This document shows, piece after piece, positions 1 to 64,000 of a stretch of DNA of 64,000 bases. The DNA lies in assembly GCA_902623685.1 (NCBI GenBank), contig CACNUQ010000005.1, forward strand, positions 44 through 64,043, written 5' to 3'. The notes under the pieces were generated by a model. The model did no database searches. It saw only the letters and a program-made list of their open reading frames with translations, and was not told where the DNA came from. The number at the start of each line of letters is the position of its first letter. Position 1 is the stretch's first letter. Source of the DNA: an uncultured SAR86 cluster bacterium. Lineage in GTDB: Bacteria; Pseudomonadota; Gammaproteobacteria; Magnimaribacterales; D2472. The translations under genes and the position numbers were made by a program.

Positions 1-2648
1 CTGAACTTGGAGAGAGTGGCTCTACTTCATCTGACAGAGATGATGATAAAACCGGAGGTTATAAGTCTTTTGTTCAGAATGAATATGAGGGAATTGTGAA
101 GCAGTTGAAAGAGCTTTCTTTGGACGAAAAAAAAGAAATATATTTTAGTGACTTAGCTGAGCAAAGAATTGAACTAGCTACCCAACTATGTATCAAGGAT
201 AAGAGAGCGTGTTTTTTAATAGATGAGTATAGAGAATTTGCAGAATCTGATCAAAATGAAATAAAAACTTTTGATAATTTGGAGTTATTTGGAGTAGATA
301 TTTTTTCTGGTTACAGAACCGACTTTAATTTTTATGAAAATATGCCTGTCGGAGGTGATTACAAAATTAAAATAGGTGATAAGGTTAGAGTTCTGCTCTT
401 TGGTGGTTTAGATCAAGATGCTGAGATAGATGTTGATAGAAGAGGTCATATTGTTGTAGAAGAAGTTGGCAGCATACCAATTGCAGGATTAACATTATCA
501 GATGCTAAACAGAGAATAGAGCAAGAAATTAGCGACAATTATTTTGGAACTGAAGTTATAGTCTCCTTGAAGCAAATTCGAGCCAAACAGGTTTTTGTAA
601 TAGGAAATGTTCATGTGCCAGGCTCATATACTCTTAATACATTTGGTACCGTTCTTAACGGCCTAATTTCTGCTGGAGGGATTAAAAATACTAGCTCTTT
701 AAGATCAATAAAAGTAATTAGAAATAAAAATGAAATTGCGGAAGTTGATTTATATAATCTTTTAATTGACGGTGACACAGGCTTAGTTGATTTGATCTTA
801 CAGGATGGAGATTCTGTTGTTGTAGGAGGCTTAAAAGATTCTGTTTCAATACTTGGCGAAGTTCAAAGACCGGCAAAATATGAAATTAAACCCGATGATA
901 ATCTAGGCTCGGTACTTAATTATGCTCTCGGTATAAATGCTTTTGCAGATATTGACAATATCTCTGTAGAACGAGTTCTTTCCTCTGGGAAAACTGCAAT
1001 ATTAAATCCTGGGGGAGATTTAAATTTTTCTTTGAAAAATGGAGACAGAATCACTGTAAATACTGTAATAGGAGAGAAAACAAATTACTTCAGCATTAAC
1101 GGCGAAATTCGAAATTCTGGAGAATATACTTTTAATGAAAACAAAGTTCTTGGAGATTTTATCAATTTGGATAGAGATTTGCTTGATACATCATATGTTG
1201 GATTAGCAGTCTTAAAAAGATTAGATCCTATTTCGAAATCATATAATGCATTCACTTTTGACCTAACTAACTCTAATAGACTGTCTAAAATTCGGCTTTT
1301 TTCTGGCGATCAAATTTTTATATTTTCAAAAGATGATATTGCCTTTATTCAATCTAAAACTTTAGCTAAATATATTAAGTCAATGGCAACTGAAGATAAT
1401 GAACAGTCATTTGATGGGCTTGATTTTTATGATCCCAGTGAGGCATTAGCTTCTGAAGCCTTGTCGGACAATCCATTTTTAAATAAAGGAGATACTATTG
1501 ATATTTCAGATGAGAAATATCAGTGCCTTGCATCCCTAGAAGCTCTTAATAAAAAACCATTGCTTGCCTTTCTTGAGTCTAAGTTTGAAACATTCGAGCC
1601 AGTAAATGAGGCTGGCTGCTCAAATTTGTTGACCATGCATTCAGAACTTCTCCCAATCCTAATTGTGAATTCAATCCCTGTTGTTGGAAATGTAAGATTT
1701 CCGGGGATATATCCAATTGGCGCTGGAGTTAATGGGAGAAATATTTTTAATCTTGCTGGAGGTTTTTTGTATGAAACATTAACTTCAGATACTTCATTTG
1801 AGGTTGGTACAAAATATGATGGCTTTAAAAAATATTCATTTAATGATCTTTTAAAACTTAGCCAGATTACATTCTTTAATCCAAGACTAGATTTTTCAAG
1901 TATTTATGAAGGTCATATTACATTGGTTGGCGAATTTAATAATCCAGGCATATATTCAATTGATGGCTCAACAACTTTGATGGATGTGTATGATCGAGCA
2001 GGAGGCTTGACACAAAATGCATATCCTTTAGGTGGTATCTTCACTAGAGATTCTGTAAAAGATCAGGAAACAAAAGCTATTGAAAGAGCTAAGCAAGAGT
2101 TGACTGAAATATTATCTACAGCAGTGACTAGTGGTTATTTAAAAGATAGTTCAACTGATTTGGTAAGCCTTGTTGCTCTGATGTCTAATATTTCTAATGT
2201 TGAAAGTATTGGTAGATTGGTAACCGAGCTAAACCCGTCAGTTATTTCAAGAAATCCAAATCAAGATACTCTCTTGGAGAGCGGGGATATTATTTATATG
2301 CCCTCTATTAAAAATGTCGTTACAGTCGTTGGACAAGTACTTAATCCTGTAACAATTCCATTCGAGACTGGAGCTGGATTCTCAAAATATATTGATTTGT
2401 CGGGAGGCTTAAAAAATGATGCAGATGAATCAAGGATTTATGCAATCTTGCCTAATGGAACCTCAATAAAATTTGAGAAATCATTTTTTGGATTAGGAGC
2501 AAAAGACTTGTTACCTGGATCCACAATCATAGTCCCAAGACAGGCAAGACCTCTTGATTCGCTTGCACTAGTTGAAACTTTATCACCTATTCTTGCAAAT
2601 CTGTCTGTGACTGCAGCATCAATTGCAGCCATCTCTAATAATAACTAG
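1..2648 (+). CDS. Polysaccharide export outer-membrane protein, Wza/KpsD-like with multiple SLBB repeats. The 5' end is probably outside the window.
   Basis: The frame is open from nt 3 to the window edge. The GTG at 96 gives an N-terminus with no signal peptide, so the true start is probably upstream. There is a Poly_export-like segment (GDYKIKIGDKVRV...VDRRGHIVVEEVGSIPIAGLTLSDAKQRIEQEI). It is followed by repeated SLBB-like units (GNVHVPGSYTL, GEVQRPAKYEI, GEIRNSGEYTF, GNVRFPGIYPI, GEFNNPGIYSI, GQVLNPVTIPF) and a hydrophobic C-terminal helix. Confidence 0.8.
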   Translation, partial: ELGESGSTSSDRDDDKTGGYKSFVQNEYEGIVKQLKELSLDEKKEIYFSDLAEQRIELATQLCIKDKRACFLIDEYREFAESDQNEIKTFDNLELFGVDIFSGYRTDFNFYENMPVGGDYKIKIGDKVRVLLFGGLDQDAEIDVDRRGHIVVEEVGSIPIAGLTLSDAKQRIEQEISDNYFGTEVIVSLKQIRAKQVFVIGNVHVPGSYTLNTFGTVLNGLISAGGIKNTSSLRSIKVIRNKNEIAEVDLYNLLIDGDTGLVDLILQDGDSVVVGGLKDSVSILGEVQRPAKYEIKPDDNLGSVLNYALGINAFADIDNISVERVLSSGKTAILNPGGDLNFSLKNGDRITVNTVIGEKTNYFSINGEIRNSGEYTFNENKVLGDFINLDRDLLDTSYVGLAVLKRLDPISKSYNAFTFDLTNSNRLSKIRLFSGDQIFIFSKDDIAFIQSKTLAKYIKSMATEDNEQSFDGLDFYDPSEALASEALSDNPFLNKGDTIDISDEKYQCLASLEALNKKPLLAFLESKFETFEPVNEAGCSNLLTMHSELLPILIVNSIPVVGNVRFPGIYPIGAGVNGRNIFNLAGGFLYETLTSDTSFEVGTKYDGFKKYSFNDLLKLSQITFFNPRLDFSSIYEGHITLVGEFNNPGIYSIDGSTTLMDVYDRAGGLTQNAYPLGGIFTRDSVKDQETKAIERAKQELTEILSTAVTSGYLKDSSTDLVSLVALMSNISNVESIGRLVTELNPSVISRNPNQDTLLESGDIIYMPSIKNVVTVVGQVLNPVTIPFETGAGFSKYIDLSGGLKNDADESRIYAILPNGTSIKFEKSFFGLGAKDLLPGSTIIVPRQARPLDSLALVETLSPILANLSVTAASIAAISNNN

Positions 2649-2655
2649 TATATAG

Positions 2656-4821
2656 ATGAGAAAAAAGCTTGCAGCGCTGTTTACGGCGTTGATATTTTCA
2701 ATTACTTTATCTGCAGATATAAGAGATTATATTTATCCATATTATGATCAACCAAGTTTCTCAAATTATGGAACCATAGGTCTTATGCAGATGCCTACTG
2801 CAAGATTGCTTCCAGAGGGATCTCTAGCTTTTACTTGGTCTCATTATGAGCCATATTTAAGAGGTTCCATTGTTGCTTATCCTTTTAATTGGTTTGAAGC
2901 TTCATATCAATATACAGATATAAATAACAAGCTTTATAGTGATGTTGAGGCATTTAGTGGATCTCAATCGTATAAAGATAAAGGATTTGACATTAAATTT
3001 AGACTTCTAAAGGAATCTAAATATTTACCCGCTGTCGCTCTTGGCGTAAGAGACCTCGGAGGAACTGCATTATTTGCCTCAGAATATATTGTAGCAACGA
3101 AAAGAATCAAAAATGTGGATCTCACCGGAGGTATTGGTTGGGGTGTCATGAATAGGAATGGTATTTCAAATCCACTTGGCAAGATTACAGAAAGATTTTA
3201 TAACAGAGGTGTTAACTCTACAGAGGGTATCACAAGCGGTGGAGAATTAAATACATCCTCTTTCTTTCGTGGTGAGGAAGCAGGTTTGTTTGCGGGAGCC
3301 GAAATATTTCTTCCAAAAATTAAAGGACTTAGGCTGAAAGTTGAATATGATGCAACTAACTACCAAGAAGAGTCTTATGAACCATTAGAGCAAGATTCGA
3401 AATGGAATTATGGATTCGTATATCCTATAACAAGAGGTTTTCATATTAAACTAGGCTACGCTAGAGGAAATACGCTCAATTTTGGATTTTCATATTCGGG
3501 GTCTTGGGGTAAAAAAGATCCAGTTGTTAAAAAAAATGATCCTCCAAAAAAGATTGAATATTCTAGAACATATAAATATGTTAACTCACTTGATAAAGGT
3601 AATCTTTATAAGACAAGTCTAGAATTCCTTAGGACAAAAGAAAAACTTTATCTACAAAGCGCTGATTTAGAAGATAATAAATTTAAAATTACATTTACTC
3701 AAAATACCCATGGTAGTTATCCACGCATGATGGGAAGAGCAGTAGGAATTCTTGATCAATTATCTCCTGATGAGATTGATACATTTGTGCTGACAAATTT
3801 AAATGCAGAAATGCCGCTTTTAACATATGAAATATCTCGCTCTGACTTCAATACCTATAAGAGATTAAAAATAACTGAACCCTTACTATCTAGTTCAGAA
3901 ATATATAAAAGTAAAACGGAAGATCTTGAAAATTATGAGTATCAACCTATAACTAGATTGCCACTTCTCTTAAATAGTTTTTCGCCTCAGCTAAGGAGTC
4001 AAATCGGAGGACCCGACGGTTTTTATTTTGGTGATTTGTCATATGGAGTTAAGTCAGAGTTCATAATTAAAGAGAATTTAACTCTTCTAACAACTGCCTC
4101 TATAGGTTTAGTTAATAACTTGGGAGATTTAAAACTTGCTAGTGACAGCTCATTACCTCATGTTAGAACAGACATAGTTAAGTATTTAAAGCAAAGTAAA
4201 AAAGCTCATATAACTAGAATGCAGCTCAATTATTTTAAAAATCCTTTCGGTTCTTTTTACTACAAAATTTCAGGAGGATTATTTGAGCAGATGTTTGGCG
4301 GAATAGGCATTGAAACTCTATATAGACCATTTACAAAGAACTATGGTATTGGCATGGAGTTATGGAGAGTCAAACAGAGAAGTTATCGTCAATTATTTTC
4401 TTTCTTAGAAGACGACAACAAATATATGACTACAACAGGACACTTTAATTTCTATTTTAAAGAACCAAGATCTCAAGTTTTGATGAGTATAAAGGCTGGC
4501 AGATTTTTAGCAGAGGATTCTGGATTCAATTTTGATTTTTCTAGGAGATTTAAAAGTGGATTGACTCTAGGAGCATTTTTCTCTAGAACAGATATTAGTT
4601 ATGCAGAATTTGGAGAAGGCAGTTTTGATAAAGGCTGGTATTTTTTATTTCCTCTAAGCATGTTTTCAAAAAAACATTCTAAACAAATGACTTCGTTCGG
4701 CTTAAGGCCATTAACAAGAGATGGAGCAGTATATTTAGTCCACGCTCATCACCTGTATGGAGTAACCGATCAGGGAGTATTGAGCCATAGTACTAGGGAT
4801 TGGGATGATATATATGATTAA
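2656..4821 (+). CDS. yjbH: YjbH-family exopolysaccharide-associated outer-membrane protein
   Basis: Signal peptide MRKKLAALFTALIFSITLSA. The N-terminal third matches the E. coli YjbH pattern as I remember it (GLMQMPTARLLPEG, YTDINNKLYSDVEAFSGSQSYKDKGFDIKFRLLKESKYLPAVALGVRDLGGTALFASEYIVATKR). At 721 aa it is the typical size for the family. Confidence 0.8.
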   Translation: MRKKLAALFTALIFSITLSADIRDYIYPYYDQPSFSNYGTIGLMQMPTARLLPEGSLAFTWSHYEPYLRGSIVAYPFNWFEASYQYTDINNKLYSDVEAFSGSQSYKDKGFDIKFRLLKESKYLPAVALGVRDLGGTALFASEYIVATKRIKNVDLTGGIGWGVMNRNGISNPLGKITERFYNRGVNSTEGITSGGELNTSSFFRGEEAGLFAGAEIFLPKIKGLRLKVEYDATNYQEESYEPLEQDSKWNYGFVYPITRGFHIKLGYARGNTLNFGFSYSGSWGKKDPVVKKNDPPKKIEYSRTYKYVNSLDKGNLYKTSLEFLRTKEKLYLQSADLEDNKFKITFTQNTHGSYPRMMGRAVGILDQLSPDEIDTFVLTNLNAEMPLLTYEISRSDFNTYKRLKITEPLLSSSEIYKSKTEDLENYEYQPITRLPLLLNSFSPQLRSQIGGPDGFYFGDLSYGVKSEFIIKENLTLLTTASIGLVNNLGDLKLASDSSLPHVRTDIVKYLKQSKKAHITRMQLNYFKNPFGSFYYKISGGLFEQMFGGIGIETLYRPFTKNYGIGMELWRVKQRSYRQLFSFLEDDNKYMTTTGHFNFYFKEPRSQVLMSIKAGRFLAEDSGFNFDFSRRFKSGLTLGAFFSRTDISYAEFGEGSFDKGWYFLFPLSMFSKKHSKQMTSFGLRPLTRDGAVYLVHAHHLYGVTDQGVLSHSTRDWDDIYD

Positions 4822-5455
4822 TAAGATAAAACTTGTAATTTTAATTTTTGCTTTATCTTCATGCTCAAATTTACCTTCTGTAAATTATGTTGAGGTAGCT
4901 AAAGATTCTGCAAAGTATATTACTGGTAGAAATGACCTTAAAATTACAAATGAAGATTTTATTAATCAAGAATATAGCTTTATAAAAGTAAAATTAGGAA
5001 GATCAACTCCTATTTTGATGATACTAGCATATGAAAATAAGGGAGTATTTGAATGGGTAGACGCAGAGAGTAGAAGAATATATACATATAATGGAAAAAT
5101 TATTGAGTTAGATGGCTTTAGGAACGATCTTAAAATTCAACATTCAAATTCAAAAATATCTAATTTTTATGCATCTAGTAGTATTAATTATGCTGTAGAT
5201 TTTTATAATCCAACTCTATTAAGTCTTAACATAAATTCAAAAATTTCTTCAAATCAAAGCAAAAAATTTAAATTAATGAGGTTAGATCAAGAAGAAGAAT
5301 TTACAAAGGTTGAAGAAGTAATTGATGCACCATTGATAAATTGGTCTGAAAAAAATATCTATTATTTGGACAGAGATAGCCAAATTTTTAAAACAAAGCA
5401 ATATGTTCATCCGAGAATGCCTGTTATAACTATTGAATATTATGTTAAATATTAA
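4805..5455 (+). CDS. yjbF: YjbF-family lipoprotein (exopolysaccharide locus)
   Basis: Lipoprotein signal with lipobox (LIFALSS-C). About 210 aa, and it overlaps the yjbH stop, which suggests translational coupling. Size and neighbourhood fit YjbF. An alternative ATG lies at 4814. Confidence 0.6.
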   Translation: MIYMINKIKLVILIFALSSCSNLPSVNYVEVAKDSAKYITGRNDLKITNEDFINQEYSFIKVKLGRSTPILMILAYENKGVFEWVDAESRRIYTYNGKIIELDGFRNDLKIQHSNSKISNFYASSSINYAVDFYNPTLLSLNINSKISSNQSKKFKLMRLDQEEEFTKVEEVIDAPLINWSEKNIYYLDRDSQIFKTKQYVHPRMPVITIEYYVKY

Positions 5456-5473
5456 ACTAGATTTTTTTCAGGC

Positions 5474-5505
5474 AAAAAAAACCACCAATGATGGTGGTTT
5501 TTTTT
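5474..5505. terminator. Bidirectional Rho-independent terminator between convergent genes
   Basis: A-run (5474-5480), perfect 7-bp stem ACCACCA (5481-5487) / TGGTGGT (5492-5498) with a 4-nt loop, then a T-run (5498-5505). It sits between the stop of the + strand gene (5455) and the stop of the - strand gene (5517). Confidence 0.85.
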
Positions 5506-5516
5506 AAGAACCTTGT

Positions 5517-6356
5517 TTACTGAACTTCTCTTGTTGCAGTAGCAGTAGTTTGTTCAATGACATCGACTGTAGTATCAACGTCGATCATTTGAGTTTCTTC
5601 AACAATTGTATCAACTTCGATAAGAACGTCTGTTAAAGCCTCATATTCTTCAAAGCTTTGTTCTACATTAGATGGCTCATCTGGGCCGAGTACCAATGGA
5701 ACATCAATTGAGAATCCAGGATAGAAACCGCCATTACCGTCAATATCGCCATTACCCATCAGACCACCTTGTCCGTCATTTACATCTACCTGACTTGAAC
5801 CAAGGTAGACAGTAGCAGAAACTGCTGTAGGATCAGTTGGATCAGTTTCAGTAACAGTTGTGGTTTCTGTTGCTGAACTTGTCAAGGTATTAGAACTTGT
5901 TAAAGTTGTAACATTTGTATTTGTTGCAGAAGAAACAGTTACACCTACATTAGTAGCTGAGGAGGTTACTGTGTTAGAGGAAACAACGTTCTCAACTGTA
6001 TATTCATAAACTTCAGTCGGTGCTGGTGTAGGCGCGGGTGTAGGCGCTGGTGTTGGCGCTGGTGTTGGCGCTGGTGTAGGCGCTGGTGTAGGCGCTGGTG
6101 TAGGCGCTGGTGTTGGCGCAGGTGTTGGCGCAGGTGAATCGTCATCATCTGATGCTGCGGCTATAGCTGCAACAGCTGCCACAGCGGCGGCAATTGCACC
6201 TGCACTAAGTGATTCTCCAGCCTTTTCTGCAGCCTCTTCCCCAGCTGCTTTTGGCGCATCACCGTCATCAGCAATAACCTGAGTTGAAATGAGACCTGCT
6301 ATAAACGCATACCCAAATGAAAAAAATCTTCTAAGTGTAAATTTTAATTTCGCCAT
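5517..6356 (-). CDS. Secreted acidic Ala/Pro/Thr-rich repeat protein of unknown function
   Basis: N-terminal signal-like segment ([29 protein letters not shown]), then an Ala-rich stretch, DDDD, about ten PAPT repeats, a Thr/Ser/Val-rich region and an acidic Gly/Asp-rich C-terminal part ([18 protein letters not shown]). I recognised no family. Confidence 0.6.
6019..6138. repeat. Tandem 12-bp repeat (ggtgtWggcgcN, nine full units plus partial ends) encoding (PAPT)n on the minus strand
   Basis: Read directly. Units start at 6025, 6037, 6049, 6061, 6073, 6085, 6097, 6109 and 6121 and differ only at two wobble positions. Confidence 0.95.
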
Positions 6357-6602
6357 TTTTATTCACCTTCCTCTGTAAGTGTAAACTCTAATGTTAGTTT
6401 ATTTCATAAAATATCACAATATTTCATGAAAAAATTTATTCTCTGTTCAGCACCACTATATGCTGAGTGGTGATTATATACACTTTTAATTCAAAAAACT
6501 AAATTTTATTTAATTTTTTTCACTTTGAGCACATCTTTAATTTGTTTAAGAAAAGCATCTAAAAGATACTTTAATTATTTTTCATTATAAAATAATCACT
6601 TT

Positions 6603-6679
6603 CGGGATGTAGCGCAGCCTGGTAGCGCACCTCGCTGGGGGTGAGGTGGTCGTCGGTTCAAATCCGGCCATCCCGACCA
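6603..6679 (+). tRNA. tRNA-Pro (anticodon GGG), CCA encoded
   Basis: Cloverleaf folded by hand. Acceptor CGGGATG/CATCCCG; D-arm GCGC-AGCCTGGTA-GCGC; anticodon stem CCTCG/TGAGG with loop CTGGGGG (anticodon GGG); T-arm GTCGG-TTCAAAT-CCGGC; discriminator A plus CCA. Total 77 nt. Confidence 0.93.
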
Positions 6680-6680
6680 T

Positions 6681-7559
6681 TCATCTTGATTTATTAATTA
6701 CTTCTTCAGCGTACCAATTAATTTCAGCAATCATTCCGTCAAGAGTCCTATCATCTTTGCCTCCTTCATAAGCATTTCTGAAGGCTACAATTACCTCAGT
6801 TGCTCCAAGATCTTCAAGATTTTTGATTCCATCTGGTGAATAAGCTGCCTCTCCCATTACTTGGAATTGATAATTAGGATGATGAAGTGTTCCAAATTCG
6901 TCCCTAAATGTATTTATTTGGTTAATAAATTCTTTAGTTTCATCAAGAGTTATTCCAGCACTAATCCAGCCATCTCCAACACGAGCCGCTCTCTTAAGAG
7001 CAAGTTTTGAATGACCGCCTATCAGAATTGGGACTGGTTTACTTGGTACAGGACAGAGTTTTAATTCAGGAATATCATAAAACTCACCTTTGAAAGAAAA
7101 ATATTCACCATTCATCAATCCTTTTAGAATATCTATTTGTTCATCCATTCTTTTACCACGTTTTTCCCATCTCTCTCCGGTAGCAAGAAAATCCTCGTAC
7201 CATGGACTAACGCCTATGCCAAAATGAAATCTGTTATTTGTCATTACTCCAAGCGTCGTAACAAATTTAGCAGTAGTTACTGCTTGTCTTGGAGCAAGTT
7301 TATAAACGGAGGTTGAAAATTCTAACTTATCAGTTACTGCCGCAATTGCTGGAATGATTGAAAACGGCTCTAAGAATGGAACTCCATCAAGGAACTCTCT
7401 ACTGCCATCATCATTGTATGGGTAAGTTGAATCACATTCTTTTGGATAACAGATGCTATCTGGAAATGTAATGCAATCAAATCCAGCGGCTTCAGCCGCT
7501 TTCCCAAGCTCTAGATAAAATGAAGGATCGCACATAGTTGGATGATATGAAAAACGCAT
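6681..7559 (-). CDS. Luciferase-like monooxygenase (LLM) class flavin/F420-dependent oxidoreductase
   Basis: 292 aa TIM-barrel LLM pattern (FDCITFPDS, LEPFSIIPAIAAVTDKLEFSTSVYKLAPRQAV, PILIGGHSKLALKRAARVGDGW). The stop lies 1 nt from the tRNA-Pro 3' end. Confidence 0.7.
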   Translation of the reverse strand: MRFSYHPTMCDPSFYLELGKAAEAAGFDCITFPDSICYPKECDSTYPYNDDGSREFLDGVPFLEPFSIIPAIAAVTDKLEFSTSVYKLAPRQAVTTAKFVTTLGVMTNNRFHFGIGVSPWYEDFLATGERWEKRGKRMDEQIDILKGLMNGEYFSFKGEFYDIPELKLCPVPSKPVPILIGGHSKLALKRAARVGDGWISAGITLDETKEFINQINTFRDEFGTLHHPNYQFQVMGEAAYSPDGIKNLEDLGATEVIVAFRNAYEGGKDDRTLDGMIAEINWYAEEVINKSR

Positions 7560-7620
7560 AATAAGTTACCTTTTTGTTTAATTGTTCAGAAATAATATAA
7601 TAACAAAAGAGGTAAAAAAA

Positions 7621-8385
7621 ATGGATAAAAGTTTTGAAAATGGGTGTGTTCTTATTGTGGGTGGCAGTGGAGGTATCGGCTCATTGTGTGCACAAGAATT
7701 TGCTCAATCAGGTGCTAGGGTAGTAATTACCTATTATAAAAATGAGCAAGCTGCCATTGATGTTGCTAATGATATAAATGGTGATGTGCAAATTTATCAA
7801 TTAGACAATAGCAACCCTAAATCAGTGGAAGAAACTTTTCAAAAAGTTGCTAATGATCATGGATCTATAAATACCCTTGTAAATGCTGCTGGATTTGATA
7901 TACCTCAAAAATTTATCAGTGAAATAGATATTGATTTATGGAAAGGTGTTATTGACTCTGACATAAATGGTTTTTTTAATCTCGTCAAATTTGGATTACC
8001 TTTTCTAAGAGAATCACAAGGATCTATAGTTTTTATAAGTTCTGCAGGATTATTCAAGTATCCTCCTGGAGATATTCTTTCAGTTGCACCAAAAGCTACG
8101 ATCGAACATGTGCTGAAAGGCATCGCTAAGGAAGAGGGCAAGAATGGTGTGCGAGCAAATTCTATTGCATTAGGAGTAATAGATACAGGAATATTTCATA
8201 GGCTTAGAGAAGAAAACGATACTTTCTTTGACGAAGCATGGCATGAGGCTGTTATGAACACGCTCGCAATCAAAAGGTTTGGTCTGCCAAAAGAAGTGGC
8301 TGATACAGCTGTGTTTTTAGCATCCAGCAAAGGAGGATATATCACTGGGCATTGTATTCCAGTTGATGGCGGCTACCACCTTTAA
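7621..8385 (+). CDS. Short-chain dehydrogenase/reductase (SDR)
   Basis: Rossmann motif VGGSGGIGS, NAAG motif (LVNAAG), and a catalytic-region pattern with C-terminal PVDGG. The ATG at 7621 is preceded by AAGAGG. The track start at 7582 is a TTG with no RBS. Confidence 0.8.
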   Translation: MDKSFENGCVLIVGGSGGIGSLCAQEFAQSGARVVITYYKNEQAAIDVANDINGDVQIYQLDNSNPKSVEETFQKVANDHGSINTLVNAAGFDIPQKFISEIDIDLWKGVIDSDINGFFNLVKFGLPFLRESQGSIVFISSAGLFKYPPGDILSVAPKATIEHVLKGIAKEEGKNGVRANSIALGVIDTGIFHRLREENDTFFDEAWHEAVMNTLAIKRFGLPKEVADTAVFLASSKGGYITGHCIPVDGGYHL

Positions 8386-8388
8386 TAA

Positions 8389-9588
8389 TTATACAAAATA
8401 GTCAGTGTTTTCAACTCCGAGTTGCATAGCACCGTAGTTTCTTGAAAAGCTGACTGGATTGTTTGCAACATGAGCCCTAGATGTATGCACATCTAGAAAT
8501 ATTTTTTGGATTTCGCTACCAGCAAATACTGCACCACCACCAGCATTTGAGAACAGAGTATCAACAACTTCAAGACATTTCTCAATAACCAAAGATGCAT
8601 CATATCTAAATTTAACCCTATCGATCATTGGGATTCCGCCTTGATTACCAGCTTTGTCTACCATTACGTCATAGTTTCTAAACATTACAGTCTCGATTGC
8701 ATCTAATTTTGCTGCTGCTTCAGCAACTATTGTTTGAGTGTGAGTATCTCCAGCTAATTTAGAAGGGTCACTTGATGCTTTATTATTTGCCCCATCTATG
8801 AAAAGTTCGAGCATTTTTTTAGTAGCCCCAATTGCTGGAGTAGATACTGCTCTTACAAATAGCTGCCCCCAAGGAATTTTATAGAGGTCATTTTTATTTA
8901 CTTCATACCCTGGATTAGTTAGGTTGAATCCATCAGATTGTTTGTGGGTGCGGTACTCTGGCACGAAAACATCATTTACATGAATGTCCTGACTACCAGT
9001 TGCTTTTAAACCCATTGAGTACCATGTGTCTTTAATTTCATAATCACTTTTAGGAATAAGAAACGTTCTATATTCAGGTGCACCACCTTCAGGAGGGAAT
9101 ATTAATCCACCCAACAAGGCCCATTCGCAGTGTTCGGAGCCACTTGACCATTGCCAGTGTCCAGAAAACTTGAAGCCGCCCTCTACGGGAGTTACTTGAC
9201 CCAATGGAGCATATGAAGATGATACCAGTGTGTTGTCATCTTCTCCCCAAACTTCTTCCTGAGCTTTATTGTCATACAGTGCGAGCTGGAAGGGATGTAT
9301 ACCAATAACTCCCAAAACCCATGCCGTGGACATGCAGCCCTGAGCAACTCTCAGTTGAACTTCAGAAAATGTATGAGGATCTAACTCAAAACCGCCGTAC
9401 TGTTTTGGCTGAAGAATTTTAAAAAAACCAGCATCTTTCATATCTTGAATGGTTTCTTTAGGTATTCTTCTATCAATATTTGCTGACTCAGATCTTTCTT
9501 TTAGCACAGGTATGAGCTCTTCTGCTCTTTTAATCATTTCGTTGTGAAGATCTAAGTTAGTTCTCTCTGCAATAGCTGTTAATGGCAT
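8389..9588 (-). CDS. Flavin-dependent monooxygenase, acyl-CoA-dehydrogenase fold (HsaA / two-component hydroxylase oxygenase subunit-like)
   Basis: Close motif match to my memory of M. tuberculosis HsaA: AQEEVWGED, SSSYAP, FLIPKSDYEIKDTWYSMGLKATGS, VFVPEYR. 399 aa. Confidence 0.7.
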   Translation of the reverse strand: MPLTAIAERTNLDLHNEMIKRAEELIPVLKERSESANIDRRIPKETIQDMKDAGFFKILQPKQYGGFELDPHTFSEVQLRVAQGCMSTAWVLGVIGIHPFQLALYDNKAQEEVWGEDDNTLVSSSYAPLGQVTPVEGGFKFSGHWQWSSGSEHCEWALLGGLIFPPEGGAPEYRTFLIPKSDYEIKDTWYSMGLKATGSQDIHVNDVFVPEYRTHKQSDGFNLTNPGYEVNKNDLYKIPWGQLFVRAVSTPAIGATKKMLELFIDGANNKASSDPSKLAGDTHTQTIVAEAAAKLDAIETVMFRNYDVMVDKAGNQGGIPMIDRVKFRYDASLVIEKCLEVVDTLFSNAGGGAVFAGSEIQKIFLDVHTSRAHVANNPVSFSRNYGAMQLGVENTDYFV

Positions 9589-9761
9589 AATTCACCTCTT
9601 AATATAGTTGAATGTAATGATTTCATTATTACTTCAATCGATCAACCTAATAATTCATATTATTTGTAATAAATTTTACGAATTAAATAATAAAAATCAT
9701 TATATATCTTTTTATTTCCTATTAGTAATAAATACTTTAATCATGCAATTATAATTATCTC

Positions 9762-11258
9762 ATGACTTATGTATCTGTTAGCTGTGATGCAGGAAAATTT
9801 ACTGGAATCCAAAAGAATAAAATAAATTTTTTTTATGGAATTCCTTATGCAAAAAAACTTACCAAGGAGACGCGATGGTTGCCACCTGAAAAGTTAAATT
9901 CAGAAATCATATTTCAGGCAGTAAAAAGAGGCTGTAGCGCACCGCAAACAATTTACAAAGAATCTTTCTTAACAGATCCCTCAATGCCAGATGAATCAAT
10001 AGATTGTCTTTCATTAAACATAGCTTCAAAAGATATTAGTGCAAATATGCCTGTAATGATCTGGATTCATGGCGGAGCTTACATCACAGGCTCGTCTAAT
10101 TCAGTTGTATACGACCTAGATTATCTGCCGTTACATGAAATCGTATTGGTCACAATTAATTATCGCTTGGGCCCATTTGGTTTTTTAAAGCTAGATGAGG
10201 TATCAAATGGTCTAATCAAATCAACTGGTAATGAGGGTTTAATGGATCAAAAGTTAGCAATAGAGTGGGTAAAAGAAAATATTAGTGAGTTTGGCGGAGA
10301 TCCAGAAAATATAACTCTTTTTGGAGAATCTGCTGGAGCATGGAGTGTTGCTCTGCAATCATCCATAAGTCCTGAGGGCAATTTGTTCTCCAAAGCTATA
10401 TGTCAAAGCGGAGGGATGAATGCTTATTTCGATGTTGACAGAGGAAACAAATGGGGAGAATTATTTATTAAAACATCACATGATAGAGGATTCAAAATTG
10501 ATGACTTACATATTTTAGATCACAAACAGATAACAAAAATATCATCTGAAATTAAACATACAATGATAGCTGATGGAATTTGGCTTACCCCAGAGGTTGG
10601 TTTCGCCCCCATCGCAGATGGAAAATTTCTTCCTTTAAATCCAATTAAAAATTTCAAAGATTCATCAATTAGGCTCATTATCGGAACTACATCAGACGAA
10701 TATAGGCTCTGGTCTGAGTTTGAAGATTATTACATTAACTTGAACGAAGATAATTTTTATAAGAGATTAAAAAAAATATTTAAAAAAGATGCTGTGGATC
10801 AAATTGCAAAAATTTATTTAAGTGATCAATCTGATGGAAATAAATTTCAGCATGCACTTTCAAATTTAATGACTGACTGGACATTTGGCATGCATGCATT
10901 GGAACTTCTTGAGCAACATCAAGATAGTTCCTATGGATATTTTTTTAATGAACCCAGTCCATTGCTCGATGGAAAATTAGGTGCTTATCATGCAAGTGAA
11001 TTACCTTATGTTTTTGGTTCAGTCAATAAAAAAATTTTTAAAGATTTTTGCTCTGAAAAATCTGAAGAAATATCTAATTTTTTTCAAGTCTCATGGAGTC
11101 AATTTGCTAAAACTGGCTCTCCTTCCTCTGATTTAATGGACTGGGAAGTTTATAAAAATAATTTACATGTTGCATATATAAATTCAACGCCAAAAATTAA
11201 AACATTTCCAAATAAAGATAGGATAAAATTACTCAATGAATCTAAGAGTGACCTTTAA
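9762..11258 (+). CDS. Carboxylesterase type B (para-nitrobenzyl esterase-like), no signal peptide
   Basis: Oxyanion-hole region PVMIWIHGGAY, INYRLGPFGF and nucleophile elbow GESAGA. Confidence 0.85.
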   Translation: MTYVSVSCDAGKFTGIQKNKINFFYGIPYAKKLTKETRWLPPEKLNSEIIFQAVKRGCSAPQTIYKESFLTDPSMPDESIDCLSLNIASKDISANMPVMIWIHGGAYITGSSNSVVYDLDYLPLHEIVLVTINYRLGPFGFLKLDEVSNGLIKSTGNEGLMDQKLAIEWVKENISEFGGDPENITLFGESAGAWSVALQSSISPEGNLFSKAICQSGGMNAYFDVDRGNKWGELFIKTSHDRGFKIDDLHILDHKQITKISSEIKHTMIADGIWLTPEVGFAPIADGKFLPLNPIKNFKDSSIRLIIGTTSDEYRLWSEFEDYYINLNEDNFYKRLKKIFKKDAVDQIAKIYLSDQSDGNKFQHALSNLMTDWTFGMHALELLEQHQDSSYGYFFNEPSPLLDGKLGAYHASELPYVFGSVNKKIFKDFCSEKSEEISNFFQVSWSQFAKTGSPSSDLMDWEVYKNNLHVAYINSTPKIKTFPNKDRIKLLNESKSDL

Positions 11259-13077
11259 AAATTTAATTATTTTGTTTGGCCTCTTTATTTTAGGATCCTG
11301 CGTAAGTTCGATTCAACAAAATAATTCTTTGACTATTGCGACTTCATCAGGAATTGCTCAAGGGTCATTAAAACAAGATGTTATTTCATGGGAGGACATC
11401 CCTTATGCGATACCACCTGAAGGAGATTTGCGATGGAAAGCACCTAGATCATTAATTGCGCCTGAGTTAGTCATTCAACGTCAAGAGGGGAACGGCTGTC
11501 TACAAGAAGCAAGTATTTATGCAGGCATTCAAGGTGAAGGCATTGTTGGCCAAGAAGATTGTTTGTATCTGGATATTAGAGCCCCTGTAAAAAATTTAAA
11601 TAGAAGATTGCCTGTTATGTTTTGGATTCACGGGGGCGGAAATACTTCAGGCATTAAAGATTATTATGATTTTTCTGAGTTGATACGAAGACATCAAGTT
11701 CTTGTTGTAACAATTAATTATCGTTTAGGCCCTATGGGATGGTTTACACATCCCGCAATTCAAGGACTTCAAAATGGACTTGATAAAACCTCTAATTTTG
11801 GAACTCTTGATATAATTGAGGCTTTAAAATGGGTACAAAAAAATATTCAAAATTTTGGTGGTGATCCAAATAATATAACAATTTTTGGAGAGTCCGCAGG
11901 AGGTCATAATGTTCTCTCATTGCTTGCTTCGCCTTTAAGCGAGGGTTTGTTTCATAAAGCAATTTCTCAATCAGGATATACGACAACTTTTACCAAAGAG
12001 GAAGCATTTGGGTCCGATCGAAAGGACATATACAAAAATAATTTAGCTGCTGATAAAGTTTTGTCTGCTCACGATTTATCAGGATATGGATCGATAAAAA
12101 ATTTATTTATTAGCAACCAGAAAAAATATGGTGATGATTATCAACGATATTTAAGATCAATTGATGGAAAGGATCTCCTAGAAACATATAAAAAAATTTC
12201 TGAAGACACTTATGATCGGCTACCTATACTAACCAGAGATGGAATTGTAGTTCATATTGACGGGATGCTTGCTGGATTAGCCGCAGCTAAAAAGAAAAAT
12301 AATATTCCAGTCATTGCTGGATCAAATAAAGATGAACTTTCTCTTTGGCTTGGTTCAAATAGGTATTTTGTAGATGCTTCTTTCCCTTTTACTAAGCTCA
12401 TTCCTTTGCCTAAAATAGTTTTTAAAAGAGAAAATCTGTACAAACTTTGGGTGAAAACGCGATCGCAGGGTTGGAAATTAAGAGGTGTTGACGAACCCTT
12501 AATGGAGTTAGAAAAGTCTGGAAATAATTCTTTATATGCATACAGATTTGATTGGGATGATCAAGCTTCATCTTACTTTGCAGATTTTCCAAACCTTATT
12601 GGATCTGCTCATGGAATTGAAATTTCATTTATCACTGGAGATTTCAAATTTGGTCCCATTGGCAGATATGTTTATCCCAAGGGAGAGCTTCGAAATCAAA
12701 TGCAAGAAACAATGATGAATGCTTGGGCATCTTTTGCAAAAACAGGTGTTCCTATAACTGGAAAAGGCGTTGACTGGGAAAAGTTTGACTCTAAAAATAG
12801 AAAATTTCTTAAACTTGACTCTGATAAATATCTATCTTTGGATCAAGAGATGCTTTCCCTTGAGTTTATTTTAGGCAATCTTAAATTATCTCCAACAGGA
12901 ACTCTCTTAGAAAAATGTCTTTTAGCAGAAGAAACATTTTTTAATATCGGAGACCGAATGGATAGGGAGTTTTTAGCATGGGATAATTCAGTTTGCGAGC
13001 AGTTTGATATGCTCAAAGAGAGGAAGAAGATTGAAACTGATTTAATTGAAGAATATGGTTCAGCAAGCGTCTTTTAA
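11236..13077 (+). CDS. Carboxylesterase type B, lipoprotein
   Basis: Lipobox (FILGS-C), PVMFWIHGGGN, INYRLGPMGW and GESAGG. It is a tandem paralogue of the preceding gene and overlaps its 3' end by 23 nt. Confidence 0.85.
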   Translation: MNLRVTFKNLIILFGLFILGSCVSSIQQNNSLTIATSSGIAQGSLKQDVISWEDIPYAIPPEGDLRWKAPRSLIAPELVIQRQEGNGCLQEASIYAGIQGEGIVGQEDCLYLDIRAPVKNLNRRLPVMFWIHGGGNTSGIKDYYDFSELIRRHQVLVVTINYRLGPMGWFTHPAIQGLQNGLDKTSNFGTLDIIEALKWVQKNIQNFGGDPNNITIFGESAGGHNVLSLLASPLSEGLFHKAISQSGYTTTFTKEEAFGSDRKDIYKNNLAADKVLSAHDLSGYGSIKNLFISNQKKYGDDYQRYLRSIDGKDLLETYKKISEDTYDRLPILTRDGIVVHIDGMLAGLAAAKKKNNIPVIAGSNKDELSLWLGSNRYFVDASFPFTKLIPLPKIVFKRENLYKLWVKTRSQGWKLRGVDEPLMELEKSGNNSLYAYRFDWDDQASSYFADFPNLIGSAHGIEISFITGDFKFGPIGRYVYPKGELRNQMQETMMNAWASFAKTGVPITGKGVDWEKFDSKNRKFLKLDSDKYLSLDQEMLSLEFILGNLKLSPTGTLLEKCLLAEETFFNIGDRMDREFLAWDNSVCEQFDMLKERKKIETDLIEEYGSASVF

Positions 13078-13079
13078 TA

Positions 13080-15245
13080 ATGACTTCACCTTCATCTAAT
13101 AATCAAATACTTTTTTTATTTTTTGGTTTAATTTTTATTTTTGGTTGTGGTTCTGATGTTGATCCAGGAAAGATCGAGGGCGCTCCTCGAGCTAGTGAAT
13201 CTATTTATGAACAAGATTTAAAATTTTTAAAGACAAAAGATGCATTATTTGGAGATGAATTAAGCGAAACATCACAAATATTATTTGGAGATTTGCATGT
13301 TCATACAACATATTCAATAGATGCATTTACTCTAGAGTTACCAATGATGGGGCTTCAGGGCGTGCATGATAGTTCTATGGCTTGTGATTTTGCCCGTTAT
13401 TGCGCAAATTTAGATTTTTTTAGTTTTAATGATCATGCTGAAGGTTTAACACCTGAGCATTGGCGTCAACAAAATAAGATTGTTGAACAATGCAATGTTT
13501 CAAATAATGACCCTGTAACAAATGATTTGGTTGTTTTTCCAGGTTGGGAGTGGACTCAAATTGGTACGACAAAAGAAAATCATTGGGGCCATAGAAATGT
13601 TATCTTTAAGGACATTTATAACTTGCCAGCAAGGCCAATTGGCGCAAGAACTCCCGAGTCTGGATTAGGAGTTTTCGACACCACTGAGCAAGCTGTGGGC
13701 GCCAGATGGATGGACATTTTTAATTTTAAACGTTATTCAGATTTGAAATGGCTTTTGAATGAAGTTAGGAATATTCCGTATTGCGAAGAGGGAGTTAAGT
13801 CAACAGAATTACCTTTAGATTGTTATGAGTATGCAAGTTCGCCTAAAGAACTTTTTTCCAAGCTCGATGAGTGGAATTATGACAACATCGTTATTCCCCA
13901 TGGACAGTCTTGGGGCTACCATGTTCCATTAGGTACTTCTTGGGATAATCGTTTGAATGCAGATGGCCATGATCCTGATAAGCAAATATTGTTAGAAATA
14001 ATGTCGGGTCATGGAAATAGTGAAGAATACAGAGACATATCATCGGCAAATTTTTTACAAGATGGCGAAATGATTTGTCCTGAGCCAACTCAAGACTTTT
14101 TACCATGTTGCTGGCAAGCTGGTGAAATGCAAAAAAAACGCTGTAATGGGCTCTCCGAAGAAGAATGCAGTGCAAGAGTTGAGTTAGCTAAAAAATATAC
14201 TTTAGCTGGAGGCCCTTATACTAATATGGTTTTTCCAGAAGCTAAGCCAGAGGAATGGCTAAGTTGCGATCAATGCACGGATTGTTTTAAACCTGCATTC
14301 AATTACAGACCTAAACAATCTGCTCAATATGCATTAGCAATCTCTAATTTCGATCAATCTGAAGAAGATCCACAAAGATATAATTTTGGTTTTATAGCTT
14401 CCACAGATGATCATACCGCCAGACCTGGAACCGGTTATAAACAATATGAAAGACGTAAGATGACCTTTGCTACCGGAGTCAAATCAAAAATGTGGGAATA
14501 TAAATATAAAGCTGAAGATCCAAATTTTCCAGAGATACCAAAAATTATCCCAGGTGAAAGTCAGCCTGATAGTGAGAGGGTTTCAAGCTTTGTTTACCCT
14601 GGCGGAATCTTAGCGGTTCATTCAAATGGGAGAGGTAAGGATGCAATTTGGTCTGCTTTAAAAAATAAAAATGTATATGGGACAAGTGGTCCCAGGATAC
14701 TACTATGGTTTGATTTGATTAATTCTCCTGATGGCAAAGTTCCCATGGGATCTGAAATTACAATGAGCCAAAATCCAAGATTTATTGTTAAAGCTGCCGG
14801 TAGTTTTAAACAAAATAGTGGCTGCTCTGATGAATCAATAGATGCTCTTTCGTCTGATAGATTAGAATATCTCTGTGCCGGTGAATGTTATAATCCAACC
14901 AATGAGCGGCACATTCTGGAGCGCATAGAGGTTATAAAGATTACCCCACAATCATATGTTGGTGAATCTATTAAAACATTAATTCAAGATCCTTGGATGT
15001 CAATTCCTTGTAATGGAAAAAGCGAATGTATTATTGAATTTGAGGATCCAAATTTTTCTCGAGATAGTGTTTATTATGTAAGAGCAATACAAGAAGAAAC
15101 CCTAGCAATTAATGGATCATCTATATCAGAAAGAAAGGAATTTAAACTTTGTAAAGGTAGCTTTAGAACCAATCTCAACGATAATTGTCTAAGTCCAGCC
15201 AATGAGCGGGCATGGTCATCACCAATATATGTAAATAAGCCTTAA
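13080..15245 (+). CDS. DUF3604-family (PHP-like metal-dependent) lipoprotein
   Basis: Lipobox (FIFG-C). N-terminal GDLHVHTTYSIDAF metal-binding motif and FNDHAE, typical of DUF3604. 721 aa. Confidence 0.65.
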   Translation: MTSPSSNNQILFLFFGLIFIFGCGSDVDPGKIEGAPRASESIYEQDLKFLKTKDALFGDELSETSQILFGDLHVHTTYSIDAFTLELPMMGLQGVHDSSMACDFARYCANLDFFSFNDHAEGLTPEHWRQQNKIVEQCNVSNNDPVTNDLVVFPGWEWTQIGTTKENHWGHRNVIFKDIYNLPARPIGARTPESGLGVFDTTEQAVGARWMDIFNFKRYSDLKWLLNEVRNIPYCEEGVKSTELPLDCYEYASSPKELFSKLDEWNYDNIVIPHGQSWGYHVPLGTSWDNRLNADGHDPDKQILLEIMSGHGNSEEYRDISSANFLQDGEMICPEPTQDFLPCCWQAGEMQKKRCNGLSEEECSARVELAKKYTLAGGPYTNMVFPEAKPEEWLSCDQCTDCFKPAFNYRPKQSAQYALAISNFDQSEEDPQRYNFGFIASTDDHTARPGTGYKQYERRKMTFATGVKSKMWEYKYKAEDPNFPEIPKIIPGESQPDSERVSSFVYPGGILAVHSNGRGKDAIWSALKNKNVYGTSGPRILLWFDLINSPDGKVPMGSEITMSQNPRFIVKAAGSFKQNSGCSDESIDALSSDRLEYLCAGECYNPTNERHILERIEVIKITPQSYVGESIKTLIQDPWMSIPCNGKSECIIEFEDPNFSRDSVYYVRAIQEETLAINGSSISERKEFKLCKGSFRTNLNDNCLSPANERAWSSPIYVNKP

Positions 15246-15667
15246 TTAGAATTTTGTTGCTTAATTTGATTTGCAGTTACCCTTTTTATCTTTAATAACT
15301 CAGCTATTTTAAAGTAAAGATTTTCCTCATATGCATCAACAACTGAATCAGCAGTAACTAACTCCCATAATATTTTTAGTAAATCTTTTTTTTCTTCTTT
15401 GCTATAGGTTTCATTAATTTTTTTTACAAAAGGATAAAAAGAAACTGATTCTTGGGCCCCATCAATAATTTTTCTAATGATTGTTGAAACTTTGGTATCT
15501 TCACCAGAAATTAAGCTCGCTCTATCTTTGATAATTTTTAACTCAGCTTCATCAAGTTTTCCATCACTAATTGCTATTTCAAACATAAGCCTTAATACAA
15601 CATCTGCTTCTTGATGATTATCGATCAAATCTACCGTTGGCTTTTTTTTAAATAAATTTTTTAACAT
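15242..15667 (-). CDS. TerB-like / DjlA N-terminal-like domain protein
   Basis: 141 aa helical protein with a TerB-family pattern (ADVVLRLMFEIAISDGKLDEAELKIIKD ... LLKILWELVTADSVVDAYEENLYFKIAELLKI). Confidence 0.55.
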   Translation of the reverse strand: MLKNLFKKKPTVDLIDNHQEADVVLRLMFEIAISDGKLDEAELKIIKDRASLISGEDTKVSTIIRKIIDGAQESVSFYPFVKKINETYSKEEKKDLLKILWELVTADSVVDAYEENLYFKIAELLKIKRVTANQIKQQNSN

Positions 15668-16242
15668 ATTTTGAATCTATTTTTTAAATTTTGTTTTGGA
15701 AAATTGAAGAATGTTCCAGCAATAATCAGAAAATCCAAAGCAATTGATCTGTTGATAATATACGCTTCATCAATTTCAGCAAGTTTTTTTGGATCACTCA
15801 TATCATATCCAAGTATTTGCGCTAATCCAGTAATGCCAGGCTTTACCATGAAAATATTTTTTAACGATCTTTCTTTTAAGAGTTTCTCCTGAGTCACCAA
15901 TCCCGGTCTGGGACCTACTATATTAAGCTCTCCCTTAAGAACATTAATCAATTGAGGAAATTCATCAAGTTTTATTTTTCTAATCCACTTGCCATTTTTA
16001 AGCATATTTGAGTCTTTAAGTTCATGAGTACCAATATTTGGAGTATTTTTTTTAAGCGTTCTAATCTTAATTATATTAAAACTTACTTTATCTAAACCAA
16101 CCCTTTCTTGAATAAAAAATATTGGAAAACCATCTTCAATGATAATGATTGAACCTACAATAATTATTAATGGACTTATGCTAATTAAACCAATCAAACA
16201 AACAACATTTCTAAAAAGTTTAATAATTTTTTTAAGCATCAT
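15661..16242 (-). CDS. Small monotopic phosphoglycosyl transferase (bacterial sugar transferase, PglC/WbaP C-terminal type)
   Basis: One N-terminal hydrophobic helix, then the bacterial sugar transferase signature (IFFIQERVG ... DEFPQLINVLKGELNIVGPRP ... KPGITGLAQI). Confidence 0.85.
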   Translation of the reverse strand: MMLKKIIKLFRNVVCLIGLISISPLIIIVGSIIIIEDGFPIFFIQERVGLDKVSFNIIKIRTLKKNTPNIGTHELKDSNMLKNGKWIRKIKLDEFPQLINVLKGELNIVGPRPGLVTQEKLLKERSLKNIFMVKPGITGLAQILGYDMSDPKKLAEIDEAYIINRSIALDFLIIAGTFFNFPKQNLKNRFKIC

Positions 16243-16281
16243 TTTGTAAGGTAAAATACTAATATATTTTAAATCATATAT

Positions 16282-17136
16282 ATGAATATTGCTTTAACTG
16301 GATCTTCTGGATCAATAGGGTCTATTCTGGTTAATGACCTAAAGTCAGCAGGGCATAAAATTTTTTGTATATCATCCTCTCATTCATTTCATGAAAAAAA
16401 TATCTATACATATGATGAAATTATCTCACGTAAAATTAATTTTGAAGCTGATTTAATTTTTCATCTTGCTTCAATTAACTCCAATCTAGATGAATCTCAG
16501 ATAGATGAAGAATTAAATTTATGTAAAAGCGTATTCAAAGTGATGGAAGTTACGGGATGCTCTAATCTAATTTTTTTTAGCTCAATTAAGGTTTATGGAG
16601 AAAACTCTTTTGAAATTAATCAATTTACTGAAGATTCAATTTTGGAGCCAAAAAGTTCTTATGGAGAGGCAAAAAAGCAATGTGAAAAATTAATTACCGA
16701 GATGTCATCAATTTTAAACTTTAATTATCTTATTTTACGACTGCCTCCACTACTTATAGAGCATTCTATTTCCAGTCTTGCAAAATTATTTTTTATAGTC
16801 AAAAAAGGAATTCCTATACCATCATTCAAAATCGGAGATGAAAATGAAAGAAGCTTCTTATCATATAAGCTTTTACTTTCTTCAATTAAAATTTTTCTTA
16901 ATGATAAAACAAAAATTAATAATGAAATATTTAATTTATCCGATGAAAGGGCTATCTCAACGCATGATCTTTTTGAAAAAATCGGAATTCAGCTGAATAA
17001 AAAACCAAAAATTATTTATCTTCCTGATTTCATTTTTAATCAAATGATAAAATTAAATAGATTACAATTGATTATGTGTCGATTATTTGGAAATTTTAAA
17101 ATTTCTAGTGAAAAGTTTAAAAGTACTTTTCTTTAA
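16282..17136 (+). CDS. NAD-dependent epimerase/dehydratase family protein
   Basis: N-terminal GSSGSIGS Rossmann motif and a YGEAK catalytic YxxxK motif. 284 aa. Confidence 0.7.
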   Translation: MNIALTGSSGSIGSILVNDLKSAGHKIFCISSSHSFHEKNIYTYDEIISRKINFEADLIFHLASINSNLDESQIDEELNLCKSVFKVMEVTGCSNLIFFSSIKVYGENSFEINQFTEDSILEPKSSYGEAKKQCEKLITEMSSILNFNYLILRLPPLLIEHSISSLAKLFFIVKKGIPIPSFKIGDENERSFLSYKLLLSSIKIFLNDKTKINNEIFNLSDERAISTHDLFEKIGIQLNKKPKIIYLPDFIFNQMIKLNRLQLIMCRLFGNFKISSEKFKSTFL

Positions 17137-17168
17137 AAAACCTTATCAATGAGTAAAATACTGAAATC

Positions 17169-19070
17169 ATGAATTTAGTGGGTCAAAAACTTAACTCCTT
17201 ATCTAGACTTCGTAAAACTATTTTAGTTTTGTTAAATGATTTATTTCTAGCTTTTACGTGTTGGCTTGTTTTTGGCCCTCCAATGGCAACAATTATTTCG
17301 AGCAATACAACTGTAAATTTATTGAGCTTAATTTATTCACAAATATACTCTTTTATTTTTCCAGCTGCTTTGTTTGTTTCATATTTCTATTTTTTTGGAT
17401 ATTACAGATCGTTAATTCGATTCTTTGATTCGCGAGATTCGATTTTTCTTTGTGTTTCTGGATCATTAATTTTCGGTTTTTCTTGGGCTGCAATTTATAT
17501 TTTGCAATTTGACTTAATAGAAACAAGTCTATTATCAGTAATTCTTCTTCAGGGATTGCTTTTATCTGCTGTTTTGTATGCTTTTATTAATATTTCAAGA
17601 GATGTAGCAAAGTACTTTATTTATCCGTATCAAAAAAATGAAAATGCATTACCAGTTATTATCTATGGATCGGGTAAATCTGCAAAAGCTTTATTAGATG
17701 CATTTCAAAATGATCCTTTGAAAAATGTTATTGCAATTTATGATGACTCACCAACTTTTAAAAATTTGCAAATTAATAATGTTCCTATCATCTCCAAGTT
17801 TAAGAATTTAGAAAAATTAAAAGCAAAGCACAACAATTTACAAGTATTTCTTGCTTTGCCTAACATTAAGACTGAGAAGAGAAGAAAAATAATTTCAGAC
17901 TTAGAAACTATTAAAGTTGCTGTAAGAACTGTTCCGACTCTTACCGAGTTAATTTCAGATCAAAAAAAGATGACTGATATTCAAGAGCTATCGATTGATG
18001 ATATTTTGCCTGGAGCTAGAATATCCAATTTTACACTGAGCAATGTAGAGTCAAAGAATTTTCTTATTTCTGGTGCAGGTGGATCGATTGGCTCTGAAAT
18101 TACTAGGCAATTATTATTAAGTAATCCTCAACAGATAATTTTATTTGAACTTTCTGAATATAACCTTTTTAAAATTGAAAGAGAATGTAGTTCGTTGATT
18201 GATTCAAAAAAACTTCAATCAAAAATTGTTCCAATACTTGGCGATATCAGGGATAAAGAAAATTTAAACTTTGTTTTCCAAAAATATAAAATAGATCATG
18301 TATATCACGCTGCAGCATATAAGCATGTCCCCTTGGTAGAGGATAAAAATAATTTAGCAAAAGCTGCTGAAAATAATATTCTTGGCACATATAATCTTGC
18401 TCAAATTTCATTAGACCATCAGGTAAATTCTTTTGTCATGATCTCAACAGATAAGGCAGTTCGTCCTTCCAATGTTATGGGTGCTACAAAAAGATTTGCA
18501 GAGATCGTAATTCAATCTATAAATGATAAATCAACATTTACAAAATTTAGCATGGTTAGATTTGGAAATGTAATTAACTCCTCTGGCTCAGTTATTCCAT
18601 TGTTTCTTGATCAAATTTCTCAAGGCGGCCCAGTTACAGTAACTGACAAAGAGGTAAAGAGATATTTTATGACCATTCCTGAGGCATCAAGTTTAGTTTT
18701 GCAAGCAGGTGAAATGGCCAAAGGTGGAGAAGTTTTTATTTTAGATATGGGCGAACAAATTAAAATATACGATCTCGCAAGAAAATTGATTCATTTATCT
18801 GGAAGAAATTATGTTGAAAATCATAATGATGATGGCATACAAATTTTAGAAATTGGGCTCAGGCCTGGTGAGAAAATGTTTGAAGAGTTACTTATTTCTG
18901 GCACTGAAATCAAAACCGAAAACGAAAAAATCTTTATGGCAAATGAAACATTCATTGATTATAAAAAATTAAAGCCCGTTCTTGAAAAAATTCAAACTAA
19001 TATCGCAAATTATAATAATGAAGAAATTTTAAATATATTAACCGAAAATGTTGAGGGCTTTGATCGATGA
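17169..19070 (+). CDS. Membrane-anchored nucleotide-sugar 4,6-dehydratase (PglF/CapD/WbpM family)
   Basis: About four N-terminal TM helices, a second Rossmann domain GAGGSIGSE, AAAYKHVPLVE and ISTDKAVRPSNVMGATKR signatures. 633 aa. Confidence 0.85.
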   Translation: MNLVGQKLNSLSRLRKTILVLLNDLFLAFTCWLVFGPPMATIISSNTTVNLLSLIYSQIYSFIFPAALFVSYFYFFGYYRSLIRFFDSRDSIFLCVSGSLIFGFSWAAIYILQFDLIETSLLSVILLQGLLLSAVLYAFINISRDVAKYFIYPYQKNENALPVIIYGSGKSAKALLDAFQNDPLKNVIAIYDDSPTFKNLQINNVPIISKFKNLEKLKAKHNNLQVFLALPNIKTEKRRKIISDLETIKVAVRTVPTLTELISDQKKMTDIQELSIDDILPGARISNFTLSNVESKNFLISGAGGSIGSEITRQLLLSNPQQIILFELSEYNLFKIERECSSLIDSKKLQSKIVPILGDIRDKENLNFVFQKYKIDHVYHAAAYKHVPLVEDKNNLAKAAENNILGTYNLAQISLDHQVNSFVMISTDKAVRPSNVMGATKRFAEIVIQSINDKSTFTKFSMVRFGNVINSSGSVIPLFLDQISQGGPVTVTDKEVKRYFMTIPEASSLVLQAGEMAKGGEVFILDMGEQIKIYDLARKLIHLSGRNYVENHNDDGIQILEIGLRPGEKMFEELLISGTEIKTENEKIFMANETFIDYKKLKPVLEKIQTNIANYNNEEILNILTENVEGFDR

Positions 19071-20176
19071 AAAAAAAATTTATTTTTACTTTAAACGTTT
19101 ACCTGCTTTTTTTCAGTGTATCAATTTTTGCTGATGTTCTTGATGATTTAATCCTTGAGCCAGGATTTAGTATTTCTATTTTTGCTGAAAACCTTGATTC
19201 TCCAAGACAAATGGTTGAAGGAAAGAATGGTACTATTTTTGTAGGCGAAAGAAACGGCAAAATATTAGCACTAAGAGATTTAGATAATAATGGTCAAGTT
19301 GATTCAAAAATTTTAGTTGCAGATGGACTTACATATTCGACAGGAGTAAGTTTGTTTAATGGCGATTTATATTTTTCTGAGATCAGCCAGATTTGGAAAA
19401 TTGAAAATATTGAAAATTGGATTGCTAATTACTCTGTGAATTCAAAATTGCCTGAAAAAATTTTAGTGGTTGATAACTTGCCAGATGATAAATGGCATGG
19501 TTGGAAGTGGCTTCAACATGATCAAGATGGAAGTTTATATTTTAATATTGGCGCTCCATGTAATATTTGTTTATCAGAGAATCCTCAGTTTGCTTCAATT
19601 TTAAAATATAAAGACGGCAATCTAAGTTATGTAGCTAAAGGAGTTAGAAATACAGTTGGATTCGATTTTCATCCAGTAACTAACAAGCTCTATTTTACTG
19701 ATAATGGAAGGGACTGGCTTGGTGATGATTCTCCATCCTGTGAGCTAAACAGGCTTGATTTTGAAGGGCAATTTTTTGGTTATCCATTCAAACATGCATC
19801 AAATGTGATTGATCCAGAGTTTGGCAATATGAATCCTGGCTATGATTTTGTAGATCCTATATTGGAGTTAGGGGCTCATGTCGCACCTACTGGGGTTAGT
19901 TTTTATGATGGTGACATGTTCCCTGAAAAAATGCGAAATAATCTTTTTATTGCATTGCATGGATCATGGAATCGAACCAAAAAAGTTGGTTATAAACTGA
20001 TTCGCGTTCAAATAGATAAGGAAGGCAACGTTTTAAATACATCTGACTTTGTAAGTGGTTGGCTGAGGGATGAAAAGGTTTCTGGCAGACCTTCTGCACC
20101 TATCATGAAAAGTGATGGCAGCTTATTGTTGTCTGATGATAAGGCAAATGTTATTTATAGAATTACATATAAATAA
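19067..20176 (+). CDS. Secreted PQQ-dependent sugar (glucose/sorbosone) dehydrogenase-like beta-propeller
   Basis: Signal peptide (LLFFSVSIFA), then the soluble GDH / sorbosone dehydrogenase family pattern (HGWKWLQHDQDGSLYFNIGAPCN, TDNGRDWLGDDSP-CELN, HVAPTGVSFY). ATGA overlap with the upstream gene. Confidence 0.65.
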   Translation: MKKKFIFTLNVYLLFFSVSIFADVLDDLILEPGFSISIFAENLDSPRQMVEGKNGTIFVGERNGKILALRDLDNNGQVDSKILVADGLTYSTGVSLFNGDLYFSEISQIWKIENIENWIANYSVNSKLPEKILVVDNLPDDKWHGWKWLQHDQDGSLYFNIGAPCNICLSENPQFASILKYKDGNLSYVAKGVRNTVGFDFHPVTNKLYFTDNGRDWLGDDSPSCELNRLDFEGQFFGYPFKHASNVIDPEFGNMNPGYDFVDPILELGAHVAPTGVSFYDGDMFPEKMRNNLFIALHGSWNRTKKVGYKLIRVQIDKEGNVLNTSDFVSGWLRDEKVSGRPSAPIMKSDGSLLLSDDKANVIYRITYK

Positions 20177-20181
20177 TTATT

Positions 20182-21204
20182 ATGAGGGTAGGTATTGCTG
20201 GATATGGCGTTGTTGGAAAAAAAAGATATTCTTCCATCATTAAAAATACCTCATTTAAAGTAACTGATATTTCAGAGGTTAATCCCACTGCCAGAGATGA
20301 GATACCTGATGGAGTAAATGTTTTTAATAATTATCAAGATCTTATTTTAAAGGCTGATTTAGATATTATTTTTATAAGCTTGCCAAATAAATATGCCTCA
20401 GACGCAGTTTCATTAAGTCTAAAAAAAGGCTTGAATGTTTTCTGTGAAAAACCTCCAGCAAGAACACTTGAAGAACTGCTGGACGTACAAAAAATATATA
20501 AAAAAAATCCTCATGTAAAATTAATGTATGGATTCAACCATAGATTTCATTTGTCCGTAGAAGAAGCTAAAACAATAATTGATAGTAAAAATTATGGAAA
20601 GGTTATTAATCTGAAAGGCGTTTATGGGAAGTCACAAATGATAGATTTCAACCAAACCGATTGGAGGACCAAAAGAGAGGAGTCTGGAGGGGGCATATTA
20701 TTAGATCAAGGAATACACATGCTTGACTTGATAAGGTATTTATCTGGAGAAAATTTCTCAAATGTCTTCTCTTTTATTAATAATGCATTCTGGAATTTTG
20801 ATGTAGAAGATAATGCATATGTTTTGATGCAATCTCCTAAAGGTGTAGTGGCTCAATTGCACTCATCTGCTACACAGTGGAGGCATGTATTTAATTTAGA
20901 AATTACTCTTCAAAAAGGCTCGCTTTTGCTTGGAGGCCTGCTTACAGGCTCAAAAAGTTATGGTGATGAAACATTACGAATCATAACTTCTAATCCTGAG
21001 AAAGATAAGGGGATGCCAGAAGAGACAACTAAAAAATATAATGAAGATGTATCATGGGATAATGAAATAAAGTATTTTTCAAACTGCTTGGCTAACAATT
21101 TAGAAATTGAAAGGGGAAGCATTGGGGACGCTGTAGAAACAATGAAGTTGGTTGAAACTATCTATAAAGCTGACCCTAAATGGAAAAAGAAATACTATAA
21201 CTAA
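20182..21204 (+). CDS. Gfo/Idh/MocA family oxidoreductase
   Basis: N-terminal Rossmann segment MRVGIAGYGVVGKKR, and the EKP motif (VFCEKPPA) typical of the family. Confidence 0.75.
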   Translation: MRVGIAGYGVVGKKRYSSIIKNTSFKVTDISEVNPTARDEIPDGVNVFNNYQDLILKADLDIIFISLPNKYASDAVSLSLKKGLNVFCEKPPARTLEELLDVQKIYKKNPHVKLMYGFNHRFHLSVEEAKTIIDSKNYGKVINLKGVYGKSQMIDFNQTDWRTKREESGGGILLDQGIHMLDLIRYLSGENFSNVFSFINNAFWNFDVEDNAYVLMQSPKGVVAQLHSSATQWRHVFNLEITLQKGSLLLGGLLTGSKSYGDETLRIITSNPEKDKGMPEETTKKYNEDVSWDNEIKYFSNCLANNLEIERGSIGDAVETMKLVETIYKADPKWKKKYYN

Positions 21205-21217
21205 AAAAGGGTCATTT

Positions 21218-21796
21218 ATGAGCACATCTTCAGCATATTCAACTAATTACTTAGAGTATTTAACTGATCTTATTTCTCAATTAGATCGAGAGGCAATAGG
21301 CCAATTTGCAGATTTGCTTCTTGAATCTAGAGAGTCTTCAACTACTACATTTTTTCTCGGTAATGGAGGTAGTGCATCTACTGCCACTCATTTTGTAAAT
21401 GATGTGTCTCTTGGAAGTCGGCAATTTGAGAAACCTTTTCGAGCAATCAGTCTTTGCGATAATCAGGCAGTTATAACAGCCATTGCAAATGATGATGGAT
21501 ACGAAAATATATTTTTGCAACAGCTTCAAACCTTAGCTAAGCCTGGAGATAATATTGTTTGCATATCTGCATCAGGGAACTCTAAAAATTTAATTAAAGC
21601 GGTTGAATATGCAAAAGATAATGGAATTTTTGTAGTTGGATTAACTGCTTTTGATGGGGGATATTTAAAAGATAATTGTAATTTAAATATTCATGTTCCA
21701 ACTAAAGTTGGTGAATATGGCCCCGCTGAAGATTTGCACATGGTAGTTTGTGGTTTAGTTGGATCTTATTTTAGAGAAAAATTTTTGGATGCTTGA
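21218..21796 (+). CDS. SIS-domain sugar-phosphate isomerase (GmhA-like)
   Basis: FFLGNGGSASTATHFVNDV, AIANDDGYENIF and CISASGNSKN match GmhA-type SIS motifs. The ATG at 21218 follows AAAAGGG. The track start at 21152 is a TTG inside the upstream gene. Confidence 0.75.
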   Translation: MSTSSAYSTNYLEYLTDLISQLDREAIGQFADLLLESRESSTTTFFLGNGGSASTATHFVNDVSLGSRQFEKPFRAISLCDNQAVITAIANDDGYENIFLQQLQTLAKPGDNIVCISASGNSKNLIKAVEYAKDNGIFVVGLTAFDGGYLKDNCNLNIHVPTKVGEYGPAEDLHMVVCGLVGSYFREKFLDA

Positions 21797-22529
21797 TTTA
21801 AATCAATGCCTCAATACTGCAAAGTCTGCAGCTTTATTAGCTGGAAAGTTCTTAGTAAATGCAAAAGGGCAAAGCTTGGAAATATTATCAAATACCGGCA
21901 GAGATCTTAAGCTTCAATTAGATATTGACACAGAAAAACTTATTAAAGACCATATAACTTCTGACAGCTCATATCCAATTTTAGGAGAGGAAACAGGTTC
22001 AAGTGGAGATCTTGGCAACACATATTGGGTTGTAGATCCTCTAGATGGAACTTCAAATTTTTTAAGAGGTATACCTATAAGCTGTGTTTCAATTGCCTTA
22101 ATGCAAGATATGAAACCCATGCTTGGAGTAATATACGATTTTAACCATGATGAAATATATTGGGGTCATAAGGAATCTAAGGCTTATATTGACGACAAGG
22201 AAATTAGCGTCTCATCTCTTTCACAAAAAAGCGAGTCTACACTTGTGACCGGAATTCCAGCCAAAACAAATTATTCTGATAGCGAGTTTAGTGAAATGAT
22301 ATCTAATTTTCAGGCATGGAAAAAAATCAGAATGATCGGGTCTGCAGCTATGGCTGCGTGCTATGTTGCTTCAGGAAAAGCTGAGACTTACAAAGAAGAT
22401 GGAATTTTTCTTTGGGACATTGCAGCTGGCGCTGCTATTGTAAATGCTGCAGGAGGCCTTGCATCTATTACTAATATTCAAACTGATTATCGGGTAAATG
22501 CAAAATTTACCAATAATATAATAGAGTAA
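21789..22529 (+). CDS. Inositol monophosphatase-family sugar phosphatase
   Basis: IMPase motifs ILGEE, WVVDPLDGTSNF and WDIAAG. The start at 21789 (ATGCTTGA overlap with the upstream stop) gives a SuhB-like N-terminus. An earlier alternative start lies at 21759. Confidence 0.75.
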   Translation: MLDLNQCLNTAKSAALLAGKFLVNAKGQSLEILSNTGRDLKLQLDIDTEKLIKDHITSDSSYPILGEETGSSGDLGNTYWVVDPLDGTSNFLRGIPISCVSIALMQDMKPMLGVIYDFNHDEIYWGHKESKAYIDDKEISVSSLSQKSESTLVTGIPAKTNYSDSEFSEMISNFQAWKKIRMIGSAAMAACYVASGKAETYKEDGIFLWDIAAGAAIVNAAGGLASITNIQTDYRVNAKFTNNIIE

Positions 22530-22533
22530 TAAT

Positions 22534-23499
22534 TTGAATACTATAGATACAGTTGCAGTTGCATCAAGATCCTTTTCAAAAAATGATGACTTGGTAAAAA
22601 ATCTGCAAAGCAAGTACTCATCAGTCATATTAAATAATTTTGGTAAAACTCTTCAAGGAGACGAGTTGGTTAATTTTTTGATGCCTGCAACAAAAGCAAT
22701 AATAGGTATTGAAGAATTAACTGAGCCAGTTCTTGATAAACTTTCAAAACTAAAAGTTATCAGCAAATATGGCGTTGGTTTGAATAATCTTGATTTAAAG
22801 CTTCTTAAAAAAAGAAATATTAGATTAGGATTTACTCCAGGTGTAAATAAACAGAGTGTTGCAGAATTGACGCTTACGCTAATACTAATTGGTCTTAAAA
22901 AAATTCAGGACAATAACATAGATATAATTAATGGTAACTGGTCACAAGAAAAAGGGTCAGAGCTTTATGGAAAAAATATTGGATTGCTTGGATTTGGAAA
23001 TATTGGTCAAAAACTAGTATCGCTTTTGCAACCTTTTGACTGCAAGATCTCATTTTTTGATGAAAAAAAATTTTCTAAGGAGGATATATCAAATATTTCA
23101 TCAAACTTAAATTTTGAACCTAATTTGATAAAGCAAATGTCTTTACAGCAGGTATTAAAAGAATCAGATATATTAAGTATTCATCTTCCCTTGAATGCAT
23201 CAACTGAGAATATAATCTCATTAGAAGAACTTAATGAATTGAGATCAAATGTTTGCATTGTGAATACTGCAAGAGGCGGGATTGTAAATGAGAAGGATCT
23301 TTATATTTTTCTATCAGAAAATCCTCGCAGTTATGCAGGATTCGATGTTTACAAGGAAGAGCCTGCTATAAATAATCCATTGTTTAAATTAAAAAACTTT
23401 TTTGGAACTTCGCATCGGTCTAGCCTTACAAATGAAGGCATTCTTTCAATGGGGCTGGCTGCTATTAATGGATTAGATGATAATATTGATATCACCTAA
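22534..23499 (+). CDS. D-isomer-specific 2-hydroxyacid dehydrogenase (PGDH-like)
   Basis: NAD-binding motif GLLGFGNIGQKL, NTARGGIVNE and a histidine near the C-terminus (GTSHRSS). TTG start. Confidence 0.75.
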   Translation: MNTIDTVAVASRSFSKNDDLVKNLQSKYSSVILNNFGKTLQGDELVNFLMPATKAIIGIEELTEPVLDKLSKLKVISKYGVGLNNLDLKLLKKRNIRLGFTPGVNKQSVAELTLTLILIGLKKIQDNNIDIINGNWSQEKGSELYGKNIGLLGFGNIGQKLVSLLQPFDCKISFFDEKKFSKEDISNISSNLNFEPNLIKQMSLQQVLKESDILSIHLPLNASTENIISLEELNELRSNVCIVNTARGGIVNEKDLYIFLSENPRSYAGFDVYKEEPAINNPLFKLKNFFGTSHRSSLTNEGILSMGLAAINGLDDNIDIT

Positions 23500-23511
23500 C
23501 AGATAAACTTT

Positions 23512-24240
23512 ATGAGTAAACTTTCTATCGGTACATGGTTAAGCTTGCCTAATGAATCTATAGCCGAAATTTTTGCTAATGCTGGATATGAATGGATCGT
23601 AATTGATCTTGAGCATAGCAGCATTGGCATTAATCAAGCAGAACAATTAATTAGAGTAATAGATTTAGCTGGATCAAAGCCATTTGTTAGATTGTCTGGG
23701 CATGATCCTTCGCAGATAAAAAGGGTTTTAGATGCTGGAGCTAAAGGTATTTTAGCTCCTATGATAGAGACTGTTCATCAAACAGAAAGCATAATTTCTG
23801 CATGCCAATATCCACCTGATGGAACTAGAGGCATGGGCCTTGCTAGAGCTCAAGGGTATGGAGAAAATTCTGCTAAAAATAAATATATTAATCAAAAAGT
23901 AAATGAAATTGAGATATATGTTCAAATTGAATCTAAAAAGGGCTTAAAAAATTGTAAAGAAATTTTTTCTAAGAATATAAATGGCTATTTTATTGGTCCG
24001 TATGATCTTTCAGCATCTTTAAATAATCCAGGAAAATTTGATACCAATGAATTTTATAGTGCTGAAAAAATTATATTATCTGCAGCAAAAGAGGAGGGCA
24101 TCAAATGTGGATATCATCTTGTTGAACCCGACAAAGACAAAATTAATGAACTTAATGATAAAGGATATAATATGATTGCTTTTAGTGTTGACATCAGAAT
24201 GCTAGATGTCACTGCAAGACTTCCTTTTAATTTAAAATGA
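23512..24240 (+). CDS. HpcH/HpaI-family class II (pyruvate-specific) aldolase
   Basis: GTWLSLPN, IDLEHS, PFVRL, MIETV and YVQIES follow the HpcH/HpaI aldolase pattern. 242 aa. Confidence 0.7.
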   Translation: MSKLSIGTWLSLPNESIAEIFANAGYEWIVIDLEHSSIGINQAEQLIRVIDLAGSKPFVRLSGHDPSQIKRVLDAGAKGILAPMIETVHQTESIISACQYPPDGTRGMGLARAQGYGENSAKNKYINQKVNEIEIYVQIESKKGLKNCKEIFSKNINGYFIGPYDLSASLNNPGKFDTNEFYSAEKIILSAAKEEGIKCGYHLVEPDKDKINELNDKGYNMIAFSVDIRMLDVTARLPFNLK

Positions 24241-24995
24241 AAAAAACTTTAGGAGTTATTCCGGCAAGAATGTCTTCATCTCGCTTTCCAGGAAAACCGC
24301 TTGAAAAGATTCTTAATATTCCTATGTTAGCTCACTGTTATGAAAGAGCGCTTTTATCAGGTGTCTGCGATAATTTATTGATTGCAACACCAGATCAAGA
24401 AATCATAGATTGGGCTAATCAATTTGAAATACCTTCGATATTAACTAGTCATTCTCATAAGAGAGCTACTGAACGGGCAAAAGAGACATTAGATATTCTT
24501 GCAAATGATGGTCTGCACTATGATTTAGTGCTTTTGTTACAGGGAGATGAGCCTCAAATTTTTCCCCAAGATATTAGCAATCTCAAACAAGCATTTTCTG
24601 ATAAAGAACTTGAAGTAGTAAATTTAGTTTTTCCTATTTCAGATGATGGCCTTGAAGATCCCAATGTAGTAAAAGTAGCTCTTGATAAAAATCTAACTAT
24701 TCATTTTTTCTCTAGATCGCATATTCCACACGACTGCGTAAGTGGATATAGACAGTTGGGCATGATAGGTCTAACAAAAAAAGCTCTTAATAACTATGTC
24801 AGTCTTTTACCAACAGCTCTTGAAGAGGTTGAATCCATAGATATGATGAGATTTATTGAAAATGATTTATCAATACAAGGAGTTTTATCTACTTCACAAA
24901 TCCTTGGCGTTGACACACCGCAAGATTTAAAAAAGGTAGAAAAAATAATGATGCATGATAAATTTGTTAATTTATACAAAGAAAAATATATCTAG
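24237..24995 (+). CDS. KdsB/NeuA-family ulosonic-acid cytidylyltransferase
   Basis: The N-terminus GVIPARMSSSRFPGKPL closely resembles E. coli KdsB (IIPARYASTRLPGKPL). LQGDEP motif. ATGA overlap with the upstream gene. Confidence 0.8.
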   Translation: MKKTLGVIPARMSSSRFPGKPLEKILNIPMLAHCYERALLSGVCDNLLIATPDQEIIDWANQFEIPSILTSHSHKRATERAKETLDILANDGLHYDLVLLLQGDEPQIFPQDISNLKQAFSDKELEVVNLVFPISDDGLEDPNVVKVALDKNLTIHFFSRSHIPHDCVSGYRQLGMIGLTKKALNNYVSLLPTALEEVESIDMMRFIENDLSIQGVLSTSQILGVDTPQDLKKVEKIMMHDKFVNLYKEKYI

Positions 24996-25009
24996 TAAAG
25001 TTCTGTATT

Positions 25010-26431
25010 ATGAGAGGTGTTATTTGGTTTAGAACTGATTTAAGGATTGATGACAATCCTGCATTACGCAATGCATTAGATAATTGTGAAGAGGTTATTG
25101 GAATATATATATTCTCTCAGCTCCAGTGGAAGACTCACAATGAATCCAATGTAAAGCTTGAGTTTCTTATTGAGAATTTAACCTTTTTAGAAAAGTCGTT
25201 ATCAAAACTAAATATCCCATTGATAACAATTAACACTGATTCTTTTGATTCTTTACCGAAAGATTTATGTTCATTTGTAGTCTCAAATAAAGTTAGACAA
25301 ATTTTTTGGAATAATGAATTTGGAGTAAATGAATCGAAAAGAGATTTACTATCTTGTGCAATGCTTGAAAAAGAAAATGTTAAGACTTTAAGATTTGATG
25401 ATCAAGTTATTTATGAGCCTGGATATCTTAAAACAGGACAAGGCAAACCATTCTCTGTTTTTACTCCCTTTAAGAGAAGATGGATTGAAAATTTTGAAAT
25501 GGATTTTTTGGATATCAATTACACACACCCTTCTAAAAAACCTATTAATATTGAAAGTGATTTATCTAAAATAGAATTTGTGAGAACTCACTCTGTCAAT
25601 ATGGATCTTTGGCCCGCAGGTGAGAGCGCAGCTCTAGAAAGACTTTCTAATTTTTTAAGCATCAAAGCAGATTTATATAGTGAATCAAGAAATTCACCTA
25701 TCCTTGATGGGACAAGCCGAATTTCTCCTTATCTTGCGTTAGGTATTCTCTCTCCAAGAAGATGTATTTTAGAAGGCTTAAAGCTTAACAATTATGAATT
25801 TACTTCTGGCAATAAAGGTATTTGCAAATGGATTGATGAAATAGTTTGGAGAGAATTTTACAGAAACATAATGCATTGTTTTCCAAGAGTCAGCAAAAAT
25901 AGACCCTTTCAAACACATACTGAGAATCTAAAATGGCGATACTCAGAAAAAGATCTGCAGTCTTTCTATTCAGGCAATACTGGTTTCCCAATAGTTGACG
26001 CAGGCATTAGACAAATGCTTACCGAGGGCTGGATGCATAATAGATTAAGAATGGTGGTGGCAATGTTTTTTACAAAAAATATGCTTCATGATTGGAGATT
26101 AGGTGAAAAATTCTTTATGGAAAATTTAATTGATGGTGACTTTGCTTCTAATAATGGAGGCTGGCAATGGAGCGCTTCAACTGGAACAGATGCAGCACCA
26201 TACTTTAGGATTTTTAATCCAATAACGCAGTCCACGAATTTTGATCCAGAAGGGAAATTCATTAAAAAATTTATACCTGAGCTCAATATGCTTTCGAGTA
26301 AAGAAGTTCATCTGCCCAAAACAGATCTTTTAACAAGCTTCAATTATCCCTCACCGATTTTGGATTTAAAATCTTCCAGATTAAGGGCTATTGAGGTTTT
26401 TAAAGAAAACAACGCAACTAGAGATGCATAA
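25010..26431 (+). CDS. phrB: Deoxyribodipyrimidine photolyase (class I CPD)
   Basis: Collinear with E. coli PhrB as I recall it: WFRTDLRIDDNPAL, TSRISPYLALGILSPR, WREFYR, GFPIVDAGIRQMLTEGWMHNRLRM, DGDFASNNGGWQWSASTGTDAAPYFRIFNP. Confidence 0.95.
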   Translation: MRGVIWFRTDLRIDDNPALRNALDNCEEVIGIYIFSQLQWKTHNESNVKLEFLIENLTFLEKSLSKLNIPLITINTDSFDSLPKDLCSFVVSNKVRQIFWNNEFGVNESKRDLLSCAMLEKENVKTLRFDDQVIYEPGYLKTGQGKPFSVFTPFKRRWIENFEMDFLDINYTHPSKKPINIESDLSKIEFVRTHSVNMDLWPAGESAALERLSNFLSIKADLYSESRNSPILDGTSRISPYLALGILSPRRCILEGLKLNNYEFTSGNKGICKWIDEIVWREFYRNIMHCFPRVSKNRPFQTHTENLKWRYSEKDLQSFYSGNTGFPIVDAGIRQMLTEGWMHNRLRMVVAMFFTKNMLHDWRLGEKFFMENLIDGDFASNNGGWQWSASTGTDAAPYFRIFNPITQSTNFDPEGKFIKKFIPELNMLSSKEVHLPKTDLLTSFNYPSPILDLKSSRLRAIEVFKENNATRDA

Positions 26432-26473
26432 TTTCTTTAGTTATAATTGAACTCAAAAAATAGGAAAATTTAT

Positions 26474-27895
26474 ATGAAAGAAATGCACAAATTTTATATT
26501 AATGGCGAATGGGTAAATTCATTGGGTTCTGAAACTATTGAAGTAATCAATCCATCAGATGAATCGATCATTGGTTCAATTGCTGCTGGCACTAAAGAGG
26601 ATATTGATGTCGCAGTAGCTGCTGCAAAGGATGCATTTAAATCTTTTGGTTTCTCTTCCAAGGAAGAAAGAATTGCATTGCTTGAAAATATAATTATAGA
26701 GTATGAAAAAAGATCTGAAGAACTAGCACAAACTATATCTTCAGAAATGGGAGCGCCATTGTGGCTTTCTAATGTAGCGCAAGTCACATCAGGCCTATCT
26801 CATTTTAAAGACACATTAAGTGTATTAAAGTCGTTTGAGTTTGAAACTACTGAAAATGAATACATTGTAAGAAAGGAGCCAATAGGGGTAATTGGAATGA
26901 TAACACCCTGGAATTGGCCCATGAATCAAATGTGTACAAAAGTTGCCTCAGCAATTGCATCAGGCTGTACCATGGTTTTAAAGCCAAGCGAGATAACTCC
27001 ATTTTGTGGGATTATATTTGCTGAAATTTTGGATGCTGCAAAAGTACCTGCCGGAGTATTTAATCTAGTTAATGGGATGGGGCCAATTGCCGGCGCTGCT
27101 CTTTCCGAACATCAAGACATTGATATGATGCATTTCACTGGTTCAACTAGAGCTGGAGTAGCTGTGGCAATTGCTTCTGCTCCAACCGTTAAAAGAGTTG
27201 CACAGGAGCTTGGTGGGAAATCAGCAAATATTATCTTAGATGATGCTGATATTGAAAAAGCAGCGGCAGCTGGAGCAAATCATTGCTTTATGAATACTGG
27301 TCAATCCTGCAATGCTCCAACGAGAATGTTAGTCTCATCAAAAAATTATGACAAAGCAGTAGAGGCTGCTGCTCAGGTTGCAAATTCGACTATAGTAGGT
27401 GCTCCCGAAGACGAGGGAGTAAAAATAGGACCAATTTCAAATAAAGTTCAGTACGAAAAAGTTCAAAGATTGATCCAGATTGGAATTGATGAGGGTGCAA
27501 GACTTGTTGCAGGAGGGCTTGGGCGACCAGATGGAATTTCAGAAGGTTATTTTGTTAAACCTACTGTTTTTGCTGACGTTACTAATGATATGACTATTGC
27601 TAGAGAGGAGATATTTGGTCCGGTTCTGAGTATCTTGAAATATGAAACAGAAGATGAAGCAATTGATATTGCTAATGATACAGAGTATGGATTAGCTGGA
27701 TACGTTCAATCTGGAGACGAAAACCATGCTAAGGACGTTGCTAGAAAGATTAGAGCAGGTCAGATTAGTATAAATAGAGGAAATACAGGTCCTGCAGCTC
27801 CATTTGGAGGTTTTAAGACTTCTGGAAATGGAAGAGAGCACGGATTAAGCGGTCTTAATGAATGCCTTGAGACAAAAGCGATATTAGGAAGTTAG
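26474..27895 (+). CDS. NAD(P)-dependent aldehyde dehydrogenase
   Basis: ALDH signatures ITPWNWP, ELGGKS, FMNTGQSCNA (catalytic Cys) and EEIFGPV. The ATG at 26474 follows AGGAAA. Confidence 0.9.
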   Translation: MKEMHKFYINGEWVNSLGSETIEVINPSDESIIGSIAAGTKEDIDVAVAAAKDAFKSFGFSSKEERIALLENIIIEYEKRSEELAQTISSEMGAPLWLSNVAQVTSGLSHFKDTLSVLKSFEFETTENEYIVRKEPIGVIGMITPWNWPMNQMCTKVASAIASGCTMVLKPSEITPFCGIIFAEILDAAKVPAGVFNLVNGMGPIAGAALSEHQDIDMMHFTGSTRAGVAVAIASAPTVKRVAQELGGKSANIILDDADIEKAAAAGANHCFMNTGQSCNAPTRMLVSSKNYDKAVEAAAQVANSTIVGAPEDEGVKIGPISNKVQYEKVQRLIQIGIDEGARLVAGGLGRPDGISEGYFVKPTVFADVTNDMTIAREEIFGPVLSILKYETEDEAIDIANDTEYGLAGYVQSGDENHAKDVARKIRAGQISINRGNTGPAAPFGGFKTSGNGREHGLSGLNECLETKAILGS

Positions 27896-27898
27896 TTT

Positions 27899-28711
27899 TT
27901 ACTCAAATAAATCAGGCTCTTTTTGAGTAATCATATCGTACATAGGCTGAAAACTTGCCCATGCTGCTAATTCATTCGCTATAAAATCTCTGGTTTTTAC
28001 TGCTGTATCATGGGGAATTAAAGTAGGCTTTCCTGCAGCTTCAGCCAACAGCTGGGATTGACAACAGCGTTCGAGTGATAAGAAATACCATAAAGCTATA
28101 TCTATAGACGATCCTGTGGAAAGTATTCCGTGATTTTGCATAATTAATACTTGCTTATCTCCAAGCGCATTAGCTATTCTTTCTCCCTCACTAGTATCTT
28201 CAGAGACTCCGGAAAAATCGTCATAGATTGCTTGTCGTTCATAAAAAGCACATGAATCTTGAGATATAGGGTCAAGAAACTTCCCTAAAGTTGAAAATGT
28301 TTTACCGTACATTGAATGAGAATGGGCAGCAGCATTAACATCAGGTCTTGCCATATGAAGCCTGGAATGAATAGTGAATGCAGCAATGTTTACAGATCTA
28401 TCTCCTTGAACAATTTCTCCTTCATGATTAACTAACAACAAATCTGAAACTTTTATCTGGCCAAAGTGAACTCCAATTGGGTTAACCCAGAAGTGATCAG
28501 AAAATTCTGGATCTCTAACAGTGATGTGGCCAGCAACACCTTCATCGTAACCAAAATGAGAAAATAACCTAAAACCCGCAGTAAGTTTTTCTAGCTCATG
28601 CCTTCTTTTTTCTTCCATAGTTGTGCATTCGACTGTCTCATTAATGCCTTTAGGCTTCTGAGGTAGTTTGCCTTTGTTAATATCTATACTAATTGGTACA
28701 ACTTTTGCCAT
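27899..28711 (-). CDS. Class II aldolase/adducin-family protein
   Basis: GHITVRDP, metal-binding HSHS, and MQNHGILSTG. 270 aa. Confidence 0.75.
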   Translation of the reverse strand: MAKVVPISIDINKGKLPQKPKGINETVECTTMEEKRRHELEKLTAGFRLFSHFGYDEGVAGHITVRDPEFSDHFWVNPIGVHFGQIKVSDLLLVNHEGEIVQGDRSVNIAAFTIHSRLHMARPDVNAAAHSHSMYGKTFSTLGKFLDPISQDSCAFYERQAIYDDFSGVSEDTSEGERIANALGDKQVLIMQNHGILSTGSSIDIALWYFLSLERCCQSQLLAEAAGKPTLIPHDTAVKTRDFIANELAAWASFQPMYDMITQKEPDLFE

Positions 28712-28759
28712 AATGAATTCCTTAAAGTGTAAAATAGTTTACCCAATTATGGAGCTAAT

Positions 28760-30145
28760 ATGAAATATAGGATTGAAAAAGACACAATGGGCGAAGTAAA
28801 AGTCCCAAAAGATGCCCTATGGGGCGCACAAACCCAGCGTGCATTAGAAAACTTTAAGATTAGTGGAATTAAGTTCGTCTTTCCATTTGGAAGAAGTTTC
28901 ATAGAGGCTTTGGGAATCATCAAATATGCCGCGGCTTCATCAAATCATAAACTTAAACTGCTTGATGCAAGAAAAGCCAAAGCAATAAAAATTGCTGCAA
29001 AGGAAGTTATTTCAGGTAAACATGATAATCAATTTCCACTTGATGTTTTTCAAACTGGCTCTGGCACAAGCACAAATATGAATGCAAATGAAGTAATTGC
29101 CAATTTAGCCTCTAAAAAAGCTCGTATTAAAATTAATCCAAATGATCATGTAAACATGAGTCAAAGTAGCAATGATGTGATCCCAACTGCAATTTGTATT
29201 TCTGCTTTATTAGATACACATAGACTATTGCAGCCATCACTAAATTTTTTAATAAAGACTATTGATAAGAAAGCTTTATCTTTAAAGGGCCAAATTAAAA
29301 CTGGAAGGACTCACCTCATGGATGCTATGCCAATTGATTTTTCTCAAGAATTATCAGGATGGAGCGCTCAATTAAAAATTTGTCAGGCATCACTCAAAGC
29401 TTCTATAAAAGAAATATCCTCTCTTCCTCAAGGTGGAACTGCAATCGGTACGGGTGTAAATGCCCATAGAGATTTTGGAAAAATATTTGCCTCAGAGGTA
29501 ACTAAAATATCAAAGCTTAAAGTAAAAACTTCATCAAATTACTTTCAATCACTTAGTGCTCAAGACTCTGCCGTCCAGCTTTCCTCAAGTGTAAAAAATT
29601 TGAGTTTAGTTTTAACAAAAATTTCAAATGATCTGCGCTGGATGAACAGCGGCCCATTAACAGGTTTAGGCGAAATAGAACTTGAAGCATTACAGCCTGG
29701 AAGCAGTATTATGCCTGGGAAAGTTAATCCCGTTATACCTGAAGCAGTTGCAATGGCCTGTGCAGATGTTATTGGAAATGATGTTACGGTTTCAATTGCA
29801 AGTCAGTCAGGTAATTTTCAATTAAATGTAATGCTTCCAGTTATTGCATATAACTTACTCAAAAGTATTAGTTTAATGTCAAAATCCATGCCTATTTTGG
29901 CAAATAAAGCTATAAAAACTTTCAAGATAAATAAAAAAAATATTGCTGAATCTTTAGGAATGAATCCTATTTTAGTAACAGCATTGAATAGAGAAATTGG
30001 ATATGAAAAAGCAGCACATATTGCTAAAAAGGCTTATAAAGAAAAAAGATCAATAGTTGATGTTGCACATGAGGAAACTAGCTTGTCAATTTCAAAATTA
30101 AAAACATTATTAAATCCTGCAAAACTTACTAAGGGTGGTATATGA
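28760..30145 (+). CDS. fumC: Class II fumarate hydratase
   Basis: MGEVKVPKDALWGAQTQRALENF, QTGSGTSTNMNANEV, signature GSSIMPGKVNP, SQSGNFQLNV. Confidence 0.95.
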   Translation: MKYRIEKDTMGEVKVPKDALWGAQTQRALENFKISGIKFVFPFGRSFIEALGIIKYAAASSNHKLKLLDARKAKAIKIAAKEVISGKHDNQFPLDVFQTGSGTSTNMNANEVIANLASKKARIKINPNDHVNMSQSSNDVIPTAICISALLDTHRLLQPSLNFLIKTIDKKALSLKGQIKTGRTHLMDAMPIDFSQELSGWSAQLKICQASLKASIKEISSLPQGGTAIGTGVNAHRDFGKIFASEVTKISKLKVKTSSNYFQSLSAQDSAVQLSSSVKNLSLVLTKISNDLRWMNSGPLTGLGEIELEALQPGSSIMPGKVNPVIPEAVAMACADVIGNDVTVSIASQSGNFQLNVMLPVIAYNLLKSISLMSKSMPILANKAIKTFKINKKNIAESLGMNPILVTALNREIGYEKAAHIAKKAYKEKRSIVDVAHEETSLSISKLKTLLNPAKLTKGGI

Positions 30146-30489
30146 GCAGGCTAATTGAAAAAAAATGTACTGCTTGCGAGTTAGGCGCGCCATTAGTTCC
30201 TGATGAGCAACAAAAAGATTTGCTAAAAGATCTAGAGGGCTGGTTAATAGAAAGATCAGATATTTCAAAACTTGTAAAAACATTTAAGTTTGGTGATTAT
30301 GCTAAAACGATTAAATTTGTAAATTTAATTGCAGAGCTATCAGAATTTGAAGATCATCATCCAAAAATAACCGTTGAGTGGGGTAAAGTATACTTAGAGT
30401 GGTGGTCGCACAAAATACAAGGTCTTCATATGAATGATTTTATTTGTGCAGCCAAATCAGATGAAATTTTCTTATCTATCGAGCAATAA
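30142..30489 (+). CDS. phhB: Pterin-4a-carbinolamine dehydratase
   Basis: 115 aa. EFEDHHPKITVEWGKVYLEWWSH matches the PCD [DE]-x-HHP motif. ATGA overlap with the fumC stop. Confidence 0.8.
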   Translation: MSRLIEKKCTACELGAPLVPDEQQKDLLKDLEGWLIERSDISKLVKTFKFGDYAKTIKFVNLIAELSEFEDHHPKITVEWGKVYLEWWSHKIQGLHMNDFICAAKSDEIFLSIEQ

Positions 30490-30569
30490 TTAACTTTTTA
30501 TATTAGTAACCTGATTTTGTTTATGATTGTTTATCTTTTTTTCAATAACAGCATGAGTTATAATCCGTT

Positions 30570-32033
30570 ATGGAAAAGATCAAACATAAAGCCCTAACAT
30601 TTGATGATGTATTGCTTCTACCGAGGTATACAGATTTCCTTCCTGCCCAAGCTGAGTTAGAGACCAAAGTTTCAAAAAACATTTCTTTGAAAATTCCATT
30701 AGTGTCTGCAGCAATGGATACCGTAACAGAGGCTGCAATGGCTATTGCATTGGCTGAAAACGGCGGTATTGGAATAATTCATAAAAATAACACCATTGAA
30801 GATCAGGCTTTAGAAATTAGAACCGTTAAAAAATATGAAAGTGGCGTTGTACGAGATCCTACAACCATTAGATCAACTAAAACTATCGATGAATTAATGA
30901 AGCTAACTAACGAACTGAGTATTTCTGGAATGCCTGTTGTTGATGATGGAAAGTTAATGGGAATTGTGACCAGAAGAGATTTTAGATACGCGGAGGATTT
31001 ATCTGCTTTGGTTTCTTCGATCATGACCCCGCGAGAAAAATTAATTACTGTTAAAGAAGGTTTTGATCAGGAAGATGTAAAAAAATTAATGTACAACAAT
31101 CGAATTGAAAAAATTCTTGTTATTAACGAAGAAGACTCATTAACTGGTCTCGTGACGATGAAGGACATTGATAAATCTGCAGAACATCCGTTCGCAACAA
31201 AAGATTCTAGAGGGCAACTGCAAGTTGGTGCTGCCCTTGGGACTGGTGGCGATACTTTAGAGAGGGCGTCAGCATTATCAGATGCAGGAGTCGATTTATT
31301 TGTCATTGATAGTGCTCATGGTCATTCCAAAAATGTATTAGAAACAATCAAGAACATAAAAAACAAATTCCCTGAAATAGACATAATGGGTGGAAATGTT
31401 GCAACTCCAGAAGGAGCTGAAGCGCTCATAGATGCTGGAGTGGATTCGGTTAAAATTGGGATGGGTCCAGGATCAATCTGTACAACTAGAATTATTGCAG
31501 GCATTGGAGTCCCTCAAATTACCGCTATTCTTTCTATAAAGGAAAAGCTTAAGTCTAATAACATCCCCTTAATTGCAGATGGAGGCATTAGATTTTCTGG
31601 AGATATAGCTAAAGCAATTGCAGCCGGGGCAAATGCTGTGATGTTAGGAGGAATATTCGCTGGAACTGAAGAGGCTCCAGGTGAGTTGGAGCTTTTTCAG
31701 GGTCGAAGTTTTAAGACATACAGAGGGATGGGTTCAATTGGCGCCATGTCTGAAAGAAACGATTTAAATAGATATTCTCAAGATGGAGTGAGCACTGAAA
31801 AAATGGTCCCAGAAGGTGTTGAAGGTAGGGTTCCATTCAAGGGCTGGGTTGTAAATGTTATTGATCAGTTAATTGGAGGCATTAGACAGAGTATGGGATA
31901 CGTTGGTTGTAAATCAATCGAAGAAATGCACAATGATACTCAATTTGTTGAAATTACAAATGCTGGAATTACCGAGAGCCATGTTCATGATGTCATGATC
32001 ACGAAAGAAGCACCAAACTATCAAAGAAGTTAA
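30570..32033 (+). CDS. guaB: IMP dehydrogenase
   Basis: [13 protein letters not shown] pair region, catalytic loop [28 protein letters not shown]. Confidence 0.97.
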
Positions 32034-32043
32034 TTAAAAATTA

Positions 32044-33342
32044 TTATAAAAATAAAAATTTAGATAGAAAAATCATAGTTAAAAACCATGCTCCCGAAGA
32101 TATTTTTTTAAATTGACCAGATGCAATTTTTAAAACCACATAAGATATAAACCCAAGAGCAATTCCATTTGCAATAGAAAAAGTTAAAGGGATCATTACA
32201 ATAATTATTAGTGCTGGTAAAAGCTCAGAAGAATCTGACCAGTTTAATTTTTCCATTCCGCTCATCATTAATATAGCAACATAAATTAGTGCCCCTGCAG
32301 TAGCATGAGCTGGAATTATGCTTGCTAAAGGTGAGAAAAATACTGCGATTAAGAATAAAAAACCGACGGTTACAGCGGTTAACCCAGTTCTTCCTCCAGC
32401 CTCAACTCCTGCTGAGCTCTCAACATAGCTTGTAACAGGCGCACACCCTAAAAATGCTCCAAAAGCACTAGACGAGCTATCAGCCTTTAGAGCTTTATCA
32501 AGATTATGAATATTGCCATCTTCATCAACTAATCTTGCTTGGTTAGCTACCCCTAGAAGAGTTCCAGCAGTATCAAATAGATTCACAAACAAGAAAGACA
32601 TAATTACGCTTATCATGGCTAAATCTAGCGCTCCTAATATGTCTAACTTCATAAATACCGGCATAAAAGCTGGAGGATAGGAAATTAAACCCTGAAATTG
32701 AACAATGCCAACAAAAATTGATATAAGTGTAACCATCATCACACCTATCAGTATTGCCCCAGGAATTCTTCTTACTGCTAAAATTGCTATCAAAAGAAAA
32801 CCGAGCATTGCAAGCAGGGTCTCAACTTTCAGCAAATCACCAATACTTATAAGAGTGGCTTCATTTGAAACTATGATTCCCCCATTTTTTAATCCAATGA
32901 ATCCAATGAAGAGACCTACTCCTGATCCCATGGCAATTCTCAGATTCATAGGGATACTTTCTAACATCCACTGTCTTATAGGAGTAACACTCATTATCCA
33001 AAATAAAATACCTGCAAGAAATACTGCGCCAAGAGCAATTTCCCACGTGTAACCCATTTCTCCGACCACTGTATAGGTAAAGAAAGCATTGAGTCCCATT
33101 CCAGGAGCTAATCCAATTGGCCAATTTGAATAAAACCCCATTGCAATGCATGCAATAGCTGCAGCAACACAAGTACCTACAAAACTTGCCCCAAGATCCA
33201 TACCAGTAGAGGACATCATTTGCGGATTGACAAAAATTATGTAAGCCATCGTAATGAAGGTAGTAAACCCAGCCAGCAGTTCAGTTTGAATATTTGTATT
33301 GGATTCTTTTAATTTAAATAATTTTTCAAGCATTAAATTCAA
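32044..33342 (-). CDS. NCS2/AzgA-family purine (adenine/guanine/hypoxanthine) permease
   Basis: The N-terminus (LEKLFKLKESNTNIQTELLAGFTTFITMAYIIFVNPQ ... GLAPGMGLNAFFTY) is collinear with E. coli GhxP/AdeQ-type permeases as I recall them. Polytopic. Confidence 0.9.
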   Translation of the reverse strand: MNLMLEKLFKLKESNTNIQTELLAGFTTFITMAYIIFVNPQMMSSTGMDLGASFVGTCVAAAIACIAMGFYSNWPIGLAPGMGLNAFFTYTVVGEMGYTWEIALGAVFLAGILFWIMSVTPIRQWMLESIPMNLRIAMGSGVGLFIGFIGLKNGGIIVSNEATLISIGDLLKVETLLAMLGFLLIAILAVRRIPGAILIGVMMVTLISIFVGIVQFQGLISYPPAFMPVFMKLDILGALDLAMISVIMSFLFVNLFDTAGTLLGVANQARLVDEDGNIHNLDKALKADSSSSAFGAFLGCAPVTSYVESSAGVEAGGRTGLTAVTVGFLFLIAVFFSPLASIIPAHATAGALIYVAILMMSGMEKLNWSDSSELLPALIIIVMIPLTFSIANGIALGFISYVVLKIASGQFKKISSGAWFLTMIFLSKFLFL

Positions 33343-33551
33343 TATTTCTATTTAAAAATTTAGTTTACAACTTATACTATTACATTGTTATAAGTTCATA
33401 GATAACTTAAGGCAAAAAATTAAATTAAGTTGCAAATTTAATGCTAATTTAAGTCTAGATATATTTAATTTATTCTAATTTTTTGGCATAGATATTGCAT
33501 CTTATTAAATAATAAGATTTTAGAAATCTTTAACAAAACCTGGGGCATTCA

Positions 33552-35891
33552 ATGAACTACAACATACTCTACAAACAAATTTTACTAATTGTTTCTTTCC
33601 TTTTTTTCTGGACCTATGCATTTGCTCAAGAAAATGCTATTGAAGAAGTCTTTGTTACTGCAGAAAAAAGGTCAGAAAGCGTTCAAGATATTTCTCAGGC
33701 TGTAACAGCTATAAGTAGTGACGAAATTGAGTCTAAAAACATAACCTCCTTTGTTGATTTAAGTGCGATTGTGCCTGGAGTGACAGTCGCAAAAAATGAA
33801 GGCTACAAAACTGTTATCTCAATTAGAGGTGTTGGAAACGAAACAAACCAAAACGCAATTGCTGCGCCATCCGTTGCTTTTCATATGGATGGTATTTTTA
33901 TCGCATCTCCGTTTTCCCTGCAAACAGATTTCATTGATGTAGATAGAATTGAGGTTCTTCGAGGACCGCAAGGTACGCTTTTTGGTCAAAACTCAACTGG
34001 TGGAGTTATTAATGTTGTAAGCAAGAAGCCTTCCATGGAAGGCTATTCTGGAAAATCAGACATTACTTTCGGTAATTATGGGCTAACAAAATTTCGATCT
34101 TCCAATAATTTTGTTTTAAGCGATTCAACTGCTGCAAGATTTTCAATCTCCACGACTGATAGAGATGGATTTAGCGATAATTTAGTTACAGGACAGGACT
34201 TAGATGATGATAGCAATATTAGCTTACGCGCTGATTTCCTTATTGATCTTGGCGACAACTCCTCCCTGAGATTTTTTGGTCAATACTTTGATGTTGATAG
34301 AAATGGCTCAGCAATGAAAGGCATCGATGATCCTACACCTAATCCAAGAGATTTAAGGCAAGACTCAGTATCAAATCATGAATTAACCTCTTCTGTTTTT
34401 GCGGCGATCTATGAAAATGATCTTGGTTTCGCAAATCTTAAGATAATGGCAAGTGTTCAAGAGGATGATATTTCAGTTACTAGAGATAATGATCGTCATA
34501 ATTATGGTGATCTAATGATTACGATACCTGGTTTTCCAGCCGATGCGACATATCAAAGGGCGGAATTTCGTCCAGAAACATCTCTTGTAGATACAACAAC
34601 TTTTGAAATAAATCTAGTATCTAATGAACCCGCAATGAATGGGAAGCTCGATTGGACTATTGGTGCTTTTTATATGGAGCATGAAATAGAAAATCATATT
34701 GTCGGCTACCTAGATGACGATAGAAATGGTGAGATTCAATATATTTGTGGTGAATCATATGCCAATAGTGATTATTGTTATCCACTTGATTCACCTCTGC
34801 CATGGTTTTTCTTTGAGTTTGATTTTGTTTCTGATGCATATCCAACAAGGGAGTCATATTCTATATACGGTGAAACATCTTATTCTCTATCAGATCAAGT
34901 TCGTTTTATAAGTGGGCTTCGTTATATTGAGGACGAAGTTGAAAGTTGCGTTAAGAATTTTTTTACCACAGTTTGTGACAATCTTTTTGGAAGTTCAGAA
35001 GAGACAACAGGAAAAGTTGCTCTAGAATATGACGTAGACGACGACACGATGGTCTACGCATCTTTCACCTCAGGATCTAAACCTGGCGGCACAAATTTAA
35101 CATATGGATATACAACACAAGCTGAACTTAATGCTGCCTTTTTATTCACTTCACCATTAGTTGATCCATTGGTTTTTAGAACCTTTGAAGCAGAGGCTGT
35201 GGATTCAATGGAATTTGGTTTAAAAACTGATTTATATGATGGCAGAGCTAGAGCAAACATAGCAATTTTTTCTTATGATTATGAAAACCTTCAATTCCAG
35301 GCAACTGATCCTGATCCATATCGAGGTGGTGTTGCCAATATTCCTGAGTCAGAAATGTCTGGTGTAGAAATCGAGTTTACCGGTTTAGTTTCAGATCAAT
35401 TAACTTTTGATATGAATCTAGCTTTTCTTGATTCAGAAGTATCTTCAGATTATGAAGCCTTAGACAACGTCACAGCATATCAATATTTTTGGGGTGAGGA
35501 AGACTTAAGGCTCGGTCTAAGAACAAATATAAAAGGAAACGAGCTTGCTAAAACCCCAGAATTTACTGCCGATGTTTCTTTGAAGTATGAGACTGTTATG
35601 TCATCAGGCACTCTTTTCACGGGAATTTTACAATATGTCAAAAGAGGTGAGTTTCAACAGAGAGTAAATAATAATCCATTAGTTGATTCTATTGATGCCT
35701 ACGATATCTTAAATTTAACTGCTAGCTTTGATTTTGTTGGAGATAAATGGGGCCTCGATTTAATGATTTTAAATGCTTCTGATGAAGATGGAGTTAACTC
35801 AAGCATGACTGATGTTTTTGGTGTTGCTGCTACAGGCATAGAGTTGATACCACCCAGGCAAATCATGGCTCGATTAAGCATGAATTATTGA
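33552..35891 (+). CDS. TonB-dependent outer-membrane receptor
   Basis: Signal peptide, plug domain (IEEVFVTAEKRSESVQDISQAV, IEVLRGPQGTLFGQNSTGGVINV), and a long beta-barrel ending in an aromatic residue. Confidence 0.9.
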   Translation: MNYNILYKQILLIVSFLFFWTYAFAQENAIEEVFVTAEKRSESVQDISQAVTAISSDEIESKNITSFVDLSAIVPGVTVAKNEGYKTVISIRGVGNETNQNAIAAPSVAFHMDGIFIASPFSLQTDFIDVDRIEVLRGPQGTLFGQNSTGGVINVVSKKPSMEGYSGKSDITFGNYGLTKFRSSNNFVLSDSTAARFSISTTDRDGFSDNLVTGQDLDDDSNISLRADFLIDLGDNSSLRFFGQYFDVDRNGSAMKGIDDPTPNPRDLRQDSVSNHELTSSVFAAIYENDLGFANLKIMASVQEDDISVTRDNDRHNYGDLMITIPGFPADATYQRAEFRPETSLVDTTTFEINLVSNEPAMNGKLDWTIGAFYMEHEIENHIVGYLDDDRNGEIQYICGESYANSDYCYPLDSPLPWFFFEFDFVSDAYPTRESYSIYGETSYSLSDQVRFISGLRYIEDEVESCVKNFFTTVCDNLFGSSEETTGKVALEYDVDDDTMVYASFTSGSKPGGTNLTYGYTTQAELNAAFLFTSPLVDPLVFRTFEAEAVDSMEFGLKTDLYDGRARANIAIFSYDYENLQFQATDPDPYRGGVANIPESEMSGVEIEFTGLVSDQLTFDMNLAFLDSEVSSDYEALDNVTAYQYFWGEEDLRLGLRTNIKGNELAKTPEFTADVSLKYETVMSSGTLFTGILQYVKRGEFQQRVNNNPLVDSIDAYDILNLTASFDFVGDKWGLDLMILNASDEDGVNSSMTDVFGVAATGIELIPPRQIMARLSMNY

Positions 35892-35948
35892 TTTAATTTA
35901 TTAAAACTTTAATCTCATGATCAAATTTTAAATTTGATATAATCCAAC

Positions 35949-36518
35949 ATGGATAAATTATTCATACAACCAGCAGAATTGCTGGAAGACTCTTTTAAAC
36001 TAGCTTGGCAAGTATATGAAGGCGGATATCGACCCAACTATATTATTGGAGTATGGAGAGGAGGCTCTCCAATAGGAATCGCAGTACAAGAATTTCTCAA
36101 TATATTAAAAGTGCCTTCCGATCATATTGCAATTAGAACCTCTCACTATAAAGGCATTGGACAAACTCATGACAGCATTCAAGTTTTTGGTTTAAATTAC
36201 ATCATAAAAAAGGTCGTGGCCGAAGATTCTGTTTTAATTGTCGATGATGTACACGACACTGGTCTATCAATTCAACAAATAATATCTGATCTTAAAACTG
36301 CTTGTAAAAGAAATACTCCTGAAATTAAAGTCGCAACAACTTTTTTTAAACCCTCAAAGAATAAGACAGATTCAAAACCTGATTTTTATATACATGAAAC
36401 CGACAAATGGCTTATTTTTCCTCATGAGCTTGAGGGACTGTCTTTTGATGAAATTTCCTCAAATAAACCAGCCTCAAAGGACTTTATAAAAAAATTAAAA
36501 CCTTTTATAGATAAATAA
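35949..36518 (+). CDS. Purine phosphoribosyltransferase-family protein
   Basis: PRPP-binding motif VLIVDDVHDTGLS. 189 aa. It lies between the receptor and guaA. Confidence 0.7.
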   Translation: MDKLFIQPAELLEDSFKLAWQVYEGGYRPNYIIGVWRGGSPIGIAVQEFLNILKVPSDHIAIRTSHYKGIGQTHDSIQVFGLNYIIKKVVAEDSVLIVDDVHDTGLSIQQIISDLKTACKRNTPEIKVATTFFKPSKNKTDSKPDFYIHETDKWLIFPHELEGLSFDEISSNKPASKDFIKKLKPFIDK

Positions 36519-36571
36519 AGATTTTTAAAAGTTTAATTTATAATATTTACTAAATTAATCAGATATTATTA

Positions 36572-38155
36572 ATGACCGATTCTGGCAATCTCTCTTTAGA
36601 TCAAAAAAATATTGATACGATTTTAGTATTAGACTTCGGTTCTCAATATACTCAACTTATTGCAAGAAGAGTAAGAGATTTTAATGTGTATTCAGTGATT
36701 CTTCCTTGGGATGTTTCTCTGGAAAAAATTAAAATCTTAAATCCAAAAGGAGTAATCCTTTCTGGTGGTCCTGAATCAGTTACCAAATCTAATACACCAA
36801 GAATTCCTGAAATAATATTTGAATTAAATATCCCAATTTTAGGTATTTGCTATGGAATGCAAACACTAGCAGAGCAATTTGGTGGACAGGTTTCCTCTTC
36901 AACTATAAAAGAATTTGGGCACGCCCAAATAACCTTAGAACAAACTTCACAGCTTTTTGATGGCTTTGGTTCCGGCACCCTTATCGATGTTTGGATGAGT
37001 CATGGTGACCATGTTTCAACTCTTCCTGACGAATTTAATCTAATTGCCTCCACTTCTTCAGCACCTGTGGCAGCTATGGAGCACATTGAAAAACCTATCT
37101 ATGCTTTGCAGTTTCATCCAGAGGTAACCCATACTGATCAAGGAAAAGCTATATTAGAGAATTTTGTATTCAAGATATGTGAATCTACTCCTCAATGGAG
37201 AATGGAGGATCTTATTGAACATAGAATTCAAGAAATCAAAGATAAAGTTGGTGATCAAAGAGTTTTATTGGGCCTGTCTGGCGGAGTTGATTCATCAGTA
37301 ACGGCAATTTTGTTGGATAAAGCTATTGGAAAAAATCTGATATGTGTATTTGTCGATAATGGATTACTTCGTAAAAATGAAGCAAAGGATGTTGAAAGTT
37401 TATTCAAAGAGAAAATGAATTTGAATCTTGTTGTAGTTGATGCAAAAAAGATTTTCTATAGGCATCTTAAAGGTATTACAGAGCCTGAGCAAAAAAGAAA
37501 AGTTATAGGAAGGACATTTATAGATATATTTGATAATGAAGCGGCTAAATTTAAGGATGAAATTAAATACTTAGCTCAGGGAACGATTTATCCAGATGTA
37601 ATTGAATCCTCAGACTCTGAGTCAAAAGAGGCGCGGGTAATTAAATCTCATCATAATGTTGGTGGATTACCTGAAGATATGAAAATGGAGCTTATTGAGC
37701 CATTAAGGGATTTGTTTAAAGATGAGGTAAGGAAAATGGGGGCTAAACTGGGACTTCCCTCAGAAATGCTTAATCGTCATCCTTTTCCAGGACCTGGATT
37801 AGGCGTAAGAATTTTAGGTGAAATTTGCAAAGACAAAGTTACTACTTTGCAAAATGCAGATGCGATTTTTATCGAAGAGCTTATTAAGGCTAATTTGTAC
37901 GATCAAGTAAGTCAGGCATTTTGTGCTTATCTCCCCATAAAATCTGTTGGAGTAGTTGGGGACGAAAGAAGATATGCAGATGTAATAGCTATTAGGGCAG
38001 TTGAAACAGTAGATTTTATGACTGCTGATTGGGCTAAGCTCCCTCATGATTTTTTAGCAGATGTTTCAAATCGTATTGTTAATGAGTTAGAAAACATTAG
38101 TAGGGTTGTTTATGATATTTCAAGTAAACCACCAGCCACCATTGAGTGGGAGTAA
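36572..38155 (+). CDS. guaA: GMP synthase (glutamine-hydrolysing)
   Basis: GATase domain ([15 protein letters not shown]), ATP-PPase P-loop ([11 protein letters not shown]) and C-terminal dimerisation domain ending in KPPATIEWE. Confidence 0.97.
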
Positions 38156-38256
38156 ATAAGAATAAATTAGTTCTAATTGAAAGATTTTATTTAAAAAGTT
38201 AACCGATTAAAGCAATGTTTGATAACATAAAGTAAGAGCTTTTAAGGTGATATATT

Positions 38257-39249
38257 TTGCTAGTTAATGAAGATATAAAGTTAGATTATTCTGATGTCCT
38301 AATAAGACCTAAAAGATCTACAATGAGTTCTAGAGGAGAAGTAAATCTTGAAAGAACACACACTTTCCTCTGGAGTAAAAAAAAATGGACTGGGATTCCT
38401 ATTATGTCGGCCAACATGGACACAGTAGGAACTCCTGCAATGCATAATGTATTATCTAAATATAATTTAGTTACATGCCCAGCAAGGCATTATCTTAAAA
38501 AAAATCCAGAAAAATTTAAAAAAAGACAGTCAAATATTTGCTGGCTTGGTGGAATTGATGATATTTCTAAATTGTCAAAAACCTCAGGTGGCTTCATAGG
38601 ACTTGATGTTGCAAATGGATATACTATTAAATTTGTTGATGCTGTAAAAAAATTAAGGAAAAAGTGTCCAAATGCTACTATTGTTGCTGGGAATGTAGTT
38701 ACTGCTGATATGACGCAAGAGTTAATCCTTGCTGGTGCCGATATAGTAAAGGTTGGTATTGGTCCTGGCTCTGTCTGCACAACAAGAATCAAAACTGGAA
38801 TTGGCTATCCCCAATTAAGCGCCGTGATTGAATGTGCAGATGCAGCGCATGGTCTCGATGCACATATTATTGCTGATGGTGGTTGCACTAGTTCTGGAGA
38901 TATTGTTAAAGCATTTGCTGGCGGTGCCGATTTTGTGATGATAGGTGGAATGCTAGCTGGACACGATGAATGCAAGGGTAAGGTTGAGGATGGATTTATG
39001 AAATTCTATGGCATGGCTTCTGAATCTGCTATGAATAAGCACGGCAATCATAATTCCTATAGAGGCACAGAGGGTAAAACAGTTGTAGTAAAATATCGAG
39101 GAAAGGCAGATGATACAGTAAAAGATATTTTAAGTGGAATTCGATCTGCATGTACCTATGTTGGAGCGAATAAACTTAAAACACTGTCTAAATGCACAAC
39201 TTTTGTAAGAGTAAATAATACACATAACAAAATTTTTGGGGAAGAATAG
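38257..39249 (+). CDS. guaC: GMP reductase
   Basis: Collinear with E. coli GuaC as I recall it ([78 protein letters not shown]). TTG start preceded by AAGGTGA. Confidence 0.93.
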
Positions 39250-39277
39250 TTTCTAATTTTTTCTTACAATTAAGTGA

Positions 39278-39487
39278 CCATAAGTTGTTGGAGATAAAAG
39301 GAGACATATGGATGTGAGGGTAATCAGGTCAGTTTAAACAGTAGATTTTTTGACTGCAACTTGGGCAAGGCTTCTATATAATTTTTTAGCACATGTTTCA
39401 AATCGTATAGTTAATGAGCTTGAAAATGTAAGTAGAGTGGTCTATGACATTTCAAGTAAACCTCCAGCTATAATAGAGTGGGAATAA
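39278..39487 (+). pseudogene. guaA: Truncated, decayed copy of the guaA 3' end
   Basis: It aligns to guaA 37935-38155. Over the last 156 nt it is gap-free, at about 80% identity by hand count. It ends in the same peptide ([16 protein letters not shown]). It has an in-frame TAA at 39335-39337 where guaA has GAA. Further 5' there are indels, and nothing upstream resembles guaA. Confidence 0.85.
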
Positions 39488-39499
39488 AGTTAAATAATT

Positions 39500-40195
39500 A
39501 TGAATAAATCTATTTTGAGGAGATTTTTATCACTAATTTTAGAAAAAACATATAATTTTATAGATAATATTCACTCTTTTAGAATTAGAAAATTTTATAA
39601 AGATAAGAATATTGACTGCGTGATTGATGTTGGCTCACACAAAGGGGAGTTTATTAATTCAATTTGTGAGGATCATATTCCAATCTTTTCATTTGAACCT
39701 CAAATGTCTGTAAGACATGAGTTGATGAAAAATACTCAAGGAAAAAATGTTTTGGAGTATTTTGATTATGCCCTATCATCATATTCTGGTTTTACTGACC
39801 TTCATATCAGTCATCTAACATCTACTTCTTCAACCCTTGCTCCAGACGAGCAAAGAAGATGGATAAGGTTTAAGAAATTTTTATTGGGAGGGAGTCTTAT
39901 AGCTAAAACTGTTAATGTAAATGTAGAAAAGCTAGATAATATTCTGTTAACAAAATTGAAAAGTTTCAATTCTATTTTACTGAAGATTGATGTAGAGGGT
40001 GCCGAGAGCGATGTTTTGATAGGAGCTAAAAATATTATATGCAACCAAAATATTAAATTTATTCAAATCGAAATTAGTTCATCCAATAAATACAAAAAAG
40101 CATTGGACATTCTCAATAAAAATGGCTTTATAGAATCTAAAAAATTTCTCTTTCCTTTATTAAATTTTAGTGATTTTATTTTTGTAAAAAAATAA
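39500..40195 (+). CDS. FkbM-family SAM-dependent methyltransferase
   Basis: The motif I region VIDVGSHKGEF and a later KIDVEGAE are typical of FkbM-family methyltransferases. Confidence 0.7.
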   Translation: MNKSILRRFLSLILEKTYNFIDNIHSFRIRKFYKDKNIDCVIDVGSHKGEFINSICEDHIPIFSFEPQMSVRHELMKNTQGKNVLEYFDYALSSYSGFTDLHISHLTSTSSTLAPDEQRRWIRFKKFLLGGSLIAKTVNVNVEKLDNILLTKLKSFNSILLKIDVEGAESDVLIGAKNIICNQNIKFIQIEISSSNKYKKALDILNKNGFIESKKFLFPLLNFSDFIFVKK

Positions 40196-40263
40196 ATTTC
40201 TATATTGATAATAAATATTTCTTATAAAGCAAATGTATCTCTTTTATTTTATTATGGTCTAAT

Positions 40264-41748
40264 ATGAATATATTCTCAGAAGAAAAGATAAATAGTTTTG
40301 ATACCTTGCATTTAAATTCCAAAATTAATGTTCCATTAGTTGTTGACTTAGATGGAACGCTAGTCCTTACTGATACGCTTCATGAATTAGCAATTAAATT
40401 TTTAATAAAAAATCCATTTCTAAATCTGCCAATCATGATTGGTTGGTTATTTAAAGGAAAAGCACATTTTAAGCATAATATATCTCAGCAAATAGAAGTA
40501 AATGCTGCGTCACTGCCCTATAATACAACATTTTTAAAATGGGCAAATTCTCAAAGAGAGAATGGAAGAAAGATTGTATTATGCTCAGCGGCGAATGAAA
40601 GAATTGCCAAAAAAGTTGCTGAATATACTCAAATATTTGATGAGGTAATTTCAAGCACACAATCAGAAAATCTCTCAGGTAAAAATAAAGCATTAATCTT
40701 AGAAGAGAAATTTAGCGATACCGGTTATATATATGCCGGAAATTCATTTGATGATATTCCTGTATGGGATAAAGCCATTGAGACAATTATTGTAAATGCC
40801 TCAAATAAACTCGAGAAGATTGTGAAGAAAACATATGATCAGAATTTATTTTTTTCAACTAATGTAAAAAAAATATCTATTTGGCTAAAACCACTGAGGC
40901 TTCATCAATGGACAAAAAATTTATTAATATTTCTTCCATTGATTGCTGCCCACCAGCAATATAATTTTGAAAATATTTCACTCCTTTTAGCTTCATTTAT
41001 TTGCATCGGATTGTGCGCGTCTTCTACATACGTGTTCAATGACATAATAGATATAGATAGTGATCGATTGCATGCAAGGAAAAAAAATAGATCATTTGCC
41101 TCTGGTCAGATTCCCGTAAAGCTTTCCTTATTGATGATGCTACTAATGCCTCTCTCAATAATCTTCGCTTCAATGATCGGGGAAAACTTTATGATGATGA
41201 TATTGTTATATACTCTTCTAACTCTATCTTATTCACTTTTTTTAAAAATCTTTGCAATAATTGACTGTATCGTTTTAGCCGCTTTGTATACTATTAGAAT
41301 TATTGCTGGGGCTGTAGTAATTGATAATGTTCCTTCATTTTGGTTGATTGCTTTTTCAACTTTGTTTTTTTTCTCATTAGCTTTCCTTAAGAGATATTCA
41401 GAATTGTTAAGTGCTAGGGATTTAGGAGAAAACATTATTCATGGCAGAGGATATTTAAGTTCAGATTCTCCACTTATTTTATCGCTTGGGATTTCGTCAG
41501 CTCTTGGTTCAGTAATTGTGATGATGCTTTATCTGAATAGTCCAGAAATTTTGCAACTGTATAATTCTCCTCAAATAGTATGGTTTACTATTCCGATATT
41601 ACTTTTTTGGACTAGTTATATTTGGCTTCAAGCTAATAGAGGTAACATGCATGATGACCCAGTTATTTTTGCAATAAAAGATAGAGTGAGTATTTTATCT
41701 GCAATTTGCTTTTTTGTTTGCATTATTTTGGGCGCAAGAGGTTTTTAA
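40264..41748 (+). CDS. Fusion of an N-terminal HAD-type phosphatase with a C-terminal UbiA-family prenyl-phosphate phosphoribosyltransferase (Rv3806c-like)
   Basis: HAD motifs: VVDLDGTL (DxDGT), VLCSAAN, GKNK and GNSFDDIP. From about residue 205 there is a polytopic UbiA domain: LRLHQWTKNLLIFLPL, and the Asp-rich motif NDIIDIDSDRLHARKKNRSFASGQI. Confidence 0.7.
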   Translation: MNIFSEEKINSFDTLHLNSKINVPLVVDLDGTLVLTDTLHELAIKFLIKNPFLNLPIMIGWLFKGKAHFKHNISQQIEVNAASLPYNTTFLKWANSQRENGRKIVLCSAANERIAKKVAEYTQIFDEVISSTQSENLSGKNKALILEEKFSDTGYIYAGNSFDDIPVWDKAIETIIVNASNKLEKIVKKTYDQNLFFSTNVKKISIWLKPLRLHQWTKNLLIFLPLIAAHQQYNFENISLLLASFICIGLCASSTYVFNDIIDIDSDRLHARKKNRSFASGQIPVKLSLLMMLLMPLSIIFASMIGENFMMMILLYTLLTLSYSLFLKIFAIIDCIVLAALYTIRIIAGAVVIDNVPSFWLIAFSTLFFFSLAFLKRYSELLSARDLGENIIHGRGYLSSDSPLILSLGISSALGSVIVMMLYLNSPEILQLYNSPQIVWFTIPILLFWTSYIWLQANRGNMHDDPVIFAIKDRVSILSAICFFVCIILGARGF

Positions 41749-41753
41749 CAATT

Positions 41754-43058
41754 ATGCAGCTAAAAAAAAATTCCTGGGGAAATATATCCTCACCGAATCA
41801 TCAATTTAAAGATCTAGATTCTAAGGATGTCGCCCAGAATACTATTTCCAATCATTCAAATGGGATAGTTTATGGGATGGGTAGAAGCTATGGTGATGTA
41901 TGTCTTAATCAAGATGGACTTCTTTGGAAAAGTAAAAAACTAAATAGATTAATTTCTTTTGATGAAAAGTTAGGAATTTTAGAATGCGAATCTGGGATGA
42001 CTCTTAAATCAATTCAAGATTTAGTCATTCCTAAAGGATGGATGTTACCAGTCTCACCTGGAACCCAATTTGTGACTGTTGGAGGAGCTATTGCTAATGA
42101 TATTCATGGAAAAAATCATCATCAAGCTGGTACATTTGGAAATCACATTACTGAGATTTTACTTTTGAGATCTGATTCAGATCCAATTTTATGCGGTCCA
42201 AATAAAAATAAGAATTGGTTTAAGGCAACAATTGGAGGAATAGGATTAACTGGAATTATTTTCAGTTGCAAAATTCAACTAAAAAAAATTAATGGAAGCT
42301 GGCTGGAGGCTGAATCAATTCCTTTTCAGGGCTTAGATAAATTTTTTGAGCTTACAAAAGAATCAGATTCAGATTGGGAGTACACTGCGGCATGGATAGA
42401 TTGCCTTTATAAAAAAGAGATTAGGGGCATTTTTGAAAGAGGAAAACACGTAATAAAAGATAAAAAATTTAAAAACTTTCAAATTAGTTTTCCTTTTACT
42501 CCTCCATTTTCATTGGTTAATAAATTAACAATTTCAATTTTTAACCCGATTTATTTTTTTCTTAAATCTTTTTTTTCTGGCAAGCGAACTATTCATTATT
42601 CAAAGTTTCTTCATCCATTAGATAACATTCATAACTGGAATAGAATGTATGGAACCCGAGGATTTTATCAATTTCAATGTGTTATGCCTCACGAATCTAG
42701 CAAAGAAACCCTAAAAAAAATGTTAGATTTAATTACAGAATTGAAGATGGGATCTTTTTTGGCAGTTCTAAAAAGTTTTTCTAATTTTGAACCAGTTGGA
42801 TTATTAAGTTTTTCTGAGCCAGGGATTACATTTGCTATGGATTTTCCTAATAAAGGAAATAAAACCGAGTTGTTATTTCATGAATTAGAAAAAATAGTAA
42901 TCCAATCAGGTGGGAAGATATATTTGGCTAAAGATATGCTTATGAGCAAAGAAAGTTTTGAAGCCTCGTATAAATCATTAGATTCATTTGCAACTTTCAG
43001 AGATCCCAATATAAGCTCTCAAATGTCTAAAAGGTTGTTTGGAGATTCAATTGGATAA
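41754..43058 (+). CDS. FAD-dependent prenylphosphoryl-ribose 2'-oxidase (DprE1-like)
   Basis: Collinear with M. tuberculosis DprE1 as I recall it. GMGRSYGD vs [38 protein letters not shown] vs [66 protein letters not shown], and GGKIYLAKD. The ATG at 41754 is preferred over the TTG at 41706. Confidence 0.8.
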   Translation: [434 protein letters not shown]

Positions 43059-43800
43059 TAGAGAAACTAAAGTAATTTTGGGAGGGACTTCAACCATTGC
43101 CAAAAATGTAGCAAAAATATGGCTAAAACAGCGGCCCATAAAGATAATTTTAATCGGAAGAAATTCTCAAAAATTACAGGCTGTATTTTCAGAATTAAAT
43201 AATATAAATCCTTTATCAGAAATTAATTGTGCAGAATTGAAATTTGATGATATTGATGCAGGAAGAAAATTAATTCATGAAATTGTTAAGTCTAATAATG
43301 TTTCAAAAGTACTTATTGCATTCGGTACCTTACCAAATCAGTTAGAGTGCGAAGAAAATTCTATTCGTTTAAAAGACGCGTTATTTATTAATGGTGTTTT
43401 GCCAGTAATTTATGCTGATATATTTGCGTCAAAAATTAATTCTTCTTTACCCTCCACAATTGCCATTATAGGATCTGTTGCTGGGGACAGAGGCAGGAGA
43501 TCAAATTTTTTTTACGGATCAGCTAAAAGCATGATACATACATATGTAGAAGGCGCTAGGCACAAGTTTAAGGATTCTAATTTAAATTTGTGCATTATTA
43601 AGCCTGGGCCTACGCAAACTCCAATGACAGAATCATTAGGTTTAAGAATCAAGTTAGCAGATCCTAAAATAGTTTCTAGAGATATAGTTGATGGAATTGA
43701 AAAGAACAAATCTGAAATTTATACGCCTTCTAAATGGAAAATAATTATGTTTATTATAAAGAGCTTACCCGAATTTATTTTTCATAAACTTAATATTTAA
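43039..43800 (+). CDS. SDR-type prenylphospho-2'-keto-pentofuranose reductase (DprE2-like)
   Basis: ILGGTSTIA Rossmann motif, VLIAFG, GDRGRRSNFFYGSAK (Mtb DprE2: GERVRRANFVYGSTK), IIKPGPTQTPM, and a C-terminus ...FIFHKLNI (Mtb: ...SIFRKLPI). The start is uncertain: TTG at 43039 or 43051. Confidence 0.75.
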   Translation: MEIQLDNRETKVILGGTSTIAKNVAKIWLKQRPIKIILIGRNSQKLQAVFSELNNINPLSEINCAELKFDDIDAGRKLIHEIVKSNNVSKVLIAFGTLPNQLECEENSIRLKDALFINGVLPVIYADIFASKINSSLPSTIAIIGSVAGDRGRRSNFFYGSAKSMIHTYVEGARHKFKDSNLNLCIIKPGPTQTPMTESLGLRIKLADPKIVSRDIVDGIEKNKSEIYTPSKWKIIMFIIKSLPEFIFHKLNI

Positions 43801-43805
43801 ATTAA

Positions 43806-44750
43806 ATGTTAAACCATAATTCTAAGATTGTAATTTGTGGAGGGGCAGGTTTAGTTGGTCAAAACCTTGTTCATATGCTTTTTAACTCTGGATATAAAAA
43901 TATAATCATCATAGATAAGCATCATAAAAACCTAGAAATCCTTAAGAATTTTTTCCCCATAGTTAATACAATTAATGCTGATCTATCTATTAGTGGAAAT
44001 TGGGAAAATTCATTTAAGGAAGCAAATGTAGTAATTATGCTTCAGGCCCAAATCGGCGGATTGAATTTTTTAGAATTTAAAAATAATAATTTAAATTCAA
44101 CACAAAATATTATAAAAAATTATAAAAAGTTTGAAGTTGATAGATTGATACATATTAGTTCATCTGCTATCAACTCGTCGGCTCGTGATTTTTACAGCCA
44201 AACAAAAAAATTACAAGAAAAGTTAGTTATTGATAGTAAGATAGATTGTGTAATTTTAAGACCTACTCTAATGTTTGGTTGGTTTGACCGTAAGCATTTT
44301 GGTTGGTTATCAAGATTTATGAAAAAATCTCCTATTTTTCCAATACCTGGCAATGGAAAATATATGAGGCAGCCTTTATACGCTAAAGATTTTTGTAAAA
44401 TAATTATTAGTTGTATGAAAGATAGCAAAATTAATGGAATTTATGATATTTCTGGGTTAGAAAAAATAAATTATATAGATATTATCATTCAAATTAGACG
44501 GGCTATAAAAAGTAATACTATTTTGATCAAAATACCATATAGACTATTCTATATCTTGTTAAGAGTTTGGAGTATTTTTGATAAAAATCCGCCATTTTCT
44601 GTCCAACAGCTTGAAGCTTTAGTCATAGATGAAGAATTTAAGATTATTGATTGGCCTAAAATCTTCAATGTTCAAAGTACTCCTTACGATAAAGCTATAA
44701 ACGAGACATTTACTAACACAACATTCAGCCATGTTGAACTAGATTTTTAG
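43806..44750 (+). CDS. NAD-dependent epimerase/dehydratase family protein
   Basis: Rossmann motif ICGGAGLVGQNL, and a YSQTK YxxxK motif. 314 aa. Confidence 0.65.
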   Translation: MLNHNSKIVICGGAGLVGQNLVHMLFNSGYKNIIIIDKHHKNLEILKNFFPIVNTINADLSISGNWENSFKEANVVIMLQAQIGGLNFLEFKNNNLNSTQNIIKNYKKFEVDRLIHISSSAINSSARDFYSQTKKLQEKLVIDSKIDCVILRPTLMFGWFDRKHFGWLSRFMKKSPIFPIPGNGKYMRQPLYAKDFCKIIISCMKDSKINGIYDISGLEKINYIDIIIQIRRAIKSNTILIKIPYRLFYILLRVWSIFDKNPPFSVQQLEALVIDEEFKIIDWPKIFNVQSTPYDKAINETFTNTTFSHVELDF

Positions 44751-44752
44751 CT

Positions 44753-46042
44753 ATGACAAAAAAAATTGCTGTTTTAGGAGCAGGTCCAATGGGCTTAGCT
44801 GCAGCCTATGAGTTAGTAAAAAATGGCCATAAACCAATTATTTTTGAGGCTGACGATAGGGTGGGTGGAATGACTGCCTGTTTTAATTTCAGCGGAACAG
44901 AAATAGAACGTTTTTACCATTTTCATTGTACTGGTGATTCCGAGCTCATTTCTTTGCTGGATGAACTTCAGTTATCCTCGGAAATGAAATGGAGAGAGAC
45001 TAAAATGGGATTTTGGTATGAGGACGAAATTCATGAATGGGGAAATCCAATTGCATTATTGAAGTTTAGGGGCTTGGGTTTTTTTGACAAGTTAAGATAT
45101 GGCATTTTTGCTTTTTTTTCCTCTAAGAGAAAGAATTGGAAAAGTTTAGATAAACTAGATGCAAAAAGCTGGATAAAAAAATGGGTTGGTACGGAAGTTT
45201 TTAATATTACGTGGAGAAGCTTATTTGAATTAAAGTTCTATCATTATTCTTCAAATATTTCTGCTGCTTGGATTTGGGCAAGAATCAGACGATTAGGGAC
45301 TTCAAGGTTTAATATTTTCAAAGAAAAGCTAGGTTATATTGAGGGAGGCTCAAAAACTCTTTTAAATGCTCTAACAAACTCTATTACAAGCCTTGGCGGG
45401 CAGATAAGACTAAATTCACCTGTTTCAAAAGTCTTGATTGAAAATGAAAAAATTTTAGGTATAGAAATAGAGTCTGAAGTTGAATTTTTTGATACAGTCA
45501 TTTCTACGGTCCCAACACCATTTGTTTCAAAGTTAATTCCCGATCTTTCAAAAAAAATTATAAAACAATTTTCTGCAATTAATAACATTGGAGTTATTTG
45601 TGTAATTATAAAAATTAAAAAATCTGTTTCTTCAAATTTTTGGCTAAATATAAATGATCCTGACATGGATATTCCAGGACTTGTAGAGTATTCAAATTTA
45701 ATGCCAATGAATGAGAATATTGTATATGTCCCATTTTATCTACCTGGAGAGCATCCTAAATTTTCTGATCCAGATGAAATTTTTATTACTAAGGTAAAGA
45801 AATATATTATGAAAATTAATAAATCAATTAATGAGGAGGATTTTATAGATGCTAAAGCAAGTAGATATAGATTTGCCCAGCCAATATGTGAGCCAGGTTT
45901 TTTAGAAAAAATACCAAGTTTAGATCTTGGAGTAAAAGGACTTTTAGTTGCAGATACTTGCTACTACTATCCTGAAGATCGAGGAATCTCTGAAAGTGTA
46001 AATTTTGGGAAAAGTTTGGCAAAAAAAATTCTGCATGATTAA
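44753..46042 (+). CDS. FAD/NAD(P)-binding oxidoreductase (amine oxidase / phytoene desaturase-like fold)
   Basis: N-terminal dinucleotide fold IAVLGAGPMGLAAAYEL...IFEADDRVGGM. 429 aa. Confidence 0.65.
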   Translation: MTKKIAVLGAGPMGLAAAYELVKNGHKPIIFEADDRVGGMTACFNFSGTEIERFYHFHCTGDSELISLLDELQLSSEMKWRETKMGFWYEDEIHEWGNPIALLKFRGLGFFDKLRYGIFAFFSSKRKNWKSLDKLDAKSWIKKWVGTEVFNITWRSLFELKFYHYSSNISAAWIWARIRRLGTSRFNIFKEKLGYIEGGSKTLLNALTNSITSLGGQIRLNSPVSKVLIENEKILGIEIESEVEFFDTVISTVPTPFVSKLIPDLSKKIIKQFSAINNIGVICVIIKIKKSVSSNFWLNINDPDMDIPGLVEYSNLMPMNENIVYVPFYLPGEHPKFSDPDEIFITKVKKYIMKINKSINEEDFIDAKASRYRFAQPICEPGFLEKIPSLDLGVKGLLVADTCYYYPEDRGISESVNFGKSLAKKILHD

Positions 46043-46436
46043 TTCATTTTTTTCCAAGCAATTTATTTTATTCTTGATAGTAGGTTCTTCTTGCGCAGCT
46101 GCCAATATTCTTGCAAGAGTTATCTTTGACATACGATTTAGCTATAGTACCTCAGTTGTATTGGCTTTTTGTGTTGGTTTCTCTCTAGCATTTTTTTTAA
46201 ACTACAAATATGTTTTCCCAAAGACCACAAAAAACATTTTCCAACAAATTAAGAATTTTTTTTTAATAAATATATTTTTTCTACCAATTGTATGGTTTTC
46301 ATCAATAGCTCTCCAAGAAGTTTTTATAAACTTTACTTTTATTTCATATCCTAATTTAGTTGCACATATTTTTGCAGTTTCTATTCCTGTATTAGCATCA
46401 TTTTTAATATATAAGTTTTCAATTTTTAAAGAGTAA
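46035..46436 (+). CDS. GtrA-family small membrane protein
   Basis: About 133 aa with four predicted TM helices. N-terminal FSKQFILFLIVGSSCAAANILARVIF and C-terminal YKFSIFK fit GtrA. The ATG at 46035 overlaps the upstream stop. Confidence 0.65.
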   Translation: MINSFFSKQFILFLIVGSSCAAANILARVIFDIRFSYSTSVVLAFCVGFSLAFFLNYKYVFPKTTKNIFQQIKNFFLINIFFLPIVWFSSIALQEVFINFTFISYPNLVAHIFAVSIPVLASFLIYKFSIFKE

Positions 46437-46533
46437 ATATCTTATTTAATTTTCATCAAAGATAACTTATAAATAATTAATATAAAAAAATTAAATCGAT
46501 ATATAATCCATTTTTCTAAAAATATAATTTTGA

Positions 46534-48096
46534 ATGCAAGCAAACACTAAGAGACATCTTTTCAATAGTATAGGATTCATTTTAATGGTTTCTTTAATTG
46601 TTTTAAGGTATCCAAATTTTGTTTTCAAACCGAGATTTTGGGCTGAAGAAGCAGTATATTTTGAAATTTTTTATAGTCTTGATCATTGGTGGCAATCGTT
46701 TAATCTTTTAATTTATCCAGCATACTATCTTTTTTTAAGTAGGCTGGGTCCAAGCTTAGCCACAGTGTTTCCTATTGAATATGCTCCATTAGTTACTTCA
46801 TTTGTTGGATTGATTGTACTTTCCATTCCCTTGTTAATAATTTTTTATACCGACTCAATTTATTGGAGCACGATAAAAAGTAAGCTGTTAATTTCATCCC
46901 TTTATATTTTTTCATCCACAACTGGAGAGGTATGGATGACTAGTACAAATGTTGGTTTTATAGTGCCTGTTTTTATTTTTTTAATATTAATAGATGAAAA
47001 TTTAATCTCAAAAGCAAAGAGATTTTTTTATAATGCTCTTTTGTTTATTGGGGCTATCTCAAGTCCAATTGCTATGCTAATGGCACCATTTTTCTACATA
47101 AAATATTTTATATCCAGAGAAGTAACTAGTAGAAATTATTGCATAATTTTATTTTTTGCAGCCCTAATTCAAATGGCTCATTATCTAACTGCCAGTCACT
47201 TTGGTATGGTTGCAGAGGACAGATTAGATATTGGTTCATGGGATATTACGACTAGTCTTGGAAATCTTCTTGCTTACAATATTATTTTCCCCTTGTTTGG
47301 ATACTTTATTTCTTTACTTTTTAGAGAGTTCTTTGCTTTGTTTGCCATCGGATTAGATTTAGAGGGTGTTTTAGAATCCATAAATACATCATCGGCTTTA
47401 TCTCCAAATATTCTGTTTCTAATTGAATTTTTATCTAAGATAGCTTTTCCAGTCTTATGCATTTTACTTCTAACAGTAATTTATGTTGTGTTTTTGTTAA
47501 TGAGTAGAGCTACATTAAATAAAAAAATATTTGTAATAAGTTTATTTATTTATCTTAGTTTGGTTCTAAATGGCCTATCTCTCGGGGCACTTGGAGGATT
47601 TCGATATTCCTTAATTACAGCTTTTATTCTTCTATTTTATTTACATTCAATGCTTATAGATTATCCTGACAATAAAAATTACATAGCAAAGATTTTATTA
47701 TCATGCTCACTGATTGTAGGTGTTTTAGAGTATTATCCTAGATTACATAACTATGTTCCTGACACATTTGTTGCCGAAGAGATTCAATGGCCAAATTGGA
47801 ATGATGAGCTGAAAATTTGGCAAGAAAATAATACCTATCTTCCAAAGGTTTGGCCGTACATTAAAAATAAAGATTCAATTTATCCGGCAAGATTAAAAAA
47901 TGAGGCAAATATTTTTTGCATTGATTTAAATCATCCAAAAAATTGGGAAAGAATGGGCTTTAGATACTTTAGTTCTTCATTTAATGAAATGCTAAGTGTT
48001 GGAATATCCAATGACATCAACAAACAAATTGTGCATTACGATAATTGCAGGGGAAATATTATAATCAATGGAGAGCAAGAATCATTAAGGCAGTAA
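46534..48096 (+). CDS. Polytopic membrane protein, candidate GT-C-type lipid-sugar-dependent glycosyltransferase
   Basis: 520 aa with about 11-13 hydrophobic helices. There is an acidic motif (FWAEEAVYFE) right after TM1 and a roughly 110-aa hydrophilic C-terminal domain. I recognised no family. The call rests on topology and context next to GtrA and the DprE1/E2 homologues. Confidence 0.4.
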   Translation: MQANTKRHLFNSIGFILMVSLIVLRYPNFVFKPRFWAEEAVYFEIFYSLDHWWQSFNLLIYPAYYLFLSRLGPSLATVFPIEYAPLVTSFVGLIVLSIPLLIIFYTDSIYWSTIKSKLLISSLYIFSSTTGEVWMTSTNVGFIVPVFIFLILIDENLISKAKRFFYNALLFIGAISSPIAMLMAPFFYIKYFISREVTSRNYCIILFFAALIQMAHYLTASHFGMVAEDRLDIGSWDITTSLGNLLAYNIIFPLFGYFISLLFREFFALFAIGLDLEGVLESINTSSALSPNILFLIEFLSKIAFPVLCILLLTVIYVVFLLMSRATLNKKIFVISLFIYLSLVLNGLSLGALGGFRYSLITAFILLFYLHSMLIDYPDNKNYIAKILLSCSLIVGVLEYYPRLHNYVPDTFVAEEIQWPNWNDELKIWQENNTYLPKVWPYIKNKDSIYPARLKNEANIFCIDLNHPKNWERMGFRYFSSSFNEMLSVGISNDINKQIVHYDNCRGNIIINGEQESLRQ

Positions 48097-48167
48097 AGAA
48101 ATATAATTTACTTCCCAAATATATTGCTTATAATATTTCATTTTTTAAAACACTATAAAAAACTATT

Positions 48168-48833
48168 ATGAGTGACAATAAAAATATCAGAGATATAGGC
48201 ACTTTTTTTAACGGTTATGCTGCCGAATTTTCAAGCATTTACTTAGAAGATGAAAGACCTAGAAGTTTGTTTAACAAAGTAATGGACAGACTTTTTAGAA
48301 AGGATATAGAAACACGTCTTGTTGATAGCCTCAATCATATGAGAAAAGATTCAATTAAAACGGTTCTAGACATTGGATGTGGCCCTGGCCACTTGGTTGT
48401 TAAATTACTAGAGCTTAATAAAGATGTTACAGCCCTAGACATAGCCCCGAATATGTTAGAGATTACTCAGATGAGAGTCGATTCAATGAAATTAGAGTCA
48501 AATTTTAAGACTATCTTAGCTGATTATTCAGAACATGAATTTGATGAAAAATTTGACGCAATATCAGTCATGGGCTTTTTTGACTATGTTGAAGACCCTG
48601 TCAGTGTTCTAAAAAAATTATTAAATGATGCTTCAAAAGAAATATATATTTCAATACCAGGCGATAAAGGCTTTTTAGCTTGGCAGCGAAAAGTAAGATA
48701 TAAGAGAAGAAATTGCCCTCTTTATTTATATTCAAAAGAGTCTTTAGAGCAGTATCTAAAAGATGCAGGTTGTTTAGAGATGACAGAGATTGTCGATACT
48801 GAAAGAGGCTATTATCTTATTATTAGGAAGTAA
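48168..48833 (+). CDS. Class I SAM-dependent methyltransferase
   Basis: Motif I VLDIGCGPGH, and motif post-I ALDIAPNM. Confidence 0.75.
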   Translation: MSDNKNIRDIGTFFNGYAAEFSSIYLEDERPRSLFNKVMDRLFRKDIETRLVDSLNHMRKDSIKTVLDIGCGPGHLVVKLLELNKDVTALDIAPNMLEITQMRVDSMKLESNFKTILADYSEHEFDEKFDAISVMGFFDYVEDPVSVLKKLLNDASKEIYISIPGDKGFLAWQRKVRYKRRNCPLYLYSKESLEQYLKDAGCLEMTEIVDTERGYYLIIRK

Positions 48834-48901
48834 TTCTGAATAAGATCCCGTTTTATTTTTCGATAGATCTAGAGGATTTCACTTTTGATCTTACTCGCAC
48901 T

Positions 48902-49699
48902 ATGGGTCTAAAACCAAAAGTAAATTTTGAGGCTCTTAAACTTGGATATAAGCTTATAAATGAGTTTTGTAATAATAAATTAGATTCAAAGAAAATCACA
49001 TTTTTTACAACCGGAACGGTCGCAGAAACATTTCCTGAATTATTGCAACAAATTGCCAGTGATGGTCATGAGATCGCATGTCATTATCACTATCATGACT
49101 TGATGTTTAAGCAGTCAAATGAAGAGATTGATCAGAATCTTGCTCTAGCAAAGAATGCAATATTTAAAGCTTGTGGAGAAGAGCCAAAAGGCTTTAGGGC
49201 GCCTGTTTTTTCAATTCCCAAAGACAGAACTGACATTTTTCAAGTAATTGAAAAACATTTTGATTATGATTCAAGTTTTGTCTTATATTTAAACAAATTT
49301 AATAAAACAGATTACTTTCAAAATTCACCTTTCACACTTGAGAAGCTTAAAGAATTTCCGATAGTACCAAAACCTTTTTTTAATAAAAAAATAAGTATTA
49401 AATCTGGAGGAACATTCTTGCGTCTATACACTAAAGAAATGATGAAAGAAGTCATGTTATTTAATCATGAGCAAGGCTTTATACCTTTGGTATATATGCA
49501 TCCTTACGACTATCTTCAAAATAAAGAGTTTTGGGTTCCACTATCAGACTTTTTTAAATCAAAAAAACTTTCTAATTTTATTAAGTATCCTAGACAACTT
49601 CAGTGGACAGGTTTAAGAAATAAGACTGTTTTTCCAAAGCTTGAATACATATTGGAGACATTTGAGCATCAAGGCCCAATGTCTCAGCTTATAAGTTGA
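48902..49699 (+). CDS. Polysaccharide deacetylase-family (NodB-fold) protein. The true start is possibly upstream at a non-ATG codon.
   Basis: TFFTTGTVAE, HEIACHYHYHD and GFRAPVFS resemble the deacetylase family. The in-frame sequence just upstream (48836-48901) encodes LNKIPFYFSIDLEDFTFDLTRT, which looks like the family's N-terminal Asp motif. Confidence 0.6.
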   Translation: MGLKPKVNFEALKLGYKLINEFCNNKLDSKKITFFTTGTVAETFPELLQQIASDGHEIACHYHYHDLMFKQSNEEIDQNLALAKNAIFKACGEEPKGFRAPVFSIPKDRTDIFQVIEKHFDYDSSFVLYLNKFNKTDYFQNSPFTLEKLKEFPIVPKPFFNKKISIKSGGTFLRLYTKEMMKEVMLFNHEQGFIPLVYMHPYDYLQNKEFWVPLSDFFKSKKLSNFIKYPRQLQWTGLRNKTVFPKLEYILETFEHQGPMSQLIS

Positions 49700-50811
49700 G
49701 TAAATCATCTATAGTTTTTATATGCGGTAATGGGGATACCCTTTATCGTTTTCGTCTTGAGTTGATTAAGCGCTTTTTAGAAAAAGATTTCATAGTCCAT
49801 ACTTTTGCACCCGAAATTCCTGATGACTTTCTGGCTGAGCTAAAAACTCTCGGTGTTATTTATCATAATATCTCCTTTAAAAGAAAGACTGTAAATATTT
49901 TTGATACCCTTATAAGTATTTTCGATATTACAAAAAAATTAAGAATAATTAAGCCTAATATTGTTTTTTCATATACTCATAAATCTGTGATCGTTGGATC
50001 AATATGCTCCTTTTTTGCAGGAAGACTAAGATCCATATCGTTAATCACAGGAACAGGGCATATATTTGATAATGATAATTTTGTTCAAAAAATTAAAAGA
50101 TTTGTTGGGATTTTAGGATTTAAGATATCTCTTTTTTTTAGTGAAATTGTTTTTTTTCAAAACCCTGACGATCTAGATTTGTTTTGCTCTCTCGGAATGA
50201 CAAATAAATCAAAGGCAAAATTATTAAATGGATCTGGAGTTGATCTAAAAAAGTTTTCACCCGTGCCTTTAGTAAACAATGCAAATTTTTTATGCATGTC
50301 TCGCCTTATAAAGTCAAAAGGTTTACTAGATTATGCTAAGGCAGCAAAAATAGTAAAAAATCTCTATCCCAGTGCTAGATTTCTCCTTTATGGTTTTCCT
50401 GATGACCATGAGGATTCACTAGATGAATCAGAAATAATTAATACTTGGAAAGATAAATATGGAGTAGAATATTTTGGTTTTACAAATGATCCAGTTGAAA
50501 CAATTTCTCAATGCAGTGTCTATGTTTTGCTATCTTATAATGAAGGAACTCCTAGAAGCGTTCTAGAAGCAATGTCAATGTCGAGACCAATCATCACCAC
50601 AGATGTTCCTGGATGTAGAGAAACTGTTGAAAACGGCAAAAATGGTTTCTTAGTAAATGTAAAAGACCCTCAAAGTGCAGCTGAAGCTATGATAAAACTT
50701 ATAGACTATGATTTGAGACTTGAAATGGGATCAAATTCAAGAAAGTTATGTGAAGAAAAATATGATGTGCACTTAGTAAATAATGAAATTTTTTCGACTC
50801 TAAAAATATAA
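49696..50811 (+). CDS. Glycosyltransferase family 4 (GT-B, Glycos_transf_1)
   Basis: The C-terminal EGTPRSVLEAMSMSRPIITTDVPGCRETVENGKNGFLV is the EX7E-type GT4 signature. TTG start overlaps the upstream stop. Confidence 0.85.
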   Translation: MSKSSIVFICGNGDTLYRFRLELIKRFLEKDFIVHTFAPEIPDDFLAELKTLGVIYHNISFKRKTVNIFDTLISIFDITKKLRIIKPNIVFSYTHKSVIVGSICSFFAGRLRSISLITGTGHIFDNDNFVQKIKRFVGILGFKISLFFSEIVFFQNPDDLDLFCSLGMTNKSKAKLLNGSGVDLKKFSPVPLVNNANFLCMSRLIKSKGLLDYAKAAKIVKNLYPSARFLLYGFPDDHEDSLDESEIINTWKDKYGVEYFGFTNDPVETISQCSVYVLLSYNEGTPRSVLEAMSMSRPIITTDVPGCRETVENGKNGFLVNVKDPQSAAEAMIKLIDYDLRLEMGSNSRKLCEEKYDVHLVNNEIFSTLKI

Positions 50812-50825
50812 CAAATATTTGTGAT

Positions 50826-51665
50826 TTATTTTTTGTAGCCTAATGCGCACCAATATGGAGCGTTATGTTCATCAAATATTATCTCACCCAGTCCTGAAGC
50901 CTCCATCATTTGACGTATTTCTTCTTTGGTAAATCTGTGTTCAAGCTTTGTTCCAAACCTGTCTAGAGAGTCAGTACGCATTGTATAAAATGTTTTTTTT
51001 CTGTAATCGCTTAATGGCCAACTTTTTACAGGGAGGCCAATATACTCAATGACATTTCCAAGTCTTGCTATAGGCAGATATATTAGAATTGCAATAAAAA
51101 AAGTTATAAATAATTTTAGCTTATATGGAAGATTGCAAATTATTTGTCTAAAAATATCTGATATTTTCCATAAGTAGAAATACCAAAAAGGCTGGTTATC
51201 AAATTTATAATAAATATACAAAAGAAACGGACTGCCATTTTTTAGTTTTTTAACACAATCATTTAATGCAGTTTGAGTATCTGGAATATGATGTAAAACA
51301 CCCAAACAATAACCAAAATCTAGAGAATTGTCTGGGATTGAATTTTCTGAGATATCTGCTTTTTCGAATGATAAATTTTGAAATTTTTTTTCGAGATTTT
51401 CTCTAGCCACATCTATTGCAGCAGAAGGGTCTATACAATACATTTTTTTTACATAAGGTGCCAGGGCAGGGACCCATCTTCCTGAGCCACAACCAAAATC
51501 AGCCCCAACACTTTCATTGTTTACTTTATTAAAAGGAAAAATTCTAAAATAACTTTTTATGCCTTTTTCTAGATCTTCTTTAGATAGGTCGCTTTGAGTA
51601 AATGATTTCCATTCATTGCCAAAGTCATCAACTACATTTTGGTCAATATTTTTTTTCTGATTCAT
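50826..51665 (-). CDS. Class I SAM-dependent methyltransferase with a hydrophobic C-terminal extension
   Basis: Motif I ADFGCGSGRW, CIDPS, and LGVLHHIPD. Two hydrophobic segments follow the methyltransferase core. Confidence 0.75.
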   Translation of the reverse strand: MNQKKNIDQNVVDDFGNEWKSFTQSDLSKEDLEKGIKSYFRIFPFNKVNNESVGADFGCGSGRWVPALAPYVKKMYCIDPSAAIDVARENLEKKFQNLSFEKADISENSIPDNSLDFGYCLGVLHHIPDTQTALNDCVKKLKNGSPFLLYIYYKFDNQPFWYFYLWKISDIFRQIICNLPYKLKLFITFFIAILIYLPIARLGNVIEYIGLPVKSWPLSDYRKKTFYTMRTDSLDRFGTKLEHRFTKEEIRQMMEASGLGEIIFDEHNAPYWCALGYKK

Positions 51666-51771
51666 TTTTCTAGAATAAGTATTCTAAAATCTATTTTAAC
51701 TTATATAAGATATAATCAGTTAAATATTCAAGCTATTTCTGTATAAATCTTGTTAATAATAAATTTTTGTC

Positions 51772-52482
51772 ATGAAAAAAGATAAGGAAAATTTTTATAA
51801 ATCTAAAAATCTTTTTTGTTTTTGGGCTGATAATAATCCAATGTCAAATACAAGAAAAAAATGTCTCGAGAGCCTCAAAAATACTGGAATGAATGTCAAA
51901 TTTCTTGATAAAAACGCAATTAACGAATGGATAGTAGATGATTATCCTTTTCATGAGGGATATGATGCTTTATCTGCAACTCATAAATCTGATTATCTTC
52001 GGGCATATTTCATGCATCATTATGGAGGAGGTTATACAGATATAAAATATTTAGATTATTCTTGGCTACCGGCATTTAAAAATTTAGTTGAATCTGATAA
52101 TTACATAGAGGGATATCCCGAGGTTGGCGTCATAGGTATTACAAGAAAAAAAGGCATGATATTTTTTATAAAGCATGCATTAAAAGTAAACAAATTAATT
52201 GGTTGCGGAGCTTTTTTATGTAAACCAAATACCCCCTTCACAAAGAGTTGGATAGATGGCGTTCATTCCATAATGGATAAAAAAATCGAAAAATTGAAAA
52301 ATAATCCAGCTTCAGGACCATTAGATTACATTAATATGAAGTTGGAGGATGGTTCTAGAAGCAAATATCCATTGACTCATTCAGCATTTAGTGGAGAGAA
52401 TTTTCATCCAGTATGCGTCAAGTTTATTGATAAGCTTGGTAGAAGCTTGCAGACACCAAACTTTAAACTTGAATATAAATAA
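51772..52482 (+). CDS. GT32 / capsular polysaccharide synthesis (Caps_synth)-like glycosyltransferase
   Basis: HKSDYLRAYFMHHYGGGYTDIK matches the sDxlRyxxLyxyGGxYxD motif of Gly_transf_sug/Caps_synth proteins. Confidence 0.6.
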   Translation: MKKDKENFYKSKNLFCFWADNNPMSNTRKKCLESLKNTGMNVKFLDKNAINEWIVDDYPFHEGYDALSATHKSDYLRAYFMHHYGGGYTDIKYLDYSWLPAFKNLVESDNYIEGYPEVGVIGITRKKGMIFFIKHALKVNKLIGCGAFLCKPNTPFTKSWIDGVHSIMDKKIEKLKNNPASGPLDYINMKLEDGSRSKYPLTHSAFSGENFHPVCVKFIDKLGRSLQTPNFKLEYK

Positions 52483-53691
52483 ATGTCAGACATTCAGCAG
52501 TTCAACCTAAATAAAATTTTTATAGCAATTCCATTAATTATAATTTTTTTTGCAAATATTTTTATCACTCAACTGAGAGGTTTATCTTTTATTGGCGAGA
52601 TTGCAATGATTGCAGGAGTTACTTCATTAATAGCTATCTTGATTGGTCACAGATCAGATATAGCAATTCTTTCAAATAGTGAAAATCGAGCTCTTCTAAA
52701 TCTTGCAGAAAGTATAAAAGGAATAGCTTTAATAATATTATTTTTAATCCCATTCTTATTTTTTTTATATTTTCTTGGAATAAAGATTGAGTACTTGCTT
52801 ATTGCAATTTTGTCTTGTGTTTTTGCTATAAATGATTCTGTCTCTTCTTTCTATATTAGAAATGGAAATTTTTATTTTTATTCTTTTTTTAAATCTATGC
52901 CTAGTTTAATTCTATTAATAAGTGCCTATTTCATAAATTCTCCCGAGATGTCATGGATTATAAGTTATCTCATTTCATTAATAATATTGTCTTTTCTAAC
53001 TTTTAATTTACTCAAAGATTCAAATTTAAAATTTAATTTTTTTTCTATTGCAAATTACTTAATAACAAAAATTGTTCCAACCATTACTGCTCTTATTTGT
53101 GCAACTGGAACAGTTTTTTGGCTTTTTATAATTACCTCAAAAACTGGTTCAGAGTCAGCAGGGATTTGGTCAAATGTATATAGAATTTTCTCTTTACCAT
53201 TAATTTTCTTAACTGCAACATACCTTCCCTTGGTACTTTTAAAATTAGGAGATTTAAAAAAAACTACAAAGAAAATAAATCACATGAATAAATTTTCAAT
53301 AATTTACATTTCACTAAGTTGCGCCATCGTATTTTTTGCTTTTATTGCTGGACCGGAAATTTTTATAAAATTTACTGGCAGTGATGTAAGGCTTTCAGTC
53401 TCATTATTAATAACAATGATAATGTTTGCTATATTTAAAAATTTTCTAGGTTATCACCAATCTTTTTTTCAAACTCTTCAGCTAGATTTTGTTTTGCTTA
53501 TAATCCTAATTCTTGAAATCATTGCTGCTGGAATAATTTATTTTTGGATTGAGGCAAATGAACTTCAAATTATCGTAAACTATATTTTTAGTATCACAGG
53601 AATTTGTGCATTCATTTTGTTAATTTTCTTGATAGGACTATCTGTAAAATATTACTTATTCAATCCCAACGATTCAATAGAATTAAAATGA
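52483..53691 (+). CDS. Polytopic membrane protein, probable Wzx-type oligosaccharide flippase
   Basis: 402 aa with about 12 hydrophobic helices in a glycan locus. There is no catalytic motif. The call rests on topology and context only. Confidence 0.45.
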   Translation: MSDIQQFNLNKIFIAIPLIIIFFANIFITQLRGLSFIGEIAMIAGVTSLIAILIGHRSDIAILSNSENRALLNLAESIKGIALIILFLIPFLFFLYFLGIKIEYLLIAILSCVFAINDSVSSFYIRNGNFYFYSFFKSMPSLILLISAYFINSPEMSWIISYLISLIILSFLTFNLLKDSNLKFNFFSIANYLITKIVPTITALICATGTVFWLFIITSKTGSESAGIWSNVYRIFSLPLIFLTATYLPLVLLKLGDLKKTTKKINHMNKFSIIYISLSCAIVFFAFIAGPEIFIKFTGSDVRLSVSLLITMIMFAIFKNFLGYHQSFFQTLQLDFVLLIILILEIIAAGIIYFWIEANELQIIVNYIFSITGICAFILLIFLIGLSVKYYLFNPNDSIELK

Positions 53692-53735
53692 AAATCATTA
53701 AAAAAAATTTGAAATTACTAGCAAGATAAAAATAA

Positions 53736-54905
53736 ATGATAATTAGTCTAATAATTCCAGCCCTAGGAAATCCTTTATCTCTCAAGAAGGTTATTAATGC
53801 AATACAAAAGCAGACTCTTCAACCAAATGAAATTGTAATTGTAGATTCTTCTCCTAATGATGAAGTTGAAAACCTAAGCCTGTCCTTTCAAGCACAATTA
53901 CCAATTAAATATTTTAGAGTTAAAAGTCTTTATCCTGGGGAGGCAAGAAATTTTGGAATTTCAAAGTCTGTAGGCGACATTATTGCAACATTAGACTCGA
54001 AAACTATTCCTAGAGAGGACTGGTTGGAAGAAAGCATTGAGAAAATAAATTCTGATGAGTATGAAATTTCTTTTGGTTCAACTACTTATAAAGCAAATCT
54101 ACCATTTCAGAAAGTTCTTAGAGCATGCATTTATGGAAAAAAAACCGTGCAGACTCTTCCAGGATCAGTTTTTTCTAGAGATACATTTTATAGAGTCGGT
54201 ACGTTTGCTGAGGGTACAAGAAGTGGAGAAGATTTAGAATGGAGAAATCGAGCAAAGAAAAAAGACATATCGATCTATACCCATCAAAAAGCCAAGTTGA
54301 TTTATACTGAAATTTCTAAGAACATCTTTCAAGAAATTAAAAGAGCCTTTATATATCAACTTCACGGAGCAAAACTGGATGTTCAGTTAAGAACTAGATT
54401 AGTGATATTTGGAATCGGAGTTCTAATGATAACTTTGCTAATTCCTCAATGGAATAATCTTGTTGGTTGGGAGTCGAGTAGATTTTATATTGCTAACATT
54501 ACAAAGAGTTATTTTTATTTTCTGAGCATCTTCACAATAATTTCTTTAGCAATTTTTCATAAATTTAATAAAGTTGCAAGAAATATATGGTTTAAATTTC
54601 TTTTTCTTTCAATATTTATTTTATCTTCTTTTTTTGTTTTTCAATGGAATGCTGCAATGGCTAATTGGGTTGAAGAATCTGTATATTATATTCCTCACAT
54701 TACAAAGATCTATTTGAGCCTCCTTTTTCTATCAGGAATTTTTTTTAGAGGTTTATACATACCAATATCTAGGGGTATTGCATTAAATTATATTTTTCCA
54801 ATCCGCTGGGTAGTAGTTGGATTGGTTGGAACAATCATTGATTTAGCAAAGTTTCCTGGTTATTTTATTGGTGCAATTTTTGGTTTAGCAAGATTGGCAA
54901 AATAG
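53736..54905 (+). CDS. Glycosyltransferase family 2 with a C-terminal multi-helix membrane domain
   Basis: LIIPALGNP...IVIVDSSPND (GT2 N-terminal pattern), DSKTIP, and GEDLEW. About five hydrophobic helices follow residue 215. Confidence 0.75.
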   Translation: MIISLIIPALGNPLSLKKVINAIQKQTLQPNEIVIVDSSPNDEVENLSLSFQAQLPIKYFRVKSLYPGEARNFGISKSVGDIIATLDSKTIPREDWLEESIEKINSDEYEISFGSTTYKANLPFQKVLRACIYGKKTVQTLPGSVFSRDTFYRVGTFAEGTRSGEDLEWRNRAKKKDISIYTHQKAKLIYTEISKNIFQEIKRAFIYQLHGAKLDVQLRTRLVIFGIGVLMITLLIPQWNNLVGWESSRFYIANITKSYFYFLSIFTIISLAIFHKFNKVARNIWFKFLFLSIFILSSFFVFQWNAAMANWVEESVYYIPHITKIYLSLLFLSGIFFRGLYIPISRGIALNYIFPIRWVVVGLVGTIIDLAKFPGYFIGAIFGLARLAK

Positions 54906-54913
54906 ATATATTA

Positions 54914-55807
54914 ATGAAAAAAAGATTATTTTTATTTTACTCATTCATCATTTTAATGCCTTTTTTATTGGGGATTTTATTAGAGTATAAAAGGCCAATT
55001 ATTTATCAAAATTTTTTAGACATCATCAAGAAGAACATTAGATCATTTGAAATCAGAAATAATTATCCAAAAAATCTTTGCAACATCTCTTCCCTGTCAA
55101 CATTACCTTATGAGAGTAATTTAATAATTGGTCACTTGTATGGACATCCATCAGTTTCTGAAGAAAATCCTCTAGGAAAAATTAAAGATTTCATCTCTGA
55201 AAATAGAGAAAACTTAAAATCTGTAATTTTTACCGGAGATATCTTTAAAAATCCATCATATAAGAAATGGCTGGAATTAAAATCATTTCTAAACAAATTA
55301 GACATAAATTTTTATATAGCACCTGGCAATCATGATGTTGGAATTGAAAACGGTGCTGCCAGAGACTTATTCAAGTTAGTTTTTGATTTTAGATATCCTC
55401 AAGTAGTTAAATTTGAAAATGAAATTTTTATTTTTGAGGACACTACAATTAATAAATGGAACTTCAATGAAGAAACTCTTCAATTAATTGAAGAAAATTC
55501 ATCAGAAGAAATCTCTTTATATGTTTTTACTCACAATATAATTTTTGATGAGCTTTCAACATTTGCTAACTCTAGAGTAGGTAAACCTAAAAAATTATTA
55601 AAAGCACAATATTTATATAGCAAGATTCAAAATAAGTATAAGAGTGTCTCAATCATAAGTGGTGACACTGGTGCCTTTGATTTTATGCCATCAATGGCTT
55701 GTTATAGATTAAATAATCTTTTTGCTATTGCAAATGGTTTTGGAAATAGGGTGGAAAATGAAGTTTTAGTAATAAAAGATAATCAAATATTTAGTTATGT
55801 TCTGTAA
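54914..55807 (+). CDS. Calcineurin-like metallophosphoesterase with an N-terminal membrane anchor
   Basis: Motifs IIGHLYGH, FTGDIF, APGNHD and VFTHN, plus an N-terminal hydrophobic helix. Confidence 0.65.
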   Translation: MKKRLFLFYSFIILMPFLLGILLEYKRPIIYQNFLDIIKKNIRSFEIRNNYPKNLCNISSLSTLPYESNLIIGHLYGHPSVSEENPLGKIKDFISENRENLKSVIFTGDIFKNPSYKKWLELKSFLNKLDINFYIAPGNHDVGIENGAARDLFKLVFDFRYPQVVKFENEIFIFEDTTINKWNFNEETLQLIEENSSEEISLYVFTHNIIFDELSTFANSRVGKPKKLLKAQYLYSKIQNKYKSVSIISGDTGAFDFMPSMACYRLNNLFAIANGFGNRVENEVLVIKDNQIFSYVL

Positions 55808-55812
55808 TAATT

Positions 55813-56412
55813 TTATATTGATAAGTTTAGTAACTTGATGGCATTACAATACTTAGAAAATCGTCTTCTTTTTGAAGGGATAATATCAAGCAGATAATCT
55901 AAAGCTGTTTCTTTGGGAGCTTTAATTTCAATGACAGCATCTGTTTCACAAAAAGAATTACTGTTGCTAGCCAAATCAATATATTTTATTTGAGTATCAC
56001 AAGTAATTCTTACTTGTTTAAAAGTAAAATACTCTCTGTTATATGTTACTGAAACTTTTTTTTGAAGCTGCCCATAAAAATTATCAAAGTAGCCTATATT
56101 TGATATATATCTTTCTTCGCTATTAGATAATCTTGTTGTTTTTTTATATCTACCTTCTGCAGAAGAAATTTTTACCTCTAAAGAATATTCACTCAATTTT
56201 GAAAGTGGGTAATGACGTATTCTAATTTTTTTCCTGGGAAGAAGTCCCTCTTCAGAGTCTCTAAAAAGATTAAAATCAGCTGAATCATAATAGTCTGAAC
56301 TAATAATTCTTTTTGGATAAAGCATTTTTAAACCATCTTTTTCAAGATTAGAAATAAAATTTATTGCATCATTTAATGTCATGGGAATTTTTTCTTCTAT
56401 TCTGTAACTCAT
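55813..56412 (-). CDS. VTC / triphosphate-tunnel (TTM) domain protein, polyphosphate-polymerase-like
   Basis: 199 aa. N-terminal YRIEEKIP (ExExK-like tunnel motif), RIRHYP, LEVK and IEIK repeated basic/acidic beta-strand pattern typical of bacterial VTC-domain proteins. ATGA overlap with the upstream gene. Confidence 0.55.
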   Translation of the reverse strand: MSYRIEEKIPMTLNDAINFISNLEKDGLKMLYPKRIISSDYYDSADFNLFRDSEEGLLPRKKIRIRHYPLSKLSEYSLEVKISSAEGRYKKTTRLSNSEERYISNIGYFDNFYGQLQKKVSVTYNREYFTFKQVRITCDTQIKYIDLASNSNSFCETDAVIEIKAPKETALDYLLDIIPSKRRRFSKYCNAIKLLNLSI

Positions 56413-58694
56413 AATATTTCCAATATAGAGTTTTTATCAAAATAAAGTTGATTGATACAATTCAAGCTAGATATCTTTAAAATTGCTCCAAAAAATTCTT
56501 GTTTTTTTTGAAATGCTTCCGCGCATTTTTGAGAATCTTCTGCATTTAGAGAATCAATATATGTTTTTGAAGAATCTTTGGAAGAAATTCCTACATTTGA
56601 ATTAATTATCTCTATTAAAGAAGCATTGAATGTAGATTGCTCTCCAACAGACACTCCTTTATCACCGCAATTTTTAAAAATTGCACTTTCAATTTTATAA
56701 ATGCCTTTACTAAAATCAGAACAGTCATTTTTAGCATTAAAGACAGATAGCTTTGTTATTTCAATATTTGAAAAGTCCACATCTAGGCCATCTGCACTTG
56801 CATTGAGGATTTCTAAATTATTAATAATTCCATCACTGCCCACAATATTTATTACATCCTCACAAATTGAAAATTGTCCATTTGCCTTTATCTTTGTTGC
56901 TTTAAAACGTGCATTATAAAAAGTGAGACAACCAGTTACCCCAAATGAATTCATTCTACTACCGATATTATTCTTTTCTGCATTCACTAGATTTGATTCA
57001 AGGATAATGCTTGTATTTTCTAAATTGCTTTCTCTAATTATTATCCAGTCATTTATGTTATTTAAATTTATATAAAGCTCGCCTTTTTCTTCACTAAAAA
57101 AGGCACCTGCAGTAGCAGTCATCTCAATATTAATTAAGCCATCAAGAAATGATTTTGAAATAATAGGATCTCTGGTAATTTTTGGCGGCTCAATGAAGAG
57201 TGGGCTGTCATAATCAATATTTAAAAATTTTTTTCTTTCTAATAATTTTCCAACCATAGAAAAATCCAAGAGCTGTTCGTCACAACCTTTATTGTCTATT
57301 CTACATATTGAAGCAAGTAGCTTTTTTTCATCATGATTCATATGTCCATTTTGTACTTTTACAATATATGAATTAGGAATTGAAGATCTGACATTATTTT
57401 GAAAATTTTCTAAAGGAGATATTTTTTCAAATGAATCTAGTTTGTCGTTTTCAAGATTTAGAAGAAACTTTTTATGCATTTCATGTAGTCTTATAATCTT
57501 TTCAATTGTTTTTTCAAGAATTATTTCGGACTCCTTTAGGGTAAGTTTAAAATTATTACCTTCAGTAGATTTTGTTAGTTTTTTTGGTGTAATGAGTCTG
57601 ATTTGTTCCAATAATTCGGAAAAGTGCCTACTTTCTAAATATGGATAGAAGTGAAAAGATGGAATATACCTCAACCATTGAGTATTTATATCTCTAGGAT
57701 TGCCATCAAAATATATTGGCTCTACTCCATTTTCTAAAGCATTAAAATAGAATTTTCTATTGTGTGGTCGAAGAGCATGAAAACTGTTTGTTGAAAAGAG
57801 CAAAATCTCATATGCAGCCCACTTATCAATAAATTTTTTATTGTCTAATGAAAGAATTTTCCAATCTAATACATAATTATCTTCAAAATCCCTGCCATAC
57901 TTCATGTATGCTTCCTGAAGAATGGAGAATGAATCAAGTGCCATTACTGAGGTAGCATCGTTACTGGATGCCCAATTATCATTTGTGATTTTTGCTAGAG
58001 AAATATTCTCTAGATCAAGATGGGATGTATCAGAAGTTTGAATTCTATAATTATTGAATAAAAATCTTTCATCTCCTTCAAATAAAGGGCCTTCTCTTCT
58101 ATTCATACTTTCAAGAAGTTCTTTTGCAGTTTTTTCTTGAAATAGCATTTGGGAATCTACGCCATTAATTATTACATTTACTAGAGAGGTTCTAGGAGAT
58201 AAGAAGTCTAAAAGCCTCAACATTGATGTAAGAATGATTTCATTTTCATAACGTCTAGTCGCAGGAAGTAGTAATTTAAATTTTATGATGTTGGCTATTG
58301 ATCCATTTAGCAAAGAAACATCAACGCTTTGATTTAGTAGTCCACCTTCCTCAAAATTTATATGATCTTTCCAATCTCCATGCAGTCTGATTTTTGCATC
58401 ATGAATACATTTGCCAAAATCATAGTTTACTGAAACTGTTCCTAAGAACCGTTTTTTGTATTCTGAGGTAATAGATGAATTTCTTGATATGAACGCCTCT
58501 AATGTATTTGTTGTCCACTTTCTATAGTTATTTATATTAATCTCTATTGAATTTATGCTGTCAAGAGAACTTAATTCATCTAAATATTTGCCAGTACTAA
58601 AATCACAATTTCCTAGGTTATTTGCGTTTATATTGAATGCAAAAAGCAATAGGAGGTAAAAAAAAGTATTTTTTAAATTAAAAGTTAATGGCAT
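56409..58694 (-). CDS. Secreted CotH-like (atypical kinase fold) protein with a C-terminal parallel beta-helix-like repeat region
   Basis: Signal peptide (FFYLLLLFAFNINA). The CotH-like order of elements is IRLHGDWKDH, KFKLLLP...ENEIILTSMLRLLDFLSPRTSLVNVIINGVDSQMLFQEK, then HNRKFYFN...PIYFDGN. The C-terminal 200 aa has repeated short N/D/G-rich strands (NASADGLDVDFSN, NAKNDCSDFSKG, NCGDKGVSVGE, NSNVGISSKD). Confidence 0.5.
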   Translation of the reverse strand: MPLTFNLKNTFFYLLLLFAFNINANNLGNCDFSTGKYLDELSSLDSINSIEININNYRKWTTNTLEAFISRNSSITSEYKKRFLGTVSVNYDFGKCIHDAKIRLHGDWKDHINFEEGGLLNQSVDVSLLNGSIANIIKFKLLLPATRRYENEIILTSMLRLLDFLSPRTSLVNVIINGVDSQMLFQEKTAKELLESMNRREGPLFEGDERFLFNNYRIQTSDTSHLDLENISLAKITNDNWASSNDATSVMALDSFSILQEAYMKYGRDFEDNYVLDWKILSLDNKKFIDKWAAYEILLFSTNSFHALRPHNRKFYFNALENGVEPIYFDGNPRDINTQWLRYIPSFHFYPYLESRHFSELLEQIRLITPKKLTKSTEGNNFKLTLKESEIILEKTIEKIIRLHEMHKKFLLNLENDKLDSFEKISPLENFQNNVRSSIPNSYIVKVQNGHMNHDEKKLLASICRIDNKGCDEQLLDFSMVGKLLERKKFLNIDYDSPLFIEPPKITRDPIISKSFLDGLINIEMTATAGAFFSEEKGELYINLNNINDWIIIRESNLENTSIILESNLVNAEKNNIGSRMNSFGVTGCLTFYNARFKATKIKANGQFSICEDVINIVGSDGIINNLEILNASADGLDVDFSNIEITKLSVFNAKNDCSDFSKGIYKIESAIFKNCGDKGVSVGEQSTFNASLIEIINSNVGISSKDSSKTYIDSLNAEDSQKCAEAFQKKQEFFGAILKISSLNCINQLYFDKNSILEIL

Positions 58695-58701
58695 GGAACC
58701 A

Positions 58702-59340
58702 TTATCCTGCTGAGAATTTAATGTCTATTATTTCGGGATTCTCTTGATAATGTTTTGAAATTTGCTTGAGATTAGATGATTGATTTGATGAGAGTCTATA
58801 AACATATCCATTTGAATCTTTTCCAAAAGAGATCAGCATATCACTATTGAAAAGATCATCATTTTTAGTTTTAGAAGTAATTTCCAATATATTTGAGGAG
58901 TTTCCCTCTGAAAATGAAGTTTCAAAAAGTTTTTTATTAAAAGAGGTGCCTAAAATAATATTTGCGAAATAAGCAGTTATTATCAAAATATTACTAGTCA
59001 TCCCTAGAATTATCAGCCATCTGATGTCAGCAGCGGCACATATACCTAATGACAACATTAAAAAAAATATTACTAACTCAAATGATGATCTAACAGGGTT
59101 TCTAAATCTAACAATTGATAAAGCCCCGATCATTCCAAGAGATAGAGCAATATTTCCAGAAATAACACTTGTAATAGCGAAGGTAATTATCGGCAGCAAC
59201 ACCAGAGTCATAGTGCCAGAAAATGTTTTTATCCAGTTTTGATGATGAATTCCTACAGACGCCCTAGTTAAAAGAGCAAAAAATATTAAAACTACTATGG
59301 CTTCGATTTTATCTTGATTAAGAAGAATATAGTCGATCAT
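58702..59340 (-). CDS. DUF4956-like membrane protein
   Basis: 212 aa with four hydrophobic helices containing GALSIVRFRNPVRSSFELVIFF, then a soluble tail. This matches my memory of DUF4956, which is usually found next to VTC and CotH genes. Confidence 0.5.
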   Translation of the reverse strand: MIDYILLNQDKIEAIVVLIFFALLTRASVGIHHQNWIKTFSGTMTLVLLPIITFAITSVISGNIALSLGMIGALSIVRFRNPVRSSFELVIFFLMLSLGICAAADIRWLIILGMTSNILIITAYFANIILGTSFNKKLFETSFSEGNSSNILEITSKTKNDDLFNSDMLISFGKDSNGYVYRLSSNQSSNLKQISKHYQENPEIIDIKFSAG

Positions 59341-59410
59341 CTGAGAAGCAAAAAAACTTTATCGTTAATTTTTAATCTTTAATTTATAATTACAGGAATT
59401 ATATATAACT

Positions 59411-60064
59411 ATGAATGTAACTCAAGCAGTCAACCAGCGGAGCTCCATTAGGGCATTCCTTGATAAGCCTGTATCAAACGCTTTAATTAAACAGTTGCTT
59501 ATTAAAGCATCAAGAAGTCCGTCTGGAGGTAATTTACAGCCATGGAAAATATATGTAATTAATGATCTATCAATGAAAAATTTTCTTGAGTTTCAAAAGA
59601 ATTGGAATAAACCTGAAACTCCTCCATATGAAATATATCCACCAAAATTAAAGGAACCATACAGAACATCGCGTTATGAGTTAGGCGAACAGATGTATGA
59701 TTTATTGGGTATTCCAAGAGAGGACAAGGATGCAAGAATAGCGCAAGTTCTTAAAAATTATGAATTTTTTGGTGCTCCATGTGCCTTTTTTTGTTTTGTT
59801 GATCCTCAAATGGGATCTCCACAGTGGTCAGATTTAGGAATGTTTCTTCAAACATTTATGCTTTTAGCTAAGGAGGCTGGATTAGATACCTGTGCTCAAG
59901 AGGCATGGTCACTTAAAAATGATAGTGTTTCTGAATTTGTAAATTCTGACGCAGGAGACATACTATTTTGTGGAATGTCTATTGGATTTAAGGATGAGAG
60001 TGAGCCAATTAATTCTCTAAGATCAGAAAGACGACCATTAGAGGAATGGGCTAAATTTTTATAG
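59411..60064 (+). CDS. Nitroreductase-family flavoprotein
   Basis: RSSIRAFLDKPV, ASRSPSGGNLQPW and a C-terminal GMSIGF pattern. 217 aa. Confidence 0.8.
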   Translation: MNVTQAVNQRSSIRAFLDKPVSNALIKQLLIKASRSPSGGNLQPWKIYVINDLSMKNFLEFQKNWNKPETPPYEIYPPKLKEPYRTSRYELGEQMYDLLGIPREDKDARIAQVLKNYEFFGAPCAFFCFVDPQMGSPQWSDLGMFLQTFMLLAKEAGLDTCAQEAWSLKNDSVSEFVNSDAGDILFCGMSIGFKDESEPINSLRSERRPLEEWAKFL

Positions 60065-60086
60065 TTCTTATTTGTATATAATTAAT

Positions 60087-60548
60087 ATGACTATAGAACA
60101 TTTTATGTCTCAAGCAATGATTCTTGCAAAAAGGGCATTTGCAAATAACGAAGTCCCAGTTGGAGCCATAATTGTTAAGGATAATAAAATTATTGGCAGT
60201 GGCTTTAATCAAGTCATCAAAAAAAATTCAGTGTCTGCTCATGCCGAAATCATTGCCATCAATAATGCTAGTAAATTTTTAAATAATTATCGATTAAATA
60301 ATTGTGATATGTATGTAACCTTAGAACCATGTCACATGTGTTCAAAAGCCATCGTCGATGCAAGAATTAATTGTTTGTACTTCGGCGCTACTGAGCCAAA
60401 AACTGGAGCTATTGAATCCATAGATAAATTCCTAGCTAGAGAGGATTTAAACCATAGAGTCGATTTTAGTGGCGGTCATTTAGCAGATGATTCTTCTCTT
60501 TTGCTGAAAAATTTCTTTCAATCCAAAAGATTGAAAGTTAACTATTAA
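60087..60548 (+). CDS. tadA: tRNA adenosine(34) deaminase
   Basis: CDA fold zinc motifs HAEIIAI and LEPCHMCSKA, and EVPVGAIIV. The ATG at 60087 is preferred over the TTG at 60072. Confidence 0.9.
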   Translation: MTIEHFMSQAMILAKRAFANNEVPVGAIIVKDNKIIGSGFNQVIKKNSVSAHAEIIAINNASKFLNNYRLNNCDMYVTLEPCHMCSKAIVDARINCLYFGATEPKTGAIESIDKFLAREDLNHRVDFSGGHLADDSSLLLKNFFQSKRLKVNY

Positions 60549-60562
60549 AAATCTTTTAAATT

Positions 60563-61372
60563 CTACTTTAACTCAATCCAAATTGGACAATGATCTGAAG
60601 GCTTTTCCATTGATCTTGCCTCATAATCAATACCTGTTTTAGTCATTGAAGCTTTTAGATTTTCTGAAATGAGAATGTGATCAATTCTCAAGCCTCTTTT
60701 TGGATTATCATCAAACATTCTTGATCTGTAATCAAACCATGAATAAATTGATCCTTCATTAGGATTCTGATTTCTCCAAGAGTCAATAAAGCCTAGATTT
60801 TTAATCTGATTCCACATTTCAATTTCTTCTGGAAGGAATGCTGTTTTTCCATCTCTGAGCCATCTTTTGGCATTAACTTCACCGATCCCAATATCTAATT
60901 CAGTTGGGGCAACATTAAAATCACCCATTACTATGATATTTTCTTCTGTTTTCTGAATTTTTTTAATATGCTTCTTTAGATCATTATAGAATTTTATTTT
61001 TTTTGGAAATTTTGTTTCATGAGATCTATTCTCACCTTGGGGAAAATACCCATTTAAGATAACAATTTTTTGTTTTTTCCATTTAAAAGTGGCTTGAATA
61101 AAACGCTTTTGATCATCAATTTTATCATTTGAAAACCCCTTAACTATCTCATATGGCTTTTCTTTGCTTAATATTGCTACTCCATAGTGACCTTTTTGTC
61201 CCCAAAATTCAGGATGGTATCCAATCTCTTTTATTTCATCTATTGGAAACTCAGGATCATTTACTTTTGTTTCTTGAATTCCAATAACATCTGGATTGAG
61301 AGTATCTCTAATATGAATTAACTGGTGGGGGCGTGCTCTAATACTATTAATATTGAATGATACAATTTTCAT
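60563..61372 (-). CDS. xthA: Exodeoxyribonuclease III
   Basis: MKIVSFNINSIRAR, IGIQETK, GDFNVAP, LRIDHILIS and SDHCPIW motifs of the ExoIII/AP endonuclease family. Confidence 0.93.
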   Translation of the reverse strand: MKIVSFNINSIRARPHQLIHIRDTLNPDVIGIQETKVNDPEFPIDEIKEIGYHPEFWGQKGHYGVAILSKEKPYEIVKGFSNDKIDDQKRFIQATFKWKKQKIVILNGYFPQGENRSHETKFPKKIKFYNDLKKHIKKIQKTEENIIVMGDFNVAPTELDIGIGEVNAKRWLRDGKTAFLPEEIEMWNQIKNLGFIDSWRNQNPNEGSIYSWFDYRSRMFDDNPKRGLRIDHILISENLKASMTKTGIDYEARSMEKPSDHCPIWIELK

Positions 61373-61375
61373 ATT

Positions 61376-63487
61376 TCAAGAAGCCTTTGTTAGATAAATA
61401 CTCTGATTGAATATTGTGAAGTCAGTAAGAATTTGAGTGCCTTCATTTAAAATATAATCATCATCAAGATTAATTTTAATTATTTCATCTTCCTCTTTTT
61501 TTAGCTCATTGTAATCTTCCATAGCCTGAAAAGAAGTAAAAATTTCTAAATCAAGAGAGGAACGTCTTTTATTTTCTATATCCAATGCCCATATTTGCCT
61601 TTCTTCTTTTTCAAGCTTTCTATTTTCTATATTCAAAGAAACTACATCTTTATTTTTTTGCTCTTCATATCTTTTTCTGATGCTAAGGATATATTGTAAA
61701 TTTGGATTTTTTTTGACTCTTAAAAGATGCTCATCTCTTAAGGTTGAAATTAATGAGGGATCCATAGAAAATTTTCGATAACGAATTGGTTTGATCTCAT
61801 CCCATGGAAGGGCGCTTTCGTATGAACTTTCACCCACTTCTTCAATATCCCAAGTGCTTGGTAAAACTATATCTGGATGAATTCCTTTATTTTGCATTCC
61901 TGAGCCTGTAATTCGATAGAACTTTGACTCGGTGATTTTAATTTGTCCCGAGCTTAAATCATCTAATTTTTGAACTGTTCCTTTTCCAAATGTTTGTTGA
62001 CCGATTATTATTCCTCTCTGATAATCCTGAATTGCTCCTGCAAATATTTCTGATGCAGATGCAGAATATCTATCAACCATGACTGCTAAAGGTTTTTTCC
62101 AAAGATGCCTAGCTCTAGCATCGCCCATTGATCTAATGCTGCCATCACTTTCTTTTACTTGTAATGTTGCGCCTGGAGAAATAAATAGTCCAACTAATTT
62201 ATTTGCTTCGTAAAGTGATCCGCCAGAATTACCTCTTAAATCAATTAAAACCGCATCAACTTTTTGTTGATTGAATGTATTAAGTATTCTTTCTACGTCT
62301 CCTGAACTACTTCTAAAATTAGGATCTCTATTTCGCCATGCATTGAAGTCAATGTAGAATGCAGGTAAATCAATTATCCCGATCTTAATTGTTTGCAAAT
62401 TTCTTTGAACCTCAATAATTCTAGACTGCGCTGCTTGCTCTTCTAACTTCACTTCTTCTCGGGTAATTGTTACAAATTTTCTTTCGCTAAAATCTTCTGT
62501 TTTTGCTGGTATAAGTTCTAACTTAACTCTTGTGCCTGCTTTTCCTCTGATTAATTGAACCACTTCATCAATTCTCCATCCCACAACATCAACAGGAACT
62601 TTATCTAATTTATCAATTTGAGATATTTTGACTATTTTGTCATCGGGATGAATATTTTTAGTTTTCTCAGCAGGACCACCAGGCACAACACTCACTATGG
62701 TTGGATAGTCATCCTCCGTAGTTAATAAAGCTCCTATTCCCTCAAGCTTTAAGCTCATATTCATTTCAAAATCCTCAGCTGATTTTGGTGAGAAGTATGA
62801 AGAATGAGGATCAAAAAAAGATGTTAAATTATTCATCGAAATTGAAAAAATATCTTCTTCGTTTCTTTGTGAAATTCGTCTAAGTCTATTTTTATATCTT
62901 TTTTCTACGGTTTCAGTTGCCTCATCAAGGTTTTCATCTGCAAGGATAGAAGTTAGTACATCATTTTTAGAAAGTTTCCTCCATGATTTTTTTAATTCAT
63001 ATTTATTTTTTTTCCATTGTTTCTTCTTGTCATCAATTACAATTTTTTCATCACTGGTAAAATCAAAATTCTTTTTGGTGACCTCTTTCAGTTGATAATT
63101 CGTTGCTTCTATAAGTCTATTAAAATAAAGATTAATAAACTTAAAACTCGATTCTAAATTTATTGAGCACAATGGCGATTTTGTATATTTTTTCTCATAA
63201 TTTAAAGGATCATCAAATTTAGAAAATTTTCTTCTAAATGAATCGATTTCATGCTTAGTAAAATATATTTTTTCAGCATCGAGTTGCTCTATTAATGAAT
63301 CAAATACTTCAGAATTAATTGCACTTAAATCTTTATCATTAAAAAAGTGCTCTTGAGTCATCTTTAAAAAAATTTCCTGACAGAGTCTTTGCTTTTCAAC
63401 TGACGTAGGTATATTTATTTTTGCCTCAGAATTAATGCTCAGCAAAACTATCGCAAGCAAGCTCAGGGCTTTTTTCTGTTTATACAA
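61376..63487 (-). CDS. prc: Carboxy-terminal processing (tail-specific) protease
   Basis: Signal peptide, PDZ region (GIGALLT...VSVVPGGPAEK) and S41 catalytic region (IDLRGNSGGSL, SASASEIFAGAIQDY, GQQTFGKGTVQ). 703 aa. Confidence 0.9.
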   Translation of the reverse strand: MYKQKKALSLLAIVLLSINSEAKINIPTSVEKQRLCQEIFLKMTQEHFFNDKDLSAINSEVFDSLIEQLDAEKIYFTKHEIDSFRRKFSKFDDPLNYEKKYTKSPLCSINLESSFKFINLYFNRLIEATNYQLKEVTKKNFDFTSDEKIVIDDKKKQWKKNKYELKKSWRKLSKNDVLTSILADENLDEATETVEKRYKNRLRRISQRNEEDIFSISMNNLTSFFDPHSSYFSPKSAEDFEMNMSLKLEGIGALLTTEDDYPTIVSVVPGGPAEKTKNIHPDDKIVKISQIDKLDKVPVDVVGWRIDEVVQLIRGKAGTRVKLELIPAKTEDFSERKFVTITREEVKLEEQAAQSRIIEVQRNLQTIKIGIIDLPAFYIDFNAWRNRDPNFRSSSGDVERILNTFNQQKVDAVLIDLRGNSGGSLYEANKLVGLFISPGATLQVKESDGSIRSMGDARARHLWKKPLAVMVDRYSASASEIFAGAIQDYQRGIIIGQQTFGKGTVQKLDDLSSGQIKITESKFYRITGSGMQNKGIHPDIVLPSTWDIEEVGESSYESALPWDEIKPIRYRKFSMDPSLISTLRDEHLLRVKKNPNLQYILSIRKRYEEQKNKDVVSLNIENRKLEKEERQIWALDIENKRRSSLDLEIFTSFQAMEDYNELKKEEDEIIKINLDDDYILNEGTQILTDFTIFNQSIYLTKAS

Positions 63488-63515
63488 GATAATTAATTTA
63501 CAATATTTGTTAATA

Positions 63516-64000
63516 ATGAATGCTAACTATATAGAATTTTACTTTGACTGTTCAAGTCCTTGGACATATTTAGCATTCATTGAAATTTTATCATTATCAC
63601 GAAGACATGAGCTAGAAATTGAGTGGAATCCAGTCCTAGTTGGAGGAGTTTTTAATGCGGTCAATCAAGATGTATATGAGTTTAGGAAAAAACCTAACCC
63701 TTTAAAGCTTAACTATTCAAATGATGACTTGCATTTATGGTCAAAGGTAAGGGGAATAAGCATAAGTTTTCCAGAAGTTTTTCCAGTTAATTCAGTAAGG
63801 GCGATGCGTGGTTGCTTGTATGCTAAAAAGGAAAATCAATTGATTGAGTTTGCTAATAATTTATTTAAAGCTTATTGGGGCGAGGGTAAAGATATTAGTC
63901 AAGAAGACTTATTGGTAAGAATTGCTGAAAATTCAAACTTAGATACTGAAGAATTTAAAAAATTTATAGCTTCACAAGAGGCCAAAGATCTGTTGATAAA
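63516..64000 (+). CDS. 2-hydroxychromene-2-carboxylate isomerase / DsbA-like thioredoxin-fold protein (3' partial)
   Basis: This ORF is not in the supplied track because it runs off the window. My translation is MNANYIEFYFDCSSPWTYLAFIEIL...WNPVLVGGVFNAVN.... The FYFDxxSPWxYL N-terminus is typical of the HCCA isomerase family. Confidence 0.7.
   Translation, partial: MNANYIEFYFDCSSPWTYLAFIEILSLSRRHELEIEWNPVLVGGVFNAVNQDVYEFRKKPNPLKLNYSNDDLHLWSKVRGISISFPEVFPVNSVRAMRGCLYAKKENQLIEFANNLFKAYWGEGKDISQEDLLVRIAENSNLDTEEFKKFIASQEAKDLLI

Follow-up and report, generated by a model that had tools for sequence, protein, structure and literature searches.

Background

Eukaryotes carry polyphosphate across the vacuolar membrane with the VTC complex (Vtc4/Vtc3 or Vtc2/Vtc1), which also synthesises it. 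The bacterial enzymes credited with making this polymer are PPK1 and PPK2 rather than those of the VTC type. Bacillus CotH is, reportedly from the work of Nguyen et al. in 2016, a spore-coat protein kinase. To our knowledge, none of the bacterial VTC-domain, DUF4956 or secreted CotH proteins has a demonstrated activity. Whitfield et al. (2020, PMC7112168) noted, as accessories of Pel loci in Gram-positive bacteria, genes for a CotH protein, a polyphosphate polymerase (VTC) and a DUF4956 protein. In S. intermedius, the triad comprises SIR_1592-1594, and deletion of the DUF4956 or the CotH gene lowers Pel levels and aggregation (PMC12345266). The same authors described SIR_1592 as combining a TM domain of the MgtC type with an ACT domain, discussed a regulatory role for it, and did not find the triad synteny outside the Pel locus (PMC12345266). 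The remark in the initial annotation of the present DNA, that the triad is annotated yet functionally undescribed, was thus essentially right: the literature covers it as an accessory Pel set, together with this first deletion phenotype.

Here we analyze such a triad in a 64,000-nucleotide stretch (the window) from an uncultured SAR86 cluster bacterium. The question that it addresses is how kinase-fold enzymes could work outside the bacterial cytoplasm without ATP. The canonical module is already known from the Pel papers; the version found here, in which a CotH-like fold is joined to a beta-helix, is new. As in the Pel accessory triad, a secreted CotH-type protein, a standalone VTC protein and a DUF4956 protein with a C-terminal ACT-like domain are encoded adjacently, near exopolysaccharide genes. 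The differences, however, are several. The CotH-type member in SAR86 is outside the Pfam CotH family and has a histidine in place of the catalytic aspartate, and it bears a beta-helix, whereas an FN3 domain or a membrane anchor is found elsewhere. The gene order is DUF4956, CotH-like, VTC, and the host is a Gram-negative marine organism without a pel locus: no Pel families were among the Pfam matches of the window genes from 40 to 64 kb, and they were also absent from the other triad contexts examined.

Organization of the locus

Three packed minus-strand genes had been reported here, the first two 7 nt apart and the last two overlapping in ATGA, and the ORF coordinates and junction sequences agree with that report (Table 1). 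The junction of genes 1 and 2 reads TAA, seven nucleotides, ATG; that of genes 2 and 3 is the ATGA stop/start overlap. The triad is therefore confirmed as an observation, and the interpretation first given to it is partly supported by the analyses below. The promoter-like site listed in Table 1 is the best that the 70-nt divergent gap ahead of gene 1 offers; such sites show no enrichment over shuffles in the AT-rich DNA here, making it weak evidence for a promoter. When the PADLOC models of anti-phage defence were applied to the three proteins and to the metallophosphoesterase neighbour, none matched.

Table 1. Features of the triad locus and its convergent neighbour, in window positions.
Feature	Position	Strand	Basis
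Gene 1, DUF4956 membrane protein, 212 aa	58702-59340	minus	ORF and Pfam PF16316
Gene 2, secreted CotH-like/beta-helix protein, 761 aa	56409-58694	minus	ORF, model, fold search
Gene 3, standalone cytoplasmic VTC/triphosphate-tunnel protein, 199 aa	55813-56412	minus	ORF and Pfam PF09359
Signal peptide of gene 2, residues 1 to ~25	58620..58694	minus	N-termini of 37 family members
N-terminal part of gene 2, residues ~28-440, CotH-like atypical kinase fold	57375..58613	minus	Foldseek, hhalign
C-terminal part of gene 2, residues ~499-761, right-handed parallel beta-helix	56412..57200	minus	Model, fold search
Metallophosphoesterase, convergent neighbour	54914..55807	plus	Pfam Metallophos, 26.9 bits
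Candidate operon promoter, TTGAGT-16-TATAAT	59398..59425	minus	10/12 matches, weak

The VTC-domain protein

The product of gene 3 scored 77.1 bits against the Pfam VTC family (cutoff 23), which bears out its proposed assignment. The ExExK-like N-terminus ascribed to it was found as R4-x-E6-x-K8. It is soluble, as had been thought: it has neither a signal peptide nor a TM segment and is therefore taken to be cytoplasmic. A profile search hit the structures of Vtc2/3/4, and alignments to 3G3Q and 3G3O were used to map the triphosphate/Mn ligands of Vtc4 (K200, R264, R266, K281, Y359, R361, E426, S457 and K458; bioRxiv 10.1101/2023.01.27.525886). All nine map to residues of the SAR86 protein, namely K8, R64, R66, K81, Y124, R126, E162, S186 and K187, and these positions are invariant or at least 90% conserved among 22 sequences. 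K458 of the active Vtc4, which is I or L in the inactive Vtc2/3, corresponds to K187; the S457/K458 stretch of the alignment has a low score by itself, and its FSK[YF] motif is an exact match. By these alignments, the protein carries every active-site residue of Vtc4, the polyphosphate polymerase of yeast.

The resemblance to the eukaryotic VTC complex thus comprises a tunnel domain of the same Pfam family, with nine ligand residues including the K458 equivalent, and an obligatory pairing with a multi-pass membrane protein bearing conserved arginines. In contrast to the eukaryotic complex, the bacterial catalytic domain is a separate small protein with no fused TM region and no SPX domain (Pfam gave no SPX match in any of the three proteins). 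DUF4956, moreover, is unrelated to the three-helix TM domain of the Vtc1 type and carries an ACT/RAM domain, and the bacterial unit includes a third, exported enzyme.

The DUF4956 membrane protein

The product of gene 1 passed the Pfam DUF4956 cutoff marginally (33.1 bits vs. 30.6), sustaining the family assignment made earlier; among the relatives listed, 119 of 120 have a precomputed PF16316 match. The IVRFRNP motif is present as reported. The motif G..G.LSI[VI]R.R is invariant from SAR86 to Streptomyces at 16-23% identity; it reads G..G.LSIVRFR here, and its core is common to a Streptomyces member that scores 190 bits. Four TM helices had been counted in this protein, whereas the predicted model (pLDDT 81.5) has five (residues 9-30, 40-57, 62-79, 86-104 and 106-134), the third at lower confidence. 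The C-terminus (residues ~150-210) is modelled as a beta-alpha-beta-beta-alpha-beta domain that matches ACT/RAM folds in a fold search, and the charges of the protein obey the positive-inside rule for a topology with the C-terminus inside. From the five-helix model and this rule, we infer a cytoplasmic location both for the ACT/RAM-like domain and for the end of helix 3 that bears the arginine pair of the RFR motif.

The protein had been cast as a conduit, a conjectural role to which the comparisons lend little. The fold search of the model returned no PDB match for the membrane part, hence no solved channel, and both the profile and the model of DUF4956 lacked sequence or structural likeness to the VTC chains, channel subunits included. 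ACT/RAM domains are typically regulatory; since DUF4956 bears such a domain, a sensor or regulator fits equally well. DUF4956 has a multi-pass hydrophobic N-terminal region followed by an ACT-like domain, and its gene adjoins the VTC gene. It resembles the MgtC family by architecture only; neither sequence nor structure gave a match to MgtC.

The secreted CotH-like/beta-helix protein

The signal peptide proposed for the product of gene 2 was evident, and a signal-peptide-like N-terminus was also seen in all 36 of the unfused relatives aligned. An AxA-type cleavage site lies a few residues ahead of the conserved Cys30, and the model (pLDDT 90.5) has low confidence at residues 1-26, with a folded domain from about residue 28. 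Eight cysteines are conserved, six of them in the beta-helix part. The signal peptide and these cysteines together indicate that the protein is extracytoplasmic.

The claim of a CotH-like core held for the fold but not for the Pfam family. The top Foldseek matches of the high-confidence model were 5JDA and 5JD9, the B. cereus CotH (E 1.7e-8, probability 1.0; TM-score (target) 0.52, structural identity 14%), with the next kinases trailing by more than five orders of magnitude. By sequence, the link is weak: hhalign of the family against CotH gave E 3e-4 over 209 columns at a probability of 17-39%. No Pfam family matches the 761-aa protein; Pfam CotH (PF08757) is absent even at E<=10, and it was found in 0 of 37 relatives at E<=1. 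Common to this protein and Bacillus CotH are the motifs ING...E, HN..Y.N and FE.I..D. In contrast to Bacillus CotH, which acts in the mother-cell cytoplasm with ATP available, the SAR86 protein is exported, is rich in conserved cysteines and has an extra beta-helix.

The CotH catalytic residues are only partly conserved, and loss of such residues had been named beforehand as a result that would count against the initial interpretation. D330, which corresponds to the metal-binding Asp (D251 in B. subtilis), is kept in 252 of 253 family members; at the position of the catalytic Asp (D228), however, sits H306, a histidine in 252/253. The D228Q and D251A mutants of B. subtilis CotH are inactive (PMC7821199). 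N312 aligns with a CotH Asn in hhalign, and N312, K191, E192, H111 and D110 are, together with the two near-invariant residues just named, the invariant polar residues of the kinase-like domain across the 253 sequences. With the catalytic Asp missing, the domain may be something other than a kinase. The canonical CotH proteins that partner VTC and DUF4956 elsewhere retain the Asp; thus, the His is not required for the module as such. The presence of H306 in its place suggests that phosphotransfer in the marine variant follows a modified chemistry, such as a step through phospho-His or the use of another base.

The suspected beta-helix at the C-terminus was recovered in the model (all-beta, pLDDT 94-98) and in the fold search as a right-handed parallel beta-helix. 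It matches PL3 pectate lyases of C. bescii with a TM-score (target) of ~0.55 and a probability of 0.99-1.0, at E ~0.02. The Pfam Pectate_lyase model was touched by one of the 37 family members, a weak hit (E 0.027). Thirteen charged or polar residues of the beta-helix are present in 253/253 sequences (E612, D613, D635, D638, D640, N656, D657, D660, D678, K679, E685, K706 and D707). At 50% identity, the gene 2 proteins number 8122 representatives, a large family covered by no Pfam model.

Distribution of the module

We evaluated 29 genome loci that had been seeded by VTC similarity alone. All three genes were present in 26 of them, mostly in the same order, and co-occurrence beyond chance is thereby upheld. 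These triads come from SAR86, Pelagibacteraceae (SAR11), Prochlorococcus, roseobacters, Kangiella, Pseudothioglobus and Flavobacteriales; five more contexts, found through the middle protein, all have the complete triad. The distribution is patchy, on variable islands, with some copies decaying (L029, L037 and L042). In a Comamonas locus, a canonical Pfam CotH protein occupies the slot of gene 2 beside a VTC and a DUF4956 of the marine type, and the Pseudobutyrivibrio plasmid pNP95 carries an annotated triad with a canonical Pfam CotH within a glycan cluster. The three genes form a conserved module that is co-inherited across lineages, DUF4956 is the obligate partner of VTC, and the triad synteny is widespread beyond the Pel locus. 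Chance adjacency of three genes, or a middle ORF that is not a real gene, is refuted by the multi-lineage co-occurrence, the size of the gene 2 family and the confidence of its model; we give such an explanation almost no credence.

Possible functions of the module

The reading that we favour is plausible but tentative, with a probability of roughly 35%: a self-contained three-gene envelope module that exports polyphosphate, or a phosphoryl product, for phosphorylation or decoration of the cell surface. On the cytoplasmic side of the membrane, the VTC protein would draw on ATP to make polyphosphate or to transfer phosphoryl units. A DUF4956 oligomer would pass this product to the periplasm or present it there, perhaps with a ligand on the ACT-like domain as the gate, and the secreted CotH-like enzyme would use it to phosphorylate or decorate a cell-surface polymer, most likely a polysaccharide, bound by the beta-helix. 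There is no ATP outside the cytoplasm, and so use of the exported product by the secreted enzyme is proposed. For this explanation we count the equivalence of the gene 2 slot, filled by canonical CotH in Comamonas and Pseudobutyrivibrio, and the phenotype of the S. intermedius deletions, along with the co-occurrence of the genes, the VTC ligand set, the motif and charge pattern of DUF4956, the signal peptide, cysteines and CotH fold of the gene 2 protein, and the frequent glycan neighbours. Against it we count the membrane region of DUF4956 that resembles no channel and its ACT/RAM domain, the lost catalytic Asp, the weak sequence link to CotH, the canonical partners that do without the His, glycan surroundings that are not universal, and the other activities of tunnel enzymes. 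Exported polyphosphate as an extracellular phosphoryl donor is directly testable with three small genes. A bolder form, possible but on balance unlikely, is an independently assembled bacterial equivalent of the VTC machine, in which a Vtc4-like polymerase on a DUF4956 oligomer would thread polyphosphate out and secreted His-variant CotH-fold enzymes would use the polymer as an ATP-independent phosphoryl donor for the cell surface. If true, this would take place in bacteria that rank among the ocean's most abundant (SAR11, Prochlorococcus and SAR86).

The features of DUF4956 may also be read otherwise. Its C-terminal match to ACT/RAM ligand-binding domains, its membrane part that resembles no channel, and the regulatory role discussed by the S. 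intermedius authors for an MgtC-type TM plus ACT homologue (PMC12345266) are all consistent with a regulatory or signalling module from which nothing is exported. The VTC protein would then form or break down a small phosphorylated signal as a hydrolase or cyclase of the triphosphate-tunnel type, in keeping with the many activities besides polymerisation that such enzymes reportedly have (PMC4641920). DUF4956, with its MgtC-like architecture, would sense a ligand via ACT/RAM and relay a conformational signal across the membrane, controlling the periplasmic enzyme or an exopolysaccharide synthase. However, the lysine equivalent to K458 and all other polymerase ligands are retained, the invariant arginine pair of DUF4956 would suit an anion path, and the phosphoryl donor for the secreted kinase-fold enzyme is left unexplained; we accord this explanation a minor, if real, chance.

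The beta-helix, for its part, is the most conserved portion of the gene 2 protein, with its thirteen residues kept throughout. PL3 pectate lyases and further polysaccharide-active beta-helices are matches to its fold, glycan genes often adjoin the triad, and the CotH catalytic Asp is lost. The protein could thus be chiefly glycan-active, its beta-helix serving as lyase, hydrolase or epimerase on an acidic polysaccharide of the cell surface, with the CotH-like domain as a non-catalytic, binding pseudokinase and VTC-DUF4956 in support. We find this rather doubtful: the kinase-like domain, unusually for a dead scaffold, keeps invariant polar residues, the matches to PL3 and Pectate_lyase are weak, and in other loci the slot is taken by canonical CotH that lacks a beta-helix. 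Should the function prove regulatory or glycan-degrading, the module would still mark an uncharacterised surface-polymer step, one already tied to Pel-dependent aggregation in a pathogen. Quite improbable, to our minds, is a periplasmic phosphorus store, a polyphosphate reserve under scarce phosphate that the gene 2 protein would bind, anchor or trim through metal-bridged acidic rungs of the beta-helix, no third molecule being phosphorylated. The complete VTC active site, the presence of the module in SAR11, Prochlorococcus, SAR86 and roseobacters, and a membrane-anchored metallophosphoesterase nearby in three lineages would accord with such a store; yet the module is patchy and in part decaying, that neighbour rarely adjoins it, and Gram-positives of the rumen, gut and mouth have canonical versions that lie within exopolysaccharide clusters. 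Among marine bacterioplankton, for which phosphorus is scarce and whose cell-surface islands shape interactions with phages and grazers, the module is widespread.

Neighbouring genes

The metallophosphoesterase has one N-terminal TM helix (residues 5-23). It had been put forward as a functional neighbour, but homologues stand beside the triad in only 3 of ~40 loci (L001, L015 and L033), and the module probably does not include it as a core member. Among the neighbours of the triad, genes for glycans and sugar nucleotides are the most frequent. The glycan-island context initially noted is frequent but not obligatory: the Marinomonas triad lies alone between guaA and sfsA.

Structure of the operon

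The ORF listing placed three minus-strand genes, hereafter the triad, exactly where the initial annotation had put them. Both junctions described there were found as well: that of genes 1 and 2, with its 7-nt gap, reads TAA + TGGTTCC + ATG, and that of genes 2 and 3, with its ATGA stop/start overlap, reads TTATGAGT. The promoter scan gave a sole notable promoter-like site, in the 70-nt gap upstream of gene 1, and the terminator scan of the operon gave no terminator-like site between the genes. Because the DNA is AT-rich (30% GC), these scans are uninformative and carry little weight.

Coordinates of the triad genes and of nearby features in the window
Feature	Position	Strand	Length (aa)	Source
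Gene 1, DUF4956 protein	58702-59340	minus	212	ORF listing
Gene 2, CotH-like protein	56409-58694	minus	761	ORF listing
Gene 3, VTC protein	55813-56412	minus	199	ORF listing
Metallophosphoesterase	54914-55807	plus		
DprE-like set, three ORFs in a row	40264-43800	plus	494, 450, 253	
Glycan-island ORF, no Pfam match	46534-48096	plus	520	
Glycan-island ORF, very hydrophobic, no Pfam match	52483-53691	plus	402	
GT2-domain protein	53736-54905	plus	389	
Housekeeping block	59411-63487			

The middle protein is a divergent CotH-fold relative

Sequence searches with gene 2 returned no meaningful match in Pfam (E ≤ 10), NCBIfam or the PDB (phmmer), and neither did a PDB search with a 37-sequence profile; none of the 37 relatives matched Pfam CotH even at E ≤ 1. 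The link to CotH came only from a fold search. The AlphaFold model of the protein was confident (pLDDT 90.5, pTM 0.89), and its top PDB matches were the B. cereus CotH kinase structures 5JDA/5JD9 (E 1.7e-8, probability 1.0, TM-score 0.52 (target)), followed by the HipA, HipT and CtkA kinases (E ~7e-3). Thus, the CotH-like core first proposed for this protein holds at the level of fold, but not as a Pfam CotH match. The all-beta C-terminus, initially described as beta-helix-like, indeed resembles PL3 pectate lyases (TM-score ~0.55) and other polysaccharide-active beta-helices.

CotH active-site residues were taken from PMC7821199 and from sequence mapping. The true 5JD9 sequence was obtained from the PDB by searching with a B. 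subtilis CotH sequence, and a CotH alignment was then built. The gene 2 profile matched the CotH profile over 209 columns (E 3e-4, 39% probability). Adding a divergent CotH from Pseudobutyrivibrio left the register unchanged and the score no better; hhalign with one CotH sequence gave 5% probability, and with the Comamonas CotH alone 0.5%.

In B. subtilis, mutation of either D228 or D251 inactivates CotH (PMC7821199). The profile alignment (B. subtilis numbering) maps D228 to H306, D251 to D330 and a CotH Asn to N312. Among 253 family members (median identity 34%), H306 and D330 are each conserved in 252 and N312 in all; 13 charged or polar residues of the beta-helix are also present in all 253. 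Hence, of the CotH catalytic residues, the metal-binding Asp is kept (D330), but the catalytic Asp is replaced: judged from the alignment, a near-invariant His (H306) appears to occupy the site where the catalytic base should be. From the fold match, the residue mapping, the conservation of H306 and the lack of a Pfam match, we conclude that this domain is a CotH-fold relative outside Pfam CotH, with its metal-binding residues kept.

The signal peptide assigned earlier is a family trait: in each of the 36 unfused members aligned, the N-terminus is short and hydrophobic and ends in an AxA-type site immediately ahead of a conserved Cys. Together with the eight cysteines conserved in the family, this N-terminus fits an exported, disulfide-bonded protein. 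We rejected a lipoprotein, as the AxA site precedes the conserved Cys and the residue before that Cys is mostly N, D or E. The family is very large, with 8122 representatives at 50% identity (E ≤ 1e-3), or 2678 at E ≤ 1e-30. One relative, P0113 (946 aa, on a single 3-kb metagenome contig), is an apparent DUF4956-CotH-like fusion that retains the signal peptide as an internal hydrophobic segment. Its junction (...NKEKICT-MLRLCICLI...) looks like read-through of a short intergenic gap between adjacent genes; we therefore rejected it as a natural fusion and discarded it as evidence on topology.

The VTC protein looks like an active Vtc4-type enzyme

The assignment of gene 3 to the VTC/TTM proteins was upheld by Pfam VTC (77.1 bits vs. 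a cutoff of 23), and the protein has no transmembrane segment or signal peptide. A profile of 22 sequences, gene 3 and its relatives, reached the solved tunnel domains of Vtc3, Vtc2 and Vtc4 (E 2e-4 to 1e-3). Vtc4 holds triphosphate and Mn through K200, R264, R266, K281, Y359, R361, E426, S457 and K458, the last of which is replaced by I or L in Vtc2 and Vtc3, which are inactive (VTC cryo-EM paper, bioRxiv 10.1101/2023.01.27.525886). In the printed alignments, these ligands correspond to K8, R64, R66, K81, Y124, R126, E162, S186 and K187 of gene 3, each invariant or at least 90% conserved across the 22 sequences. Because the full Vtc4 ligand set is present, the K458 equivalent included, gene 3 looks, by its residues, like an active Vtc4-type enzyme, although, unlike Vtc4, it has no SPX or transmembrane domains. 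Our literature search found no functional study of any bacterial VTC-domain protein.

The DUF4956 protein combines a membrane region with an ACT-like domain

Gene 1 was correctly called a DUF4956 protein, though the Pfam pass was marginal (33.1 bits, cutoff 30.6); 119 of the 120 relatives listed carry the domain. The initial annotation counted four transmembrane helices, whereas five are present in the membrane region of the model (pLDDT 81.5), with lower confidence for the third, SGNIALSLGMIGALSIVRF. A beta-alpha-beta-beta-alpha-beta domain follows these helices, and in the fold search this C-terminal part resembled standalone ACT/RAM ligand-binding domains (TM-score 0.5-0.58); the membrane part had no match, VTC channel subunits included. 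The motif G..G.LSI[VI]R.R is invariant even in the Pseudobutyrivibrio and Streptomyces DUF4956 proteins, which are 16-23% identical. The distribution of charges is consistent with an N-terminus-out, C-terminus-in orientation; the arginine pair and the ACT-like domain would then both lie on the cytoplasmic side.

The triad is a conserved module of marine bacterioplankton

Do these three genes belong together? In all contexts found via the middle protein, DUF4956, CotH-like and VTC genes were present. Species-representative genomes were scanned with the VTC profile only, and the loci found were classified by local HMM searches. This gave 35 loci, from SAR86, Pelagibacteraceae, Prochlorococcus, roseobacters, Marinomonas, Kangiella, Pseudothioglobus, Flavobacteriales and Comamonas. 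Full triads made up 26 of these VTC-seeded loci (two in the order DUF4956, VTC, CotH-like), which bears out the suggested co-occurrence. Contig ends cut six loci, four of which have a CotH-like gene directly upstream, and three lack this gene despite adequate flanks.

One of these three, L017 (6001-8683; Comamonas MAG JAHAYB010000319.1), has a canonical Pfam CotH between marine-type VTC and DUF4956 genes (460-aa ORF, 117 bits, catalytic Asp retained). As a hybrid, this locus connects the canonical form of the module with the divergent one. An annotated triad in a glycan cluster of Pseudobutyrivibrio plasmid pNP95 likewise combines canonical CotH (141 bits), VTC and DUF4956. From these two triads, we conclude that the divergent CotH-like/beta-helix protein and canonical CotH are equivalent in their place within the module.

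Other loci depart from this pattern. A Rhodospirillaceae MAG has its CotH-like gene broken into two ORFs (L042, 3772-5846), and Pelagibacteraceae and Prochlorococcus single-cell genome loci (L029, 5664-6516; L037, 4705-5232) have a truncated VTC only, with or without a DUF4956 fragment; all three appear to be decaying copies. On Streptomyces sp. BHT-5-2 plasmid p1 (L044, 6123-9832), a canonical DUF4956 gene (190 bits) overlaps the VTC gene and no CotH is recognizable; the next ORF (677 aa) matches no Pfam family and does not resemble the CotH-like proteins. It may encode another kind of third partner, or it may result from faulty ORF calling in high-GC DNA.

The triad itself is not categorically new, being known from annotation and two Pel papers. 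Gram-positive pel operons have an accessory set of cotH, a polyphosphate polymerase gene, DUF4956 and DUF4832 (Whitfield et al. 2020, PMC7112168). In S. intermedius, deletion of SIR_1592 (DUF4956) or SIR_1594 (secreted CotH) lowers Pel levels and aggregation; the authors suggested a link to phosphate metabolism and failed to find triad synteny outside the Pel locus (2025, PMC12345266). VTC and CotH genes are also on C. perfringens NELoc-2; a paper on the zetaproteobacterial Sfz6 CotH bears no relation to the triad. New here are the divergent third component, which represents a large family that lacks a Pfam model and combines the Asp-to-His change with a beta-helix; the broad occurrence of the triad among Gram-negative marine bacterioplankton, away from Pel loci; and residue-level evidence that bacterial VTC proteins resemble active Vtc4.

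A model for the triad and its alternatives

It is well supported that the triad is a conserved three-part envelope module, made up of a cytoplasmic enzyme whose Vtc4-type active site is complete, a dedicated membrane protein and an exported CotH-fold/beta-helix enzyme. In our preferred model, polyphosphate would be made by the triad, conducted by the DUF4956 protein and used by the exported enzyme as the donor on a surface polymer. We give this full model a probability of about 0.35. It is attractive because it accounts for a constant feature of the module, namely that genes for a polyphosphate-polymerase homologue and a membrane protein accompany that of a kinase-fold enzyme with no access to ATP, and because polyphosphate-dependent kinases (PPK2, polyphosphate glucokinase, NAD kinase) are established elsewhere. 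The eukaryotic VTC complex also offers a precedent for coupled polyphosphate synthesis and translocation (bioRxiv 10.1101/2023.01.27.525886).

Against the model, the DUF4956 membrane protein shows no relationship to the VTC channel and carries a domain typical of regulators; that the triad is instead a regulatory module seems unlikely to us. The marine CotH-like domain, furthermore, has lost the canonical catalytic Asp, and we see a somewhat smaller chance that the exported protein is a glycan-active enzyme with a pseudokinase domain. Less probable still is that the triad constitutes a periplasmic phosphorus store. Membership in a defence system was rejected, as PADLOC models gave no match for the triad proteins.

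Genomic surroundings

The triad adjoins a surface-glycan island in the window, with genes for glycosyltransferases, a deacetylase and methyltransferases as well as a DprE-like set. Elsewhere, sugar-nucleotide and glycan genes, sulfotransferases included, are its commonest neighbors across 22 loci, and guaA and IMPDH flank it in several. The glycan-island setting noted initially is thus frequent but not universal: the Marinomonas triad has no glycan genes beside it. Sulfotransferases recur in the L009-L033 flanks (Sulfotransfer_1, three ORFs; Sulfotransfer_3, two), which hints at anionic surface glycans in triad islands.

The convergent metallophosphoesterase, which has one N-terminal transmembrane helix, fared less well as the fitting partner first envisaged. 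Homologues lie beside the triad in only three loci (L001, 10872-11768; L015, 6941-7492; L033, 2170-3003), from unrelated lineages (a SAR86-like MAG, Amylibacter and Prochlorococcus). On this co-occurrence, we rejected it as a module member; it may be an occasional accessory gene.

Within the island, the DprE-like set (a UbiA-family prenyltransferase-HAD fusion, an FAD_binding_4 oxidase and a short-chain dehydrogenase) resembles the mycobacterial DprE1/DprE2-type set for decaprenyl-phospho-sugar epimerisation, here in a gammaproteobacterial setting. The two ORFs without Pfam matches may be polymerase- or flippase-type membrane proteins, and the GT2 domain of the 389-aa protein is joined to a long hydrophobic C-terminal region in a synthase-like architecture. 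On the other side, the triad adjoins a housekeeping block (nitroreductase, tadA-like deaminase, exonuclease III family, tail-specific protease) whose synteny is shared by MAG GCA_028097555.1 (L001). In L005/L006, this nitroreductase-tadA pair is again present, beyond a small glycan cassette. Given these placements, the triad and the glycan genes may sit at an insertion site that is used recurrently.
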